From NCBI GenBank assembly GCA_034421335.1, contig DAOUKL010000073.1, positions 13,524 through 77,523 of the forward strand: a DNA stretch of 64,000 nt, written 5' to 3'. Of this stretch, positions 1-64,000 are shown one piece after another (the stretch's first letter is position 1; each line of letters opens with the position of its first letter). The notes beneath the pieces were generated by a model. That model saw only the letters and a program-made list of their open reading frames with translations, was not told the origin of the DNA and searched no databases. The position numbers and the translations under genes are program-made. The DNA is from Dehalococcoidia bacterium (GTDB taxonomy: Bacteria; Chloroflexota; Dehalococcoidia; Lucifugimonadales; Australimonadaceae).

Positions 1-527
1 ACGATGGCGACCGATAACGCGAGTCCCACGTTCAGCAGCGACGCGCCCAGCGCGACCACGAGCAGCATCGCCAGAATGATGAAAGGAAACCCCATCATCA
101 CGTCGACCACTCGCTGCACGATTAGGTCCAGCTTCCCGCCAAGGTAGCCGGAGAGCACTCCCACCACCATGCCGACCGTCGTACCCAGCCCGATCGCGAG
201 GAACCCCACCTGCAGCGAGATGCGAGCGCCGTAGACGACCCTGCTGAACACGTCGCGCCCGAGGTTGTCGGTGCCCATCAGGTGGGAGGCCGATGGGCCC
301 TCCAGCCGTTCGGCGGCCACCTGGTCGCGGATGGGGTCGTGCGTGGATATCACCGGCGCAAAGAGCGCGACGACCGCGAGCAGGATGAGCACCACCGCGC
401 TGATCGCGCCCGCCGGCTTCCGCCGGGCGAACCGCTTCAGGTTCTGCGAAAGGGTGCGCTTCGGTCTCGCCTCGTGCGCCAGTTGCTCCAGCGTCGGCTG
501 GCCCCCTGCTGCCGCTTCAACCGCCAT
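1..527 (-). CDS. ABC peptide/nickel-family transporter permease (DppC/OppC-like); C-terminal part lies beyond the window edge
   Basis: Missing from the ORF track because it is truncated. My translation from the ATG (complement of 525-527) reads MAVEAAAGGQPTLEQLAHEARPKRTLSQNLKRFARRKPAGAISAVVLILLAVVALFAPVISTHDP...GTDNLGRDVFSRVVYGARISLQVGF, a typical OppC-type N-terminus. It starts 14 nt after the DppB-like gene. Confidence 0.8.
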   Translation of the reverse strand, partial: MAVEAAAGGQPTLEQLAHEARPKRTLSQNLKRFARRKPAGAISAVVLILLAVVALFAPVISTHDPIRDQVAAERLEGPSASHLMGTDNLGRDVFSRVVYGARISLQVGFLAIGLGTTVGMVVGVLSGYLGGKLDLIVQRVVDVMMGFPFIILAMLLVVALGASLLNVGLALSVAI

Positions 528-541
528 GACGACCGAACCTC

Positions 542-1510
542 CTACGAGTACCGCACTCGCGGGTCGACGTAAGAATAAGCGATATCGACCACGAGGTTGA
601 GGGCGAGCATGAAGAACACCAGCATCATCGCAAGGCTCTGCACCACGGGGAAGTCCCTGCCGACGGAGGCCTCGACAATCGCCTGGCCGAGGCCCGGAAT
701 GCCGAACAGGTTCTCCAGGATCACGGTGCCGCCCAGCAGCGTGCTCACCTCCAGTCCACCGAGCGTGATGACGGGTATGAGCACGTTGGGCAGGCTATGC
801 CTCCGCACGACGAGCTGCTGGGTGAGCCCTTTCGCCTTCGCGGTGCGCACGTAGTCTTGGGCGAGCACTTCCAGCATCCCGGAGCGCGTGATGCGCGTCA
901 TATAGGCGCTGAATCGCCAGGCGAGGATCAGCGCCGGCCAGATCATGATCTGGAGGTGATGCCACGGCTCCACCCATATGTTCGAGTACCCCAGTGGCGG
1001 CGACCACCCTAGCTGCGTCACCATGAAGAGCAGCAGCAGAAGGGCTATCCAGAAGTTGGGCATCGACTGCCCCAGGATGGCGCTCATGCGCAGGACATAG
1101 TCCGGCCACTTGTCCTGGTAGAGCGCCGAGAATACCCCTAGCGGGATGGCGACGATCAACGACAGCAGCACCGTGTACACGGTCAGCTGCAGCGTGACCG
1201 GCAGGCGCCGGGCGATGATCTCCGACAGGGGCTCGGTCGAGCGAATGGACTCGCCGCCGAACTCCCCGTTCACCATCGACCAGACCCACTTGCCGTACTG
1301 CACGGGCAGCGGGTCGTTCAGCCCCAGTTCCTCGCGGAGCTCCCGCACCTGCGTTTCGGTGTAGCCGCTGCCGCCCTCGACAGCCTCCTGCCCGAGGATG
1401 GCGAGCGCCACGTCCCCGGGAAGGACCCTGAGTATCCCGAATATCAGGATGCTCGCGAGCACGAGGGTCGGGATGAACAGAAGCACCCGGCGCGCTATGT
1501 ACTTTTGCAT
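542..1510 (-). CDS. ABC peptide/nickel-family transporter permease (DppB/OppB-like)
   Basis: 322 aa and multi-TM. The N-terminus MQKYIARRVLLFIPTLVLASILIFGILRVLPGD and the segment DYVRTAKAKGL are typical of DppB-type binding-protein-dependent permeases. Confidence 0.9.
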   Translation of the reverse strand: MQKYIARRVLLFIPTLVLASILIFGILRVLPGDVALAILGQEAVEGGSGYTETQVRELREELGLNDPLPVQYGKWVWSMVNGEFGGESIRSTEPLSEIIARRLPVTLQLTVYTVLLSLIVAIPLGVFSALYQDKWPDYVLRMSAILGQSMPNFWIALLLLLFMVTQLGWSPPLGYSNIWVEPWHHLQIMIWPALILAWRFSAYMTRITRSGMLEVLAQDYVRTAKAKGLTQQLVVRRHSLPNVLIPVITLGGLEVSTLLGGTVILENLFGIPGLGQAIVEASVGRDFPVVQSLAMMLVFFMLALNLVVDIAYSYVDPRVRYS

Positions 1511-1560
1511 CCCGGCTCCCTCAGGCCCTCTGCGGCGTGCGGTTCTTCACCCGTTGTCCT

Positions 1561-3351
1561 TTACTGGTCCAGCCACACCGTCGCGAAGTCAAGGTTACGG
1601 CGGTAGTTGTCCACGGGCACCTGGATGCCCATCACGTACTCGCGGACGACCGTGTGCGTGTTCTCCGTGTACAGCGGCGCGGAGTAGACCATCTCCACGG
1701 CGAAGTACTGCTCCATCTCCCGCGCGATCGCGACCCGCTCCTCCAGTTCGGCCGCAGCAGCCAGGCGAACGAAGAACTCGTCCACCTTCGGGTCGTCGTG
1801 CTTCGGCTCAGCCGCGGCGTTCGTGCTGACGCTCGCGATGGTCGAGTAGTACTGGCTTGGCAGCGCCACCGTCGCTCCGCCGTGCTGCATGTCGTACGAA
1901 CCATCCAACGTCCTGGAAGCCCGCGTGGCGTCGTCCACGAGTTGGAGATCGACGCTGATGCCGAAGTCCTCCAGCTGGCCTGCTATCGGCTCGCACATGT
2001 GCACCCACAGCCTGCGGCACATGTATTCGAGGTCGAAGCCGTCCGGGTAGCCTGCTTCGGCCAGCAGCGCCTTCGCCTGCTCACGGTCCTCCGCCTTGGT
2101 CGCAGGGTTCCAGCCCGGCGATTCCATGAGGCCGGGGGTCGCCCATAGGGTGTCCGGGTCGAACATGCCGACTCGCTTGGCGAAGCCGCCGAACGTCACC
2201 TGGATGAGTTCCTCGCGGTCGAGCCAGAGGTGTATCGCGCGCCTGACCCGAACGTCCTTTATCGGGCCCTCACGGATGGAGTTGAAGGCGAGCGGTATGA
2301 AGCTCGACTGGCCCATCTCCAGTATCGTCACCCTCTCGGGCCCGAGGGTGGAGAGAATGGCCGCTTCACGCTCGGGGGTCAACTGGAACCCGCCGCCGCG
2401 GGCCGTGGCGTCCAGGCGTCCCGTGCGGAACGCCGTGTCCATGCCGGACTGGTCCGGCGTGATGTAGAAGTCGATGCCGTCCAGGTAGGGAAGCTGGTTC
2501 CCGTTCTCGTCCGTCATGTAGTACTGCTCGAACCGGCGCACCTCGGCGACGCTGCCGGGCCGGTACTCCTGCAGGTAGAACGGGCCGAGTCCGACGAGCC
2601 CAATGTCCAAGGGGGTGACGTTGACGTTCCCCGCATCGATCTCGGGTTGCATCAGGTGCCGCGGGTGCTGGATGAGTTGGTTGTCGACGGCCAGCAACTG
2701 GTCGAAGTCGGAGACGGGGCTCGTGAGGTTGATGACGACGGTAAGGTCGTCCGGGGCCTCGATGCTCTCCACCCACGGGACGAAGTCCCAGTTCGCGGGG
2801 CGCCGCGAGTTCTCTCCGACCGTTACGCCGAAGACCATGAGGTCCAGCCAGAACTTCACGTCGGGAGCGGTGAATTTCACGCCGTCGTGCCAGTACACGT
2901 CGTCGCGGAGCGTGAAGGTCCAGGACGTCTTGTCGTCGTTCGAGGACCACTCGGTTGCGACGCCGGGACAGATCGACGCGCCATCGTCCCAGCACTGGCG
3001 GATCATGTTCCCCATGCCGAAGATCGAGCCTCCCGGCTGGAGGATGCTGATGGTGCCTGAGCGGGACGCGTCCCAGCCCAAGGGCGGGTCCGCGCGGGTC
3101 GAGAACCTGGCGATGCCGCCGTAGCGGTCCGACGTGTCCTCCATAGCCATCGCTGTCGGCGTCGGCGTGGGTTCGGGCCCCATGGCGTCCGACGGGGTGG
3201 GAGTCGGCTCAGGCGCCTCCTCCACGGGGGCCGTGGTCGGGGTCGGGGTTGCGGTCGGGTCTTCCGACGCGCAAGCGGCCAGCACTAGAGCCAGAATGGA
3301 GATGCTCGCCAGGAGCATCAGGGGTTTGAACGCGCGCTTTCCAATGGTCAT
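1561..3351 (-). CDS. ABC transporter substrate-binding lipoprotein, family 5 (peptide/nickel type), copy 1
   Basis: 596 aa. It has a signal peptide with lipobox LVLAAC|ASE, a Pro/Thr-rich linker, then an SBP_bac_5-like body (YWHDGVKFTAPDVKF...). It lies upstream of the permeases in the same operon. Confidence 0.9.
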   Translation of the reverse strand: MTIGKRAFKPLMLLASISILALVLAACASEDPTATPTPTTAPVEEAPEPTPTPSDAMGPEPTPTPTAMAMEDTSDRYGGIARFSTRADPPLGWDASRSGTISILQPGGSIFGMGNMIRQCWDDGASICPGVATEWSSNDDKTSWTFTLRDDVYWHDGVKFTAPDVKFWLDLMVFGVTVGENSRRPANWDFVPWVESIEAPDDLTVVINLTSPVSDFDQLLAVDNQLIQHPRHLMQPEIDAGNVNVTPLDIGLVGLGPFYLQEYRPGSVAEVRRFEQYYMTDENGNQLPYLDGIDFYITPDQSGMDTAFRTGRLDATARGGGFQLTPEREAAILSTLGPERVTILEMGQSSFIPLAFNSIREGPIKDVRVRRAIHLWLDREELIQVTFGGFAKRVGMFDPDTLWATPGLMESPGWNPATKAEDREQAKALLAEAGYPDGFDLEYMCRRLWVHMCEPIAGQLEDFGISVDLQLVDDATRASRTLDGSYDMQHGGATVALPSQYYSTIASVSTNAAAEPKHDDPKVDEFFVRLAAAAELEERVAIAREMEQYFAVEMVYSAPLYTENTHTVVREYVMGIQVPVDNYRRNLDFATVWLDQ

Positions 3352-3365
3352 AGAGAACCTTCCTG

Positions 3366-3878
3366 CTATTGTTCCGGCTCAGCGGCCACGAAGGTGATCG
3401 GCGCCGTCGCCAAAGACCCCATGCTGCCTTCCGCTCTCACCGTGTACGTGCCCGGGCTGGAGTTGACGCGGTCCATCCTGAACCGCCCTCTCTGCGTGAG
3501 CACGAACGTTCCAAACTCGCTGGCGTCCGCGGCGCCGAGGGTTCCGGGGCCGTAGGCGTCCGTGTGGAAGATGATGAACACCGATTCGCCGGGGTGGAAA
3601 CCCCAACCGGTTACGGTGAACGTCCGCTCGGAGCCGATGGTGTAAGCGTCCTGATCGAGCGCGATGCCGGCGGCTGACGCCGGGGCAGGGTCGCCAGGCG
3701 GGCCTGCAGGGCCGTCGGCGCCCGCTGGCCCTGGAGGGCCGGCCGGGCCTGCGGCGCCCGCCGCGCCGGCGGCGCCGGCGGGACCCGCCGGCCCTCTCTC
3801 CCCCGGTTCGCCCTCGCACGCGAGGGCCGTCAGTGCGACGGCGAGCATCAGAACGCAAGCGATTGCCGAGATTCCCAT
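3366..3878 (-). CDS. Collagen-like (G-X-Y repeat) lipoprotein with a C-terminal globular domain, copy 1
   Basis: Start placed at MGISAIACVLMLAVALTALAC (lipobox), with a GAGGAAG Shine-Dalgarno upstream. 14 uninterrupted GXY triplets (GEPGERGPAGPAGAAGAAGAAGPAGPPGPAGADGPAGPPGDP) are followed by a domain of about 100 aa. The ORF track starts at 3923. Confidence 0.7.
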   Translation of the reverse strand: MGISAIACVLMLAVALTALACEGEPGERGPAGPAGAAGAAGAAGPAGPPGPAGADGPAGPPGDPAPASAAGIALDQDAYTIGSERTFTVTGWGFHPGESVFIIFHTDAYGPGTLGAADASEFGTFVLTQRGRFRMDRVNSSPGTYTVRAEGSMGSLATAPITFVAAEPEQ

Positions 3879-3933
3879 GGAGCTTCCTCTTCTCACGCTC
3901 GTTTTCTTCCCGCGATTCTTCATCTGTTATCCC

Positions 3934-5724
3934 CTACTTGTCCAGCCATACCGTCGCGAAGTCGAGGTTGCGACGGTAGTTGTCCGTAGGCACCTGGATG
4001 CCCTTCACGTACTCCCGCACCACCGTGTGCGTGTTCTCCGTGTAGAGCCATGCCCCGTAAGCCTGCTCGACGGCGACGTACTGCTCCATCTCGCGCGAGA
4101 TCTCCACGCGCTCCTCGATGCTGCCGGACGCCGCCAAGCGGGTGAAGAAGTCGTCCACCTTCGTGTCGTTGTGCTTCGGGTCGGCGGCAGTGTTGGTTCC
4201 CGCGCTTGCGATGAGCGAGAAGTACTGGCTCGGGAGCGCCACCGTTGGGCCGCTCATCACCATGTCGTACGCGCCTTCCAACGTCCTGGACGCGCGCGTG
4301 GCGTCGTCCACCAACTGGAGGTCGACGCTGATGCCGAGGGCCTCCAGTTGGCCAACTATCGGCTCGCAGACGAAACCCCACAGCCTGCGGCACATGAATT
4401 CGGTCTCGAACCCGTCGGGGTAGCCCGCTTCGGCCAGCAGCGCCTTCGCCCGCTCACGGTCGGCTTCCTTGGTCGCGGGGTTCCAACCGGGCGTCTCCAT
4501 CAGGCCGGGGTTCGCCCATGCCGTGTCCGGGTCGAACATCCCCGTCATCTTGCCGAAGCCGCCGAACGTCACTTGCACGAGTTCCGGGCGATCGAGCCAC
4601 AGGTGAATGGCCTGCCTCACCCGCACATCCTGTAGCGGGCCTTCACGCAGCATGTTGTACGCGAGCGCCCAGAAGCTCGACTGCGCCATCTCCAGGATCG
4701 TCACTCTCTCAGGTCCGAGGGTGGACAAGATGGCCGCCTCTCGCTCAGGCGTGAGCTGGAAGCCTGAGCCGCGTGCCGTCGCGTCTAGCCGTCCGGTGCG
4801 GAACGCCGTGTCCATACCCGACGGGTCAGGCGTGATGTAGAAATCGATGCCGTCGAGGTAGGGAAGCTGGTTCCCGTTCTCGTCGCTCAGGTAGTACTGG
4901 TCGAACCTGCGCATCTTGGCGACGCTGCCCGGACGGTATTCTTCGAGGTAGAACGGCCCGAGCCCGATAAGCCCGATATCAAGCGGCGACACGTTTACGT
5001 TCCCCGCGTCAATCTCGGGCTGCATCAGATGCCGCGGGTGCGCGATGATCTGGTTGTCGACCGCCAGCAACTGGTCGAAGTCGAACACAGGACTCGTGAG
5101 GTTGACGACCACCGTGAGGTCGTCCGGCGCATCGACGCTCTCCACCCAGGGGATGAAGTCCCAGCCCGCAGGACGCCGCACGTCCTCGCCGACGGTCACG
5201 CCGAACACGGCCAGTTCCAGCCAGAACTTCACGTCTGCGGCGGTGAGCTTGACGCCGTCGTGCCAGTAGACGTTGTCGCGCAGCGTGAACGTCCACGATG
5301 TCCGGTCGTCGTTCGTGCCCCATTCGGTCGCAAGACCCGGGCAGACAGCCGCGCCGTTGTCAGGGCACTGGCGGATCATGTTCCCCATGCCGAAGATCGA
5401 CCCCGCGGGCATCAGCACACTGATGCTGCCCGACCGGATGGGGTCCCATCCCCGCGGCGGGTCGGCGCGGGTGGAGAAGTTGGCGATGCCGCCGTAGCGG
5501 TCCGACGTGTCGTCCATCGCCATCGCCGTTGGCGTCGGCGTCGGTTCGGGCGCCATTGCGTCCGAGGGGGTGGGAGTCGGCTCAGGCGCCTCCTCCACGG
5601 GGGCCGTGGTTGGAGTCGGGGTTGCGGTCGGGTCTTCCGACGCACAGGCGGCCAGCACCAGGGCGAGGACGGAGATGCCCGCCAGGAGCATCAGGGGCTT
5701 GAACGCACGTCTTGCGAGTGTCAT
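3934..5724 (-). CDS. ABC transporter substrate-binding lipoprotein, family 5, copy 2 (tandem paralogue)
   Basis: 596 aa and collinear with copy 1 without gaps. The signal peptide, lipobox and PT-linker are nearly identical, while the binding core has diverged. Confidence 0.9.
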   Translation of the reverse strand: MTLARRAFKPLMLLAGISVLALVLAACASEDPTATPTPTTAPVEEAPEPTPTPSDAMAPEPTPTPTAMAMDDTSDRYGGIANFSTRADPPRGWDPIRSGSISVLMPAGSIFGMGNMIRQCPDNGAAVCPGLATEWGTNDDRTSWTFTLRDNVYWHDGVKLTAADVKFWLELAVFGVTVGEDVRRPAGWDFIPWVESVDAPDDLTVVVNLTSPVFDFDQLLAVDNQIIAHPRHLMQPEIDAGNVNVSPLDIGLIGLGPFYLEEYRPGSVAKMRRFDQYYLSDENGNQLPYLDGIDFYITPDPSGMDTAFRTGRLDATARGSGFQLTPEREAAILSTLGPERVTILEMAQSSFWALAYNMLREGPLQDVRVRQAIHLWLDRPELVQVTFGGFGKMTGMFDPDTAWANPGLMETPGWNPATKEADRERAKALLAEAGYPDGFETEFMCRRLWGFVCEPIVGQLEALGISVDLQLVDDATRASRTLEGAYDMVMSGPTVALPSQYFSLIASAGTNTAADPKHNDTKVDDFFTRLAASGSIEERVEISREMEQYVAVEQAYGAWLYTENTHTVVREYVKGIQVPTDNYRRNLDFATVWLDK

Positions 5725-5760
5725 TAGAGTCCTCCCTGTCCGGTTGCCGGACTCCTGCTG

Positions 5761-6279
5761 CTACTGCTCCGGCTCGGGCGCGACGAAGGTGATCGGCGCC
5801 GTCGCCAAAGAGCCCATGCTGCCTTCCGCTCTCACCGTGTACGTGCCCGGGCTAGAGTTGATGCGGTCCATCCTGAACCGCCCTCTCTGCGTGAGCACGA
5901 ACGTTCCAAACTCGCTGGCGTCCGCGGCGCCGAGGGTTCCGGGGCCGTAGGCGTCCGTGTGAAAGATGATGAACACCGACTCACCCGGATGGAAGCCCCA
6001 ACCGGTTACGGTGAACGTCCGCTCGGAGCCGATGGTGTAAGCGTCCTGATCGAGCGCGATGCCGGCGGCTGACGCCGGGGCCGCGTCGCCAGGCGGGCCT
6101 GCAGGGCCGTCGGCGCCCGCTGGCCCTGGAGGGCCGGCCGGGCCTGCGGCGCCCGCCGCGCCCGCCGCTCCTTGGGGACCCGCTGGACCCGCGGGCCCTC
6201 TCTCTCCCTGATCCCCGCACGCGACGGCGGCCAGTGCGGCGGCGAGCATCAGAACGCAAGCGATTGCCGAGATTCTCAT
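5761..6279 (-). CDS. Collagen-like (G-X-Y repeat) lipoprotein, copy 2
   Basis: Start placed at MRISAIACVLMLAAALAAVAC|GDQ. It has 15 GXY triplets, and its C-terminal domain is nearly base-for-base identical to copy 1. The ORF track starts at 6342. Confidence 0.7.
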   Translation of the reverse strand: MRISAIACVLMLAAALAAVACGDQGERGPAGPAGPQGAAGAAGAAGPAGPPGPAGADGPAGPPGDAAPASAAGIALDQDAYTIGSERTFTVTGWGFHPGESVFIIFHTDAYGPGTLGAADASEFGTFVLTQRGRFRMDRINSSPGTYTVRAEGSMGSLATAPITFVAPEPEQ

Positions 6280-6360
6280 GGAGCTTCCTCTTCTCACGCT
6301 CGATTCGAAAGACACAGCCCCACTACGGGCTGCGCCCTCCACCGCGTTCGAACGCCGCGC

Positions 6361-6389
6361 ATTCTAGGAGAGTGGATTAACGGCGTCAA
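6361..6389 (-). promoter_or_regulatory. Sigma70-like promoter for the collagen/SBP/permease operon
   Basis: The minus strand reads TTGACG, then 17 nt, then TAGAAT. The -35 is the complement of 6384-6389 and the -10 is the complement of 6361-6366. It lies about 80 nt upstream of the ATG at 6279. Confidence 0.45.
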
Positions 6390-6402
6390 ACAGGCCGTTA
6401 AT
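6376..6402. promoter_or_regulatory. Perfect 9-bp inverted repeat (ATTAACGGC-N9-GCCGTTAAT) overlapping the -35 box
   Basis: Read directly: attaacggc gtcaaacag gccgttaat. It could be an operator, or the terminator hairpin of the upstream propeller gene. Confidence 0.4.
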
Positions 6403-6431
6403 GCCAGAGGAGGCGCCCGAATTCGTGTAGT

Positions 6432-7823
6432 TCAGCGAATTCCGACCAACGCCCCGTTCGACGTCGCCACGTACACAGTGTCGCCGCCCACTGCGATGTC
6501 GTAGGCCGAGCCGACGCCGAGGTCGACGCGCCACTGCTCCGCGCCAGTCGCGGCGTCCAGCGCCACGACAAGGCCGGCGCTCCCGCCAACGACCACTTCC
6601 CCGCCACGAACGACGGGCGAGGTCGCCTCGGGCGCGCCGAGTTCCGCTCGCCACACGATCGCGCCGGTCTGACGGTCGTACGCGAACACCCGCCCTCCCG
6701 CCGTGCTCACGTACACGCGCTCCTCATCCACCGCGGGCGTTCCCGTGAAGCTTTCCCCCGGCTGGCTCACCACCCAGACAACGCCTTTCACCGGCGGCAA
6801 TTCGGCGGCCATTCCCCACCGGAACATCCACCGCCGAACGTTGCGCGCCGACTTCTCGAAAGGCCATTGCCGGTTGTTCCACTCCACGCGCCGGATCGTC
6901 CCGCCAACGTCCGCGGCGTACGCCGAGTCTTCCGCAATGGCGGCGGAACCGACAGCGAGCGCAATGTCGTAATCGAACCATCGTTTCGCCGTATGCCTGT
7001 CGATGAAGTGGATGAAGTTGTCCTGCGAGACCACGACCACGAGACGCTCGTTCACCGACGGCCCGGAAGTGACGCGCCCTCCGGTGGCGAAACTCCATCG
7101 CTCCTCGCCTGTGAGCGCGTCCAGCGCGTACAGCCGGCGGTCGTCCGCGCCGACGTAGAGGACGCCGTCCGCGATTGCAGGCGAGGAGCGCACCGGCGCG
7201 TCCGTCCGGAAACTCCATGCCTCGCCGCCGTTCTCACGGTGGAGCGCGACCACTCGTCCGCCGAGCGTCCCCAGGTAGACGAGGTCCCCGGCGACGGAGG
7301 GTGTTGCGCTCACCGGCGCCCCCAGGTGGCGACGCCACACCAGCGCGCCGTCCGAGGAGCTGAACGCGGACGCCGTACCGTCCGCCGCGCCCGCGTAGAC
7401 GACGCCGTCCTGCACCACTGCGCCCCCGCCCGGCGGAGCGCCGAGGTCGGCCTCCCAGGCGACCTCGCCCCTGAGCGGCGCGGCGGGCGTCGGCGCGGCC
7501 CCGGCGCGGCGCGGGCCGCCCCCTTCGGTCGGCCAATCTCCTTCTGAGAGGACGCTCGTCAACTCAGACGCAGGGGCGGGCAGAAAGCGCGCGGAGCCGA
7601 CGTTCTCGGCGGCAATCCACGCCGCGATCAGCAGCGCGAGCGCGGCGGCCGCCGCTCGTAAGGCCAGCCGTCGTCGCCGCGCACGGCGGCGCCACGCATC
7701 GGCGTCGGAGGAGCCATCCGCCGGCGTCAGGCGGGAGCGGCACGCCGCGCAGTAGCGCGCTCCAGCCTCGTTGACGCAGCCGCAGACGCGGCACGTCAAC
7801 GAGGAGGCGCCTAGCTCACTCAA
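6432..7823 (-). CDS. PQQ-like/BamB-type beta-propeller repeat protein with an N-terminal zinc ribbon and TM anchor
   Basis: Zinc ribbon CRVCGCVNEAGARYCAACRS, one TM helix (LALLIAAWIAA), then repeated blades of the form G.VYVG..DG.L.A.D..TG...W. Confidence 0.75.
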   Translation of the reverse strand: MSELGASSLTCRVCGCVNEAGARYCAACRSRLTPADGSSDADAWRRRARRRRLALRAAAAALALLIAAWIAAENVGSARFLPAPASELTSVLSEGDWPTEGGGPRRAGAAPTPAAPLRGEVAWEADLGAPPGGGAVVQDGVVYAGAADGTASAFSSSDGALVWRRHLGAPVSATPSVAGDLVYLGTLGGRVVALHRENGGEAWSFRTDAPVRSSPAIADGVLYVGADDRRLYALDALTGEERWSFATGGRVTSGPSVNERLVVVVSQDNFIHFIDRHTAKRWFDYDIALAVGSAAIAEDSAYAADVGGTIRRVEWNNRQWPFEKSARNVRRWMFRWGMAAELPPVKGVVWVVSQPGESFTGTPAVDEERVYVSTAGGRVFAYDRQTGAIVWRAELGAPEATSPVVRGGEVVVGGSAGLVVALDAATGAEQWRVDLGVGSAYDIAVGGDTVYVATSNGALVGIR

Positions 7824-7844
7824 GCGCGGCGGCCCGGGCGGCCC

Positions 7845-9170
7845 TTACGCCCCAGCGTGATTGATGGGCTGGAAAGCGAGGCAGTGCTCTCTCGTCGCCT
7901 CCACCCAGTCCATGTCCTTGGGCAACACCGTGGCCGCGGAGCGGATGGCGAACAGCGTGGGGTCGTCGACGCTCCGCGGTAGTTCGCCTGTGTCGCGGAA
8001 CTCCTTGGCCGCGTTCAGCAAGCGGTAGCGCGTGTGAATGATGCCGGCGTCCGTCGAAACCAGGTGCTCCTTCGTCCGGTCGTAGATCGGCCCCATCGTC
8101 TCCTGCATTCCGGAGTCTTGCGCCCACGTGCCCGGGATCCCGCACCACCGCTCGGTCTGCTGCGCGCGGAAGTCGTTCCAGTAGTCGTTCGTGATGTTCT
8201 GACGGGGGCGCCACTGGCTGCCCGGAAGCGTGGGGTCCATCGGCATGAAGCCCACTTCGCCGATGTTGTAGACGCCGGGCCGCTTGTCCATGTCCAGCAG
8301 TTCGTCTTCCGTCAGCGGACGGTTCGGGTGGTAGGTGGCCCCGAAGACCATCGTGTGCTCGTCGTCGATGGGGATCCACGCGCGGAACCCGCGCTTCGGG
8401 TCTTCCCCGTAGGGCCCGGTCATCGTGTAGAAGGGCAGGAGGAACTGGCTCACGCGCCAGTAGTAGCTTGCGTCGTCGACGTTCCGGTGGCAGCCGACGA
8501 GCACCCCGTAGTCGGTGTCGCGCGCCTCGAATACCGGGCAGCGGTCGGTCTCCTTGTAGTACGGCCCCATCGACTTGGCGCTGGGCTGCGCCATCCTGAA
8601 CGGCAGGCTCGTGTGGAGGTACGAGTTGTGCGAGTTGTCGATGTCGCCCTCGAGCGCCTGCACGAAGTTGTTGATCTGCAGCCGCTTGGCGATGTGCCGG
8701 TGCTCCACCGGCACCATGTTCCATTCGAAGTCCGGCAGCGGAGGAGGCGTCTCCCGCGGCCCCATGTACGTCCAGATGACCCCGTTCCGCTCCTGGCACG
8801 GGTACGCCTTGATGCGGATCTTCTCCTTGAACGTCGCACCTTCCGGGGCGTTCGGCATGTCGATGCACGCGCCGGTCGTGTCGAACTTCCAGCCGTGGTA
8901 CACGCACCGCAGCCCGAACTCCTCGTTGCGGCCGAAGAACATCCCCGCGCCCCGGTGCGGGCAGCGGTCGTCCACCATCCCCACGCTCCCGCCGGTGTCC
9001 CGGTAGGCGACGAGATCCTCGCCGAGGAGACGAACGCGGAGTGGCTGGCCGTTGCGCTCCGGCAACTCCGACGACATCAGCGCCGGAATCCAGTAGTGAC
9101 GCAGCATGTCGCCGGTCGGAGTTCCGGCGCTCACCTTGCACATCAGTTCGTTGTCTTCTCTCGAAAGCAT
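7845..9170 (-). CDS. Rieske [2Fe-2S] non-heme iron oxygenase alpha subunit, phthalate-dioxygenase family (paralogue 1)
   Basis: Rieske motif CPHRGAGMFFG...CVYHGWKF. Iron site NNFVQALEGDIDNSHNSYLH. N-terminus DNELMCKVSAGTPTGDMLRHYWIPA. Confidence 0.9.
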   Translation of the reverse strand: MLSREDNELMCKVSAGTPTGDMLRHYWIPALMSSELPERNGQPLRVRLLGEDLVAYRDTGGSVGMVDDRCPHRGAGMFFGRNEEFGLRCVYHGWKFDTTGACIDMPNAPEGATFKEKIRIKAYPCQERNGVIWTYMGPRETPPPLPDFEWNMVPVEHRHIAKRLQINNFVQALEGDIDNSHNSYLHTSLPFRMAQPSAKSMGPYYKETDRCPVFEARDTDYGVLVGCHRNVDDASYYWRVSQFLLPFYTMTGPYGEDPKRGFRAWIPIDDEHTMVFGATYHPNRPLTEDELLDMDKRPGVYNIGEVGFMPMDPTLPGSQWRPRQNITNDYWNDFRAQQTERWCGIPGTWAQDSGMQETMGPIYDRTKEHLVSTDAGIIHTRYRLLNAAKEFRDTGELPRSVDDPTLFAIRSAATVLPKDMDWVEATREHCLAFQPINHAGA

Positions 9171-9262
9171 TGCAATCTCCTCCCGCCCTGACCCCTTATC
9201 GGGGCCGCTTCCTGCTACGAATTATCGGCGGCCGCATTGTAGCAGCCGGCGCAAATCGCAAT

Positions 9263-9517
9263 TCTCTCCCTCCAAGGGAACCTTGTCCCGAAGGGCAGGG
9301 AGGGCGCCCCAGCCCCCTCCTCCAAAGTCGGGGGTGGGGCTGGGGTGGGGCTTGCGCGCGCAAAGCGCGCCCCTCCGTCATTCCTGCGAAAGCAGGAATC
9401 TCGCCTCCTGCCTCCCCCCGAGGGGAGATGCCCGAAGGCAGAGAGGGCGCCTCCGTCATTCCCGCGGAGGCGGGAATCCATCCCCCTGGGTTCGTGGTGA
9501 GCCTGTCGAACCACGGG
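9263..9517. repeat. Mosaic cluster of GC-rich hairpin repeat modules (order B,C,A,B,A,D)
   Basis: Contains gtcattcctgcgaaagcaggaatc, ctccccccgaggggagatgcccgaaggcagagaggg, a ccccctcc...tcggggg...ttgcgcgcgcaaagcgcgc module, and ggttcgtggtgagcctgtcgaaccacgg. Confidence 0.9.
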
Positions 9518-9573
9518 GCATTCTCAGGCGTAGGGCGATTATGTAAAGGTCTCGTCCAGGGAAGGACGCCCTC

Positions 9574-10776
9574 TCACCCCAGATCAATCGTCGGCGTCTG
9601 GTGCGCCAGAGCCGTCTCCTGGCGCGTCCGCGACGACTCCAGCATGGCGAGGCACACTTCCATCGTCGCCTTCGCCCACCGCCCGTGATGCACGACCGGA
9701 CGCCCCTCCGAGACCGCGTAGTACACCTCGTCGATGACGGCCCCGCGGCCCTGTACGCCGCGCCACGGGTCGGGCTCGATGAGCCTGAAACCGTCCGTCG
9801 TGTACGCCCCCACGCCCTCCGGCAGCATCCGAAGGTCGGCGCCCTCGCAGGCGACGATGAACGCGCCGAGTTCACCCTGCAGCAGCGACGGCGCGCCCTG
9901 GCTCGCGCGCTCGCGGGCCACGGACCGCTCACCGCCATAGCCCGTGCTGATGCGCATCGACGTCTCTTCCTCGGCGGAGCGAGCCGCGCGCAGCGCCCGG
10001 CGCGTCGCTCCGTACCGCTCAGCCTCTTTCGGGCCTCGTCCGCCGCTCAGTTCCGAAGAGTCGAAGTGGTCGTACCCACTGTAGGAGAGCGTCGCCACGG
10101 CGCCGTTCTCGAAATCGAGGAAGGCAGTGTAGGCGCCCTCCGTATGCCGCTGCGAGTCGAGGTCCAGCGCCGCCGCGCGAACGCTGCGCGCCATGCCGCC
10201 CGCGATGAACCGCGCCGCGTCCACCTGGTGCGGGACCTGGTTATACATGATGCCCCCGCCAAGCGCGGTGACGAGCTCCTCGGGGCGGCGCGGACGGTAC
10301 AGGAAATCCGTGTACGCCGTCGCAGTGATGAACCCCAGCTGGCCGAACGTCTCCTCGACGACCAGACGCCGCATCTGCTGCACCGTCGGGTTGAAGCTCG
10401 CTGTGTGTCCGACCACCAGGACGACGCCGGCCCGCTCGGCGGCGACGGTCATCCGCTCGCAATCGTCGAGCGTGAGCGCCATGGGCTTCTCCACGATGGC
10501 GTGCTTCCCGTGCGCCGCCGCGAGTTCCAGGTGTTCGGCGTGCAGCTCGTGCGGCGTCGCAATGTACACCGCGTCCACGTCCGCGCTCTTGCACAGCTCC
10601 GCGGCGTCCGAAAACGCCTTCCCCCCGAAGTCCGCCTCGAAGCGGTCGCGGTGCTGCTTGTGGAGGTCAGCCGCCGCCGTCACGCGGATGTCCGGATGCC
10701 TCCCCAGAGCCGACAGCATCCCGCTCCCCGCTCTCCCCAGGCCGATGACTCCGAACCGCAACTCCCGCCCGTCCAT
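9574..10776 (-). CDS. Gfo/Idh/MocA-family NAD(P)-dependent oxidoreductase (Pht4-type dihydrodiol dehydrogenase-like)
   Basis: Rossmann motif FGVIGLGRAGSGM and the AIVEKPMALT (EKP) motif. I moved the start to the ATG at 10776 (GGAGG Shine-Dalgarno), because the 27 upstream codons of the track ORF lie in a repeat module. Confidence 0.85.
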   Translation of the reverse strand: MDGRELRFGVIGLGRAGSGMLSALGRHPDIRVTAAADLHKQHRDRFEADFGGKAFSDAAELCKSADVDAVYIATPHELHAEHLELAAAHGKHAIVEKPMALTLDDCERMTVAAERAGVVLVVGHTASFNPTVQQMRRLVVEETFGQLGFITATAYTDFLYRPRRPEELVTALGGGIMYNQVPHQVDAARFIAGGMARSVRAAALDLDSQRHTEGAYTAFLDFENGAVATLSYSGYDHFDSSELSGGRGPKEAERYGATRRALRAARSAEEETSMRISTGYGGERSVARERASQGAPSLLQGELGAFIVACEGADLRMLPEGVGAYTTDGFRLIEPDPWRGVQGRGAVIDEVYYAVSEGRPVVHHGRWAKATMEVCLAMLESSRTRQETALAHQTPTIDLG

Positions 10777-10829
10777 CGCGCCTCCTTCCCTCTCCTTAAC
10801 CCTGCCCCGGAGGGGGAAGGAGTATGAAT

Positions 10830-10965
10830 TCTCCCCCATGGGAAACCCTTCCGTCATTCCCGCGAAGGCGGGAATCCATCCCCCTTGGGTTCGTGGTGAG
10901 CCTGTCGAACCACGGCCAGTTCTGCAAGGCCCCCCATGGGGGAGATGCCCGAAGGGCAGAGAGGG
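10830..10965. repeat. Mosaic hairpin repeat cluster (modules A,D,B)
   Basis: gtcattcccgcgaaggcgggaatccatcc, ggttcgtggtgagcctgtcgaaccacgg, gggggagatgcccgaagggcagagaggg. Confidence 0.9.
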
Positions 10966-12279
10966 CTACGCCGGGCAGTCCGGGTTCCCCGCCGTCACCT
11001 TCCGCCGCTCAACTGTGGAGTCGAACCACGACTCCTCGGAAGGAATGAGCACCGCGTCCGACCGGATGGCGTACGCCTCCGGGACCATCGCCTCATAGGG
11101 CGTTACGCCATTCTCGGCGAACGCCTTGGCTGCCCGGATCAGCCGCCGGCGCATCGAAATGATGCCCAGGTCCGACGTGCCGAGATGCTCCCTGGTGCGG
11201 TCGAATATCTTGCCCATGCTCAGTTGCGGAGCGGCATCCTGCGCCCAGAACTCGGCGATGCCCGAGAACGTCTCGTTCTTCTGCAATTCGCGGCTCTGGT
11301 TGAAGTCGTTCTCGATGGAGAGCGCCGGGCGCCACCGTCCGAACGGGGCGCTGCTGCGGGGAGCCCGGTTCTCTGGCGATATCGTCCACACCCCGGCCCT
11401 AGCCTGCATCGCCTCCCGCTGTTCGCCGGTGAAGGGGCGCGACGGGTGGAACGTCGCCCCGATGACGAACACGTTCTCGTCGTCGATGGGCACCCACGCG
11501 CGCCAGTTTCGCGTGGGGTCGTCCCCGTACGGGCCGGTCATCGTGTGGAACGGCATCAGGTGCTGGCTTATGCGCCAGTACCGCTGGCCGTCCGGCGCCT
11601 CACGGCCCGAGCCGATGCACACTCCGTAGTCGGTCTCCACCACCTGGAAACGCGGATGCGTGTCGTTCATGCGGATGGCGTCGACGCCCGCCCTCGGCGA
11701 GTTTGGGTCGAGATACAGCCGCGAGTGCACGAACGAAACGTGGCTCTGGTCGAGATCGCCCTCCATCCCCTGCACCCAGTTCGAGTACTGCACCCGCTTC
11801 GACGCCACGATGTGCGACTCCGGCAGGTCCAGCCACTCCAGCGCCGGCAGCGGAGGCGGCTCGCTCTTCGGCCCCATGTAAGTCCATATCACGCCCGCCC
11901 GCTCGACGACCGGGTACGACGGCTGCCGCACCTTGCCGTGGAAGTTGCTGTCGGGCGGCTCGCTGGGCATGTCCACGCAATGGCCCTCCACGTCGAACTT
12001 CCAGCCGTGGTAGATGCACCGCAGCCCGTCCTTCTCGTTTCGCCCGAAGTAGAGCGACGCCCCCCGGTGCGGGCATTGCTCGGCTATGAGCCCCGCCCTG
12101 CCCGACGAGTCCCGCACGGCCAGCAGGTCCTCCCCCAGCAGCCGCACTCGCTCCGGCGAGCCGTCCGCCTCGATCTCCCACGAGAAGAGGAACGGGATCC
12201 AGTACTGGCGGATCAACTCCCCCATGGGGGTTCCCGCCCCTACCCTCGTCATCAGTTCGTTGTCCGCAGTACTCAGCAT
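10966..12279 (-). CDS. Rieske non-heme iron oxygenase alpha subunit, phthalate-dioxygenase family (paralogue 2)
   Basis: CPHRGASLYFG...CIYHGWKF; SNWVQGMEGDLDQSHVSFVH. Start set at MLSTADNELMTRVGAGTPMGELIRQYWIP (ATG at 12279); the track ORF runs on to 12396. Confidence 0.9.
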   Translation of the reverse strand: MLSTADNELMTRVGAGTPMGELIRQYWIPFLFSWEIEADGSPERVRLLGEDLLAVRDSSGRAGLIAEQCPHRGASLYFGRNEKDGLRCIYHGWKFDVEGHCVDMPSEPPDSNFHGKVRQPSYPVVERAGVIWTYMGPKSEPPPLPALEWLDLPESHIVASKRVQYSNWVQGMEGDLDQSHVSFVHSRLYLDPNSPRAGVDAIRMNDTHPRFQVVETDYGVCIGSGREAPDGQRYWRISQHLMPFHTMTGPYGDDPTRNWRAWVPIDDENVFVIGATFHPSRPFTGEQREAMQARAGVWTISPENRAPRSSAPFGRWRPALSIENDFNQSRELQKNETFSGIAEFWAQDAAPQLSMGKIFDRTREHLGTSDLGIISMRRRLIRAAKAFAENGVTPYEAMVPEAYAIRSDAVLIPSEESWFDSTVERRKVTAGNPDCPA

Positions 12280-12445
12280 CGCATTCCCCCTTAGGCCAGC
12301 GTTGCCCTTGGCAGTCGGCAGTATAGGCCCGGCGTCCGTCCGGCGAAAGCGGGACTTCACGGCGCCCGGAGGGGGGCCGCAAGCGGGGGAGTTCATAGTA
12401 AAGTTTCACCTGTGCGGGCGACCGGCGCCCGCAAGGAGCACGAAT

Positions 12446-14182
12446 TTGGCGACGGCGACCCAGAACCCCCGCTACGAGGCGAACGAAAGCCCGTCTTGGC
12501 TCACTTCGCTGGGGTTCGGCCTGCAGTTCGCCATGATCGCGTCCGCCACGTTGCTCGTGACGCCGGTCGTCGTCGCTGAAGCGTCGGACCGTGGTGAGCC
12601 GTATGTCACGTGGATGGTGTTCGCCTCGCTGGTGGTCGTGGGGTTGTCCACGCTGCTACAGGTGCGACGCCTGGGGCCGCTGGGGGCGGGCGCGGCGCTC
12701 CCCATGGCCACCGCTCCGTTCGCGATTCCCTTCTGCATCACGGCGGTCGTCGACGGCGGTCCCGCGACGCTCTTAACGCTCTCTCTCGCCTCCGCGGTGT
12801 TCCAGTTGATCATCTCCAGGTGGCTCTTCATCCTCCGAAGGATCGTCACCCCTGTCGTCAGCGGCACGGTGATGATGATCCTGTCGGTTACGCTGGCGTC
12901 CGTCGTGTTCGCCCTGCTGGACGACACGGCTCGCGAGGAGCCGGTGGCCGCTCCCCTCACGGCGCTCGCGACGTTCGCAATCGTTATCGGGCTCATGCTG
13001 CGGGGAAGCGCCTTGTGGCGTTTGTGGGCGCCGGCCATCGGCATAGTCGTCGGATGTGTCGTCGCGGCGGCGTTCGGCATCTACGACCCCGCGAGGATCA
13101 CCGAGTCGACGTGGGCGGGCCTGCCGGCGGAGCGGCCGGCCCTCGGGCTGGATTTCAGCTCGGCGTTCTGGACCCTGCTGCCCGCGTTCCTGTTCATGGG
13201 CGTCATCATCTCCATCCAGGGGGACGGCGAGTCCATCGCGCACCAGCACGTCTCCCGCCGCGAGGCCCGGGCCATCGATTTCCGGGAGGTACAGGGCACG
13301 ATGGCGGGCGCGGGGATGAGCAACATGCTCGCGGGAGTCGCCGGGACCACGCCCAACGTCGTGAACCCCGGCATGGCGTCGTTCATACAGGTTACGGGCG
13401 TCGCGTCGCGTCGCGTGGGCTACTGCATCGGCGCCATCTTCCTCGTCGTCGCCTTCCTTCCCAAGCTCTCCGGCCTCTTCAGCAGCATACCCGGGCCGGT
13501 GATGGCGGGTTACCTCATCTTTATCGTGGGCACCCTGTTCGTCGACGGCGCCCGCACGGTTGTACAGTCGGAGCAGAACCGGCAGCGCCTCACCGCCGCG
13601 GGCGTCTCCTTCTGGTTGGGCGCGGCCTTCCACTTCGACCTCTTCACGCTGCCGAACCTCGGGTCGGTGTGGGGGCCGATGCTGGACAGCGCCATCACCA
13701 CGGGCGGTCTCGCCGTGGTCGTTCTGGTCCTCTTCCTCGAGGTCACCAAGCGGCGGCGGATGCGCTTCGAGTCCGAACTCGACGCCGACGCCCTCCCCGA
13801 CCTCTTCGCGTTCATCGAGCGCTTTGCCGAGAGCCGCCGCTGGAGCGACCCGATGAAGGAGCGCCTCAGCGCCGCCGCCGAGGAGACCCTGCTGACGCTC
13901 GCTCCGCTCGACCTAACCGGCGAGGCCGAGGAGCGCGAGCCGCGACGGCTCGTCGTGCTCGCCTCCAACGAGGGGCCCGTGGCGGAACTGGAATTCATCG
14001 GAGGCACGGACGAGCAAAACCTCGAAGACCGCATCCGGCAGCTCCAGCAGCACAGCGAGGAAATCACGTCGGAGGACGATATGTCGCTCCGCCTGCTGCG
14101 GCGCTACGCCTTGTCGGTGCGGCACCAGCAGTTCCACGGCTCCGACATCATCATGGTGCGCGTCGGCCCTCCCGCGGGGTAG
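12446..14182 (+). CDS. NCS2-family (xanthine/uracil-type) permease with a C-terminal cytoplasmic extension of about 130 aa, paralogue A
   Basis: TTG start at 12446, 6 nt after AAGGAG. TM core motifs IVTPVVSGTVMMILS and TTPNVVNPGMASFIQVTGVASRRVGY...IPGPVMAGY. The N-terminus QNPRYEANE parallels the paralogue's NENIRYEPDE. The upstream part of the track ORF is antisense to the Rieske gene. Confidence 0.75.
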   Translation: MATATQNPRYEANESPSWLTSLGFGLQFAMIASATLLVTPVVVAEASDRGEPYVTWMVFASLVVVGLSTLLQVRRLGPLGAGAALPMATAPFAIPFCITAVVDGGPATLLTLSLASAVFQLIISRWLFILRRIVTPVVSGTVMMILSVTLASVVFALLDDTAREEPVAAPLTALATFAIVIGLMLRGSALWRLWAPAIGIVVGCVVAAAFGIYDPARITESTWAGLPAERPALGLDFSSAFWTLLPAFLFMGVIISIQGDGESIAHQHVSRREARAIDFREVQGTMAGAGMSNMLAGVAGTTPNVVNPGMASFIQVTGVASRRVGYCIGAIFLVVAFLPKLSGLFSSIPGPVMAGYLIFIVGTLFVDGARTVVQSEQNRQRLTAAGVSFWLGAAFHFDLFTLPNLGSVWGPMLDSAITTGGLAVVVLVLFLEVTKRRRMRFESELDADALPDLFAFIERFAESRRWSDPMKERLSAAAEETLLTLAPLDLTGEAEEREPRRLVVLASNEGPVAELEFIGGTDEQNLEDRIRQLQQHSEEITSEDDMSLRLLRRYALSVRHQQFHGSDIIMVRVGPPAG

Positions 14183-14193
14183 CTTCCCCCACC

Positions 14194-14600
14194 TGTCTCC
14201 CCCCGAGGGGGAGATGCCCCGAAGGGGCCGAGAGGGCGCTCCGGCCCCCTCCCCCGAAGTCGGGGGAGGGCTGGGGTGAGGGTTTGCGCGCGTCAGCGCG
14301 CGCTCCGTCATTCCTGCGAAAGCAGGAATCTCGCCTCCATGTCTCCCCTCTTGCCTGTCATTCTGAGCGCAGCGAAGAATCTCGTCCGCTAGGCGCTCCG
14401 GCCCCCTCCCCCGAAGACGGGGGAGGGCTGGGGTGAGGGCGCTCCGTCATTCCTGCGGAAGCAGGAATCTCGCTCCCTGTCTCCCCCCGAGGGGAGGCGC
14501 CCGAAGGGGCAGAGAGGGCGCTCCGGCCCCCTCCCCCGAAGACGGGGGAGGGCTGGGGTGAGGGTTTGCGCGCGTCAGCGCGCACCCCGTCGTTCCCACG
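14194..14600. repeat. Large mosaic hairpin repeat cluster (about 10 modules: B,C,A,E,C,A,B,C and others)
   Basis: Three copies of ccggccccctcccccgaag[ta]cgggggagggctggggtgaggg, two of gtcattcctgcg[ag]aagcaggaatctcgc, and gtcattctgagcgcagcgaagaatctcg. Confidence 0.9.
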
Positions 14601-14670
14601 CCCGCCGTAACCTGCCCCGGCGGGGCGGCGTGCTAGACTCTTCTCCGAAACACTCCCAGGAGGAGACCTC

Positions 14671-15009
14671 ATGACTCAGGAACCCGAGTTCGTCGCCCTC
14701 TGCGGCGTCGACGACGTCAGACCCGGCGAGGCCCGCCACTACCGCCCCACCCAGGGCAAATGGCGCCTCAAGCCCGTCGCCGTCTGGAACGAGAACGGCC
14801 AGTTCCACATCACCAACTACGTCTGCCCCCACAGCGGCGGGCCTCTCAGCGAGGGCGCCATCGAGAACGGCGTCGTCACCTGCCCCTGGCACGCCTGGCA
14901 GTTCGACGTCGCCACCGGCAAGTCCGCCCGCGGTGACGCCCACTCCATCGCCGTCTACGAGTGCAAGGTGGAGGACGGCCAGGTCCTCATCGGCGACGTC
15001 AAGGGCTAG
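14671..15009 (+). CDS. Small Rieske [2Fe-2S] protein (Rieske-type ferredoxin / NirD-like)
   Basis: 112 aa with CPHSGGPLSEG...CPWHAWQFD. A GGAGGAG Shine-Dalgarno lies upstream of the ATG. Confidence 0.8.
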   Translation: MTQEPEFVALCGVDDVRPGEARHYRPTQGKWRLKPVAVWNENGQFHITNYVCPHSGGPLSEGAIENGVVTCPWHAWQFDVATGKSARGDAHSIAVYECKVEDGQVLIGDVKG

Positions 15010-15017
15010 CGCGCCGC

Positions 15018-15434
15018 ATGGGCCGCGTCACGATCTCCCGCCGGTTCGACTTCTCGGCGTCGCACCGCTACTACCGCGACGACTGGAGCGAGCAGGAGAA
15101 CGAGCGCGTCTTCGGCCTCTGCGCCCGGCCCAACGGGCACGGCCACAACTACACCCTCGAGGTCGCCGTCTCCGGCGAGCCGGACCCCGCAACGGGCATG
15201 GTGGTCAACCTCGTCGACCTCAAGTCGGCGGTCGACCGCGTGCTCGCCGGCTTCGACCACAAGCACCTCAACCTCGACACTCCCTGGTTCGCCGACCGCC
15301 AGCCCACCACCGAGAACCTGGCGGTGACGCTCTGGGGACTGATCGACGACGCGCTCGGCGGTGGACGGCTCTCCCACATCCGCCTCTACGAGACCGACGA
15401 CCTGTTCGTCGAGTACGACGGAGGCATGGCGTGA
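15018..15434 (+). CDS. 6-pyruvoyl-tetrahydropterin synthase-like protein (PTPS/QueD superfamily), copy 1
   Basis: RRFDFSASHRYY...CARPNGHGHNYTLEV. The Cys-x5-HGH spacing matches the PTPS motif CxxPNGHGHNY. Start set at the ATG at 15018. Confidence 0.85.
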   Translation: MGRVTISRRFDFSASHRYYRDDWSEQENERVFGLCARPNGHGHNYTLEVAVSGEPDPATGMVVNLVDLKSAVDRVLAGFDHKHLNLDTPWFADRQPTTENLAVTLWGLIDDALGGGRLSHIRLYETDDLFVEYDGGMA

Positions 15435-15868
15435 GCGCCCCCGTCGTACGCCTCTCCCGGCGATACGCCTTCTCGGCGTCGCACCGCCTCTACGCCGACG
15501 CCCTTCCTCCGGAGGAGAACGAGGCCGTCTTCGGCAAGTGCGCCAACCCCAACGGGCACGGCCACAACTACGGCCTCACCGTAACCGTCGCCGGCCCCGT
15601 TGACGCCGACACGGGCTTCGTCATGCCCCTTGCCGAACTCGACGAAACCGTGCGCCGCTGCGTCCTCGACGCCTACGACCACGCCTACCTCAACCTTGAC
15701 GTGGAGGACTACGGCAACCTCGTTCCGACCGGCGAGAACATCGCGCTGATGGTGTGGGAGCGCCTCCGAGTCCCGCTCGGCGGCAAGCTGGCCCGCGTGA
15801 CCATCGACGAGACCCGCAACAACCGCTTCGAATATCCCCCCGTGGGGGAGACGCCCCGGGAGCGCTAG
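15431..15868 (+). CDS. 6-pyruvoyl-tetrahydropterin synthase-like protein, copy 2
   Basis: GTG start overlapping the previous stop (GTGA). RRYAFSASHRLY...CANPNGHGHNYGLTV. It corresponds to the C-terminal part of track ORF 14933..15868. Confidence 0.8.
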   Translation: MSAPVVRLSRRYAFSASHRLYADALPPEENEAVFGKCANPNGHGHNYGLTVTVAGPVDADTGFVMPLAELDETVRRCVLDAYDHAYLNLDVEDYGNLVPTGENIALMVWERLRVPLGGKLARVTIDETRNNRFEYPPVGETPRER

Positions 15869-15871
15869 CCG

Positions 15872-16600
15872 ATGCCCGACCCCACAGCCCTCCTCGCGGG
15901 CAAGACCGCCGTCGTCACCGGCGCGTCCAGCGGCATCGGACGCGCGACCGCCCGCCTCCTCATGGAGTGCGGCGTCCGCGTCGCATTCGTGGGACGCAGC
16001 GAAGAGCGGCTGCGCGCCGCCGCCGACGGCTTTCCCGGCGATCTGTGGGCGCCCATCACGTGCGACGTTCGCAGCGACGAGTCCGTGCGGTCGATGACCG
16101 CCGCCGCGGAGCGGGAACTCGGCCCCGTCGACATCCTGGTTAACTCCGCGGGCGTCTTCAAGGTCGCCGCCCTCACCGACCTCGACAACGACGCCTGGCG
16201 CGAGCTGTGGGAGACGAACGTGAACGGCGCCCTCTTCGCCACGCGCGCCGTGCTCCCCGGAATGCTCGAACGCGGAAGCGGCTACATCGTCGTCGTCTCG
16301 TCGGTCGCCGCACACCGGGGCTACGCCCACATGACCGGCTACGGGGCCACCAAGCACGCCGTAACCGGCTTCGCCCGCGCCCTCACCACCGAAGTCCGCC
16401 GCTCCGGCGTGCGCGTCGTCAACCTCATCGTCGGCCCGGTGAACACCCCCATCTGGGACGGCCTCACGCCGCCCCTCCCTCGCGAGGAGATGCTCACCCC
16501 CGACGAAGTCGCCGCCGCCATTCTCAACGCCATCTCCGTCTCCCCCAGCCAGGTGCTCGAAGACGTTCTCCTCCTCCCCCAGGGCGGTCTCTACTTCTAG
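15872..16600 (+). CDS. Short-chain dehydrogenase/reductase (SDR); sepiapterin-reductase-like role is possible
   Basis: TGASSGIGRATA (TGxxxGxG), NSAG, and the catalytic S...YGATK. Confidence 0.85.
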   Translation: MPDPTALLAGKTAVVTGASSGIGRATARLLMECGVRVAFVGRSEERLRAAADGFPGDLWAPITCDVRSDESVRSMTAAAERELGPVDILVNSAGVFKVAALTDLDNDAWRELWETNVNGALFATRAVLPGMLERGSGYIVVVSSVAAHRGYAHMTGYGATKHAVTGFARALTTEVRRSGVRVVNLIVGPVNTPIWDGLTPPLPREEMLTPDEVAAAILNAISVSPSQVLEDVLLLPQGGLYF

Positions 16601-16611
16601 GGCGCCTTGAC

Positions 16612-16905
16612 CGTTCTCCCCCCGAGGGGGAGATAGCCCGAAGGGGCAGAGAGGGCGGATCCGGCCCCCTCCCCCGAAGACGGGGGAGGGCCGGGGTGAG
16701 GGCTTGCGCGCGTCAGCGCGCCTCCCGTCGCCCGCGGAAGCAGGAATCCCGCCTCCTGTCTCCCCCCGAGGGGGAGATGCCCCGAAGGGGCAGAGAGGGC
16801 GAATCCGGCCCCCTCCCCCGAAGTCGGGGGAGGGCTGGGGTGAGGGCTTGCGCGCGCCAGCGCGCCTCCGTCGCCCGCGAAGGCGGGAATCCATCCCCCT
16901 TGGTT
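16612..16905. repeat. Mosaic hairpin repeat cluster (B,C,A,B,C,A)
   Basis: A two-fold B-C-A module series: ctccccccgagggggagat[ag]gccccgaaggggcagagagggcg..ccggccccctcccccgaag..gcgcgcg[tc]cagcgcgc..gcccgcg[ga]aagc[ag]ggaatcc. Confidence 0.9.
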
Positions 16906-16909
16906 CTCC

Positions 16910-17710
16910 ATGGGCAACGCCCTCCCAAGTGGTACCCTATTCCCAATGCCCTCCCTCGTTGCCGACAGCCTCCGACGCCTCGTTCGCTCTCTCACGCCCC
17001 ACTGGGCGACGCAACGCGCCCACCACCACCCCGAATCGCACCGGGGCGAGGGTTTCGCCCTGCGCGAGTTCGTGTTCGGCGCGAACGACGGCCTCGTCTC
17101 CAACACCGCGCTCGTTGCGGGCATCGCCGGCGGCACGTCCGACCCCGACATCGTCGTGCTCGGCGGCGTCGCCGGCATGGTCGCCGGCGCCCTCTCCATG
17201 GCCCTCGGCGCCTACGTCTCCACCAAGAGCGAGCGCGAGTTCCGTGAGGCCGAGCAGGCCCGCGAGCACTGGGAAGTCGAGCACATGCGCGAGCAGGAAC
17301 TCGCCGAGACCCGGCGCATCTTCCAGCTCAAGGGCATCACCGGGCCTCTCCTCGAAGAGGTGGTCGAGGTCGTCTCGCGCGACCACGACCAGTGGGTGAA
17401 GTTGATGATGCGGGAGGAACTCGGCTTCCCCGAGAGTCCGCCCCATCCCACGTTCTCGGCGATCCTGATGGGCGTCTCGTTCGCGATCGCGGCCTTCTTC
17501 CCCGTCGCGCCTTGGTTCCTGCTCGACGGCGCCCCCGCGCTCTGGTCGACGTTCGGCCTCTCCGGCGTCGCCCTCTTCGGAGTCGGCGCGTGGCGGGCGT
17601 CGCTCACGGAAGGGCGCGTGCTCCGCAAGGGCGCGGAGATGGTCTTGCTCGCCGGCGTAGCCGTCGCCGGCGCCTTCCTCATCGGCAGCGCCCTCGGCGT
17701 CGCCATCTGA
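16910..17710 (+). CDS. VIT1/CCC1-family iron/manganese transporter
   Basis: FGANDGLVSNTALVAGIAGG, a central acidic helical region (EREFREAEQAREHWEVEHMREQELAE), and C-terminal TM helices. Confidence 0.8.
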   Translation: MGNALPSGTLFPMPSLVADSLRRLVRSLTPHWATQRAHHHPESHRGEGFALREFVFGANDGLVSNTALVAGIAGGTSDPDIVVLGGVAGMVAGALSMALGAYVSTKSEREFREAEQAREHWEVEHMREQELAETRRIFQLKGITGPLLEEVVEVVSRDHDQWVKLMMREELGFPESPPHPTFSAILMGVSFAIAAFFPVAPWFLLDGAPALWSTFGLSGVALFGVGAWRASLTEGRVLRKGAEMVLLAGVAVAGAFLIGSALGVAI

Positions 17711-17720
17711 GACGGCGCCG

Positions 17721-18632
17721 ATGGCCCTTCGCCTCCCGCCGCTCGCCGCCGCCGGGCTTGCCGCGCTGCTCCCGGCGCTTATCTCCTCCTGCTCCGACAG
17801 CGCGCCTGCTCCCACCCCCGACCCCTACAGCGGGCTGCTGACCGCCTCGGAGTTCGTCACGGGCGCCAACCGCTTTCCGTTCGGACTCGTCTCGCGCGAC
17901 GGCGCGTTCCTCGATCAGGCGGACGTAACCGTGCGCTTCTTCCGCATCGAGGGCGGCTCGGCGGTCTTCCACGCCGAGGCCGACGCCGTTTGGCGGCGGG
18001 CGGAGGGGACGACGCCGCACCTGCACCCTGACGGCGAACTGCACCTCCACCTCGACTTTCGCGGCTTCTACGTCGTCGACAGCGCCGACTTCCCGGCGCC
18101 CGGCGTATGGGCGGCGGAGTTCGACGTCGCGGACGGCCCGCCCACACGCCGCGCGATCTTCGAGGTGCATACCGAGGCGGTCGCGCCGGCGGTCGGCGAG
18201 CGCCCTCCCGCAACCCGCAACCCCACACTGCGCGATGGGACGCCGTTCGCCGAACTCTCCACCCGGGCGGTGGAGCGCGACGAACTGCATAACGTGTCGG
18301 TCGCCGAGGCGCTGGAGACCGGAGCGCCGTTCGTAGTCTTCTTCGCGTCGCCCCAATTCTGCACCAGCGCTCTCTGTGGGCCGGTTACGGACACCCTCGA
18401 CGCCGCGCGAGCCGAACTGGGCGGCGCGGTCGAGTTCATCCACCTCGAACCCTGGGACCTCAACGCCGCTCGCAACGAGGGCCGACTCGTTCCCGCGCCC
18501 GTCATGCTCGAATGGCGCCTCCCCACGGAGCCCTGGACGTTCGTGGTAGGCGCCGATGGCCGCATAGCCGCCCGCTACGAGGGCCTCGTCGCCGCCGAGG
18601 AAGTCCTCTCAGCCCTCCGCCAAGCCCTGTAA
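17721..18632 (+). CDS. Secreted lipoprotein with a C-terminal thioredoxin-like fold (function unknown)
   Basis: Lipobox LISSC|SDS. The C-terminal half reads PFVVFFASPQFCTSALCGPV...PWTFVVGADGRIAARYEG, resembling TlpA/SCO-type thioredoxin folds. Confidence 0.5.
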   Translation: MALRLPPLAAAGLAALLPALISSCSDSAPAPTPDPYSGLLTASEFVTGANRFPFGLVSRDGAFLDQADVTVRFFRIEGGSAVFHAEADAVWRRAEGTTPHLHPDGELHLHLDFRGFYVVDSADFPAPGVWAAEFDVADGPPTRRAIFEVHTEAVAPAVGERPPATRNPTLRDGTPFAELSTRAVERDELHNVSVAEALETGAPFVVFFASPQFCTSALCGPVTDTLDAARAELGGAVEFIHLEPWDLNAARNEGRLVPAPVMLEWRLPTEPWTFVVGADGRIAARYEGLVAAEEVLSALRQAL

Positions 18633-18639
18633 TCCCCCT

Positions 18640-18878
18640 CCCCCATCTGTCATTCTGGGCGCAGCGAAGAATCTCGAGCGAAGCGCTCGGGGAGAGGGTC
18701 GAGAGTGCGCCCCCTCCCGTCGCCCGCGAAGGCGGGAATCCATCCGGCCCCTCCCCCCGTGGGGGAGGGCTGGGGTGGGGGCTTGCGCGCGAAGCGCGCA
18801 TCCGTTCTCCCCCCGAGGGGGAGATGCCCCGAAGGGGCAGAGAGGGCGGATTGCCCCCCAAAGGGGCAGCGTGGGCTC
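18640..18878. repeat. Mosaic hairpin repeat cluster (E,A,C,B)
   Basis: tgtcattctgggcgcagcgaagaatctcg, gcccgcgaaggcgggaatccatcc, gggggagggctggggtggggg cttgcgcgcgaagcgcgc, ctccccccgagggggagatgccccgaaggggcagagagggcg. Confidence 0.9.
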
Positions 18879-18880
18879 CC

Positions 18881-20293
18881 CTACGCCGTCCGCTCTGGCC
18901 ATACGGGGGCGTGATGGCCGAGGGGCGCCGTGGGCCTGGCCCAGTACGGTTGTGTCTCCGAGAGTTGCAGCGCAGGCGCCAGGTGGCGCAACCGCCCGCC
19001 GGCCGTCGCGGTCGTTATGCGCCAGCGGTCTATCTCCTCGGACGTGAACTCCTCGGGAACGTCCCGCAACTCCGCTTCCGGCGTCTCTCCCCGACCCACA
19101 AGCCAGCGTCCGGTCTGCGCTAGGGAGGCTCGCACCAGCCAGCTTCCTCCCTCGCGGGCCCGGCGGGCCAGGGCCGTCATGACGCCGAAGGCCATCAGGT
19201 AGCCGGTCAGGTAGTCGATGGCCGACACCGGGTAGAACTGCGGCCCCGGCTCCGCGCCCGGGAACAGCTCTCCCTGGCGATCGGTGATGCCGCTCACCGT
19301 CTGCACCACCGTGTCGAATCCGCGCCTGTCGGCCCAGGGCCCCACGCGGCCGAATGCCGACAGGGACACGTAAACGATGCCGGGCCGCAGGTCAGCCAGT
19401 TCCCCCGGCGAGAGTCCACGCTGCGCCAGAGTCCCCGGGCGGTAGCCCTGCGAGAACACGTCGCCCTCGCGGACCAGCTCCCGGAGCGTCTTCATGTCGC
19501 GGTCCTCCCGCAGGTCGAGATGCGCGGAGAGCTTCCCGTGGCCGGTGTCCAGTTCCTGCGACGGACTGAACGGCAGGTGCGGGCCGCTGATCTTCAGCAC
19601 GTCCGCCCCGTGTTCGGCGAGAGTCCGGGCGCAGGTCGGCCCCGCCAGCACCCTCGTCAAGTCCAGCGCCCTGATCCCCGAAAGAGGCCGCGCGCCCTCC
19701 GGCAGAGGCTCGGACGGGCTGTCCCCGATCTTTTCAATCTCCAGCAGCGGCAACGACGCCACTGCGGCGGACTGGGGATGCTGCGCCCACTCCGCCATCG
19801 ACCGCACCATGCCGCCCGCACCCTTCGCGGCAATGATGGCTTCCTCCAGTTCGAGGGCGTCCCACTGCGCCACGGCCAGGCGCGCCGCCTCGCGGTCCTC
19901 CTCGACGCCCAGCACGCCCAGCGCCGCGTCGCGGTGGTTGGGGAAGTTGCAGTGCAGGTAGCTCCAGCGTCCGTCCTTGGCCGGGTACACCCCCATCACA
20001 GCGGAGCGCTCGGCGGGAACCCGCGTTCCGTCCATCTCCAGGTACCTGCCGCTGCGCAGCGAGGCTGTCGCCTGCCGCGCGTCCACCTTCACGTCCTGCC
20101 CGCGTCCTGTGCGCAGCTCCCACAGGTCCGAGACGGCAAGGCCGACGGCGGCCAGGCTGGCGGCTGCTGTTTCCCCGATGCGAAAGGGCGTCGGCAGAAT
20201 GGGGTCCATCCCGCCGGCGACTTCCGGCGCGGAGGCGCGAGCGGGGTCCAGGCCCGCGGCGGTCAGAATCGTCGCCAGCGTTCGCTCAGCCAT
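18881..20293 (-). CDS. Family III CoA-transferase (CaiB/BaiF type)
   Basis: LSGIRALDLTRVLAGPTCARTLAEHGADVLKI, typical of the CoA_transf_3 family; 470 aa. Confidence 0.85.
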   Translation of the reverse strand: MAERTLATILTAAGLDPARASAPEVAGGMDPILPTPFRIGETAAASLAAVGLAVSDLWELRTGRGQDVKVDARQATASLRSGRYLEMDGTRVPAERSAVMGVYPAKDGRWSYLHCNFPNHRDAALGVLGVEEDREAARLAVAQWDALELEEAIIAAKGAGGMVRSMAEWAQHPQSAAVASLPLLEIEKIGDSPSEPLPEGARPLSGIRALDLTRVLAGPTCARTLAEHGADVLKISGPHLPFSPSQELDTGHGKLSAHLDLREDRDMKTLRELVREGDVFSQGYRPGTLAQRGLSPGELADLRPGIVYVSLSAFGRVGPWADRRGFDTVVQTVSGITDRQGELFPGAEPGPQFYPVSAIDYLTGYLMAFGVMTALARRAREGGSWLVRASLAQTGRWLVGRGETPEAELRDVPEEFTSEEIDRWRITTATAGGRLRHLAPALQLSETQPYWARPTAPLGHHAPVWPERTA

Positions 20294-20295
20294 GC

Positions 20296-20398
20296 GGAAC
20301 TCCTTCCGTCATTCCCGCGCCCTTCCGTCATTCCTGCGAAAGCAGGAATCTCGGCCCCCTCCCCCGAAGGGCAAGAGGGCGCGAAGCGCGCCCCCGCG
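20296..20398. repeat. Hairpin repeat cluster (half-A, A, C-like)
   Basis: ccgtcattcccgcgc..ccgtcattcctgcgaaagcaggaatctcg..gccccctcccccgaagggcaagagggcgcgaagcgcgc. Confidence 0.85.
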
Positions 20399-20824
20399 TC
20401 ATGCGCCTCCCTCAGCCTCCCCGCCGCCGCGCAGCAGACGGCTCCCCACTCCCACCGTAATCACCGTGTACAGCGCATCCACCGCCGGGAAGTAGGCGAT
20501 GTGCGAGATGACCACCGCCTCGCCGGTCTCGCTCTCGGGGTTGAGCAACCAGAACCATTGCCAGAAGAACAGCATCGTCAGCGCGACGGCGCCGTAGAAG
20601 GCGGCGTTCGACTGCAGACTGTCGCCGTCCGGCCCGCTCCACTTCCGCATGACGCTGAACGCCAGCGCGATGAGCGTCCCTGCCGCCATGAACCAGTTGA
20701 GCACGTCCCACACCGGATAGTCGGGCGAGGCGTCGTGGTACAGGGGTGTCAGCATGAGGTTGAGGAACACGGCGGCGCCGGTCCCCAGCAGGTACATCCC
20801 CAGGAGCCTTTTCACGATATCCAT
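20399..20824 (-). CDS. Small integral membrane protein (about 141 aa, 4 predicted TM), unknown function
   Basis: Start set at MDIVKRLLGMYLLGTGAAVFLNL (ATG at 20824). It follows the permease gene by 19 nt. The track ORF extends into the permease gene in another frame. Confidence 0.5.
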   Translation of the reverse strand: MDIVKRLLGMYLLGTGAAVFLNLMLTPLYHDASPDYPVWDVLNWFMAAGTLIALAFSVMRKWSGPDGDSLQSNAAFYGAVALTMLFFWQWFWLLNPESETGEAVVISHIAYFPAVDALYTVITVGVGSRLLRGGGEAEGGA

Positions 20825-20843
20825 GATGGAACCGCCTTTCTTC

Positions 20844-22637
20844 TCAGGCTTGACCCTCTTCGTTCTGCGCGGGCTTGGCGGGGGCGCCGCTTCGACTGGC
20901 GACCTCCACGGACACGATGTCGATGTCATGGTACTTCTGGTGCCGCACCGACGACGCGAAGCCCCCCAGCAGCCGGAACGAGAAGTCGCCTCCCTCCGGA
21001 AGGTCCGGCGTGTCGCCGAGGTACGCAACCCTGTCCTCAATGTTGTAGTCCGCCCCATTGGGCGCCGACACGAACTCGAGCTCGGCGGCGGCGCCTTGCA
21101 TCCGGGCGGTCACGACGAGCCGTCGCTGCGGGGCCGAAGCATCCGCTTCGGCGCTGTCGCCGATCAGGCTGGCGAGCGCTTCCTCGCCCACGAGCACGAG
21201 CCGCCCCTCGATCGCCGCAGGACTCCATCCTGCGCTCGAGCCCATCGCGCGCAGGAAATCGCCGAGTTTCGGCAGCGCCTCTTCGTCCAGCGGAACGCTC
21301 AGCCGCCTGCGGCGGCGGCCTGTGAGTTCCAGGAAGACCATCATCAGGATGGCGGCGAGCGCGCCGGAGGTCATGCCGTTGCCCAGCAGCACCTTCAGGA
21401 ACCCGTCGCCCAGCAGCTCAGGGAACACCCAGTTGTTCTGGAAAGCCGAGCCGACCCAGAACGACATCCCTATCACCATCGCGCCCCGGTGATCGATGTG
21501 CTCCTTCAGCACAATCCTCATGCCCTGCACGAAGAGCAGGGCGATGATGACGACGACGTAGACGCCTACAACGGGGCCGGGAATCGCCGTCAGCAGCGCT
21601 CCGACTTTCGGAAAGAACGCCAGCAGGACGAACAGCACGCCGATGATCACCCCAACCCGCCGCGCCGCGATGCCGGTAACCTCCACGAGCGCAATGCTGC
21701 TCGAATAGGTCGTGTTCGGCGGCGTCCCGGCGAGGCCGGAGACAAGGTTCCCGACGCCGTCGGCGTACAGGCCGCCCTGCACCAGCCGGAAGTCGGTGGC
21801 CTGCGGCCTCCGGCGCGAGATCTTCTGTATCGCCACGCCGTCGCCGATCGTCTCAATGGCCCCCGCCAGTGTTGCGACGATGAACGCGGGCAGCAGCGCG
21901 ACGAAGCTCCAGCCGAGGCCCGTGTCGATCCCCGGCCACGAGCCCAACGGCGCCCCCACCCACGCAGCGTCCAGCACCGGCTGGAAGTCGTACAAGCCAA
22001 GCGCCGCCGCTACGATCGAACCGCTCACGACGCCGAGCAGCGGCGACCATAGCCGCAGCCCCGCCGGGCCGCGCAGGATCAACACCCCCACCACGCCCAG
22101 CGTGACGAGAGCCGTTATGAGCGCGTCGGTCTGCGATTCGCCCTCCGGCGTCTCGGTCAGCATCGAGAACACGATGGGCATCACCGTCGCCGCGATCAGC
22201 ATCACCACCGTCCCCGCGACCACCGGCGTGAAGATGCGCCGCAGCAGCGACAGTCGCGCCGCCAGCGCGAACTGGAACAGCGACGACACGATGATGAGGC
22301 TCGCCATCAGCGCCGGGCCGCCCTCCACCAGCGCCGCGACGCACACTGCGATGAACGCGCCCGACGTGCCCATGATGAGCACGTGCCCCGATCCGATGCG
22401 CCCCACTCGCACGGCCTGGAGAATGGTCGAGAGTCCGCTTATCACCAGTGCGGCGAAAATTCCCCAGGCAATGTAGCTCGACGGCTGGTCGGCGATGCGC
22501 CCCACGATGACCACTGTGAGCACCACGGGCGCAAGCATCGTCGCCACAGCCTGCACTCCCGCCCCGAACGCTATCGCCGCGGGAGGCTGCTCGTCCGGCT
22601 CGTACCGGATGTTCTCGTTCACTCCACTCATCGCCAT
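20844..22637 (-). CDS. NCS2-family (xanthine/uracil-type) permease with a C-terminal cytoplasmic extension, paralogue B
   Basis: 597 aa. Motifs IFTPVVAGTVVMLIA and TPPNTTYSSSIALVEVTGIAARRVG...IPGPVVGVY. The C-terminal tail of about 150 aa aligns with that of paralogue A. Confidence 0.8.
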   Translation of the reverse strand: MAMSGVNENIRYEPDEQPPAAIAFGAGVQAVATMLAPVVLTVVIVGRIADQPSSYIAWGIFAALVISGLSTILQAVRVGRIGSGHVLIMGTSGAFIAVCVAALVEGGPALMASLIIVSSLFQFALAARLSLLRRIFTPVVAGTVVMLIAATVMPIVFSMLTETPEGESQTDALITALVTLGVVGVLILRGPAGLRLWSPLLGVVSGSIVAAALGLYDFQPVLDAAWVGAPLGSWPGIDTGLGWSFVALLPAFIVATLAGAIETIGDGVAIQKISRRRPQATDFRLVQGGLYADGVGNLVSGLAGTPPNTTYSSSIALVEVTGIAARRVGVIIGVLFVLLAFFPKVGALLTAIPGPVVGVYVVVIIALLFVQGMRIVLKEHIDHRGAMVIGMSFWVGSAFQNNWVFPELLGDGFLKVLLGNGMTSGALAAILMMVFLELTGRRRRRLSVPLDEEALPKLGDFLRAMGSSAGWSPAAIEGRLVLVGEEALASLIGDSAEADASAPQRRLVVTARMQGAAAELEFVSAPNGADYNIEDRVAYLGDTPDLPEGGDFSFRLLGGFASSVRHQKYHDIDIVSVEVASRSGAPAKPAQNEEGQA

Positions 22638-23095
22638 TACGCGCTAGCCTCCTGCGAAGGCGCAGTCGTCGCCTGCAGGCAGCCGAAGAACTGGTTGATC
22701 TGCGCCTTCGCCACGGTCGTCAGCAGCCGCTGTCCCACCCGCGCCAGCATCCCCGCCACCTGCACGTCCCCCTCGAACGTCAGCGTCGTCGACCCCTCGT
22801 CCGCCGGCGTGAGGGTTACGACGCCCGCCCCGCGCACCGTCGTCCGCCCTCCGCTCCCCGAAGCCGTAAGCCGGTACGACTCCGGACGCGCCTGCTCGGT
22901 CATCTCGATAGTCCCCCTGTAGGACGCGCTAACCGGCCCGACGCGAACGTCGATCTCGTAGGAGAACGCATCGCCCGCAAGCGCCTCGAACGCCCTCACT
23001 CCCGGGATGCAGCCGCCCACGACCGCGGGACTCATCAGCGCGTCCCACAGCTCCTCCCGCGGCAGTTTGAACACGTACGACCCGCTCAATTCCAA
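22637..23095 (-). CDS. coxG: CoxG-like SRPBCC-fold protein (carbon monoxide dehydrogenase subunit G family)
   Basis: MELSGSYVFKLPREELWDALMSPAVVGGCIPGV...; 152 aa. Its stop overlaps the permease start. Confidence 0.8.
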   Translation of the reverse strand: MELSGSYVFKLPREELWDALMSPAVVGGCIPGVRAFEALAGDAFSYEIDVRVGPVSASYRGTIEMTEQARPESYRLTASGSGGRTTVRGAGVVTLTPADEGSTTLTFEGDVQVAGMLARVGQRLLTTVAKAQINQFFGCLQATTAPSQEASA

Positions 23096-23164
23096 GATGC
23101 TCCCCCCGCGCCGTTCCGGTGCCCTTTCCGCTCCTATGATACCCCCTCAATTCTCCCCTCCCCC

Positions 23165-23350
23165 CTCCGGCGCCCGCGAAGGCGGGAACCCACTCTCCCC
23201 CTCTGGGGGAGATGCCCGAAGGGCGGAGAGGGCGCACACACCCTCCCCCGAAGACGGGGGAGGGCTGGGGAGAGGGTTTGCGCGCCGAAGCGCGCACCCC
23301 GTCGTTCCTGCGAAAGCAGGAACCCCGCAGCCACTCCCCCTCGGGGGCGC
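23165..23350. repeat. Mosaic hairpin repeat cluster (A,B,C,A)
   Basis: gcccgcgaaggcgggaaccc, ctccccctctgggggagatgcccgaagggcggagagggcg, ccctcccccgaagacgggggagggctggggagagggtttgcgcgccgaagcgcgc, gtcgttcctgcgaaagcaggaacc. Confidence 0.9.
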
Positions 23351-23458
23351 ACTCCGAAGCAGGCCCGCAGCGATTGACAATCCGACGCCGTCCTATACCC
23401 TTCCCCCGCGCCGGGCGCGCATAACGGCGGACAGGTCGAGGGGAAAGGAGACTTACCT

Positions 23459-23932
23459 ATGACAGTGCCTGTGGAACTGACCATCAACGGGCGTTCCTAT
23501 AGCGCCGAGGTCGAGCCGCGCCAGCTGCTCGTCCACTTCATCCGCGAAGACGCGGGCCTTACCGGCACGAAGGTCGGTTGCGACACCAGCCAGTGCGGGA
23601 CCTGCACCGTCCAGCTCGACGGCGTATCCGCCAAGGCGTGCACCGTGCTCACCGCGCAGGCCTCCGGCTCCTCCATAACCACCATCGAGGGCTTGTCGGA
23701 CGGCGTCGACCTGCACCGGCTCCAGGAGGCGTTCTGGAACAATCACGGCCTGCAGTGCGGGTTCTGCACCCCCGGCATGATTATGGCGGCCGATGACCTC
23801 CTCCGCAGGAACCCGTCGCCCTCCCGCGAGGAGATACGCCACGGACTCGAAGGCAACATCTGCCGCTGCACCGGTTACCAGAACATTGTCAGCGCCATCG
23901 AAGACGCCGCCGGCGCGGGAGGAGGACGGTAA
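23459..23932 (+). CDS. coxS: Molybdenum hydroxylase small subunit, [2Fe-2S]-binding (CoxS-like)
   Basis: [12 protein letters not shown] and QCGFCTPGM...CRCTGY cluster motifs; 157 aa. Confidence 0.9.
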
Positions 23933-23935
23933 GCC

Positions 23936-26290
23936 ATGACCACCAGAGCGTTCAGGTCCGGCATCCGCCGGCGCGAAGACCCAAGGCTCATCACCGGGCG
24001 CGCGTCGTACACCGACGACATCAAGCTCCCCGGCATGCTCCACGCGGCCATCCTCCGGAGCCCCTACGCCCACGCCAACATCACGTCCATCGACGTCGCA
24101 GCGGCCCAGGCGCAGCCCGGCGTCGTCGCCGTCTTCACCGGCGCCGACACGGAGGGCGCCCTCAGCGGCCTGCCCTGCGCGTGGCTCATACCCGGCTCCG
24201 ACCTCAAGACCCCCGCCCACCCCGCCATCGCCACGGACAGGGTCCGCTACGTCGGCGACGCCGTCGCCGTTGTCGTGGCCGGGAGTCGCTACCAGGCCGA
24301 GGACGCGCTCGAACACGTCAACGTCGACTACGAGCCACTCGGCGTCGTCCTCAATCCAAAGGACGCCGCGCAGGACGGCGCCCCGCAGCTCCACGACGAC
24401 GTCCCCAACAACGTCGCGTTCACCTGGGCCGTCGCCGGCGGGGATACCGACGAGGCGTTCGCCCAGGCCGACGTGACCGTGAGCGACACCATCACGCTCC
24501 AACGGCTGATCGCCAACCCGATGGAGCCGCGCTCCGCCATCGCGCAGTGGTCGGCCCCCATGGGCGAGTTGACCCTGTGGAGCACAACGCAGAACCCCCA
24601 CATCGCACGGTTCCTCACATCCGTGGTAACCGGCGTGGCGGAGCACAAGATCCGCGTCATCGCCCCGGAGGTCGGCGGAGGGTTCGGCAGCAAGATCCCC
24701 TACTACGCCGACGAGGCCATCGCCGCCTTCTGCTCCATGCGCCTCGGCGTCCCCGTCAAGTGGACCGAGACCCGCAGCGAGAACTACCTCGCCACCACCC
24801 AGGGCCGCGACCACGTCGAAGAGGTCGAGATGGCCGCCACAAGCGACGGCAGAATCACCGGCCTCCGCGCCACCGTCTACGCCGGACTCGGCGCCTACCT
24901 CTCCACCGCCAGCCCCGGCGTTCCGACCATTCTGCACGGCCTCATGTACTCCGGCCCGTACGATATTCCCAACATCAGCGGAACCGTCTACGGCGTGTTC
25001 AACAACGGCACCCCCGTCGACGCCTACCGCGGCGCCGGAAGGCCCGAGGCCACCACGCTCATCGAGCGCCTCGTCGACCTCGTCGCCGCCGCGATCGGCG
25101 CCGACCCCGCGGAGGTGCGCCGCAAGAACTTCATCCCCAAGTTCGACAACGGCCACGACGTCGCCACCGGCATCACCTACGACAGCGGCGACTACGAAAC
25201 AACGCTCGACGCGTGCCTCGCCGCCGCCAACTACGGCGAACTCCGCGCCGAGCAGGGCCGCGCGCGCTCCGAGGGCCGCTGCGTCGGCGTCGGCGTCTCC
25301 GCCTACGTCGAAATATGCGGCCTCGGCCCCTCGCAGGTCGCCGGCGCCGTCGGCTTCCAGGGAGGCCTGTGGGAGAGCGCCATCGTGCGCTTCCACCCCA
25401 CCGGCAAGGTCAACGTCATGATCGGCTCCTCTCCCCACGGACAGGGCGAGGAGACGACGTTCGCCCAGATCATCGCCCACGAGGTCGGCGTCGACGTCGA
25501 CGACGTCGAGGTCATCCACGGGGACACCGACCTCACCCCTATGGGTTGGGGCACCTACGGCAGCCGCACCACCGCCGTCTCCGGCGCCGCCGTCGCCGTA
25601 GCCGCCCGCAGGATTAAAGAGAAGTCCCGCGCCCTCGCCGCTCATCTCCTCGAGGCCGCGACGGAGGACATCGACTACGAGGACGGACGGTTCTTCGTGA
25701 AAGGCTCGCCCGACCAGCACAAGACCATCCAGGACATCGCGCTCATGGCGAACGTGGCCTGGAACATGCCCGAGGGAATGGAGCCCGGCCTCGAGGCCAG
25801 CGCCTTCTACGACCCGCCCAACTTCACCTTCCCCTTTGGGACTCACGTCGCGGTTGTCGAGGTCGATCCCGACACGGGCCAGATCGACTTGCAGCAGTAC
25901 TACGCGGTCGACGACTGCGGCGTGCAGATCAACCCCATGATCGTCGAGGGACAGGTGCATGGCGGCATCGTCCAGGGCGTCGGTCCCGCCCTCTGGGAGG
26001 GCGTCGTCTACGACGACCAGGGCCAGCCGCTCACAGGCACGATGCAGGACTACGCCCTCCCCCGCGCCGACGCGCTCCCGGAGTTCAACGTCCAGTCGAA
26101 CGAGACGCCGTCGCCCCACCACCCCCTCGGCGTCAAGGGCATCGGCGAGGCGGGGACCATCGCATCGACCTGCACGGTCTACAACGCAGTGATGGACGCG
26201 CTCAGGCCCCTCGGCGTAAATCGGGTCGATATGCCCCTCACGCCCGAGAAGGTGTGGCGCGCCATCAACGACGCACGGAACGGAGGCTAG
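23936..26290 (+). CDS. coxL: Molybdopterin-binding large subunit of a xanthine-dehydrogenase-family hydroxylase (form II CoxL-like)
   Basis: 784 aa. The active-site loop VDAYRGAGRPEAT is the form II AYRGAGR type, not the form I AYxCSFR type. GGGFGSK is also present. Confidence 0.9.
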   Translation: MTTRAFRSGIRRREDPRLITGRASYTDDIKLPGMLHAAILRSPYAHANITSIDVAAAQAQPGVVAVFTGADTEGALSGLPCAWLIPGSDLKTPAHPAIATDRVRYVGDAVAVVVAGSRYQAEDALEHVNVDYEPLGVVLNPKDAAQDGAPQLHDDVPNNVAFTWAVAGGDTDEAFAQADVTVSDTITLQRLIANPMEPRSAIAQWSAPMGELTLWSTTQNPHIARFLTSVVTGVAEHKIRVIAPEVGGGFGSKIPYYADEAIAAFCSMRLGVPVKWTETRSENYLATTQGRDHVEEVEMAATSDGRITGLRATVYAGLGAYLSTASPGVPTILHGLMYSGPYDIPNISGTVYGVFNNGTPVDAYRGAGRPEATTLIERLVDLVAAAIGADPAEVRRKNFIPKFDNGHDVATGITYDSGDYETTLDACLAAANYGELRAEQGRARSEGRCVGVGVSAYVEICGLGPSQVAGAVGFQGGLWESAIVRFHPTGKVNVMIGSSPHGQGEETTFAQIIAHEVGVDVDDVEVIHGDTDLTPMGWGTYGSRTTAVSGAAVAVAARRIKEKSRALAAHLLEAATEDIDYEDGRFFVKGSPDQHKTIQDIALMANVAWNMPEGMEPGLEASAFYDPPNFTFPFGTHVAVVEVDPDTGQIDLQQYYAVDDCGVQINPMIVEGQVHGGIVQGVGPALWEGVVYDDQGQPLTGTMQDYALPRADALPEFNVQSNETPSPHHPLGVKGIGEAGTIASTCTVYNAVMDALRPLGVNRVDMPLTPEKVWRAINDARNGG

Positions 26291-26293
26291 GCC

Positions 26294-27160
26294 ATGTACG
26301 CAGCACAGACGACCTACCACCGCGCAGGCTCCGTGGCCGAGGCGGTGCAACTCCTCGCAGCCAACGAGGGCGCCAAGCCCCTGGCCGGCGGCCACAGCCT
26401 CATTCCGCTCATGAAACTCCGCCTCGCGGCCCCCGCCGCCCTCGTCGACATCGGCCGCATCGCCGAACTGAAGGGCATCGCCGCGACGGACGGCGGCCTG
26501 ACCATCGGCGCGCTCACGACCCACGCGGAGATCGCCGCGTCCGACCTCGTGAAGCAACACGCGCCCTTGCTCGCGGAGGCCGCAGCCCTCGTCGGCGACC
26601 CCGCCGTCCGCAATCGGGGCACTATCGGCGGCAACGTCTCCCACGGCGACCCAGCGTCCGACCTGCCGGCCGTCCTCCGCGCCCTCGGCGCCTCCTTCAA
26701 CGCGACAGGCCCGGGCGGCGAGCACAGCATTCCCGCGGCCTACTTCGCGATAGGCCTGCTGGAGAACTCGCTGGCCGATAACGAAATCCTCACCAGCGTT
26801 TCCGTGCCCGCGACCCCGGCGGGCGCGGGCTCGGCCTACGTCAAGTTCTCCCACCCGGCGTCGCGTTACGCCGTCGTCGGCGCAGCCGTCGTCCTGCAGG
26901 TGAGCGGCGGAACGTGCTCGTCCGCGAGCGTCGTGGTCGGAGGCGTCGAGGCCATCCCGACCAGGGCGGCGTCCGTCGAGGCCGCCCTCGCGGGCTCCGA
27001 CCTCTCCGAAGCTGCCCTCGACGCGGCGGCTCAGGCCGTCGCCGGCGACTTCAACGGCGATGCCGTAGGCGACGTCTTCGCCTCCGAGGACTACCGCAAG
27101 GCCATGGCCGCCGTCTATCTCCGCCGCGCCCTCGCAACCGCCCGCTCCCGCGCAGGCTAG
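26294..27160 (+). CDS. coxM: Molybdenum hydroxylase medium subunit, FAD-binding (CoxM-like)
   Basis: LAGGHSLIPLMKLR and GTIGGNVSHGDPASD FAD-binding motifs; 288 aa. Confidence 0.9.
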   Translation: MYAAQTTYHRAGSVAEAVQLLAANEGAKPLAGGHSLIPLMKLRLAAPAALVDIGRIAELKGIAATDGGLTIGALTTHAEIAASDLVKQHAPLLAEAAALVGDPAVRNRGTIGGNVSHGDPASDLPAVLRALGASFNATGPGGEHSIPAAYFAIGLLENSLADNEILTSVSVPATPAGAGSAYVKFSHPASRYAVVGAAVVLQVSGGTCSSASVVVGGVEAIPTRAASVEAALAGSDLSEAALDAAAQAVAGDFNGDAVGDVFASEDYRKAMAAVYLRRALATARSRAG

Positions 27161-27221
27161 GCTGAGCGAGTACGGACGAACAAGCGCGGGGGCAGGCTGC
27201 GGCCTCGCCCCCGCGCTCAGC
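27161..27221 (+). other. Strong GC hairpin between coxM and the inserted gene
   Basis: gcgcgggggc (27184-27193) pairs with gcccccgcgc (27207-27216). The outer arms gctga/tcagc extend the stem. There is no T-tract. Confidence 0.4.
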
Positions 27222-27232
27222 GAGAGAGCGCG

Positions 27233-28177
27233 ATGGGGGCCAAGGAAGAGGTGCAGGAAGCGCAGAAGGCGTGGGCGGAGTGGTGCGAGAAGCCGCTCCT
27301 GCCATCCCACGAGTACTACCTTGAAAGTGTAGGCGCCAACCTGCGCGACCGCCTCTCCCCCCGTGCGTGCGCAGGCTACCAAGCAGGAGATGGCAAGGAG
27401 TTTGAGTGGAGTGGTAATACTCCCCCCAATATGTGGGCGCTTCACTCCTCCTCGGCTCTAGTGGCTAATTTCTTCGACTACTGGACGGACAATGGGAACA
27501 GGGCTCCCCTATTGAGCGCATTGAGAGTCGACGCTATCGCCGACGACCTTTTGGAATTCGAGAAGAAGTTCCCTGGACTCAGAGGTAAGCCGCCGAACCT
27601 TGATGTGGCAATCACCTTGACCTCTGACTGCGTTATCGCGATAGAGAGCAAGTTCACCGAGTGGATGTCCAGTAGCCCCGACGGTAAGTCGAATTTTAGG
27701 CGTAGGAACGTGAAACACTGGGACGATTCTTCCTACTTCCCTAGGTTGGTCGAACATTGGAAAGGAGTGGGCTTACCGAACTGCCAGCAACTTGCCAGAG
27801 AGTTGAACAGCATCCAGAAGGAGAGGTTCCTCAACCCGAAATCGACAGCCGAGTATCCCTTCAGCCACCTAGACCCCGTCCAACTCCTCAAACACGCTCT
27901 CGGTTTGGCGAAGCGGCGGGCCAACGTGAGGTTCAGCCCCTACTACGACAACTTCAGTCTCTACTACCTCTATTACGACTGGCCTGGAAAGGAATCTGCA
28001 GCGCACAAGGACGAAATCAAGAGCTTCTGCGCCTGCGTTGGCGAAGAACTGAACTTCAAGGCCCTCACCTACCAGGAGGTTTACGAGCGGCTTAGGCTGT
28101 CTGAGGCGATCGAACCGGAATACCTCACCTACCTCGGCAACCGCTACTTCTGCGGAAAGGGCGCGCCCCGTGACTAA
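27233..28177 (+). CDS. Hypothetical protein with a PD-(D/E)XK-like motif, inserted in the cox operon; lower G+C than its neighbours
   Basis: 314 aa with no family I can name. D124-x13-E138-S-K140 (NLDVAITLTSDCVIAIESKFTEW) fits the restriction-endonuclease-fold signature. Codon usage is visibly more A/T-rich than in flanking genes. Its stop overlaps the GTG start of coxD. Confidence 0.6.
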   Translation: MGAKEEVQEAQKAWAEWCEKPLLPSHEYYLESVGANLRDRLSPRACAGYQAGDGKEFEWSGNTPPNMWALHSSSALVANFFDYWTDNGNRAPLLSALRVDAIADDLLEFEKKFPGLRGKPPNLDVAITLTSDCVIAIESKFTEWMSSSPDGKSNFRRRNVKHWDDSSYFPRLVEHWKGVGLPNCQQLARELNSIQKERFLNPKSTAEYPFSHLDPVQLLKHALGLAKRRANVRFSPYYDNFSLYYLYYDWPGKESAAHKDEIKSFCACVGEELNFKALTYQEVYERLRLSEAIEPEYLTYLGNRYFCGKGAPRD

Positions 28178-29099
28178 CTCTGCCACCCGTCCCGCATCCG
28201 TCGACGAACTGCAAACCGCGCTGCGCGGCGAGCTGTACGTCGCCGACCGCGGGCTCGCCATGTCCGCCTACCTTGCCCTCTCCCTCCAGCGCCCGCTCTT
28301 CCTCGAAGGCGAGGCCGGCGTCGGCAAGACCGAGGTCGCCAAGGCCCTCGCGTCAACCCTCGGCGCGCGCCTCATCCGCCTCCAGTGCTACGAGGGGCTG
28401 GACGTCAGCCAGGCCGTCTACGAGTGGAACTACTCCCGCCAGCTCCTCCACATCCGCCTGCTCGAGGCGGCCGGCGGCGTCGACCGCGAGCAGGCCGAGC
28501 AGGAGCTGTTCAGCGAGCAGTTCCTCATCAAGCGCCCCCTGCTGCAGGCGCTCGACGGCGAAGGCCCCACCGTCCTCCTCATCGACGAACTCGACCGCGC
28601 CGACGAGGAGTTCGAGGGCTACCTGCTCGAGATGCTCTCCGATTACCAGATCACCGTGCCCGAAATCGGGACCTACGAGGCCGCCGCCCCGCCGGTCGTC
28701 GTCATCACGTCGAACCGCACGCGCGAGGTGCACGACGCCCTCAAGCGCCGCTGCCTCTACTACTGGATCGACTACCCCGACCTCGACAAAGAACTCCAGA
28801 TCGTCCGCAGCAAGCTCCCCGACGCCCCCCAGAGCCTCACCGCCCAAGTCGTCGGGTTCGTCCAGGAGTTGCGCGGCGCCGAGCTCTACAAGCTCCCCGG
28901 AGTCGCCGAAACCCTCGACTGGACAGCCGCGCTCGTGAGCCTCAATGAAACCCGGCTCACCCCCGAAACCATCGACGAGACGCTCGGCATCCTCCTCAAG
29001 TACCGCGAGGACGTGCAGGCCGTCCGAGGCGAGCAGACCCGCGCGCTCCTCAACCGCGCCATGAACCGCGGCACGCAGCGCGGCGGCCGCCGTGGCTAG
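28170..29099 (+). CDS. coxD: MoxR-family AAA+ ATPase (CoxD-like)
   Basis: Walker A GEAGVGKTEVAKAL and Walker B VLLIDELDRAD; ...TSNRTREVHDALKRRC. GTG start. Confidence 0.9.
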   Translation: MTNSATRPASVDELQTALRGELYVADRGLAMSAYLALSLQRPLFLEGEAGVGKTEVAKALASTLGARLIRLQCYEGLDVSQAVYEWNYSRQLLHIRLLEAAGGVDREQAEQELFSEQFLIKRPLLQALDGEGPTVLLIDELDRADEEFEGYLLEMLSDYQITVPEIGTYEAAAPPVVVITSNRTREVHDALKRRCLYYWIDYPDLDKELQIVRSKLPDAPQSLTAQVVGFVQELRGAELYKLPGVAETLDWTAALVSLNETRLTPETIDETLGILLKYREDVQAVRGEQTRALLNRAMNRGTQRGGRRG

Positions 29100-30483
29100 C
29101 CAGTCCGGCCACATCCTCCACAACCTCCTCCTCTTCGGACGCCTCCTCCGAATGCTCGGACTCGACGTCCACCCCGGAAGAATGCTCGACGCCGTCCGCG
29201 TGCTCGACGATATCGGCCTCGCGCGCAAGGCCGACGTGCGCGCCGCTCTCCGCACTCTGCTCGTCCACCGGAGGGACGACCTCCCCGTGTTCGATGAGGC
29301 GTTCGACGTGTTCTGGCGTCAGCGCAAGGACAGCACGTCGACTCTCGACCTGCGCTCGATGGGCGAGCGCCGGCGCTACCGCAGCGTCGAGGCCGCCGCC
29401 CCTCCACCCGGCTCCGGCGAGGCGGTCGACGACGAGTCCGGCGCGGAGGATGCCGGCGACCAGGTCGTGCTCACGCGGACGTTCAGCGCCCGCGAGGTGC
29501 TCCGCACGCGCGACTTCGCGGAGTTCACGCCGGAGGAGACGGCGCAGGCGCGGCTCCTGCTCGCCGAACTCGCGTGGCGGCCCGGCCTTCGCCGCACCCG
29601 CCGCAAGCAGCCCGGCAGAGGCCCGGCGCTCGATCTCCGCAGAACGCTGCGGGCGAACGCCCGACTCGGCGGCGAGCCCGCCCGCCTCCTCCGGCTCCGG
29701 CGCAAGGAGAAGCCGCGCAGGCTGGTGGTCGTCTGCGACGTGAGCGGTTCGATGGAGCGTTACACTCGCATGCTCCTGCACTTCATCCACAGCCTCTACG
29801 GCGGACTCGACCGCCACGTCGAGGCCTTCCTGTTCGCCACCCGTCTCACCCGCGTCACCCGCCATCTCGCCCAACGCGACATTGACCGCGCCGTCGGCGA
29901 GGTCGCCAAGGCCGTGCCCGACTGGTCCGGCGGCACGCGCATCGGCCAGGCGCTCAAGGAGTTCAACTTCCGGTGGGCGCGCCGCACCCTCGGATGGGGC
30001 TCCGTCGTCCTCATCGTCTCCGACGGCTGGGACCGGGGCGACCCGGAACTGCTCGCCCGCGAGATGGAGCGCCTGCGGCGCAGCTGCAGCCGCCTCATCT
30101 GGCTCAATCCCCTCGCCGGCGCCGAGGCGTACGAGCCGTTGACGCAGGGGATGCGCGCCGCGTCCCCCTATGTTGACGACCTCCTGCCCGTGCACAACCT
30201 CGCCGCGCTCATCGACCTCGCCGAGCTCCTCAACACCCTCCCCACGCGCCACGCCCATACCACCCTCCCCACAAGAGGGGGGAGGGTCGAGCGCGAAGCG
30301 CGAGGGGAGAGGTCCGAGGGCCGCGCATCCGTCGTTCCTGCGAAAGCAGGAACCTCGCCCCCCTCTCCTACTCCGGAGGACAAGCCCGAGGGACAAACAG
30401 GACAACGCTCGTGGCACGCCGGCGCCAATCCCACCTTCCGCCACCCTCTCTGGGGCCGCGGCGACGACCGGCGGCGGGAATAG
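29092..30483 (+). CDS. coxE: VWA-domain protein (CoxE-like) with a repeat-encoded C-terminal tail
   Basis: MIDAS motif VVVCDVSGSM. N-terminus LLLFGRLLRMLGLDV is typical of CoxE. The last ~80 codons (from about 30240) read through hairpin repeat modules. Confidence 0.85.
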   Translation: MASQSGHILHNLLLFGRLLRMLGLDVHPGRMLDAVRVLDDIGLARKADVRAALRTLLVHRRDDLPVFDEAFDVFWRQRKDSTSTLDLRSMGERRRYRSVEAAAPPPGSGEAVDDESGAEDAGDQVVLTRTFSAREVLRTRDFAEFTPEETAQARLLLAELAWRPGLRRTRRKQPGRGPALDLRRTLRANARLGGEPARLLRLRRKEKPRRLVVVCDVSGSMERYTRMLLHFIHSLYGGLDRHVEAFLFATRLTRVTRHLAQRDIDRAVGEVAKAVPDWSGGTRIGQALKEFNFRWARRTLGWGSVVLIVSDGWDRGDPELLAREMERLRRSCSRLIWLNPLAGAEAYEPLTQGMRAASPYVDDLLPVHNLAALIDLAELLNTLPTRHAHTTLPTRGGRVEREARGERSEGRASVVPAKAGTSPPSPTPEDKPEGQTGQRSWHAGANPTFRHPLWGRGDDRRRE

Positions 30484-30636
30484 GGCGCATCCGGCCCCCT
30501 CCCCCGAAGACGGGGGAGGGCTGGGGTGAGGGCTTACGCGCGAAGCGTGCATCCGTCGTTCCTGCGAAAGCAGGAACCTCGCCCCCTCCCTGTCTCCCCC
30601 CTTGGGGGAGATGCCCGAAGGGCAGCGAGGGACGAA
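30240..30636. repeat. Mosaic hairpin repeat cluster (F,A,...,C,A,B), partly inside the coxE 3' end
   Basis: ccaccctccccacaagaggggggagggtcgagcgcgaagcgcgaggggagaggtccg, gtcgttcctgcgaaagcaggaacctcgcc (twice), ccggccccctcccccgaagacgggggagggctggggtgaggg, ctccccccttgggggagatgcccgaagggcag. Confidence 0.9.
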
Positions 30637-31971
30637 TCACCGCACCGCGACAAGCGCCGGAGGATCGTTCGTCGTAACGTACAAGGCGTCCTGTGTAGCG
30701 ACGACCTGTCCGCTCACGGCCCCGCCGACCCGGATGACCCGCGCCGCCTTGCCGCTGCGGCGGTCGACGACGTGAATCTCCCCCGCGTCGTTGCCGACGT
30801 ACACGAAATCCCCCGCGACCGCCGACGACGAGGCCGCCCACGCTCCCGTGTCGTACTCCCACAGCGGCGAGCCGTCCGACACGGCGTAAGAGTGCAGCCG
30901 GCCGTCCCGGCTCGCAACGTAGGCGGCGCCGTCGAGCGCGGCGGGAGGACTCAGCGCGCTCCCCCGCGAGGGCCTGCGCTCCCAAACCAGTCCCTTCTGC
31001 GTTGGCGGCTCGCTCTGCAGCCCCCACAGGAAGAACTGCCGCCGCCAGTATCGCGCTCCCGGCTCCAGCGGGTACTCGACGGCCTCCGGATCCACAGCGA
31101 CCAGGCGCCCCTTCGCCGTGCTGACCAGCGCAAGCCCTTCAGCGAACGCCGGACTCTCGACCACCGTCTGCCCCGCGTCGAAATCGAGCCTCACCCGCCC
31201 GGTTGCGAGGTCGACTATCAGCACCGTCCTGTCCCCTGCGGGGAGCGCCATCAGTCCGTCATGGATTGCGGGCGCCGTCGCGATGCTCCCCGGCGCGCGC
31301 AGCGTCCACAGCACGGCGCCGTCCTGGGCGTCGAGCGCGTAGAGCGTTCCGCTCCATGCTCCAACGTACACGGCGCCCTCGTAGACGACAGGCGCGGCCA
31401 GGAATGCGCTGTCCCCCTCGAAACGCCACAGCTCGGCGCCGTCCCGGCGGTCGAGCGCGAGCAGTTCGCCGTTGCGCGCCGCAACGTACACGGCCTCGGA
31501 CGTCACGGCGGGAGCAGCGCGGGTCTCAAGTCCCAGACGCCGCTCCCACAGCACGGCGCCATCAGCCGCGTCGAACGCCGCGAACCGGTTGTCGTCAGTT
31601 CCGAGGAACACCTGGCCGCCGGAGACGGCAATCCCGGCCCGGACAGGCCCCGGCAGGTAGGCGCGCCACGCCTCGCGGCCCTCATAGCCGTCGTGCAGCG
31701 GGAGGGCGGCGGTATGCGCGGCGTCGCGTCCCGCCAGCGCCCACGCCTCCGGCCCGCCCTCAGCGGCCACCCGCGTCGAGGGAGGCGGCGGATCGGTCGA
31801 GAACGCGCCGGAAGTCCAGACCGCCCAGGCGGCGAGTCCGGCGAGGACGATGGCGCTTGCGACAATCAGGACGCGCCGCCGCCTGCGGCGGTCTCGCCGA
31901 TCGCGGCCCCACTCGTCGATGCGCAGCTGCCCCGGCCCGTCGGTCTCCATCCACCCGCCTCCTGCCGCCAA
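30637..31971 (-). CDS. PQQ-like/BamB-type beta-propeller repeat protein with an N-terminal TM anchor (second paralogue)
   Basis: Arg-rich N-terminus plus TM (VLIVASAIVLAGLAAWAVW), followed by repeated G.VYV....G.L.ALD..DG..LW blades. Confidence 0.75.
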   Translation of the reverse strand: MAAGGGWMETDGPGQLRIDEWGRDRRDRRRRRRVLIVASAIVLAGLAAWAVWTSGAFSTDPPPPSTRVAAEGGPEAWALAGRDAAHTAALPLHDGYEGREAWRAYLPGPVRAGIAVSGGQVFLGTDDNRFAAFDAADGAVLWERRLGLETRAAPAVTSEAVYVAARNGELLALDRRDGAELWRFEGDSAFLAAPVVYEGAVYVGAWSGTLYALDAQDGAVLWTLRAPGSIATAPAIHDGLMALPAGDRTVLIVDLATGRVRLDFDAGQTVVESPAFAEGLALVSTAKGRLVAVDPEAVEYPLEPGARYWRRQFFLWGLQSEPPTQKGLVWERRPSRGSALSPPAALDGAAYVASRDGRLHSYAVSDGSPLWEYDTGAWAASSSAVAGDFVYVGNDAGEIHVVDRRSGKAARVIRVGGAVSGQVVATQDALYVTTNDPPALVAVR

Positions 31972-32078
31972 GGCGCAGTCTAGCCGAGCCGGCCGCCTCG
32001 CTCTCCCCCCTTGAAGATACGCCCGTAGGACGAAGAGGAGCGTACAATCCCCCCAACGCGGACTGTCTGGAGGAAATC

Positions 32079-33242
32079 ATGGCGACTGACACCGACCGCG
32101 ACATCATCAGGGCTCAAGAACCGACGGGAGAACTCGAGGAGCTTCGGATCGCCGACGCCTACCTGGGGTGGATCGAGCGGGAAGGCGTGCGCCACATCGT
32201 GGACTACGCTTTCGACGACCTCAGCGCTGTCGAGCTGGGCCCCTGGGAGCGCAAGGGCGGCTTCGGGGCGATCATCAACATCCCCAACGACACCATCCCC
32301 AACGACGCCAAGATCGTCGAGATCAAGCCCGGAGGCGCCTCGGAGCCGGAGCACCATATGTACGAGGAGATGGTGTACGTGCTCTCCGGCCGCGGCGCCA
32401 CCACGCTGTGGGTGGACGAGAACCGGAAGAAGACCTTCGAGTGGCATGCCGGCAGCTTGTTCGCCATCCCGCTGAACGCCTGGTATCAGAACTTCAACGC
32501 CAGCGGCGCCGAGCCCGTCCGGTACATCTCGGTCACCAACGCCCCGCCCGTCATGCGGCTGTTCAAGGATGAGGACTTCATCTTCAACAACCCCTTCATG
32601 TTCTCCTCCCGCTACACCGGCGAGGACGGCTACTTCAGCGGCGCCGGCAAGCTGTTCCAGAAGCGGGTCTGGCAGTCCAACTTCATCCCGAACGCGCCCA
32701 CCATGCCCTTGTACGACTGGAGCGCGCGCGGCGCCGGCGGCATCAACGCCATGCTGGAGATGGCCGGGAACAGCATGAAGGCCCACATCTCCGAGTTCCC
32801 GGTCGGCACGTACAAGAAGGCCCACCGCCACGGCCCGGGAGCGCACCTGCTGTTGCTCAGCGGCGACGCCGGCTACTCGTTGCTCTGGCAGAAAGAGGAC
32901 ATGTCGGACCTGCGCAAGGCCGACTGGAAGCTCGGGGCGATGGTCGTCGTTCCCGGAGAGGGAACGCATCACCAGCACTTCAACTCCGGCTCGAAGCGGG
33001 CGCGGTACCTCGCTCTGCGGGCAGGGAACCACGGGCTGGCCGCTCCCTTCGTCGGCTCAGTGGGCGGCGGCGAAGTCAGCATGAAGGAGGGCGGGAGACA
33101 GATCGAATACGAAGACGAGTCGCTCCGCATTCACGAGCTCTTTGAGGCCGAACTCGCCAAGAACGGGGCGACGTGCCGCATGAAAGCCTTCGTGCCGTGG
33201 TGCAACGGCGAAGTCGGCCCCACGTCCTCCCGAGACACATAG
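32079..33242 (+). CDS. Bicupin dioxygenase-like protein (gentisate 1,2-dioxygenase-type architecture)
   Basis: ATG at 32079 with a GGAGGA Shine-Dalgarno. There are two cupin barrels; the second carries G-x5-HRH-x4-H (GTYKKAHRHGPGAH). The upstream part of track ORF 31203.. is antisense to the propeller gene. Confidence 0.8.
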   Translation: MATDTDRDIIRAQEPTGELEELRIADAYLGWIEREGVRHIVDYAFDDLSAVELGPWERKGGFGAIINIPNDTIPNDAKIVEIKPGGASEPEHHMYEEMVYVLSGRGATTLWVDENRKKTFEWHAGSLFAIPLNAWYQNFNASGAEPVRYISVTNAPPVMRLFKDEDFIFNNPFMFSSRYTGEDGYFSGAGKLFQKRVWQSNFIPNAPTMPLYDWSARGAGGINAMLEMAGNSMKAHISEFPVGTYKKAHRHGPGAHLLLLSGDAGYSLLWQKEDMSDLRKADWKLGAMVVVPGEGTHHQHFNSGSKRARYLALRAGNHGLAAPFVGSVGGGEVSMKEGGRQIEYEDESLRIHELFEAELAKNGATCRMKAFVPWCNGEVGPTSSRDT

Positions 33243-33288
33243 GCGTCTCTTGCGGCGAAGACGTCCTCAGGCAGGTGCCGCCTTCCGG

Positions 33289-33317
33289 TTGACGCCAAGC
33301 CGCAACAAGCCTAATCT
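33289..33317 (+). promoter_or_regulatory. Sigma70-like promoter upstream of Rieske paralogue 3
   Basis: TTGACG (33289-33294), 17 nt, then TAATCT (33312-33317), about 55 nt upstream of the ATG at 33372. Confidence 0.45.
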
Positions 33318-33371
33318 CGACGTACATCAGGAATTCAGCGCCGAAAACGCAACGATAGGAGGGAGGCGGCT

Positions 33372-34700
33372 ATGCTAAGCGCACAAGACAACGAACGATT
33401 GGCCCGCGTAGGCCCCGGAACGGAGATGGGAACACTGCTCCGGCGGTACTGGATGCCGTTCCTCCTCTCGGACGACATCCCCGGACCCGACAGCGACCCC
33501 GTGCGCGTCAAGCTCCTTGGCGAGTCGCTCGTCGCTTTCAGGAACACGGCCGGACAGGTCGGGCTTGTGGACCGGCTCTGCGCACACCGCAACGCCGACC
33601 TCTTCTTCGGGCGCAACGAGGAGAACGGCCTGCGGTGCACCTACCACGGCTGGAAGTACGACGTCGACGGCCGCTGCATGGACATGCCGTCAGAGGCCGC
33701 CGACAGCAACTTCAAGGACAAGATCCGCCTCAAGGCCTACCCCGTAAAGGAGCGCGGCGGCGTGCTGTGGACCTACATGGGCCCTCGCGAGCACGTTCAG
33801 CCTCTCCCCGAGTTCGAGTGGGCCCGCGTCCCCGACGGCCACCGCTACGTGTCGTGGAACTACCAGGAGAACAACTACGCGCAGGCCATCGAGGGCGGCA
33901 TCGACACCGTCCACTCCGTCTACCTCCACAGCGCCATGGACTCCCACCGCAAACTCGCCGACTGGCAGGCCGCCGGCAAGAACAGCGGCGACGTGCAGAA
34001 GATGTACCGAACCCGCGAGAACCCGCCCAAGCTCCAGACCCTCGAGACCGACTTCGGCATCATCATCGGCGGCAGGTACCCCGGCGACGACGTGCAGGAC
34101 TACTGGCGGTTCAACCTCTTCTGGATGCCGTTCTACACCGCCCCTCCCGGCGGCGGCGCCCAGAAGATGATCCACGCCTTCGTCCCCCTCGACGACGAAG
34201 TCACGGCCCGCTGGTGCTTCACCTGGAGCACCACCGGCAATCCCCTCTCGTCAAGGCACATCGCCGACCTCCGCAAGGGGCAGGGCGTCCACGCCCAGAC
34301 GCTCTCCGGCCTCCCCTCCTACCCCTACTCCGAACACGCGGTGCCCGGCCACTGGCCCGTGCGCAACATGAGGAACGACTACCTCATCGACCGCGAGGAG
34401 CAGCGCCACTTCACCTTTACCGGCATCAAGGGCACCGGCGAGCAGGACTTCTCTGTCCAGGAGGGCATGGGCAAGGTTTCCGACCGCACCCGTGAGCACC
34501 TCGGCGTCACCGACATCGGCATCATCGCCATGCGCCGAATGCTCCTCCGCAACGCCGCAGCCCTCGCCAACGGCGTCGAGCCCCCCACAGCCGCCAACGC
34601 CGACGCCTTCTGCGTGCGGCCCGGCGAAACCATGATCCCCAACGACGCCGACTGGGCCTCGCACGACAACCTCAAGAAGGCCATCGCCGCGACCTTCTAG
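33372..34700 (+). CDS. Rieske non-heme iron oxygenase alpha subunit, phthalate-dioxygenase family (paralogue 3)
   Basis: CAHRNADLFFG...CTYHGWKY; NNYAQAIEGGIDTVHSVYLH; N-terminus MLSAQDNERLARVGPGTEMGTLLRRYWMP. Confidence 0.9.
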   Translation: MLSAQDNERLARVGPGTEMGTLLRRYWMPFLLSDDIPGPDSDPVRVKLLGESLVAFRNTAGQVGLVDRLCAHRNADLFFGRNEENGLRCTYHGWKYDVDGRCMDMPSEAADSNFKDKIRLKAYPVKERGGVLWTYMGPREHVQPLPEFEWARVPDGHRYVSWNYQENNYAQAIEGGIDTVHSVYLHSAMDSHRKLADWQAAGKNSGDVQKMYRTRENPPKLQTLETDFGIIIGGRYPGDDVQDYWRFNLFWMPFYTAPPGGGAQKMIHAFVPLDDEVTARWCFTWSTTGNPLSSRHIADLRKGQGVHAQTLSGLPSYPYSEHAVPGHWPVRNMRNDYLIDREEQRHFTFTGIKGTGEQDFSVQEGMGKVSDRTREHLGVTDIGIIAMRRMLLRNAAALANGVEPPTAANADAFCVRPGETMIPNDADWASHDNLKKAIAATF

Positions 34701-34717
34701 GAGCGTTGCGTATAACC

Positions 34718-34746
34718 GGAGGGGCGGGTTTGGAACCCGCCCCTCC
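34718..34746 (+). terminator. Perfect 13-bp stem hairpin directly after Rieske paralogue 3
   Basis: ggaggggcgggtt tgg aacccgcccctcc. There is no U-tract, so intrinsic-terminator function is uncertain. Confidence 0.4.
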
Positions 34747-34774
34747 GCCACGCCGGCGACCGCGCCGCCCCCCA

Positions 34775-34960
34775 TCCGTCGCCTGCGAAAGCAGGAATCT
34801 CGCCCCTGTTCCCCCTCCCCTGAAGTCGGGGGAGGGCTGGGGTGAGGGTTTGCGCGCGAAAGCGCGCACTCCGTTCTCCCCCTGAGGGGGAGATGCCCCG
34901 AAGGGGCAGAGAGGGCGTCCGGCCCCCTCCCCCGAAGTCGGGGAGGGCCGGAGGGCGCCC
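34775..34960. repeat. Mosaic hairpin repeat cluster (A,C,B,C)
   Basis: gtcgcctgcgaaagcaggaatctcgcc, ccccctcccctgaagtcgggggagggctggggtgagggtttgcgcgcgaaagcgcgc, ctccccctgagggggagatgccccgaaggggcagagagggcg. Confidence 0.9.
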
Positions 34961-34998
34961 GAGGGAGTAGACTCCGGCGCGAGACGCGGAGCGCGCGC

Positions 34999-36219
34999 AT
35001 GAGACGCAGCATCCGGGCAGGCCCCGGTTCCAGCATGTTCAGCAGGCAGGGCCTGCCCCTCTTCGCCACCTACCTCATCTGGGGCACGGGAAGCGGAGCA
35101 CAGACCCTCGGCCGTCCGCTGTTCGCCTACGAGCTCGCCGACTCGGTCTTCCTCGTCACCCTGCTCATCGCGGCGCTCGGCGCGTCGCGCATCATCTCCG
35201 CCCCCCTCACCGGCTTCCTCTCCGACCGCATAGGACGCAAGCCGCTGGCGGTGTCGGGGGCCTTCCTGCGGGGCGCCTCGTCGTTTGCGGTGCTCTGGAT
35301 CGACAACTACGCCGCGTTCTTCGTCATCGAGCTCATCGGCAACACCGGCGTCTCAATGTGGCAGACCACCTCCCAGGTCGTCATCGCGGACATGAGCACG
35401 CCGGAGAACCGCGGGCGCGCCGTGGCGATGCGGAACTCGTCGCTGCGCCTCGGCCAGATCGTCGGGCCGGTGCTCGGCGGCGTCATCGCGGCCACCTGGG
35501 GCCTGCAGGAAGTGTTCGTGGTGAACGGCGTCTCCAAGTTCCTGGTCATGTTCATCACGCTCTACCTCATCGGCGAGACCCGCCCAACCCGCGAACGCCG
35601 CCCCGCCGCCGAGCGGACCAGCCTGCGCGCCGACCTGAGCGCGATCATCTTCACCCGCGCCTTCATCGCGCTCGGCCTCACCACCATCGCCGCCGCGCTC
35701 ATCGGCCAGGGCATCGTGCAGGTCATGTTCCCCGTGGCCGGACAGGAAGAAATCGGACTGATCGAGAGCGAGATAGGGCTGCTCATCGGCATCGCCAGCC
35801 TCATCACCCTGCTCTGCTCCTTCCCCAACGGGATGCTGGTGGACCGCTTCGGCCGCAAGACCTCGCTCGTGCCCGGACTGCTGTTCGCAGCCGGAGCGTC
35901 GGTGATCCTCTCAATCGCCGGCGACTTCGGCGGCGCGCTCGCGGCGATGGCCGTCTTCGGCCTCGCGCAGGCGATGACGATGGGCTCAACCCAGGCGTTC
36001 GCCATGGACCTCGCACCGGAGGACAAGCGCGGTGCGTTCATGGGCGTCTGGGCCTCGTTCCAGAGCTTCGGCTCCGCCGCCGGCCCGCTTGCCGTCGGCG
36101 CCACCGCCGAGTACTGGGGCTTCGGCGCGGCGTTCACCTCCGTCGCGGTCTTCCTCGCCGTCGCCGCTCTCGCCATGCTCGCCTTCGGCCCCGAAACCCG
36201 CGCCCGCCATCGCCGCTGA
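34999..36219 (+). CDS. MFS transporter
   Basis: 406 aa with about 12 TM. Loop motif LSDRIGRKP (MFS D-R-x-G-R-K/R). The true start may be the internal ATG near 35035. Confidence 0.85.
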   Translation: MRRSIRAGPGSSMFSRQGLPLFATYLIWGTGSGAQTLGRPLFAYELADSVFLVTLLIAALGASRIISAPLTGFLSDRIGRKPLAVSGAFLRGASSFAVLWIDNYAAFFVIELIGNTGVSMWQTTSQVVIADMSTPENRGRAVAMRNSSLRLGQIVGPVLGGVIAATWGLQEVFVVNGVSKFLVMFITLYLIGETRPTRERRPAAERTSLRADLSAIIFTRAFIALGLTTIAAALIGQGIVQVMFPVAGQEEIGLIESEIGLLIGIASLITLLCSFPNGMLVDRFGRKTSLVPGLLFAAGASVILSIAGDFGGALAAMAVFGLAQAMTMGSTQAFAMDLAPEDKRGAFMGVWASFQSFGSAAGPLAVGATAEYWGFGAAFTSVAVFLAVAALAMLAFGPETRARHRR

Positions 36220-36224
36220 ACGGC

Positions 36225-36316
36225 GCAGCGCGCATCCGTTATCCGCGAAGGCGGGAATCCATCCGGCTCCCTCCCCCGAAGACGGGGGAGGGAGGGGGTA
36301 GAGGGCGCTTCGCCCT
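36225..36316. repeat. Hairpin repeat cluster (A,C-like)
   Basis: atccgcgaaggcgggaatccatcc, ggctccctcccccgaagacgggggaggg. Confidence 0.85.
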
Positions 36317-37351
36317 CTACACGTGCAGCGTGATCGGCGCGAACATCTCCTCGATGTTGGCGCGCTGCTTCGTCAGACCCTGCTCGTGCGAGTAGTCGAT
36401 CAGCGTGTTCAGCATCGCCTCGTTCGCCTTCACCCCGTACGGGTACGGGTCGTCGCCGAAGACCGCGCGCGTCTGCTGCATGTACTCCGGACCGAACACC
36501 AGGTCCGTCGGCATCCGCTGGCGCAGCGTCCGCGTCGCCACGTTCTTCGCCTGCACGAACGCGTTGTACAGGTTGAGCGCCACCCAGGGGTTCTCGCGGT
36601 ACACGTCTCCCCGTATCACGTACGTGTGGTTCGCGGGGATAAACCCGTGCTCCTTGAAGAAGCGGGAGCCCTCCGCGATGCGGTCGGGGAACATCGGCTT
36701 GATCTTGCTCAGGTCGCCCTGGCCGCGGATGCGCCATGACCGGTCGACGAGGTTCGGGCCCTGACCGCCGGGCTCGGCGACTGCCGCGGGATTGACCGAC
36801 GCGATGTCGAGCTTGTTCGCCAGCAGCATCGACGAGAGGCTCTCCTCCGGGGGAATGCGCTGGAAGGAGATGCCCTCCGGCGGCTCGAACCCGGTCGCGC
36901 CTCCGTGGCTCATCTCCTCGGTGCGCTCCATGAACCAGTGCACCTTGTACTGCGACACGCCGTGGTCGTGGTCCATGATGCCGCGCATCCACAGCGCCGC
37001 CGTCTGCTGGTACTCGCCGACGCCGATGCGCTTACCCACCACGTCCGACGGCTTCTCGATGCCCGAGTCCGTGTTGTAGTGCAGGCCCATGTGCATGAAG
37101 CTGCGGTGCGGAAACACCGGGATCGCTATCCAGTCCGCGCCCTGCTCCCGCGAGATGAGGTACGAGGAGATGGAGAGCTCGTGCACCTCGAACTCGTGGA
37201 AGTTGAGATGCCGCCACGCCCCCTCGGACATCCCCCCCTCCGTGTGAATGAGCTCGATCCCCTCAGGCTGGACGCGCCCGTCCATGAGCGGAGCAACCCT
37301 GTCGCTGATCGAAGACATGAAACTGAGCCGGAGTTTCGGCTTGCTGACCAT
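36317..37351 (-). CDS. 4,5-dihydroxyphthalate decarboxylase-like protein (Pht5/PhtD-like, periplasmic-binding-protein fold)
   Basis: KLRLSFMSSISDRVAPLMDGRVQPEGIELIHT...FEVHELSISSYLISREQG.DWIAIPVFPHRSFMHMGLHYN...GKRIGVGEYQQTAALWMRGI matches my recollection of proteins annotated as this decarboxylase. There is no signal peptide. Confidence 0.65.
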   Translation of the reverse strand: MVSKPKLRLSFMSSISDRVAPLMDGRVQPEGIELIHTEGGMSEGAWRHLNFHEFEVHELSISSYLISREQGADWIAIPVFPHRSFMHMGLHYNTDSGIEKPSDVVGKRIGVGEYQQTAALWMRGIMDHDHGVSQYKVHWFMERTEEMSHGGATGFEPPEGISFQRIPPEESLSSMLLANKLDIASVNPAAVAEPGGQGPNLVDRSWRIRGQGDLSKIKPMFPDRIAEGSRFFKEHGFIPANHTYVIRGDVYRENPWVALNLYNAFVQAKNVATRTLRQRMPTDLVFGPEYMQQTRAVFGDDPYPYGVKANEAMLNTLIDYSHEQGLTKQRANIEEMFAPITLHV

Positions 37352-37372
37352 TCCTCTCCTCCTCTCGTGTCA

Positions 37373-37602
37373 AACCCCTCCCCACAGTGTGGGGGAGGGA
37401 ACGCCTCTCCCTCGACGAGACTGTGCACCCCTGCGTCATTCCCGCGAAGGCGGGAATCCATCCGGCCCCCTCCCCCGAAGACGGGGGAGGGCTGGAGTGA
37501 GGGGTTACGCGCGTCAGCGCGCATCCGTCGCCCGCACCTTACCCATCGCCCGTGAAAGCGGGAATCTCGCCTCCCTGTCTCCCCCCGAAGGGCGGAGAGG
37601 GC
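37373..37602. repeat. Mosaic hairpin repeat cluster (F-like,A,C,A,B)
   Basis: cccctccccacagtgtgggggaggg, gtcattcccgcgaaggcgggaatccatcc, ggccccctcccccgaagacgggggagggctggagtgagggg ttacgcgcgtcagcgcgc, cccgtgaaagcgggaatctcgcc. Confidence 0.9.
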
Positions 37603-37608
37603 TGCCGA

Positions 37609-38607
37609 CTACACCCACTCCGCGAAGCCCATGGCGCAGCCGTTGCCCGCTTCCGTCCGGTAGCACGGCACGTAGTCCACCATGTTCATCGTGAGAGGCT
37701 GGCCCGACATCGCCCCCGCGAGCGCGATCCAGTTCTTGATCTCCGACGTCCCCGCCCGGAACCGAACGTCCGGGTAGCCCGTGAGCTTCTCGACGTCGTC
37801 GTGCTTCAGGCCGTCCATGATGCGGTAGTCGAGTTCTTCCTCGATCACCGTGTGGCTCAGCCCGCCGGAGGCGAAGACCGCCACCCGCTTGTCGGAGTCC
37901 CACTCCTCGATGGCGCGGCGCAGCGTCTGGCCGAACCGGTAGCAGCGCGCCGCCGTCGGGACGTTCGGCGGGTAGTAGGTGTTGACGAGCACCGGCACGC
38001 TCGGGATGGGCGAGTTGTTCATCAGCCGCCGGTAGACGTAGTAGAAGGCGTGACCGATGGAGCCGTCGCCGGCGCGCCCCGGCGGCAGCTTGTTCGAGAT
38101 GGCCACGTCGAACTCGTTGGCGATGAACGCCTCGATGAGGTGCTCGCCGAGGGCTCCGTCGGCGGGATGCGTCAGCTTCCCGCTGGGCCGCCGCGCCACG
38201 ACCGGGTCGCTCAGGTCCGCGCGGGCGCCGGCGGGATGCGGCGCATCTTCCACCGCGCCTCCGTAGTAGATGGACAGCGCGGGCATGTTCTCATCGCCGA
38301 ACGATTCCTTCTGGTCGTCGCCGAGAATGACGCAGACGTCCGGCTTGACCTCCGCGACGGTCTGCTCCAGGTGCGCGATGGCGCTCTGGCAGGCGTCCCA
38401 CCGGGCCTGGAACTTCTCGTCCGTGCATTCCCTCTCGAAGTGGTCGCCGGCTCTCAGGTCGGCGAGTTCCTCGAACGAATAGGTAGCGCCGTTGAACCAG
38501 TGGACGGGCTGCGTGCGGCCACGGTCCCCATAGGTGCGCCACGTCTCAGGCGGCATTTCCAACTGCGGGGCATGGGACGACGCCATGCCAAGAACGATCT
38601 CCGCCAT
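37609..38607 (-). CDS. Class III extradiol ring-cleavage dioxygenase (LigB family)
   Basis: Start set at MAEIVLGMASSHAPQL (ATG at 38607, GGAGGAGG Shine-Dalgarno). Also SIGHAFYYV and FASGGLSHT. The track ORF starts 11 codons earlier. Confidence 0.8.
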   Translation of the reverse strand: MAEIVLGMASSHAPQLEMPPETWRTYGDRGRTQPVHWFNGATYSFEELADLRAGDHFERECTDEKFQARWDACQSAIAHLEQTVAEVKPDVCVILGDDQKESFGDENMPALSIYYGGAVEDAPHPAGARADLSDPVVARRPSGKLTHPADGALGEHLIEAFIANEFDVAISNKLPPGRAGDGSIGHAFYYVYRRLMNNSPIPSVPVLVNTYYPPNVPTAARCYRFGQTLRRAIEEWDSDKRVAVFASGGLSHTVIEEELDYRIMDGLKHDDVEKLTGYPDVRFRAGTSEIKNWIALAGAMSGQPLTMNMVDYVPCYRTEAGNGCAMGFAEWV

Positions 38608-38682
38608 AGCCGACCTCCTCCAGCCAGTCCGGTTGGCCATAGTCTACACGAATAGCGCAACCGCCAACCATGAAGAGCGCCC

Positions 38683-38962
38683 TTCCGTCATTCCCGCGAA
38701 GGCGGGAATCCATCCCCTTTCTCCCCCTGAGGGGGAGATGCCCGAAGGGCAGAGAGGGCATCCGGTTCCCTCCCCCGAAGTCGGGGGAGGGCTGGGGTGA
38801 GGGTTTACGCGCGAAGCGCGTCTCCGTCTCCCCCTGAGGGGGAGATGCCCGAAGGGCAGAGAGGGCATCCGGCCCCCTCCCCCGAAGTCGGGGGAGGGCT
38901 GGGGTGAGGGTTTGCGCCCGCTAGGGCGCGCTCCGTTCTCCCCCCTCGGGGCAGCGCGCGCA
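38683..38962. repeat. Mosaic hairpin repeat cluster (A,B,C,B,C,B-like)
   Basis: gtcattcccgcgaaggcgggaatccatcc, then two tandem B-C units (ctccccctgagggggagatgcccgaagggcagagagggcatccgg..cctcccccgaagtcgggggagggctggggtgaggg). Confidence 0.9.
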
Positions 38963-38970
38963 ACCGTCCT

Positions 38971-39438
38971 TCACCACCGCCGACGGCGCGTCGAGCGCCG
39001 CGGGCCGGCCCGGCGGGGACGGTTCAGCGCCGGAAGGTCCGGTGGTTTCGGCGTGGCGTCCGCCTCCGGTTGCGGCGGCGCTTCCTCAGCCTCCGGCTCC
39101 GCCGTATCCGGGGCGGCCTTGGGCCTCGGCGGATGGTGGAACATCACGGCCAGCAGCACCGTTATCGGGTGCAGGAAGATCATTAGCAGGGCTATCTGCG
39201 CGATGGCCATGACGACAACGCCGGCCGTCCACCGGATGATCGACATCCTCTTCCAGCGCGCTATGAGCGGCACGAAGGCGACCGGCCCGAAGAGCGCCGC
39301 CACGAACACCGGCTGGTCGAGTGGCGTGCCGCCGAACACCAGCAGAAACCCCACCAGCAGGGCGATGCCGGCCATGAACGCCAGCGGCCACGCCGCAAGC
39401 GCGGGCATATTGAACAGGAATGGCAGCCGCACGCCCAT
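38971..39438 (-). CDS. Hypothetical membrane protein (4 predicted TM) with a Pro/Ala/Glu-rich basic tail
   Basis: 155 aa. Hydrophobic segments LAAWPLAFMAGIALLVGFLLVF, VFVAALFGPVAFVPLI, VVVMAIAQIALLMIFL. It begins 3 nt downstream of the amidase gene. Confidence 0.5.
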   Translation of the reverse strand: MGVRLPFLFNMPALAAWPLAFMAGIALLVGFLLVFGGTPLDQPVFVAALFGPVAFVPLIARWKRMSIIRWTAGVVVMAIAQIALLMIFLHPITVLLAVMFHHPPRPKAAPDTAEPEAEEAPPQPEADATPKPPDLPALNRPRRAGPRRSTRRRRW

Positions 39439-39441
39439 GGC

Positions 39442-40833
39442 TCACTCAAGCGGCGGGCGCCGCTCGTGCCAGTCCGTGCGCCGCTGGTAGACGTCGCCCA
39501 CGGCGAACAGCGTGTTCTCGGCGAACGGACGCCCCGCGACCTGCAGGCTCAGCGGCAGTCCGGCGGCGGTGAAGCCTATCGGCAGCGCCATCGCCGGAAC
39601 GCCCGACAGGTTGAACGGGCTGCGGTGCGAGCGCAACCCGAAGAACTGGCTCATCACCGCCTGCTTCGACGTCAGGCCCGTCTCGGTGGCGATAGGAGGC
39701 GCCCCAGCCGCCTGCGCCGGCGTAACTATCACGTCGTACCGGGCGAGCTGCCCCATCACATCGCGCCGCATCAGCGTGCGGAACCGCGCCAGTTTCGCGT
39801 ACGCCGTCGCGGGGATGAGGCTCGCCGCCATCAGCCGGCGCCGTGTCGCGAAGTCGTAGTCCTTCGGACGCTCGCGCAGCCACTTCCGGTGCGTGTGCGC
39901 CGCCTCGACGTCCGACAGCGTGTTGGCGATGAGGCCGCCCTTCTCGAAGAGCGGCAGGCTGGCGTCGCCTACCTCCGCGCCGGAGTCCGCCAGCACGCGC
40001 ATCGCGGCGTCCACCGCCGAGGCCGCCTCGTCGCTCGCCATGCCGTTGCCGATGCTCTCGCGCACGACGCCGACCCGCAGCCCGCGCAGGTCGTCGCGCG
40101 GGACGAACGGCGCGACGGGGCGCGACGAGGTGTACGGGTCCTTCGGGTCATGGCCGGCGATGGCCTCGTACACCATCGCCGCGTCGGCGACCGTCTTGGT
40201 CATGGGGCCTATCGTGTCCATGAACCACGCCATGGGGAACGCGCCGTAGCGGCTCACCGCGCCCCACGTGGGACGCAGCCCCACGATGCCGCACCACCCC
40301 GCAGGGCCGCGGATCGACCCCGCCGTGTCGCCCCCCAGCGACGCCGCGCAGAGCGACGCCGCCACCGCCACGCCAGAGCCGCTGCTCGACTGCCCCGCCT
40401 GGCGCGACTCGTCCCACGGGTTGTGGGGAACGCCGAAGGGGTGCTGAACGTTGCCGCCGAGCGCATACTCGCTGAGGTTGAGCTTGCCGAGCAGCACGGC
40501 GCCCGCTGCGCGCAGCCGGGCGACAGCGGTGGAGTCCTCCCCGGCGACGTAGTCGACGATGTTGCCGCCGAGCGTCGTCCGCATCCCCCTGGCGTCGAAC
40601 TGGTCTTTCACCGCGACCGGCAGCCCATGGAGCGGTCCTCGCGCCGGTTCCTCCTCTGCGCTGCGCGCCGCCTCCAGCGCGCCCTCCTCGTCGAGCGTGA
40701 TGTAGGCGTTCAACCGCTCGAACCGCCTGGCGCGGTCGATGAACGCCTTTGTCAGCTCCACCGGCGACGTGGCGCGGGCGGCGAGCAGGGCGCTGAGCTC
40801 GGTTGCGGACTTGAGCGTCAGGTCACCGGCCAC
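39442..40833 (-). CDS. Amidase-signature family amidase (GatA/AtzE-like)
   Basis: Amidase signature GQSSSGSGVAVAASLCAASLGGDTAGSIRGPA; 463 aa. Confidence 0.9.
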   Translation of the reverse strand: MAGDLTLKSATELSALLAARATSPVELTKAFIDRARRFERLNAYITLDEEGALEAARSAEEEPARGPLHGLPVAVKDQFDARGMRTTLGGNIVDYVAGEDSTAVARLRAAGAVLLGKLNLSEYALGGNVQHPFGVPHNPWDESRQAGQSSSGSGVAVAASLCAASLGGDTAGSIRGPAGWCGIVGLRPTWGAVSRYGAFPMAWFMDTIGPMTKTVADAAMVYEAIAGHDPKDPYTSSRPVAPFVPRDDLRGLRVGVVRESIGNGMASDEAASAVDAAMRVLADSGAEVGDASLPLFEKGGLIANTLSDVEAAHTHRKWLRERPKDYDFATRRRLMAASLIPATAYAKLARFRTLMRRDVMGQLARYDVIVTPAQAAGAPPIATETGLTSKQAVMSQFFGLRSHRSPFNLSGVPAMALPIGFTAAGLPLSLQVAGRPFAENTLFAVGDVYQRRTDWHERRPPLE

Positions 40834-41041
40834 CGCCGCCCCCTTCCTCCGGCGCCTCGGCGGTCAGCCAGAACACCGGCAGCGGCTCCACGGCGTCAGC
40901 GTCGGAGTCTTCGAGCGCGGCGACGGCCTCGTTGATGGCGTTTACCCGGTGCGTGATCTCGTCGAGGTCGACGTCGTCGAGCGGCTCCATATCGAGCGCC
41001 CGCAGCAGCGAGCGCACCTCGTCGGTGGTCATATCGGGCAT
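40823..41041 (-). CDS. Small GatC/AtzG-like protein, putative amidase partner
   Basis: About 72 aa: MPDMTTDEVRSLLRALDMEPLDDVDLDEITHRVNAINEAVAALEDSDADAVEPLPVF resembles GatC-type helical peptides. It overlaps the amidase start by 11 nt. AAGGAGG Shine-Dalgarno upstream. Confidence 0.5.
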   Translation of the reverse strand: MPDMTTDEVRSLLRALDMEPLDDVDLDEITHRVNAINEAVAALEDSDADAVEPLPVFWLTAEAPEEGGGGGR

Positions 41042-41083
41042 GGCCCGCAGCCCTCCTTGGCGAATCTCGCGGCGCATTGTACG

Positions 41084-41135
41084 CGTTCCCGTCTCCCCCC
41101 GTGGGGGAGATGCCCCAAAGGGCAGAGAGGGCCGC
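41084..41135. repeat. Single module-B hairpin repeat
   Basis: gtctccccccgtgggggagatgccccaaagggcagagagggcc. Confidence 0.85.
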
Positions 41136-41136
41136 C

Positions 41137-41997
41137 CTACCGCAGGGCGTAGCGTCCGTCGCCGTCTTCCGCTACGGCCTCGTCGTCCGCAAGCTTGAGG
41201 AGCGTGGTGACTATCTGCCGCTCGGCCAGCGGCTCGCGCGACTGCGGAAGGTTGACGTAGATGCGGGCGCGCAGTTCGGCGGGCGTGAGCGGCCCGCCCG
41301 CGAGCTCCTTCAGCACCGCCGCCTCGCGCTCATGCCGGTGGGTGATGAGCGCGTCGAGACGCTTGGCCGGGTCGCGCACGGGCTCGCCGTGACCGGGGTA
41401 CATAACCCGCGCCCCGACCTCCTTGAACAGGTCGAGCGTGCGCATGTACTGCGACAGGCTGCCGTCGCGCGGGTTGATGGCGGTCGTCGAGACCCCCATC
41501 ACCGTGTCCGACGTGAACAGCGCGCCGCGCTCGGGGACGTACAGCGCAAGGCTGCCGAGCGTGTGGCCGGGGGCATGCAGCGCCTCGACAGCGAGGCCCC
41601 CGAGGTCGCGCCGTTCCCCGCCCCGCAGTTCGACGGCGATCTCGGCCTCGCCGTGGAGCCGGTCGCGCTCGATGGTTTCGCGGTCGTTGGGGTGGCAGGC
41701 GAGGGGAGCGCCGGTGTGGCGGTGCATGTGGAGCGCGCCCCCGCCGTGGTCGGGGTGCCGGTGGGTGATGATGATCTCCGCGACGGGCGGAGCGTTGACC
41801 TCGCGCAGGTAATCGACGCGCGCCCGGTGGTCGTCCTCGTTCTCCCAGCCGCTGTCGATGAGCACGGAGGCGTCGGCGCCGAACACCAGGAACGCATTGG
41901 GCGCGGGGAACCCGGGCAACGGGTCGCGGCCAAACGTTAGCTGGTGAATGCCGGGCTCGAGTTCCATGCGCGCTCCAAGGGAGAGGATTCGGTGCAT
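41137..41997 (-). CDS. MBL-fold metallo-hydrolase
   Basis: IITHRHPDHGGG (HxHxDH) and later HAPGHT; 286 aa. Confidence 0.85.
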   Translation of the reverse strand: MHRILSLGARMELEPGIHQLTFGRDPLPGFPAPNAFLVFGADASVLIDSGWENEDDHRARVDYLREVNAPPVAEIIITHRHPDHGGGALHMHRHTGAPLACHPNDRETIERDRLHGEAEIAVELRGGERRDLGGLAVEALHAPGHTLGSLALYVPERGALFTSDTVMGVSTTAINPRDGSLSQYMRTLDLFKEVGARVMYPGHGEPVRDPAKRLDALITHRHEREAAVLKELAGGPLTPAELRARIYVNLPQSREPLAERQIVTTLLKLADDEAVAEDGDGRYALR

Positions 41998-42002
41998 TGT
42001 AC

Positions 42003-42115
42003 CCCTCCCCCCGAGGGGAAGATGCCCCGAAGGGGCAGAGAGGGCGGATTGGCCCCCTCCCCCGAAGTCGGGGGAGGGCTGGGGTGAGGGTTGCGCGCGT
42101 CAGCACGCTCTCCGG
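42003..42115. repeat. Hairpin repeat cluster (B,C)
   Basis: cccctccccccgaggggaagatgccccgaaggggcagagagggcg, ggccccctcccccgaagtcgggggagggctggggtgagggttgcgcgcgtcagc. Confidence 0.9.
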
Positions 42116-42157
42116 ATCGCGCCTGCGGCGCGTCACCCCACCATCCCTCCGGGGCTG

Positions 42158-42208
42158 CCCCCCACACCTGTGTGTGGGGGGGGGGGGGGGGGCGCAGGCC
42201 CCCCCCCC
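42158..42208. other. Homopolymer/hairpin region: CCCCCCACAC..GTGTGGGGGG hairpin running into G17, then C10
   Basis: G run at 42176-42192 (17 nt) and C run at 42199-42208 (10 nt), counted directly. Confidence 0.8.
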
Positions 42209-42315
42209 TTGCAGGCCTCGTCATCCTTGTGCCATAATACTGACATACCCCCAACACAACGCCACTACCGCGCGCGGATGAGCCGCCGGAGCCACCAGAG
42301 GCCCGGCGGCTCTTT

Positions 42316-42358
42316 CTATTCCCCCTCCCCCCGAGGGGGAGGGCCGGGGAGAGGGCAG
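42316..42358. repeat. Hairpin repeat module directly upstream of the terminase-like gene
   Basis: ccccctccccccgagggggagggccggggagagggcag. The same unit recurs at about 44005-44040. Confidence 0.8.
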
Positions 42359-42372
42359 AAAGGAGGACCGCC

Positions 42373-43896
42373 ATCGAACTCGAACGCTACCGCAACGACC
42401 CCCTCGGCTTCGTCCGCGATGTCCTCCACGAAGCAGGCGCCCCCTACCCCAAGCAGGAGGAGATGCTCATGGCCCTCGCCGCCGACAAGCGCAGAGTCTC
42501 CGTCGTCGGTTGCAACTCCTCCGGCAAGGACTGGGCCGCCGCACGCGCCATCATCTGGTGGATCGAGACACGACCCCAGGCCAAGGTCATCGTCTCCGGC
42601 CCCACCCTCCGGCAGGTGAAGGAGATCGTCTGGGACGAGCTCCGAGCAGCCCACGCAGCCTGCGGTCACCGCCTCGCCGGCGTCGTCCGCGCGGGCGAGT
42701 ACCGCGCTGGACCCGACCGCGTCGCGCTCTGCCTCACCTCCAACAACCAGCACAACCTGCAGGGCTTCCACTCCCCCGAGTTGCTCGTCGTCATCACCGA
42801 GGCGCAGGGCGTCAAGCAGGCGTACTTCGAGGCCCTCAAGCGCCTCAACCCCAAGAAGATGCTGCTGCTCGGCAACCCCCTCGCGCTCACCGGCGAGTTC
42901 TACGACTCCCATCACGGCAAGAGTCCGCTCTATGAGCGCGTCGAAATCTCCGCCTACGATTCCCCCAACGTTCAGCAGGGGCGCCTCGACGCCCTTCCCG
43001 GCCTCGTCACTCCCGAGGACGTCGACGAACGCCGCCGCGAGTGGGGCGAGGACTCCCCCCTCTACATCGCGTCCATCCTCGGACAGTTTCCGCCATCCCT
43101 CGAAGACTCCCTCACCTCCCGCGTCCACGTCGACGCCGCCGTCCAGCACTGGCTGCGCGAAACCCCGCCCGAAGCGGCGGGGGGCCTCCGTCATTCCCGC
43201 GCATCCTCCCGTCATTCCCGCGAAAGCGGGAATCTCGCAGCCTTCGCGGACGGGGGCGAGGTTCCTGCTTCCGCAGGAACGACGGAACCCGGCCGCACGT
43301 CTCCCGTCATTCCCGCGCAGGCGGGAATCCACTCTCCCCCGCTGGGGGAGATGCCCGAAGGGCAGAGAGGGCCCTGGCGCATGGGCGTCGACGTCGCGCG
43401 CTACGGCGCCGACAAGTCGATTATCTGCCTGCGACGCGGCCACCGAGTCGAACGGCTCATCGCCTTCGAGAAGATGGACACCATGCGGCTCGCCGGCGAG
43501 GTCCGCGACATCGCCGAGGCCCTCGGTGTCCCGGCGGTGTTCGTCGACGAGACCGGCGTCGGCGGTGGGGTGGTCGACCGCCTGAAGGACTTGTGCGTCC
43601 CCGTCATCGGCGTCGAGGCAGGCGGCAGGGCCTACCGCCCCTCCCAGTTCGCCGACCTGCACGCCGAGACGTACTGGGAGGTCGCGCGGCGTCTGCGCGA
43701 GGGCGACATCTCCCTCCCGCCCGACGACGAGCTCGCGGGGCAGCTGCTCGCGCAGCGCTACGAGGTCTCCACCACGGGGCGCATCCACCTCGACAGCAAG
43801 GCCAAACTGCGGAGGAAGGGCGTCGCTTCCCCCGACCGCGCCGACGCCCTCGCCCTCGCCTTCATGGAGCCCCCCTCCATGCAGATATGGTTCTAG
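42373..43896 (+). CDS. Phage terminase large subunit-like protein (ATPase + RNase H-like nuclease), orphan, with a repeat-derived insertion
   Basis: Walker A VVGCNSSGKD and Walker B-like LLVVITEAQG. Nuclease half MGVDVARYGADKS...VFVDETGVGGGVVD...SPDRADALALAF. The track ORF starts at ATG 42463, but the conserved N-terminus (IELERYRNDPLGFVRDVL..PKQEEML) continues upstream in frame to an ATC at 42373, 6 nt after AAGGAGG. Confidence 0.7.
   Translation: MELERYRNDPLGFVRDVLHEAGAPYPKQEEMLMALAADKRRVSVVGCNSSGKDWAAARAIIWWIETRPQAKVIVSGPTLRQVKEIVWDELRAAHAACGHRLAGVVRAGEYRAGPDRVALCLTSNNQHNLQGFHSPELLVVITEAQGVKQAYFEALKRLNPKKMLLLGNPLALTGEFYDSHHGKSPLYERVEISAYDSPNVQQGRLDALPGLVTPEDVDERRREWGEDSPLYIASILGQFPPSLEDSLTSRVHVDAAVQHWLRETPPEAAGGLRHSRASSRHSRESGNLAAFADGGEVPASAGTTEPGRTSPVIPAQAGIHSPPLGEMPEGQRGPWRMGVDVARYGADKSIICLRRGHRVERLIAFEKMDTMRLAGEVRDIAEALGVPAVFVDETGVGGGVVDRLKDLCVPVIGVEAGGRAYRPSQFADLHAETYWEVARRLREGDISLPPDDELAGQLLAQRYEVSTTGRIHLDSKAKLRRKGVASPDRADALALAFMEPPSMQIWF
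43160..43375. repeat. Hairpin repeat modules (A,A,inverted A,A,B) lying inside the terminase-like ORF
   Basis: ccgtcattcccgcgc, ccgtcattcccgcgaaagcgggaatctcgc, ggttcctgcttccgcaggaacgacgg, ccgtcattcccgcgcaggcgggaatccac, tctcccccgctgggggagatgcccgaagggcagagagggcc. Confidence 0.9.
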
Positions 43897-43911
43897 GCCA
43901 TGCAGGCCAGT

Positions 43912-44150
43912 CCCACCCTCCCCACAAGAGGGGGGGAGGGTCGAGCGAAGCGAGGGGAGAGGTCCGGAGGAGGTCGGGGGAGACTTTTCCGGCCCCCTCC
44001 CCCCGAGGGGGAGGGCCGGGGAGAGGGCAGAGGAGGTCGGGGGAGAGAATCGCAGTTGCAGGCGGCGCGCTTCGCCCTCTCTGCCCTTCGGGCATCTCCC
44101 CCTCAGGGGGAGAAATCGGAAGCCCCGACTTCGGGGGCGGGGGGAGGGGA
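43912..44150. repeat. Mosaic hairpin repeat cluster (F, B/C variants in both orientations)
   Basis: cccaccctccccacaagagggggggagggtcgagcgaagcgaggggagaggtccgg, ccctccccccgagggggagggccggggagagggcag, ccctctctgcccttcgggcatctccccctcagggggaga (inverted B). Confidence 0.9.
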
Positions 44151-44213
44151 CCGGACGCCGCTCAGCGAGCCGGATGCGCTATCCTGCTAGTCCACCCCTG
44201 CAAGGAGTTTCCA

Positions 44214-45530
44214 GTGGCCACGCCTCTTGCTTCCAAAGTGTTTCCGCGCACCGCAGCCGTCAACGACGCCGGACGCCTGGAGATAGGCGGGTGCGATGTC
44301 GCCGACCTGGTCCGTGAGTTCGGCGCCCCCCTGTACGTGTTCGACGAGGCGACGCTGCGCGCGCAGGCCGAGGGCTTCCTCGGCGCGTTCCGCTCGCGCT
44401 ACCCCGAAAGCCGCGTCGTCTACGCCTGCAAGGCGTTCATCAACGTCGGCTTGGCGCGCTACTTCGCCGGCCTCGGGCTCGGGTTCGACGTCGTGTCGGG
44501 CGGCGAACTGGCCGTGCTGAAGGCAGCGGGCGTCGACCTCTCGACGGTCGACTTCCACGGCAACAACAAGACGCCGCAGGAGATCCGCGAGGCCGTCGAG
44601 TGGGGCGTCGGTCACTTCGTCATCGACAGCTTCCACGAGCTCGCCGTCCTCAACGAGGAGGCGGGCGCGGCGGGGCGCGCGCAACCCGTCCTCATCCGCG
44701 TATCGCCGTCCATCGACCCGCACACGCACCGGCTGACGACCACGGGCGTCCTCGACAGCAAGTTCGGGTTCCCGATCGAAACGGGACAGGCCGAGCAGGC
44801 CGTGCGCGAGGCGATGGCGGCGCCGAACCTGGACCTGCAGGGGCTGCATTTCCACCTGGGCTCGCCCATCTTCGAACTGGAGCCCTACACGGAGGCGGTC
44901 GAGCGCGTGCTGCGGTTCGCCGCCCAGATGCGCGAGCACGGGCTGGAGATGCGGCGGTTCAGCCCCGGCGGCGGCTTCGCCATCGCCTACACGGAGAACG
45001 ACGACCCGCCCTCGCAGGACGCCTACGCCGAGGCTATCGTCGGCGCGCTGCTCGAAGGCTGTGAGGCGCACGGCCTGCCCCGTCCGGAACTCACCATCGA
45101 GCCGGGCCGCTCGCTCTCCGGCCCGGCCGGCGTGGCCGTCTACACCGTCGGCGCCATCAAGGAGATCCCCGGCGTCCGCACCTACGTCTCGGTCGACGGC
45201 GGCATGGGCGACAACATCCGTCCGGCGCTGTACGGCGCGCGCTATATCGCCCTCGCGGCGACCCGCGCGTCCGCCCCTGCTGACCAGACGGTCACCATCG
45301 CCGGAAAGTACTGCGAATCGGGCGACGTGCTGGTTACGGACGCGGCGCTCGCCCGTGTCGAGGCCGGCGACCTCATCGCCATTCCCGCATCCGGCGCCTA
45401 CGCGCCGGCGATGGCGAGCGCGTACAACCTCAACGGCAGGCCCGCCATCGTGATGGCCGCCGGCGGAGAGGCGGCGCTCATCCGAAGGCGGGAGTCGTAC
45501 GCCGACATGATGGCCCAGGACGTCGTGTAG
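44214..45530 (+). CDS. lysA: Diaminopimelate decarboxylase
   Basis: GTG at 44214, 6 nt after AAGGAG. Motifs YVFDEATLR, YACKAF (PLP Lys), FSPGGGFAI, YCESGD. The upstream part of track ORF 43041.. is repeat and terminase sequence. Confidence 0.9.
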   Translation: MATPLASKVFPRTAAVNDAGRLEIGGCDVADLVREFGAPLYVFDEATLRAQAEGFLGAFRSRYPESRVVYACKAFINVGLARYFAGLGLGFDVVSGGELAVLKAAGVDLSTVDFHGNNKTPQEIREAVEWGVGHFVIDSFHELAVLNEEAGAAGRAQPVLIRVSPSIDPHTHRLTTTGVLDSKFGFPIETGQAEQAVREAMAAPNLDLQGLHFHLGSPIFELEPYTEAVERVLRFAAQMREHGLEMRRFSPGGGFAIAYTENDDPPSQDAYAEAIVGALLEGCEAHGLPRPELTIEPGRSLSGPAGVAVYTVGAIKEIPGVRTYVSVDGGMGDNIRPALYGARYIALAATRASAPADQTVTIAGKYCESGDVLVTDAALARVEAGDLIAIPASGAYAPAMASAYNLNGRPAIVMAAGGEAALIRRRESYADMMAQDVV

Positions 45531-45531
45531 C

Positions 45532-46560
45532 GTGCTGCGCCTCCACGGGCAGGAGCTGGCCGTCCGCGCCCTCGAACGCTCGCTCGCGGGGGGGCGTCTG
45601 CGCCACGCCTACCTGTTCGCTGGCCCCGCCCACCTTGGAAAGACGACGCTCGCGCTGCAACTGGCGCAGGCGCTGAACTGTACGGACCCCGCGCCGCCGT
45701 GCGGCGCCTGCGGCCCCTGCGCGCGCGTCGCCTCCGGCGTCCACGCTGACGTGCAGCAGATCAGCGTCGACCCCGAGGCGGCGGAGGGGCCGCGCACCGT
45801 CATCGGCATCGAGTCCGTCCGCGACCTCATCGGCTCGGCGCACCTGCGCCCCTACGAGGGCCGCACCCGCGTGTTCGTCATCCACGGCGCCGACCGAATG
45901 AGCCAGGACGCCGCCAACGCGCTGCTCAAGGTGCTGGAGGAGCCGCCGCCCGACGTGGCGATACTGCTGGTGAGCGACAACCCGGGCGCCATTCTTCCGA
46001 CCGTGCGCTCGCGCTGCCAGACGCTCGATTTCTCGCCGCTGCCCGTCGACGAGGTCGCGCGGATCCTGCGCGACGAGGAGGGCGCGCCCGCCGAACACGC
46101 GGAAGTGCTGGCCCGGCTCTCCCGAGGGTGCGTCGGCTGGGCCATCGGCGCGGCGCGCGACGACACGCAGTTCGCCGCCGTGCACCAGCGCCTCGAACGC
46201 ATCGCCGACGCCGCCGAGGGCGGCCTCGAGGCGCGGTTCGGCTACGCCGACGACCTAGCGCGCCGCTTTCAGCGCGACCGCGCCGCCGGACGGGAGGAAC
46301 TGCAACTGTGGCTGCGGTGGGTGCGCGACCTGCTGCTCGTGCAGCACGGACAGACCGACCGCATCGTGAACCTCTCGTGGCGCGAGACGCTCGAACGGCA
46401 GGCGGCGGCGCTCACTCCGGCCCAGGTAGTGCGATGGGCGCACGAGATCATGCAGACCATCGAGCGCCTGGAGCGCAACGCGAACCCTCGCCTGGCCCTC
46501 GAAGCGCTGATGCTCGAAACGCCGCGCGCCAAATTGACAAGCGCGGCGGGCGAGCGATAG
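45532..46560 (+). CDS. holB: DNA polymerase III delta' subunit
   Basis: RLRHAYLFAGPAHLGKTTLALQLAQALNC..PCGACGPC; VFVIHGADRMSQDAANALLKVLEEPP. Confidence 0.85.
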   Translation: MLRLHGQELAVRALERSLAGGRLRHAYLFAGPAHLGKTTLALQLAQALNCTDPAPPCGACGPCARVASGVHADVQQISVDPEAAEGPRTVIGIESVRDLIGSAHLRPYEGRTRVFVIHGADRMSQDAANALLKVLEEPPPDVAILLVSDNPGAILPTVRSRCQTLDFSPLPVDEVARILRDEEGAPAEHAEVLARLSRGCVGWAIGAARDDTQFAAVHQRLERIADAAEGGLEARFGYADDLARRFQRDRAAGREELQLWLRWVRDLLLVQHGQTDRIVNLSWRETLERQAAALTPAQVVRWAHEIMQTIERLERNANPRLALEALMLETPRAKLTSAAGER

Positions 46561-46563
46561 AAC
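46534..46563 (+). promoter_or_regulatory. Sigma70-like promoter for Rieske paralogue 4 (inside the holB 3' end)
   Basis: TTGACA (46534-46539), 18 nt, then TAGAAC (46558-46563). The alternative reading is a 17-nt spacer with ATAGAA. Confidence 0.35.
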
Positions 46564-46597
46564 GCTCCTATACGACTACGACGACAGGAGTCCCGCT

Positions 46598-47869
46598 GTG
46601 CTCTCAGTACACGACAACGAACGGCTCACCCGCGTCGGGCCGGGCACGCCCATGGGCGAGGTGATGCGGCGCTACTGGCAGCCCGTTTTCATCTCGCACG
46701 AACTGCCGCATCCCGACTGCGACCCTCTCCGCGTCCGCATCCTCGGCGAGGACCTCGTCGCCTTCCGCGACTCGTCGAACCGCGTCGGGCTCGTCAGCGA
46801 GTGGTGCCCCCACCGGCTCACGTCGCTCTTCCTCGGGCGCAACGAGGAAAACGGCATCCGGTGCGTGTATCACGGGTGGAAGTTCGACGTAACCGGCGCG
46901 TGCGTGGACATGCCGAACGAGCCGGCGCAGTACGACTTCAGCCGCAAGGTGCGCCTGACCGCCTACCCCACGGTCGAACTCGGCGGCGTGGTCTGGGCGT
47001 ACATGGGGCCGAAGGAGCACACGCCGCCGGAGCCGAGCTTCGAGTTCGTGCGGCAGCCCCAGACTCACCGCCACGCCTCGAAGGTCATCGAGGAGTGCAA
47101 CTGGCTGCAGGCGCTCGAAGGCGGCATCGACTCCGTGCACTCGTCGTTCCTGCACCGCAAGTTCGGCAAGGGAGGAGCGGCAGGCCTCGACGGCCTCCGC
47201 GCCGAGGGCGTCGCCTCGAAGCTCGAGGTGGAGCCGACCGACTACGGCTACCGGTACGGCTCGATACGGGCGCTGCCGGGCAAAGACGCCAACTATGTGC
47301 GGACCTACCACTTCGTGATGCCGCACGTGCAGATACGCGCGGCGCAGCTCAACAACGACGGCTCGTGGTTCAAGTTCAAGATCGCCGGGCACCACTGGGT
47401 GCCCATGGACGACCACCGGACGATGGTGTGGAACTGGTTCTACACGCTCGACGAGCCGCTCTCGCAGGCCGAGCGCGACGAGCTGCTCAACGGGAACGGC
47501 CCGGACGCCGTCGATCAGACGACGTTCCGGAGCATCGGCAACCCGCGCAACAACTGGCTGATCGACCGGGAACTGCAACGGACGGACACCTTCACGGGCA
47601 TCAAGGGCATCAACGCGCAGGACAGGGCGGTGCAGGAGGCGATGGGGCCGATCGTCGACCGGAGCCAGGAGCACCTGGGGCAGACGGACCGCGCGGTCAT
47701 CACCGCGCGCAAGATGCTGCTGCAGGCGGTGCGCGCGGTGGAGGACGGCGGGGCTCCGCTGGGGGCGAACGACGCGTACTACCACATTCGGGCCATCGAG
47801 GAAGTGCTGCCCAGCAGCGTCCGCTGGCAGGACGCGCTGATGGACCGGATGCACGTCGGCGCCGCATAG
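46598..47869 (+). CDS. Rieske non-heme iron oxygenase alpha subunit, phthalate-dioxygenase family (paralogue 4)
   Basis: CPHRLTSLFLG...CVYHGWKF; CNWLQALEGGIDSVHSSFLH; GTG start; N-terminus LSVHDNERLTRVGPGTPMGEVMRRYWQP. Confidence 0.9.
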   Translation: MLSVHDNERLTRVGPGTPMGEVMRRYWQPVFISHELPHPDCDPLRVRILGEDLVAFRDSSNRVGLVSEWCPHRLTSLFLGRNEENGIRCVYHGWKFDVTGACVDMPNEPAQYDFSRKVRLTAYPTVELGGVVWAYMGPKEHTPPEPSFEFVRQPQTHRHASKVIEECNWLQALEGGIDSVHSSFLHRKFGKGGAAGLDGLRAEGVASKLEVEPTDYGYRYGSIRALPGKDANYVRTYHFVMPHVQIRAAQLNNDGSWFKFKIAGHHWVPMDDHRTMVWNWFYTLDEPLSQAERDELLNGNGPDAVDQTTFRSIGNPRNNWLIDRELQRTDTFTGIKGINAQDRAVQEAMGPIVDRSQEHLGQTDRAVITARKMLLQAVRAVEDGGAPLGANDAYYHIRAIEEVLPSSVRWQDALMDRMHVGAA

Positions 47870-47880
47870 GCGCTCCCTCA

Positions 47881-49122
47881 GTGCGCCCCAGACTGTTCTA
47901 CGGTTGGACTGTCGTCAGTGTGCTGGGCGTGTTCGGCGCCGTGGGCGTCGGGCTCGCCGGCGCCAACTTCGCGCTGTTCATCGGGCCGATGTCCGGGGAA
48001 CTGGGGTGGAGCGCGTCCACGTTCGGCTGGGCGGTGTTCGTCCGCCTGGCGATGATCCTCGCCGCCGGCCCGGTGATCGGGCGCATCCTCGACCTGCGCG
48101 GCCCGCGCCTGCCGGTGCTGGTCGCCACGCTCGTTGCAGGCGGCCTCACGCTCTGGCTGTCGCGCGTCGGGGCGGTGTGGGAGCTTATGCTCGCGTTCGC
48201 CGTGATGGGTCTCGTGGGCATGGGCCGTGCGAACGACCTGCAGGCGAGCGCTCCGGCGGCGCAGTGGTTCGTGCGCAGGCGCGGGCTGGCGATGGGCATC
48301 GCGCTGGCGGGCACGCCGCTCGGCGTGGCGGTCTACTACCCGCTCACGCAACTGTTCATCGACGTGTACGGCTGGCGCGACGCGCTCTCCATCCTCGCGG
48401 TCTCCGGGACGCTCGTGGTCGTTCCGCTGGCGTTCCTGCTGCGTCGCCGCCCGGAGGACATGGGCCTCGCGCCGGACGGCGGCGCTCCGTCTACGACGGC
48501 GCGGGCAGGCGCGCGGGGCGGAGCATGGGTAGACGAGCGATCGCTCACGCGCGGGCAGGCGCTGCGGACGGGCAGGTTCTGGCTCATGCTCGCAGGGTTC
48601 ACCGCGCTCACCTACGGGCTCTCGACGCTCACCATCTTCCGAGTGCCGCACTTCATCGAGCGGGGCCTGAGCCCGTCGCTCGTGGCGGCGGCGATCGCGG
48701 TCGACGCGGTGGTCGCCATCGTTGCGAGCATTGCGCTGGGGAGAGCGCTCGACCGCCTGCCATCGCGGGGCGTGCTGGCGGCGGGGCTGGCCGCCGCGGC
48801 GTTCTGCGCCGTCGGCCTGATCGTGGTGGACGGCGTCTTCTGGCTGTTCGCGGCGAATATCGGGTACGCGCTGGGGTTCCAGATAACGCACGTTGCGCAG
48901 GGCGTGATGTGGGCCGACCAGTTCGGCAGGGCGCACCAGGGCGACATTCGAGGGCTGACTATCCCAGTAACCGTGGGCGTGGGGGCGCTGGCGTTCCCTG
49001 TCACCGGCTACCTGCGCGACGAGGCGGGCGTCTACACGCCCGCCTGGGTCGTTTCGATAGCGCTGCTGGTCGTCGCCGGGGCGCTGCTAGCCGCCGTGCG
49101 GCCTGCAGTTACTCGGCGTTGA
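47881..49122 (+). CDS. MFS transporter (oxalate/formate-antiporter-like architecture)
   Basis: GTG at 47881. N-terminus RPRLFYGWTVVSVLGVFGAVGVGLA, about 12 TM. The upstream part of track ORF 46801.. is an alternative frame of the Rieske gene. Confidence 0.8.
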   Translation: MRPRLFYGWTVVSVLGVFGAVGVGLAGANFALFIGPMSGELGWSASTFGWAVFVRLAMILAAGPVIGRILDLRGPRLPVLVATLVAGGLTLWLSRVGAVWELMLAFAVMGLVGMGRANDLQASAPAAQWFVRRRGLAMGIALAGTPLGVAVYYPLTQLFIDVYGWRDALSILAVSGTLVVVPLAFLLRRRPEDMGLAPDGGAPSTTARAGARGGAWVDERSLTRGQALRTGRFWLMLAGFTALTYGLSTLTIFRVPHFIERGLSPSLVAAAIAVDAVVAIVASIALGRALDRLPSRGVLAAGLAAAAFCAVGLIVVDGVFWLFAANIGYALGFQITHVAQGVMWADQFGRAHQGDIRGLTIPVTVGVGALAFPVTGYLRDEAGVYTPAWVVSIALLVVAGALLAAVRPAVTRR

Positions 49123-49846
49123 GCTCGGCTTCCCAGTCGACAGCCTCGCGTCCGATGGACTCGAGCACGGCGTTGACGAACAGTTCGTCGGGCACGGCGC
49201 CGACGAACTCGGACTGGTCGTTGATGATGGTCTTGGGGACGCCCATCACCTGGTAGCGCCGGGACATTTCGGGGAACTCCGACGCCTCGATGACCTCCGC
49301 CTTGACGCGAGGGTTGGCGACGGCGAATGCGTGGGCCGCACGGGCCACACGAGGGCAGTGGGGTCAGGTGGGGGTTACGAACACGCGCAGATGGACGTCC
49401 TGGTCGATGCGATCGCGCACGGCGGCGGCGACGCCATCGCGCAGGAGCGGTTCGGAGTTGGAGAGGGACTCGATGCCGGCGAGGATGGTGGGGAACTCGT
49501 TGCCGACGGGAGCGCCATAGAACCGCACCCGGCCGTCGCTGCCGTCGAGCACAACGGCGGGGATCTGCTCGATCTGGAGCCGGCGGGCCTCCTCAGCGCC
49601 ATCGCCGTGAACGTCGAGCACTTCAAGCGAGAGCTTGGGGGAGGTTTCGACGAGCTCGGTCAGCAGTTCGCGGGTGAGCTTGGCGAACTCACCTGCGCCG
49701 CCGGGGGCGGGTTCGGGGCGTCCGGGGATGGTGAGCATGCTGCGGACGTCGGACTCAGTGAAGAGGAGCATGCGGACGTCGTCGTTGAGAGTCTCGGCGA
49801 AGCGGTCTTCTATCGCCTTGCGGTCTTCTTCTCGCAGGTGGGGCAT
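49109..49846 (-). CDS. Two-domain glutaredoxin/thioredoxin-like protein disulfide oxidoreductase; candidate selenoprotein (in-frame TGA at 49366-49364)
   Basis: Track ORFs 49364..50050 and 49109..49348 are in the same frame, separated by TGA plus 5 codons. The joined sequence reads ...HLRVFVTPT-[TGA]-PHCPRVARAAHAFAVANPRVKAEVIEASEFPEMSRRYQVMGVPKTIIN, so the TGA occupies the first Cys of the CPxC redox motif. Start set at ATG 49846 (GAGGAG Shine-Dalgarno). Confidence 0.55.
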
Positions 49847-49932
49847 GGGATGTACTCCTCGATGTGCGCCGCGCGCGGCGGGTGGACGGTTGATTCGTTG
49901 GACAGGGGGATTGTACACGTCGCAGGCAAGAG

Positions 49933-50168
49933 TGGTTCGTGGTTCGACAGGCTCGCCACGAACCGCGGGCGAGATTCCCGCTTTCGCGGGAATGACGGGA
50001 GGAGTGTGGGAATGACGGAGCGGGTGCGGCCCTCTTTGCCCTTCGGGCATCCCTCCACGGGTGAAGGGTTGGGTGGGCGCCCACGAAGGGCGCCCCTACG
50101 CCAGCAGACCCCTCCCCCCGCGCACTTTCGTGCGCTCGACCCTCCCCACTCTTGTGGAGAGGGTGGAA
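49933..50168. repeat. Mosaic hairpin repeat cluster (inverted D,A,half-A,B,...,F)
   Basis: tggttcgtggttcgacaggctcgccacgaacc, gagattcccgctttcgcgggaatgacgg, gggaatgacgg, ccctctttgcccttcgggcatc, ctcgaccctccccactcttgtggagagggtgg. Confidence 0.9.
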
Positions 50169-50188
50169 CAGGCACTTCCGGCCCTTCG

Positions 50189-50791
50189 CTATTCGTCGGG
50201 GGTGCGAGTGGCGCGCCAGACGCTCCATCCGCGCTGGAGGACGGTCAGCGCGCCGAACACGGCGATGACGCCAAGCCCCCAGGACGGGTAGCCCACCAGC
50301 AGGGCGACGCCGAGCACGACGACGCGCTCGGGCCTCCCCATCAGGCCCACGTCGCCGGGTATCGACAGTCCTTCGGCGCGGGCGCGGAGGTAGCTGACCA
50401 TCATCGAGGCGGCGAGCGCGGCGAACGCGAGGTAGACGCCAAGCGGGTCGTCGCCGCGCACGGAATAGACCGCCAGCCCGAACAGCACGACAGCTTCGCC
50501 GAGGCGGTCCATCACCGAGTCAAAGAACGCCCCGAACGTGGACGCCTTGCCGGAGAGGCGGGCGACAGCGCCGTCGAGCATATCCATCGCGGCGCCCGCG
50601 AGCATGACGAGGCCGCCGATGAGCAGCCGTCCGTCGGCTATGAGCCAGGCGGCGCCGGCTGCGACGCAGAACCCAGCGAGCGTGATCGCGTTCGGGGAGA
50701 CGCGAAGGGCGATGAGAAGGCGAGCGAGCGGATTGCTGATGAAGCGCGTGAGGACGCCGCGAGCGCGCAGGCGAGGGGCGAGAGAGTTCAT
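50189..50791 (-). CDS. CDP-alcohol phosphatidyltransferase (phosphatidylinositol-phosphate synthase-like)
   Basis: Exact family motif D-G-x2-A-R-x8-G-x3-D-x3-D: [23 protein letters not shown]. 200 aa, multi-TM. Confidence 0.85.
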
Positions 50792-51870
50792 GGGCGGCCT
50801 TTCACGCTGGTCCGTCGCCAGAGGGTGGCGTAGTAGTAGGCGAGCACGCGGTCGGCCACGGCGCTCCAGCGGTACTGCTCAACAGTGACGCGCCCACGGG
50901 CGCCCATTTCGCGCCGGAGTTCGGGGCTTGCGATGAGCCGCTCGAGGGCGGCAGCGAGCTCCGCGTCACGCCTGGGCCTTACGAGGAGCCCCTCGACGCC
51001 GTTGGACATCACCCGGCTGAAGCCGTCGATGCGGGAGGCGACTATCGGTTTGCCCGCGGCCATAGCCTCGAGGAGCACGATGCCGAAACTCTCGCGTCCG
51101 GTGTTCGGCGCGCAGAAGATATCCGCCAACTGGTAGTAGCGCGGCACGTCGTCGTGGGAGACGGGGCCGATGAACTCGACGTCCTGCAGGTTGCGCTCGC
51201 CGATGAGGGAGAGGACGTCCTCGCCGGGGTTGCCGGCGCCGACGATGATGAGGCGAGTTTCGGGCCGCTCCCACTTGAGGCGGCTGTAGGCCATGAGGAG
51301 GTACTTCAGTCCCTTGCGGCGCTCCATGCGGCCGAGGAAGAGGATGTTGGTCTTGCCGTCGCGGAAGCGCTCAATGGGGCAGGCTTCGGAGAAGCGCTCG
51401 ACGTCGACGCCGTTGGGGATGATCTCGTACTCGCCGGGGTAGAACTGGCTCACGAAGTCCAGGGCGGGCTTGGAGACGGCGATGCGCCCGTGGAGCCTGC
51501 GGAACCACTGCCGGCTCAGGTAGCTCCAAGCGCGGTAGTACCGGGTCCCCTTGTAGCTGTGGAAGGTGCCGATGTTGACCGCGTCTGAGGCGCGGAGGAA
51601 CGTGAGCGGCAGCACGGGGGACATCGGCTCATGGAGGTGGACGACGTCGAACCTCCCCTCTTCGAGGACGCGGCGGACGCGGGGCTGGAGCCAGAACGAG
51701 AACGTTATGCGGGCGACGGCGCCGCCGCTCGGCACAGGCACAGGGCGACCGAGCGGGATGAAGTCGGGCTCGAGCTGGCGCTCCCGCGAGTTGGCAAGCG
51801 GGGCGATGATCTTGGCGACGTGGCCCTTGAGGCGAAGCTGGCGCGCCAGGTTGGCGATGTGGTCGTTCAC
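50788..51870 (-). CDS. GT4-family glycosyltransferase (PimA-like); the true start is probably upstream, at ATC 51972
   Basis: [20 protein letters not shown] (E-x7-E). The track start is GTG 51870, but the conserved GT-B N-terminus [16 protein letters not shown] continues upstream in frame with no ATG, GTG or TTG. Confidence 0.85.
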
Positions 51871-51990
51871 GCCTCCCGGCGCGCCATAGTCGTACGGAGA
51901 GACGAGGGCGATTCTGAGCGTCCCGTTGGTGGAGTCGGTCGCCGTGGTTCGGGCTGCCGCTCGCTGCTCGATAGGAGCCTCCCCTGTCGT

Positions 51991-53103
51991 CTAGCCGACG
52001 CCGTCCACGGCATTGGGGGACGCAAGCGGCGCCGGCTGTTCGGCGATGAACGCCTCCACCATGTCCCGCGCCATGTCGTCGGAGTACTGGTTTGCGGGGG
52101 ACTTCATGAAGTAGGCGCTGGGGCCGTCGAGCTGTCCGCTGATGCCGCGGTCGAGGGCGATCTTCGCGCAGCGCACGGCGTCGACGACGACGCCCGCGGA
52201 GTTCGGGCTGTCCCACACCTCGAGTTTCATTTCGAGGTTGAGGGGCACGTCGCCGAAGGTCTGGCCTTCGATGCGGATGTGGCACCACTTGCGGTCTTCG
52301 AGCCAGGGCACGTAGTCGCTGGGGCCGACGTGCACGTTGTCGGGGCCGAGGTCGTAGGGCAACTGGGAGGTGACGGCGTTGGTCTTGGACTCTTTCTTGG
52401 ACTCGAGGCGCTCGCGCTCGAGCATGTTGAGGAAGTCGGTGTTGCCGCCGAAGTTCAGCTGGTAGGTGCGAAGGATCTTGACTCCACGGTCGTGGAAGAG
52501 GTTGGCAAGGACGCGGTGGGTGATGGTAGCGCCAACCTGGGACTTGATGTCGTCGCCGACGATAGGCACGCCGGCGTCCTGGAAGCGCTTCTGCCAGTAG
52601 GGCTCGCGCGCGATGAAGACGGGGATGCAGTTAACGACGCCTACGCGCGCCTGGAGCGCTTGTTCCACGTACCACTTGGTGGCCTCCTCGGAGCCGACGG
52701 GGAGGTAGTTTATGAGGACGTCGACCTCGCGGTCCTTGAGGATGTTGACGATGTCGGCGGTGGAACCGCTGGCCTTTTCGATGACGCCGGAGAGGTACTT
52801 TCCGAGGCCGTCGTGGGTCATGCCGCGCTCGACCTTCACGCCGGTCTTGGGGACGTCGGTGAACCGGACGGTGTTGTTCTGCCCGGCGAAGATCGCTTCG
52901 GACAGGTCCTTGCCCACCTTGTTCTTGTCGACGTCGAAGGCGGCGACGACCCTGATGTCGCCGATGTGGTAGCCGCCCATCTGAGCGTGCATGAGGCCCG
53001 GGACGAACTCGTCCGTGGGCGCTTCGCGATACCGGTGGAGTCCCTGCACAAAGGAGGATGCGCAGTTGCCGACTCCCACTATCGCGACGTTGATCCTGGA
53101 CAT
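51991..53103 (-). CDS. ino1: myo-Inositol-1-phosphate synthase
   Basis: [30 protein letters not shown], and the overall size of about 370 aa. Start set at ATG 53103; the track ORF starts at 53145. Confidence 0.9.
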
Positions 53104-53214
53104 AGGCGCTGCCTTTCTGGTTGGTGGACTGTGGCGCCCTTTCACGAGGGCTGAATCAGCAGTATAAGCGAATTAGGACGGGGGACGTTTGGCAAGCCCC
53201 AAGCCCCCTTCCTC

Positions 53215-53445
53215 GAACCTCTCCCCGCCGCTTCGCGGCGACCCTCCCCCCTCCTGTGGGGAGGGTGGGATTGCGCCTGCGGCGCCCCGCCCTCTCTGCC
53301 CCTGCGGGCATCTCCCCCTCGGGGGGAGACAGGATGCGCGCAGCGCGCGTAAAGGCGAGATTCCTGCTTCCGCAGGCGACGGAGGCGCGCTTTCGCGTAA
53401 ACCCTCTCCCCTACCCCTCCCCCTCGGGGGGAGGGGGCAATCCGC
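53215..53445. repeat. Mosaic hairpin repeat cluster (inverted F,B,C,A variants)
   Basis: gcgaccctcccccctcctgtggggagggtggg, ccctctctgcccctgcgggcatctccccctcggggggaga, gcgcgcagcgcgcg, gagattcctgcttccgcagg, cccctccccctcggggggaggggg. Confidence 0.9.
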
Positions 53446-53508
53446 CCCTGTCCGCCCTTGCGCTATGCTTCGGGGGAGTGTTGTTCGCGGGGTGGAAAGG
53501 AGCGGGGT

Positions 53509-54441
53509 ATGGGAACAATCCGGTTGCTGTGGCGGGACGCCGACCGGCTCCCTCACCTGTACGCGGTTCGGCGCGCGGCGGCGGCCTACGGCACGGAGGT
53601 CGAGCTTCAGCGCCAGGGCGGGCAGGAGTACGCGGAGCTGCTGTTCGACGGTCGGGCGGAGATGCTGGCGGAGAACTACTGGAACCAGCAGCTCAACCGA
53701 GCGCAAGGGACGCCCATCGTCGCCGTGGCCGCCGCGGTGAACACCATCAACGAGCGCCTGTACGTCCGCCCCGGCGTCACCAGCCTCGCGGAACTGCGGG
53801 GCAAGCGCATCGCGGTGCGCGACGCCCGCCCGACGAACCTCATCGACCCGCTCTGGCTTCGCCGCGCCGGTCTCGCCGACGCCGAGGTCGTGCTGACGCC
53901 CGACGCGGACGTGGGCCGCTGGGCGACGTGGAAGCGGGTCGTCGAGGGTGACTGCGACGCGGCGATCGTGACCAACCTGTTCTCTGACGCCGCCGTAGAA
54001 GCGGGGCTCTCGCCGCTCGACCTGGGGCCGTTCGGGTTCCTCGGCGGCGTGGTGTTCATGACCTCCGCCGACCTGCTGGAGGAGCGCGGCGCAGACATCG
54101 AGAACGTGGTGCGGGGGGCGTTCGACGCGGCGACGCTGTTCCGCAACGACAAGGCGGCTGCGCTCGACGTGATGGCGTCCATCCCGGAGGGCTTGATGAA
54201 GGCGCCAGGCGCCACGGTCGACACGCCGGAGGAGCGGGAGCGGGTCCACCGCCACCTCGCGGAAGAGCTGGCCGATCCGCCGATGCCGACGCCGGAGGCC
54301 ATCGGCAACTTTTGCGACATGGCGGTGGACGCCTACCCGGAACTGGCCGGCTACAACCCGCTGCAGATGTGGGACCTGCGCATCGCCAGCCGCATCCACG
54401 ACGAGCGCCGGCTTGCGGACGGCCCGGCGGGGCGCGATTGA
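53509..54441 (+). CDS. NMT1/THI5-like (NitT/TauT-type periplasmic-binding-protein fold) protein without a signal peptide
   Basis: ATG at 53509, 7 nt after AAGGAG; 310 aa. ...LAELRGKRIAVRDARPTNLIDPLWLRRAGL... is typical of this fold. No N-terminal hydrophobic segment. Confidence 0.6.
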   Translation: MGTIRLLWRDADRLPHLYAVRRAAAAYGTEVELQRQGGQEYAELLFDGRAEMLAENYWNQQLNRAQGTPIVAVAAAVNTINERLYVRPGVTSLAELRGKRIAVRDARPTNLIDPLWLRRAGLADAEVVLTPDADVGRWATWKRVVEGDCDAAIVTNLFSDAAVEAGLSPLDLGPFGFLGGVVFMTSADLLEERGADIENVVRGAFDAATLFRNDKAAALDVMASIPEGLMKAPGATVDTPEERERVHRHLAEELADPPMPTPEAIGNFCDMAVDAYPELAGYNPLQMWDLRIASRIHDERRLADGPAGRD

Positions 54442-54466
54442 CAATCCGCCGGTCGGCTCGTATAAC
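54438..54466 (+). promoter_or_regulatory. Sigma70-like promoter for Rieske paralogue 5
   Basis: TTGACA (54438-54443), 17 nt, then TATAAC (54461-54466). It is embedded in the shared 15-mer GCGATTGACAATCCG. Confidence 0.5.
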
Positions 54467-54507
54467 CCCCCGCGTATGCGCCCCTGAATTGCAGGGGCGC
54501 GCGCAGG

Positions 54508-54546
54508 TTTCCTTCGTTCCGTGGTTCGACAGGTTCACCACGAACC
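54508..54546. repeat. Single module-D repeat (inverted)
   Basis: ccgtggttcgacaggttcaccacgaacc. Confidence 0.8.
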
Positions 54547-54586
54547 AATGGGGAATTTCCCGGGGCGGCGCCGGAGGCAACACGCC

Positions 54587-55831
54587 ATGTCGATAGCAGA
54601 GGACAACGAACTCCTGACTCGTGTGGGGCCGGGCACGCCAATGGGCGAACTGTTCCGGCGCTACTGGCTGCCGGCGCTGTTGTCGGAGGAGTTGCCGGAG
54701 CCCGACTGCGCGCCCGTTCGCGTGCGGCTGCTGGGCGAAGATCTGGTGGCGTTCCGCGACAGCAACGGCAGGGTGGGACTGCTGGGGGAGTACTGCTCGC
54801 ACCGCCGGGCGTCGCTGTTCTACGGGCGCGTCGAGGATTGCGGGCTCACGTGCATCTACCACGGCTGGAAGTACGACACGGACGGCAACGTGGTCGATAC
54901 GCCCGCTGAGCCCGCGACGAGCCGGTTGAAGGAACTGGTGCGGCACCCCTCGTATCCGTGCGAGGAGCGGAACGGGATGGTGCTGACGTACATGGGCCCG
55001 CGCGACAAGACGCCGCTCATTCCCAATCTTCCGTGGTTCACGATGCCGCGCGATCACGTGGTGGTGGGCAGCAAGCTTTTCCTGGAGTGCAACTGGCTGC
55101 AGGCGCTCGAGGGGGACAACGACAGCATCCACTCGGCCTACCTGCACCGCAAGGCGTCGGACGACAACAACCCGATGTCGCTGGCGCGCAGGCGACCGGC
55201 GCGGGTGAGCATCGACGAACTGCCGTGGGGCGTGCGCGCGGCGACGATATACCCGTTCGACGAGACTCACGAGATGTTCCGGACGAACACGTTCCTGATG
55301 CCGTGCATCGGCAATACGCCCAGGGGCGAGTCGCCCAACGGCTACAACGAGGCAGTCCACACGATCTACCAGGTCCCCGCCGACGACTACACGAACTGGC
55401 GCTACGACATGGAGACATGGTGGGACAAGACGGTTGACGACTCGTACGCGCAGGCCGACCGCGCGGAAGTGGGGCCTGACTTCATGAGCCTGTACACCCG
55501 CGCCAACAACTACCTCATCGACCGCGCCGCGCAGAAGTCGGGCGAGGCGTGGTGCGGGGTGGTGGCCCGCAACCATACGCAGGACAAGATGGTGACCGAG
55601 AGCATGGGCGCCATCAGCGACCGCAGCCAGGAGAACCTGGGCGCGAGCGACCGGCACATCATCGCCATGCGGCGCTTCATGCTCGACGCGGTGCGGGCGG
55701 TGGCGGAGGGCGCCGACCCTCCGGGCGTGGCATGGACGCCAGAGCAGAACCAGGCGCGCGACTACGCGTACATGCTCACGACAGTGCTGCCGAACGGGGC
55801 CGACTGGAAGGAACTGCTGCCGCGGCAGTAG
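54587..55831 (+). CDS. Rieske non-heme iron oxygenase alpha subunit, phthalate-dioxygenase family (paralogue 5)
   Basis: CSHRRASLFYG...CIYHGWKY; CNWLQALEGDNDSIHSAYLH. Start at MSIAEDNELLTRVGPGTPMGELFRRYWLP (ATG 54587). Confidence 0.9.
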   Translation: MSIAEDNELLTRVGPGTPMGELFRRYWLPALLSEELPEPDCAPVRVRLLGEDLVAFRDSNGRVGLLGEYCSHRRASLFYGRVEDCGLTCIYHGWKYDTDGNVVDTPAEPATSRLKELVRHPSYPCEERNGMVLTYMGPRDKTPLIPNLPWFTMPRDHVVVGSKLFLECNWLQALEGDNDSIHSAYLHRKASDDNNPMSLARRRPARVSIDELPWGVRAATIYPFDETHEMFRTNTFLMPCIGNTPRGESPNGYNEAVHTIYQVPADDYTNWRYDMETWWDKTVDDSYAQADRAEVGPDFMSLYTRANNYLIDRAAQKSGEAWCGVVARNHTQDKMVTESMGAISDRSQENLGASDRHIIAMRRFMLDAVRAVAEGADPPGVAWTPEQNQARDYAYMLTTVLPNGADWKELLPRQ

Positions 55832-55902
55832 GCGCGGCGCGCGCCGCTGAGTATGTTCCAGCAACGGCGCTGAGACGACGGGACAACGAAGGAGAGTAGA
55901 CC

Positions 55903-57159
55903 ATGACCAGTCTGGCACGCAGAGCGCTCGCGCTTGCAGCAGTCGCAGCGACGGCGGCGCTCGTCCTCGCAGCCTGCGGCGGCGACGATCCCACGCCGAC
56001 GCCGGCGGCTCCGGCGGCGACACCCACTCCGGCGCCCCCCACCGCGACACCCACCCCGGCGCCTCCCACCGCGACGCCCACCCCGTTGCCTCCGGGCGTG
56101 ACGCCTCCTCCACCGACGCCCACTCCCGTGCCGCCGACGCCGGTCCCGACGGCGACGCCCGTGCCGCAGCGGGACCTGGAGGACCACTTCGACGGCAAGA
56201 CGGTAAGCTTCGTCGTCGGCTTCTCGCCCGGCGGAGGTTACGACACTGTCGCCCGCATCTCGGCGGGCTTCATCGAGGAGTACCTCCCCGGCGACCCGAG
56301 GGTGGTGGTGAGGAACCTCGCCGGGGGCGGCAGCCAGCGCGCGCTGCAGTTCGTGATGCGCTCGGAGCCGAACGGCCTCACGGTGGGCCAGCTTCACCCC
56401 CGGTTCGCCACTCGCGAGTTGCTCGGCACGGACGTCCCGGACTTCGATCTGAGAACGGTTACGTTCGTCGCGGCGCCTAACGGCGGCACGTCGTCCAGCT
56501 ACGGCTGCATCCGAAAGGAACTGGCCGGTTCGTGGGAAGAGGCGCTGGACAGGGGCGTTGAATTCGTCGTGGCGAGCGCGGAGCCGGGCGGCACCGCGTC
56601 CGGGACGCAGTGGCTGGAGATAGTCGGCGCGCCGGTGAAGGTGGTGTTCGGGTACGGCGGCACGTCCGAGAACCTCGCCGCCTTCAACCGCGGGGAGACC
56701 AACCTGTTCGTGGAGTGCAACAGCTCGTCCGCCCGCACGATCTACCCGGAGTGGTTCGACGGCGAGACGCTGATACCGGTGTACTGGCAGAACCTCCCGA
56801 TTCCCGACGAGGATCTGGCCCAGCTGGCCGGGCCGCAGCCGAGCGAAATCGTCAGCCTGACCGGGATCAGCCCGACGCAGGAGCAGATCGACGTTCTGAA
56901 CCTGAAGAATTCGTCCAGCCTCAGCACGAACCGGATGATGGTGCTGGCGCCGGAGACTCCCGACGACATCACGAACGCGTGGGTCGAGGCAGCCCGCAGC
57001 ATGTTCAACGACCCCGAGTTCGTGCGGTTGTCGGAGATCGCCAACTACGAAGTGGTGCCGGTCTACGGGGCTGACGTCCTGGACGACTACCGGGTGGTCG
57101 AGACGCTCTCTCCGGCGGGCGTGGAGATGTTCAAGTCGCTGGTGGGCGCGGTCGACTAG
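55903..57159 (+). CDS. Tripartite tricarboxylate transporter substrate-binding lipoprotein (TctC/Bug family)
   Basis: Lipobox LVLAAC|GGD, a long Pro/Thr/Ala linker, then FVVGFSPGGGYDTVARI...NLAGGGSQRA, typical of the Bug/TctC family. Confidence 0.85.
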   Translation: MTSLARRALALAAVAATAALVLAACGGDDPTPTPAAPAATPTPAPPTATPTPAPPTATPTPLPPGVTPPPPTPTPVPPTPVPTATPVPQRDLEDHFDGKTVSFVVGFSPGGGYDTVARISAGFIEEYLPGDPRVVVRNLAGGGSQRALQFVMRSEPNGLTVGQLHPRFATRELLGTDVPDFDLRTVTFVAAPNGGTSSSYGCIRKELAGSWEEALDRGVEFVVASAEPGGTASGTQWLEIVGAPVKVVFGYGGTSENLAAFNRGETNLFVECNSSSARTIYPEWFDGETLIPVYWQNLPIPDEDLAQLAGPQPSEIVSLTGISPTQEQIDVLNLKNSSSLSTNRMMVLAPETPDDITNAWVEAARSMFNDPEFVRLSEIANYEVVPVYGADVLDDYRVVETLSPAGVEMFKSLVGAVD

Positions 57160-57183
57160 AGCCCCCGTCAACTCCGCCCTATC

Positions 57184-57217
57184 GGCCCGTCCCCCGCTCC
57201 TGGGGGGCGGGCCTTTT
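57184..57217 (+). terminator. Rho-independent terminator after the TctC-like gene
   Basis: 12-bp stem ggcccgtccccc / ggggggcgggcc (one G-U pair), a 6-nt loop, followed by TTTT. Confidence 0.6.
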
Positions 57218-57249
57218 CACTCGTGTGGCGAAGGGGAGATAATTGGGGC

Positions 57250-58293
57250 ATGCGGCATACGTGGGCGAATGCGTTTGTACTAGCGCTAGCCGTAGGGTCG
57301 CTGGCGACGGGCTACTTCGCGCTCGTGGCCGGAGAGCCGGAGCAGGCCTGGCACGTGAGCGCTCACCGCATGGCGGGGTTCGCCGTGGTGGCCGTGCTCA
57401 TCTGGAAACTGCCGAACGTTCTGCGTCCGCTGCGGCGGCGCTTCGGGGCATGGACGGCGCAGGACTGGCTCGCGATAGCAGCCCTGACTCTGCTGCTTAT
57501 CGACATCCTGCTGGGCGTCGCCTGGGCGCACGCGGGGCAGTTCTCCTACATGGGCGCGTCGGGCATGACGTGGCACGCGACGCTCGCTCTGCTCATCGCG
57601 CCGCTGGTACTCCTGCACGTCGCGCGGTACCGCAGACTGCTGCGTCCACGCTACTGGGCTGAGCGCAGGTCGGCGCTCCGTCTCGTTGGGCTCGCGCTCG
57701 CAGGCGCCTTCCTGTGGCAGGCCGGAGTCCGGCTCAACCTGTCGACGGGCCTCGCGCAGGCGAAGCGGTTCACCGGCTCCTACGCCGCGGGCGATTTCAC
57801 CGGGAACGCGTTCCCCACGACGTCGTGGATCAACGACAGACCGGATGCGATCGACGCTGCGTCGTGGACGCTGACCGTCACCGGCGCCGTCGAATCGCCG
57901 CTGACGGTCCGCTACGCCGATTTGGAGTCCGGAGCGTTCGGCCCGCAGGAGGAGGAGGTCGCGACGCTGGACTGCACGGGCGGCTGGCACTCGACCCAAC
58001 GCTGGAGCGGCGTGCGGCTCGGGCGTCTACTGGACGCGGCGGGAGTGAAGGCGTCGGCGGCGAGCGTCACGGTCGCTTCGGTGACGGGCTACTACCGGCG
58101 GTACGGAATGGAGCAAGCGCGCGGGCTGCTGCTGGCGACGCGCGTAGGAGGCGAGCCGCTGTCACACGGTCACGGGGCTCCCGTGCGCCTGGTTACTCCC
58201 GGCAAGCGGGGGTTCGAGTGGGTGAAGTGGGTTACGCGCATTGAGGTGAACCGCACGGGGAGCTGGCTGCAGCCGCCGCTGCCGCTGCAGTAA
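57250..58293 (+). CDS. Molybdopterin-dependent oxidoreductase (MsrP/YedY/sulfite-oxidase fold) fused to an N-terminal His-containing multi-TM domain
   Basis: C-terminal domain: TLDCTGGWHSTQRWSGVRL, GAPVRLVTPGKRGFEWVKWVTRIEV. N-terminal ~150 aa has four hydrophobic helices with His residues (WHVSAHRMAGF, WHATLALLIAPLVLLH). The start could instead be GTG 57223. Confidence 0.75.
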   Translation: MRHTWANAFVLALAVGSLATGYFALVAGEPEQAWHVSAHRMAGFAVVAVLIWKLPNVLRPLRRRFGAWTAQDWLAIAALTLLLIDILLGVAWAHAGQFSYMGASGMTWHATLALLIAPLVLLHVARYRRLLRPRYWAERRSALRLVGLALAGAFLWQAGVRLNLSTGLAQAKRFTGSYAAGDFTGNAFPTTSWINDRPDAIDAASWTLTVTGAVESPLTVRYADLESGAFGPQEEEVATLDCTGGWHSTQRWSGVRLGRLLDAAGVKASAASVTVASVTGYYRRYGMEQARGLLLATRVGGEPLSHGHGAPVRLVTPGKRGFEWVKWVTRIEVNRTGSWLQPPLPLQ

Positions 58294-58310
58294 GGCCTCT
58301 TCGTGGCCTT
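58292..58310. terminator. Short hairpin between convergent genes
   Basis: aaggcc tcttcgt ggcctt (6-bp stem). Confidence 0.3.
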
Positions 58311-58319
58311 CGGCGCGCG

Positions 58320-61300
58320 TCATCCTTGCCGACGCCGGCGTTCGCTGCGGGCTATCAGGAAAGGCGCGGCGGCGGCCACGACGACCGCGATACCTACAAC
58401 GGCCCACCGCGCCGCTGTCGTGCTCACGGGGGAGCGCGCACTCGGGGCGACCGTCGGAGGCGGAGGGGTGGCGACAGGCGAAGGAGCCTGCGGGGTCGGA
58501 GAGGCTGTCGGGGCAGCCTGCTCTGCCCGGGCCGGAGCAGGCGCCGGCGGGGCAAGGGCTGTAGGCGTAGGAGTAGGAATAGGCGTGGGCGTTGAAACCA
58601 GAGCGGGAGGAGTGGGCGTGGGCGTGGCAAGCGAGGCTGCCTGTGGCGCGGGGGCTCTCATCACAGGGCCCACCGGCGCGCTGCTCAGGCTCATTCCGGT
58701 CCCGGCGGCATCGTCGTAGGTCGCCGTTGCGCGCAGCAGCATATGGACGTCCTCATCGGTCAGCGCGTAGCCGGGCGACACCGCGCCCTCGATGACGGCC
58801 CACCCGACGCCAGGGGAGCGCTCCCACCGCCACTGCACGTTCGAAACGCCGCCGTCCGGGTCAGTGAGGGCGGCTGTCATCAAGGCGCCGACCACCGGAG
58901 CGGCATCCGAATCGACGGCAATACCGCCGGGCTCCTGCACGTTGAGGGCCGCTACGGTTACGGCGATGCTTGCGGCGGCTTCACCGTCGGCGGCGGCAAT
59001 AGTCAGGGTGTAGGGGTTGCGAGGCGATTCGTGGTCGAGTTCAGCGCCGCTCCTCACGACGATCTGCCCGGTGTCGGCGACGACGTCGAAGAGCGAGGCG
59101 TCGCCGGACTCGACGCGGTACACGACCGTGCGACCGCCAGCTGCGCGGGCGACGACCGGCGCGCCAACCAGGAAGCCGCCGGGGCTGTTCTCCGGCGCTT
59201 CCCGCAGGGCCGTAGCGCCTTCGACGAATTCCGGCGGCGGGGGCGGACGGACGACGAGAGAGAACTGGCTGAAGCCGGAGAGGTTAGCGATGCGGAGGCG
59301 ACCACGGCCGTCGGCATCCTGCGCGAGCGTGAAACACTCGGAGTTATCGGCGGGGCCGGGGCACTCCGGGATGTTGCTCCATGGGTCGGAGGCGCGGGCT
59401 CGCCTCAGAACCCGCAGCCGTCCGGCGTCGCGGGCGCTCCCAGCGAGGGAGGCCTGGCGTGGGTCGAGGCGCAGTGTAAGCGCGGCGGGGCGGTCGAGGG
59501 CGCCGTCGAGTTCCTCGGCCCGCAGATCGAACAGCTCGACCTCGACGCAGAGCAATCGCTCGCCGTCGCCCGCGCTGCTCTCGCAGTCCTGATCCTCCGG
59601 ACTGATGCGCACCTGAAACGGGCTGGACCGCGCTCCGGCGGGGAACGCGACGCTGTGGCCTCCGGCGCCGGCAACGCGGGACTCGCCGACGCCGGGAAGC
59701 ACGAGGCTGACGCTCTGCTCGTCGCCGCTCGTCGGCGCCGCACGCACGGCGACGAGCGCGAATTCCGCTCGCGCGGACGCGCCCTCGGGGTCGGTCGCCG
59801 TAACGACTACGGAGGACTCGCCGGCGTCCACCAGCGCAATGGTCAGCACGCTTTCGGCGATGGTCATAGTCGCGCTCGCAACCGGCACCGCGTCATATAC
59901 GAGCGCCTCATCATCGGGATCGTCGAAATAGGGCGCGAGGTCGAGGGCGACGCCGCTCCCGCCGACTTCCGCCGTCTGCATAGGGATGCTTCCAACGGCA
60001 ACCGGCGGGTCGTTAACGGAGCGCACGACGACCGAAACGTCGCCAACGTCGGAGGCGGCGCCATCGGAGACGACGTAGGTGAACGCGTCGGGACCGTGAT
60101 AGTTAGGGTTAGGGGAGTAAGTTATGGCGCCGTCCTCGCCAATCGACGCTCTGCCGTTGCCAGGCTGAGTCACCGACGCGATATGCAGGAGCGCACCCGC
60201 GTCCTGATCGCGATCGTTGCCCAGCGCTTGCACAACAACCGCCGCATCCTCATCGGTGGCGACCGCGTCATCCTCCGCGACCGGCGCGTCGTTGACGTCG
60301 CCCACGTCGATACGCACCACGATGGCGGCCAGCCCTCCCTTGCCATCGCTCGCCTCCACGGTAACGGAGTAGGCCGCCTGCGCTTCGTAGTCCAGCGGCT
60401 CCTTGGTCAGCAGCCGCCCGGTCGCCTCTTCTATCGCGAAGGCGTTCGCATCGGCGCCAACGAGCGCATAGAAGAGCGCATCGCCGTCGGGATCAACGGC
60501 CAAAAGAGGAACGCCTATCGGCAGTCCCGCCAGCGTGTGCTCGTCGATGGACCGGACTGCGGTGGCGCCCTCGGCGAATACGGGCGGGAGATTCAATGTG
60601 GCGCCCCAACCGGACGGCGACCATGGGCCGACTCCTTCGTCGTTGACAGCGCGCACTCGAACCTCGTACACGACGCCGGGGAGCAAGCCCGTGATAGTCG
60701 CAGCGGCGGCGAGGCCCTGGTGGGGCCAATCGCTGTAGCCGCCGCCTCCGTCTTCCCGGTACTGCACGTTGTAGGCCGTAATGGGAGGGCCGGTATTGTC
60801 GGGCGGGTCCCAGACGATTCTCAGCGCGCGGCGTCCGTCGGTCGGCGCAGGAACCACGAACGGCTCGTGCGGAGCCTCGGGAGGCTCGTCCAAGTCGTTG
60901 ACGGTCAGGGTAACCCTGATGCGAGCCTCGCCATCGCTGTTCGTAGCCATCACCCTGAGAGTGTAGTAGTCAACGGCCTCGTAGTTGAGCGGGCGTTTGG
61001 CTCGAAGCTGACCGTCGCCGGCGTCGATGGAGAAGAACTCTGCATCGGTCGGTTCCAGCGCGTACGCGACTCCGCTTTGCGGCCTGGCGGCAACGGGGCG
61101 GCCAATCGCTGCGCCCGGCGGCGTATTCTCATCGACTTCGCGAGATGTCTCGGCGCCCTCGATGAACACCGGAGGCGAACTGACGAGGAGCAACGGCTCT
61201 TGTCGCTGCGGCTCCTGCAGCCGCGACGGACGGTAGCGCCCGGAGTCCGACCACAGCCCTTCTCCCTCGTCGTTAATCGCGCGCACCTGCACCTCGTAGG

Positions 61301-64000
61301 TTGCGCCAGGGGTAAGAGCAGTGAGGGTCGTGGACGTAGCCGTTCCCACGTGCTCAGAGTCGGTGAAATCGTCCTTGGCCTCCCGGCACCGCACCTCGTA
61401 GCCGGTGATGGGAGGGCCGGAGTTGGGCGGCGACTCCCAAGAGACATCGAGCGACATCTCGCCGCTCCCTTCCTCCCCAAGCGCAACACCGGGCGCGCCA
61501 GGCGTTCCGGGCGGCTCGTCAACATCGGCGACGTTGATCGTCACCGCTATCGTGTCCGTTGCGCCGCCTTCGTCGCTCACGCTCGCCGTAACCTCATAAC
61601 TTGCCCTGTTCTCGTGGTCGAGCTTCGCACGCACCTTCAACTGGCCGGTCCGGGGGTCGATAGTGAATAACTTGGCGTCGGGGCCGGAGAGCGCGTACGT
61701 GAGGGGCTCGTTGGGGCCGTCCGGGTCGAGTGCGGTCAGCGGGGCGCCGATGCCCTGGCCAGCGGGAGCATTCTCGTTCACGCTGCGCGTCGCATCGGCG
61801 CCTTCGATGAACGCCGGCGGGGTGTTCGGGGTCGCCAGTGTGCGTCCCTCGCCGAACGCCGACCACCCGCTGGGGCCTTCGGCATTGACAGCCCGCACAC
61901 GCACTTCGTAGTCGGTCTCCGCCTCAAGGCCTGCTATCGTGGCCTGCGTCTCGGCGCTGCGGAAAACGAACTCCAGCAACGTCGTGGCCCCCACTTCCCG
62001 GTACTCGATGTCGTAGTCGGTGATGGGCGAGCCGTTCTCATCGGGCGCAGTCCACGTGACGGCCACCGACGAGTGGCCGTCGAGAGCCGCAGGGGCGACG
62101 GCGGGGGCGCCCGGGGCGTCCGGCGGCTCAGGAAGGTTGTTCACGGAGATGTCGACGTCAACGCTGTCCGTCAACGAGCCGTCGCTCGCGGTAACCGTCA
62201 TCTGGTAGGTGTTCGCGCCTTCATAGTCGAGGACGTCTCTGGTCTTGAGCTGGCCTGTCCCCGCATCAATCGCAAAGCTCGCCGCATCCGTCCCCGAAAG
62301 CGAATATATGAGCATGTCCCCATCCGGGTCCGTCGCCGTTACCGCGTCCCCGAACGCGGTCCCTGACGCCGTGTTCTCATCAACGTCCAGCGCCGGCGCA
62401 CCTTCGGGGAACTCTGGCGCCTCGTTGACGTTCATGACCTTGATGGCGACGGTGATGCTCGCCACCTCGAATCCGTCATCGGCGCGGACGGTCACCGCGT
62501 AGCTCGACTTGCTCTCGTAGTCGAGGGCCGACTTGGTCTTGAGCCGGCCCGTGGCCTCGTCAATCGTGAACGAGGAGGCGTCGGCGCCAGACAACGAATA
62601 CGTGAGGGTACGACCGTCGGCGGCCGTCGCAGACACGGCTGCGCCGACAGCCGTGTTCGGCGGAGCGTTCTCCGCGACGCTGCGCGTGGTGGAGGCGCCC
62701 TCGAGAAACACCGGGGGACTGATCGCCTGGGCGACCTTGATATCAACGTCGATAGCCGCGGTTAGCGAGCCGTCGCTCGCGGTGACTCTAACGGTGTAGA
62801 TGGACTTTAAATCGTCGGCGGCCACCGTCAGGATCTTCAATTTGCCGGCGGGCGCTCGGAGCGCAGACTTGGTCTTGAGTTGCCCCGTGCCCTTGTCGAT
62901 TGCGAACGAGGAGGCGTCTGCTCCAGAGAGGATGTACGTCAGTGTGTCGCCTTCGGCGTCCACAGCAGACACCGCATCGCCGATGGCGGCGTTCGCCGAC
63001 GCGCTCTCGGGCACGCTACGAGTGGTCTTGACGCCCTCCATGAACGCCGGCGCTTCGTTGACGTTCGTCACGCTGATGGTTACAGCGACCGTGTCGGAGA
63101 GCGAGCCGTCGGACGCCGTTATCGTCACCCGGTACGTGTTCGTTCCTTCGTAGTCGAGGGCCGCCCTGGTCTTGAGCTGTCCCGCGCCTTCGTCGATCGC
63201 GAACGAGAAAGCGTCCGCGCCCGACAGCGAATACGTCAGCGTGTCACCGTCAGGGTCGGTCGCGGCGACCGCGTCGCCAAACGCTGTGCCCGCAGCAGTG
63301 TTCTCGGCGACGCTGCGGGTTACCGTCGCGCCCTCGGTGAACGAAGGCGCCCGGTTCGCGGCGTCGGTGCTCCCCTCACCTGAGTCCGACCACGCGCCGG
63401 TTCCCTCGTCGTTCGACGCCCGCACTTGGACGACGTAGGCGCTCCCGGCGTCGAGGCCGGTTATGGTCGCCGATGTTCCCGTGCCGGTGTGGTCGAACTC
63501 GGTGAAACCATCGGCGCCTTTCAGGCGATACTGGACGTCGTAGTCAGCGATGGCCGGGCCGGTATTCGTAGGCGCCGACCAGTGCACCGACAGCGAAGTC
63601 TCCCCGTTCGACGACACCGTCGGCGCAGACGGCTTGCCCGGCGGCTCACTCACGTCGTTCACGGAGACGTCCACCAGCACGGAGTCGGTCAGCGAGCCGT
63701 CGGACGCCGTTACCGTCACCTGGTACGTGTTCATGCCCTCGTAGTCGAGGGCACCCTTCGTCTTGAACTGGCCCGTGTCCTCGTCGATTGCGAACAAGGA
63801 GGCGTCCGAGCCCGACAGCGAGTACGTCAGCGTATCGCCGTCTGGGTCGGTTGCCGTCAGCACATCGCCGAAAGCCGCCCCTGCCGCCGTGTTCTCGTCG
63901 ACATCCAGCGCGGGGGCGCCCTCCGGGAAGGCCGGGGCCTCGTTGACGTCAGTTACGGTGATGGTTACGGCAATCGTGTCGGAGAGCGAGCCGTCGCTCA
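58320..64000 (-). CDS. Giant surface adhesin with cadherin-like and fibronectin type III repeats and a C-terminal TM anchor; N-terminus beyond the window
   Basis: At least 9 cadherin-like units (..DPDGDTLTYSLSG.DA..F.ID..TGQLKT...LDYE....Y.VTVTASDG......V.I.V.NVNE.P) and 4 FN3-like units (P..P..P.V......SL.V.W..P.N.G..I..Y.V.YR......YEV.VRA.N.EG.G.WS). There is a PT-rich linker and a C-terminal TM plus RSERRRRQG. The reading frame continues past the track start (63863) to the window end. Confidence 0.85.
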   Translation of the reverse strand, partial: SDGSLSDTIAVTITVTDVNEAPAFPEGAPALDVDENTAAGAAFGDVLTATDPDGDTLTYSLSGSDASLFAIDEDTGQFKTKGALDYEGMNTYQVTVTASDGSLTDSVLVDVSVNDVSEPPGKPSAPTVSSNGETSLSVHWSAPTNTGPAIADYDVQYRLKGADGFTEFDHTGTGTSATITGLDAGSAYVVQVRASNDEGTGAWSDSGEGSTDAANRAPSFTEGATVTRSVAENTAAGTAFGDAVAATDPDGDTLTYSLSGADAFSFAIDEGAGQLKTRAALDYEGTNTYRVTITASDGSLSDTVAVTISVTNVNEAPAFMEGVKTTRSVPESASANAAIGDAVSAVDAEGDTLTYILSGADASSFAIDKGTGQLKTKSALRAPAGKLKILTVAADDLKSIYTVRVTASDGSLTAAIDVDIKVAQAISPPVFLEGASTTRSVAENAPPNTAVGAAVSATAADGRTLTYSLSGADASSFTIDEATGRLKTKSALDYESKSSYAVTVRADDGFEVASITVAIKVMNVNEAPEFPEGAPALDVDENTASGTAFGDAVTATDPDGDMLIYSLSGTDAASFAIDAGTGQLKTRDVLDYEGANTYQMTVTASDGSLTDSVDVDISVNNLPEPPDAPGAPAVAPAALDGHSSVAVTWTAPDENGSPITDYDIEYREVGATTLLEFVFRSAETQATIAGLEAETDYEVRVRAVNAEGPSGWSAFGEGRTLATPNTPPAFIEGADATRSVNENAPAGQGIGAPLTALDPDGPNEPLTYALSGPDAKLFTIDPRTGQLKVRAKLDHENRASYEVTASVSDEGGATDTIAVTINVADVDEPPGTPGAPGVALGEEGSGEMSLDVSWESPPNSGPPITGYEVRCREAKDDFTDSEHVGTATSTTLTALTPGATYEVQVRAINDEGEGLWSDSGRYRPSRLQEPQRQEPLLLVSSPPVFIEGAETSREVDENTPPGAAIGRPVAARPQSGVAYALEPTDAEFFSIDAGDGQLRAKRPLNYEAVDYYTLRVMATNSDGEARIRVTLTVNDLDEPPEAPHEPFVVPAPTDGRRALRIVWDPPDNTGPPITAYNVQYREDGGGGYSDWPHQGLAAAATITGLLPGVVYEVRVRAVNDEGVGPWSPSGWGATLNLPPVFAEGATAVRSIDEHTLAGLPIGVPLLAVDPDGDALFYALVGADANAFAIEEATGRLLTKEPLDYEAQAAYSVTVEASDGKGGLAAIVVRIDVGDVNDAPVAEDDAVATDEDAAVVVQALGNDRDQDAGALLHIASVTQPGNGRASIGEDGAITYSPNPNYHGPDAFTYVVSDGAASDVGDVSVVVRSVNDPPVAVGSIPMQTAEVGGSGVALDLAPYFDDPDDEALVYDAVPVASATMTIAESVLTIALVDAGESSVVVTATDPEGASARAEFALVAVRAAPTSGDEQSVSLVLPGVGESRVAGAGGHSVAFPAGARSSPFQVRISPEDQDCESSAGDGERLLCVEVELFDLRAEELDGALDRPAALTLRLDPRQASLAGSARDAGRLRVLRRARASDPWSNIPECPGPADNSECFTLAQDADGRGRLRIANLSGFSQFSLVVRPPPPPEFVEGATALREAPENSPGGFLVGAPVVARAAGGRTVVYRVESGDASLFDVVADTGQIVVRSGAELDHESPRNPYTLTIAAADGEAAASIAVTVAALNVQEPGGIAVDSDAAPVVGALMTAALTDPDGGVSNVQWRWERSPGVGWAVIEGAVSPGYALTDEDVHMLLRATATYDDAAGTGMSLSSAPVGPVMRAPAPQAASLATPTPTPPALVSTPTPIPTPTPTALAPPAPAPARAEQAAPTASPTPQAPSPVATPPPPTVAPSARSPVSTTAARWAVVGIAVVVAAAAPFLIARSERRRRQG

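What the first reader, a model, noticed from the sequence alone, without database searches (positions are those of the whole stretch)
49109..49846. In-frame TGA at the first Cys of a CxxC redox motif: candidate selenocysteine (UPHC) in a thioredoxin-fold oxidoreductase
Two adjacent ORFs in the same frame are separated only by a TGA. Joined, they encode a two-domain glutaredoxin-like protein disulfide oxidoreductase whose active-site region reads VFVTPT-TGA-PHCPRVARAAHAFA. Homologues of this fold have C-P-x-C at exactly this place.

Sec replacing the N-terminal redox Cys is the classic pattern of bacterial thioredoxin-fold selenoproteins.

Fifteen nt downstream of the UGA the mRNA can form GUGGCC-CGUGC-GGC(C)CAC. 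This is 6 bp with one bulge and a GU-containing loop, at a distance compatible with a bacterial SECIS element. TGA is otherwise used as a normal stop in this window.
Basis: partly seen in the sequence, partly recalled or inferred. Interest (0 to 1): 0.65.

Follow-up and report, generated by a model that had tools for sequence, protein, structure and literature searches.

The report
Selenocysteine disulfide oxidoreductase gene, mis-split
The in-frame TGA is very probably a real selenocysteine codon in a two-domain thioredoxin-fold disulfide oxidoreductase, but this selenoprotein family has been predicted since the mid-2000s, so the gene is a new member and not a new kind of thing.

Summary
A minus-strand gene (49846..49109) has one in-frame TGA (49366..49364) in the motif VFVTPT-U-PHC.

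The selenocysteine reading is strongly supported:
- The joined 245-aa protein scores above the curated cut-off of NCBIfam TIGR02187, 'PDO_seleno_TRX'.
- 117 of the 120 nearest protein clusters end at exactly ...VFVTPT.
- In 80 species-representative genomes the codon is TGA in 43 and TGC/TGT in 37, never TAA or TAG.
- The frame stays open after the TGA and is under purifying selection as strong as upstream.
- A compact hairpin 12 nt after UGA has 4 bp, a bulged U, 4 bp and a 5-nt loop with invariant G. Its five core pairs all form in 38 of 39 Sec-type sequences, with G-C to C-G swaps at synonymous sites, but in only 5 of 31 Cys-type homologues.
- The hairpin has the layout of the E. coli fdhF SECIS.

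One gap remains. The window holds no selA, selB, selD or tRNA-Sec, and I could not locate them in the closest complete genomes. SelB does share a contig with the TGA form in six related Chloroflexota genomes (Thermomicrobiales and Chloroflexia).

[quoted passage not shown] Interest is low to moderate.

The parts
49109..49846 (-). Complete selenoprotein gene: 244 sense codons plus UGA(Sec) at codon 161, ending in TAA. It encodes a two-unit thioredoxin-fold protein disulfide oxidoreductase (AhpF N-terminal-domain homologue).
   Evidence: Translation. TIGR02187.2 PDO_seleno_TRX scores 210.1 bits against a cut-off of 185, over residues 6-229. Pfam Thioredoxin_3 matches residues 152-228. The nearest solved structure is P. 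furiosus PDO, 1a8l, E = 4.8e-37.
49364..49366 (-). UGA read as selenocysteine (U161), the first residue of the U-P-H-C redox motif.
   Evidence: The codon aligns with the first Cys of CPHC/CPYC in full-length homologues. It is TGA in 43 of 80 genomes and TGC/TGT in 37, never TAA or TAG. 117 of the 120 nearest clusters end at VFVTPT.
49355..49357 (-). UGC, Cys164: the resolving Cys of the UPHC motif and the only Cys in the protein.
   Evidence: Translation. Alignment columns T10 and G11 are invariant in all 39 Sec-type sequences.
49330..49351 (-). SECIS-type hairpin covering nt 16-37 counted from the U of UGA. It is CGUG, a bulged U (49347), GGCC, the loop CGUGC (49342..49338), then GGCC and CACG. 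The same bases encode R-V-A-R-A-A-H plus the first base of the next Ala codon, at the start of the active-site helix.
   Evidence: Folds at -12.1 kcal/mol. In 39 Sec-type sequences 88.5% of cells pair, and 0 of 500 shuffles reach this. In Cys-type sequences 63.3% pair, equal to the shuffle mean. Pair 21-33 is GC 25, CG 10, GU 2, AU 1. Pair 24-30 is CG in 39 of 39 Sec-type but pairs in only 12 of 31 Cys-type sequences. Loop position 2 is G in 39 of 39.
49855..49860 (-). Likely Shine-Dalgarno sequence GAGGAG, 8 nt upstream of the ATG (inferred).
   Evidence: Read from the sequence. The 15 nt before the GTG at 49348 (CCCCACUGCCCUCGU) contain no comparable purine-rich motif, which argues against a separate downstream gene.

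Best explanation
This is one gene for a selenocysteine-containing protein disulfide oxidoreductase of the 'AhpF N-terminal-domain homologue' family (PDO, TIGR02187).

Inferred mechanism of decoding: the ribosome reaches UGA at codon 161. SelB-GTP carrying Sec-tRNA(Sec) is held by a small hairpin that begins 12 nt downstream, and it delivers selenocysteine instead of a release factor terminating. The hairpin has 4 bp, a bulged U, 4 bp and a 5-nt loop containing G-U.

Inferred function from homology: Sec161 and Cys164 lie in the second thioredoxin-fold unit, at the position of the CPYC site of P. furiosus PDO, and would cycle between selenol/thiol and selenenylsulfide. The enzyme would reduce or isomerise protein disulfides, or pass electrons to a peroxiredoxin-type partner. 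It would presumably be recharged by a thioredoxin-reductase-like flavoprotein encoded elsewhere.

What is shown and what is inferred:
- Shown: the conserved TGA, Cys/Sec alternation, an open and selected downstream frame, a hairpin specific to Sec forms, and family membership.
- Inferred: actual Sec insertion, the redox partners, and the presence of selA, selB, selC and selD in this genome.
For: 1. Family: TIGR02187.2 'PDO_seleno_TRX' scores 210.1 bits against a cut-off of 185. PDB PDOs match at E = 5e-37 to 2e-27, with VFVTPTCPYCP aligned to the motif.

2. Conserved stop: 117 of the 120 nearest clusters, at 58-98% identity, end at ...VFVTPT. TGA is seen in 43 of 80 species-representative genomes and Cys codons in 37, with no TAA or TAG.

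3. Not a read error: three independent assemblies carry TGA together with nearby synonymous differences.

4. The downstream part is translated:
- pN/pS is 0.12-0.22 after the TGA and 0.21-0.28 before it, against the closest relatives, at pS of about 0.4-0.5.
- The 15 nt between the TGA and the called GTG start show codon periodicity. P, H/Y, C and P are invariant while third positions vary.

5. SECIS:
- The five core pairs all form in 38 of 39 Sec-type sequences and in 5 of 31 Cys-type sequences. Fisher p = 4e-13, not corrected for phylogeny.
- There is a compensatory G-C to C-G change at two synonymous third positions.
- The Arg/Ser codon in the loop is only CGU, AGG or AGU in Sec forms, but mostly CGG or CGC in Cys forms.
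- The layout parallels E. coli fdhF: an 11-nt spacer, 3 bp, bulged U, 3 bp, loop GGUC.

6. Machinery in relatives: true SelB lies on the same contig as the TGA form in L060, L067, L075, L076, L079 and L082.

7. Literature: the family is listed as a UxxC selenoprotein 'predicted with high confidence' (PMC13188914, PMC9312934; Table 1 of PMC1794560). Dehalococcoidia MAGs are among the most selenoprotein-rich bacteria (PMC13326102).
Against: - The window has no tRNA at all. A six-frame tblastn with E. coli SelA, SelB and SelD finds nothing in it, and Pfam scans of 40 ORFs find no sel genes.
- I could not place SelB on the chromosomes of the closest relatives (OZ241740.1, OZ252088.1, OZ220477.1, OZ244741.1). 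No contig-length match appeared.
- The hairpin in this single sequence is not significantly more stable than shuffles.
- No Rfam family matches. A scan at gathering scores may not be informative for so short a hairpin.
- Selenium incorporation in this family has, as far as the reviews state, been predicted and not demonstrated.
Confidence: 0.92

Rival explanations
1. It is a pseudogene or a sequencing or assembly error: a nonsense mutation in a Cys codon (TGC or TGT to TGA), leaving a dead gene.
For: A single-base change turns TGC or TGT into TGA. Gene callers treat it as a stop.
Against: - The same TGA is present in 43 of 80 species-level genomes and in 117 of the 120 nearest clusters, down to 58% identity.
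- It is present in three independent assemblies.
- The downstream frame is intact and under purifying selection, with pN/pS 0.12-0.22.
- The stop is never TAA or TAG.
Confidence: 0.01
2. These are two real, separate genes: a 160-aa N-terminal-domain protein ending at TGA, and a 79-aa thioredoxin-like protein starting at the GTG at 49348.
For: This is how public annotation calls it, as 160 aa plus a 79-aa Thioredoxin_3 protein.
Against: - The 79-aa product would lack the redox motif and the preceding strand of its fold.
- The 15-nt 'spacer' encodes an invariant P-[HY]-C-P with variable third positions, so it is translated in this frame.
- No Shine-Dalgarno sequence precedes the GTG.
- Cys-type homologues are single ORFs of 218-244 aa.
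- The joined protein passes the full-length TIGR02187 cut-off.
Confidence: 0.02
3. The UGA is recoded, but to something other than selenocysteine. One route would be Cys inserted through a SelB-dependent tRNA-Cys(UCA)-type system. Another would be near-cognate read-through as Trp or Cys when selenium is scarce.
For: Nothing here measures which residue is inserted. The conserved hairpin and the SelB linkage are compatible with it.
Against: - Cys could be encoded directly, and many relatives do exactly that. Keeping TGA plus a constrained hairpin across a large clade therefore makes most sense if the product differs from Cys.
- The family is a recognised Sec family (PMC13188914).
- TGA is an ordinary stop elsewhere in the window, so there is no global reassignment.
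Confidence: 0.04

Closest known systems
[quoted passage not shown] The example given in the reviews is ABB15282.1, and Carboxydothermus hydrogenoformans is listed with a member.
   Same: Same HMM family, scoring above the curated cut-off. Same UxxC motif with a single Sec (PMC13188914, PMC9312934). Same two-unit thioredoxin-fold architecture of about 210-245 aa.
   Different: This member comes from a high-GC (68%) Chloroflexota/Dehalococcoidia-type genome. The 2006 survey lists Carboxydothermus hydrogenoformans and Symbiobacterium thermophilum with members of this family (PMC1794560). The motif here is UPHC. In this clade the Sec form is the rule (117 of the 120 nearest clusters) and not a rare variant.
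Pyrococcus furiosus protein disulfide oxidoreductase (PDB 1a8l), with relatives 1j08, 2ayt and 2ywm
   Same: Best solved homologues, E = 4.8e-37 to 2.4e-27. The query motif VTPT-[C]-PHCP aligns to VTPTCPYCP of the C-terminal active site.
   Different: They use Cys, not Sec. From my own knowledge, the archaeal enzyme also has a second CXXC in the N-terminal unit. The window protein has no Cys at all in its N-terminal unit, so it has a single redox centre, as in the AhpF N-terminal domain.
AhpF (alkyl hydroperoxide reductase subunit F), N-terminal domain (PDB 1zyn, 1hyu, 4o5q)
   Same: Homologous double thioredoxin fold with one CxxC in the second unit (E = 3e-10 to 4e-12; TIGR03140 partial hit).
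   Different: The window protein ends at 245 aa and has no FAD/NADH thioredoxin-reductase-like C-terminal part. Its score is far below the AhpF cut-off (64.5 against 502.9). It is not AhpF, although JGI names many of the truncated homologues that way.
E. coli fdhF SECIS element (minimal SelB-binding hairpin)
   Same: It lies immediately downstream of the UGA inside the coding sequence. fdhF has an 11-nt spacer, 3 bp, a bulged U on the 5' strand, 3 bp and the loop GGUC. The window has a 12-nt spacer, 4 bp, a bulged U, 4 bp and the loop CGUGC. Other clades have the loop AGGUU, AGGAU or AGUCU, always with G at loop position 2.
   Different: The loop has 5 nt and the stems are one pair longer. The resemblance is architectural. 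Binding by the cognate SelB is not tested, and there is no Rfam model or hit.

Membership tests
TIGR02187 PDO_seleno_TRX (protein disulfide oxidoreductase / AhpF N-terminal-domain homologue) | Full-length HMM score above the curated cut-off | tested here: met
   210.1 bits against a cut-off of 185, covering residues 6-229 of 245 and profile positions 2-208 of 209. Sec was replaced by Cys for the scan.
TIGR02187 PDO_seleno_TRX | Two tandem thioredoxin-fold units in a protein of about 210-245 aa | tested here: met
   The HMM covers both units. PDB PDO 1a8l aligns over query residues 56-230. Thioredoxin_3 matches residues 152-228, and there is a borderline DUF7088 match at 47-98. No structure was predicted.
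TIGR02187 PDO_seleno_TRX | [C/U]-x-x-C redox motif in the C-terminal unit | tested here: met
   U161-P-H-C164 aligns with CPYC of 1a8l and with CPHC of P0005 and P0008.
Bacterial selenoprotein gene (Sec-UGA) | In-frame UGA aligned with Cys in homologues, with the reading frame conserved downstream | tested here: met
   43 TGA against 37 TGC/TGT in 80 genomes. pN/pS downstream is 0.12-0.22.
Bacterial selenoprotein gene (Sec-UGA) | SECIS stem-loop shortly downstream of the UGA with a G-containing apical loop, conserved in Sec forms | tested here: met
   The hairpin spans nt 16-37. 88.5% of cells pair in Sec forms against 63.3% in Cys forms. There are compensatory changes at pair 21-33, and loop position 2 is G in 39 of 39.
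Bacterial selenoprotein gene (Sec-UGA) | selA, selB, selD and tRNA-Sec present in the same genome | tested here: inconclusive
   They are not in the 64-kb window, and the rest of this genome is not available. In related Chloroflexota, SelB lies on the same contig as the TGA form. For the closest complete chromosomes, no SelB could be tied to the contig.
Bacterial selenoprotein gene (Sec-UGA) | Selenium actually incorporated at the UGA | not testable with these tools
   This needs 75Se labelling or mass spectrometry. The reviews list the family as 'predicted with high confidence' (PMC13188914).
Archaeal PDO with two active sites (P. furiosus type) | A second CXXC in the N-terminal unit | tested here: not met
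   There is no Cys anywhere in residues 1-160, and the close homologues also lack it.
AhpF | C-terminal FAD/NAD(P)H thioredoxin-reductase-like domain, in a protein of about 520 aa | tested here: not met
   The protein ends at 245 aa with TAA. TIGR03140 scores 64.5 bits against a cut-off of 502.9.

The most novel reading that the evidence does not exclude
In a very large group of mostly uncultured, high-GC soil and marine Chloroflexota, the Sec form of this oxidoreductase may be the inherited default and not an oddity. It is almost universally mis-annotated as two genes.

Its SECIS lies inside the codons of the active-site helix (R-V-A-R-A-A-H). RNA structure and protein sequence therefore constrain each other, which would explain the frozen synonymous sites.

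Recent Sec-to-Cys reversions that still carry the hairpin (L054) would make this a natural series for studying how Sec and Cys exchange.
Probability: 0.4. Interest if true: 0.35.

Novelty: new member of a known kind. Interest (0 to 1): 0.25.

Why it matters
There are three practical consequences.
- Annotation: this gene and well over a hundred database clusters of its relatives are stored as a truncated 'hypothetical protein' or 'AhpF' plus a separate small thioredoxin. Selenoproteome and redox inventories of Chloroflexota are therefore undercounted.
- SECIS models: the locus gives a clean comparative example of a minimal bacterial SECIS overlapping an active-site helix, with matched Cys-type controls. 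That is useful for training SECIS and selenoprotein predictors.
- Selenium dependence: it adds to the evidence that these Chloroflexota, whose window gene content looks aerobic and heterotrophic, depend on selenium.

It does not reveal a new mechanism.

Tried and rejected
1. Rfam scan of the whole window at gathering scores gave no hit. This is uninformative here.

2. Single-sequence folding. The 67-nt fold is no better than shuffles. The minimum-energy long hairpin it proposes (nt 17-50) pairs in only 70% of cells across Sec forms, so I rejected it as the conserved element.

3. I prefer the bulged-U register (nt 16-24 with 30-37) because it is the RNAfold optimum and matches fdhF. Covariation cannot separate the two.

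4. Search for Sec machinery near the gene. E. coli SelB tblastn hits in L013-L020 turned out to be IF-2. 'SelA' hits in L052, L056 and L059 are a DgaE-like relative of SelA scoring below all cut-offs. Neither was counted.

5. Attempt to tie SelB to the closest complete chromosomes by contig-length fingerprint:
- Thermomicrobium SelB query.
- Representative search.
- Three cluster look-ups.
- A Chloroflexota SelB query.
Many Dehalococcoidia/Chloroflexota SelBs on 1-3.4 Mb contigs were found, but none on 2381319, 3168340, 2388059, 3699780, 1338848, 398707 or 2642258. A near match, 1527706 against 1527343, proved to be different records.

6. Other in-frame TGAs in the window. The one after the amidase (39442..39444) is an ordinary stop, because the amidase domain is complete. 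No second selenoprotein candidate turned up.

7. tRNA scan of 47 related loci found no tRNA-Sec.
Full report
**What is in the sequence**

The feature is a minus-strand gene. Its ATG is at 49846, a likely Shine-Dalgarno GAGGAG lies 8 nt upstream, and the TAA stop is at 49111..49109. Codon 161 is TGA (49366..49364), and the translation reads ...DVHLRVFVTPT*PHCPRVARAAHAFAVANP....

Mechanical ORF calling gives a 160-aa piece and a 79-aa piece starting at the GTG at 49348. Public gene callers make the same split in every assembly that I retrieved.

TGA ends about 11 of roughly 45 coding-like ORFs in the window, so the code is standard. A scan for in-frame TGAs with coding signal on both sides found only three. 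This is the only one in a redox motif.

**What the protein is**

With Cys in place of the stop, the 245-aa protein matches NCBIfam TIGR02187.2, named 'PDO_seleno_TRX'. The score is 210.1 bits against a curated cut-off of 185, over almost the full length. Pfam finds Thioredoxin_3 at residues 152-228.

The nearest solved structures are the protein disulfide oxidoreductases of Pyrococcus furiosus (1a8l, E = 4.8e-37), P. horikoshii and Aquifex, followed by AhpF N-terminal domains. VFVTPT-C-PHCP aligns to VFVTPTCPYCP of the C-terminal active site.

The protein has no Cys other than C164. It therefore has a single U-P-H-C centre, like the AhpF N-terminal domain and unlike the two-site archaeal enzyme. 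It is not AhpF, because it lacks the flavoprotein half.

**Is the TGA a conserved, decoded codon?**

A search of 5.8 billion clustered proteins returned 665 hits. Of the best 120, at 58-98% identity, 117 are 155-175 aa long and end at exactly ...VFVTPT. One of these ends ...VFVTPN. The three full-length ones (P0005, P0008, P0103) read VFVTPTCPHCP or VFVTPTCPYCP.

A scan of one genome per species returned 80 loci, which split as follows:
- 43 loci carry TGA. These are many Dehalococcoidia, Thermomicrobium, Sphaerobacter, Chloroflexia, Aquicultor and an actinomycete MAG.
- 37 loci carry TGC or TGT. These are archaea, Sysuimicrobiota, Limnochordales and some Dehalococcoidia, including a SAR202 MAG.
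- No locus carries TAA or TAG.

The frame continues after every TGA. Three independent assemblies with the identical N-terminal protein carry TGA while differing at nearby synonymous sites, which excludes a read error.

Against the closest relatives, pN/pS is 0.12-0.22 downstream of the TGA and 0.21-0.28 upstream, at pS of about 0.4-0.5. Both halves are therefore translated and constrained alike.

The 15 nt between the TGA and the called GTG start show codon periodicity. CC-, -A-, UG- and CC- are invariant while third positions vary. No ribosome-binding site precedes the GTG. Pseudogene, sequencing error and 'two genes' are therefore rejected.

**The SECIS element**

I aligned the first 54 nt from the UGA for 39 distinct Sec-type sequences (A2) and 31 Cys-type sequences (A3). 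No gaps were needed.

The hairpin pairs nt 16-19 with 34-37 and nt 21-24 with 30-33. U20 is bulged and nt 25-29 form the loop. The comparison gives:
- In Sec forms, 88.5% of cells pair, and 0 of 500 column shuffles reach this value or the covariation score.
- In Cys forms, 63.3% of cells pair, which equals the shuffle mean.
- Pair 21-33 joins two synonymous third positions (Val/Ala codon 6 and Ala codon 10). It is GC 25, CG 10, GU 2, AU 1 in Sec forms, but pairs in only 17 of 31 Cys forms.
- Pair 24-30 is CG in 39 of 39 Sec forms and pairs in 12 of 31 Cys forms.
- The five core pairs all form in 38 of 39 Sec forms against 5 of 31 Cys forms. Fisher p = 4e-13, not corrected for shared ancestry.
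- Loop position 2 is always G in Sec forms.
- The loop codon is only CGU, AGG or AGU in Sec forms, while Cys forms mostly use CGG or CGC.

Within the window's own clade the 21 nt CGU GUG GCC CGU GCG GCC CAC are identical in 14 of 16 sequences, although synonymous divergence elsewhere is about 0.5.

In the window the hairpin is 49351..49330, at -12.1 kcal/mol. Its layout matches the E. coli fdhF element, which I read from NC_000913.3. fdhF has an 11-nt spacer, 3 bp, a bulged U, 3 bp and the loop GGUC. The window has a 12-nt spacer, 4 bp, a bulged U, 4 bp and the loop CGUGC.

The longer single-sequence minimum-energy fold does not, at 70%. The window hairpin alone is not significantly stable, so the case rests on the contrast between Sec and Cys forms.

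**Sec machinery**

The window holds no tRNA, and Rfam finds nothing. E. coli SelA, SelB and SelD find nothing in it by six-frame search, and 40 ORFs scanned with Pfam include no sel gene. A 64-kb window is only a small part of a genome, and the closest complete relatives are 2.4-3.7 Mb, so this is not evidence of absence.

In relatives, a true SelB with the C-terminal winged-helix domains lies close to the TGA-type gene:
- It is 2-10 kb away in five Thermomicrobiales loci: L060, L067, L075, L079 and L082.
- It is about 16 kb away on a 668-kb Chloroflexia contig, L076, which is the same record as L094.

For the closest complete chromosomes, at about 80% protein identity, I tried to find SelB by contig-length fingerprint. 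I used all remaining homologue, representative and cluster look-ups. These returned many SelBs from soil Chloroflexota on 1-3.4 Mb contigs, one of them named Dehalococcoidia (P0497). None was on the target contigs. This point stays open.

The literature adds indirect support. BSepDB lists two Dehalococcoidia MAGs, with 46 and 49 selenoprotein genes, among the ten richest bacteria. One of them carries a UUID-style isolate name like those of the closest relatives here (PMC13326102).

**Comparison with what is known**

The family is catalogued in several places:
[quoted passage not shown] 2006, with two members at that time (PMC1794560).
- NCBI's own model name contains 'seleno'.

The window gene meets every sequence-level criterion of that family and of a bacterial Sec gene. 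The only untested criteria are the machinery in this genome and selenium incorporation itself.

**Mechanism and rivals**

The best explanation, at confidence about 0.92, is SelB- and SECIS-directed insertion of Sec at codon 161. This would yield a single-centre U-x-x-C thiol/selenol-disulfide oxidoreductase.

The rivals are a pseudogene or error (0.01), two separate genes (0.02), and recoding to a residue other than Sec (0.04). The last cannot be excluded without mass spectrometry. It is unlikely, because relatives that want Cys simply encode it.

**Novelty and verdict**

Three side results are mildly interesting:
- The Sec form dominates in this Chloroflexota clade.
- Its relatives are systematically mis-split in public databases.
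- The comparative picture of a minimal SECIS overlapping the active-site helix is very clean. It includes one Thermomicrobium MAG (L054) that has switched to TGC while keeping the hairpin intact.

Interest is 0.25.

Noticed in passing
L054:10451-10504 (Thermomicrobium sp. H14_148): This homologue has TGC (Cys) at the active site but keeps the complete Sec-type hairpin (GUC GCC AGG UUG GCG CAC). Its first 54 nt match the sister Sec-type sequence L065 at every base except the third base of that codon. It looks like a very recent Sec-to-Cys switch with a 'fossil' SECIS.
   Followed up: partly
window 50189-53172 (-); also L004:5500-8421 and L092:1-2795: Three genes lie directly upstream of the oxidoreductase gene on the same strand: an inositol-3-phosphate synthase, a GT4 glycosyltransferase and a phosphatidylinositol-phosphate-synthase-like CDP-alcohol transferase. 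The order is conserved down to 58% PDO identity. It looks like an inositol phospholipid or glycolipid cluster. All NCBIfam scores are below the equivalog cut-offs. Any functional link to the selenoprotein is unknown.
   Followed up: partly
L094:1-8677, L096:6988-12698, L067:11468-13718: In Thermomicrobiales and Chloroflexia loci, selB overlaps by a few bases a downstream PIG-L/LmbE-family deacetylase gene, which gives only a weak BshB1-like hit. In L094 and L096 a large Thioredox_DsbH-domain protein lies 1-4 kb upstream of selB, with one or more other genes in between; in L067 only the selB/deacetylase overlap was seen. The arrangement recurs in at least three genomes.
   Followed up: no
L056:14318-15523 (-); similar hits in L052 and L059: A 401-aa SelA-related PLP enzyme lies about 4 kb downstream of the TGA-type oxidoreductase gene in three Dehalococcoidales/Chloroflexota MAGs. 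It is DgaE-like, scores below all cut-offs and lacks the SelA N-terminal domain. It is not counted as Sec machinery.
   Followed up: partly
window 7848-9221, 10969-12405, 33315-34697, 46538-47866, 54488-55828: Five paralogous Rieske plus LigXa_C-type oxygenase genes lie within 64 kb. The window also holds a small Rieske ferredoxin (14611-15006), a LigB-type ring-cleavage dioxygenase (37612-38643) and a CoxSML-like molybdenum hydroxylase cluster (23378-27157). The gene content suggests an aerobic degrader of aromatic or recalcitrant carbon, typical of SAR202-like Chloroflexota.
   Followed up: no
window 58323-63998 (-), running off the window end: A giant ORF of more than 1890 aa is made of cadherin, fibronectin-III and bacterial Ig repeats. 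It is probably a surface adhesin.
   Followed up: no
window 38971-40863 (-): The amidase gene ends in TGA (39442..39444) and is followed in the same frame by a 156-codon coding-like ORF with no Pfam hit. I checked it as a second recoding candidate. The amidase domain is complete and there is no redox motif, so I treat the TGA as an ordinary stop.
   Followed up: yes
window 32204-32872 (-): Short ORFs here have unusual composition: GC3 of 0.95-0.99 but GC1 of only 0.42-0.49. One contains an in-frame TGA (32486..32488). They are probably shadow frames of a gene on the other strand. I did not examine them.
   Followed up: no
window 36320-37369 (-), 42244-43893 (+), 55900-57156 (+), 17661-18629 (+): Four coding-like ORFs of 320-550 aa have no Pfam hit, and the three also tested against NCBIfam (17661-18629 was not) have no hit there either.
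   Followed up: no
protein clusters P0001-P0120: Public sources name the truncated N-terminal fragments 'hypothetical protein' or 'alkyl hydroperoxide reductase subunit AhpF'. The C-terminal 79-88 aa is called as a separate Thioredoxin_3 gene. This is a systematic annotation error across well over a hundred clusters.
   Followed up: yes
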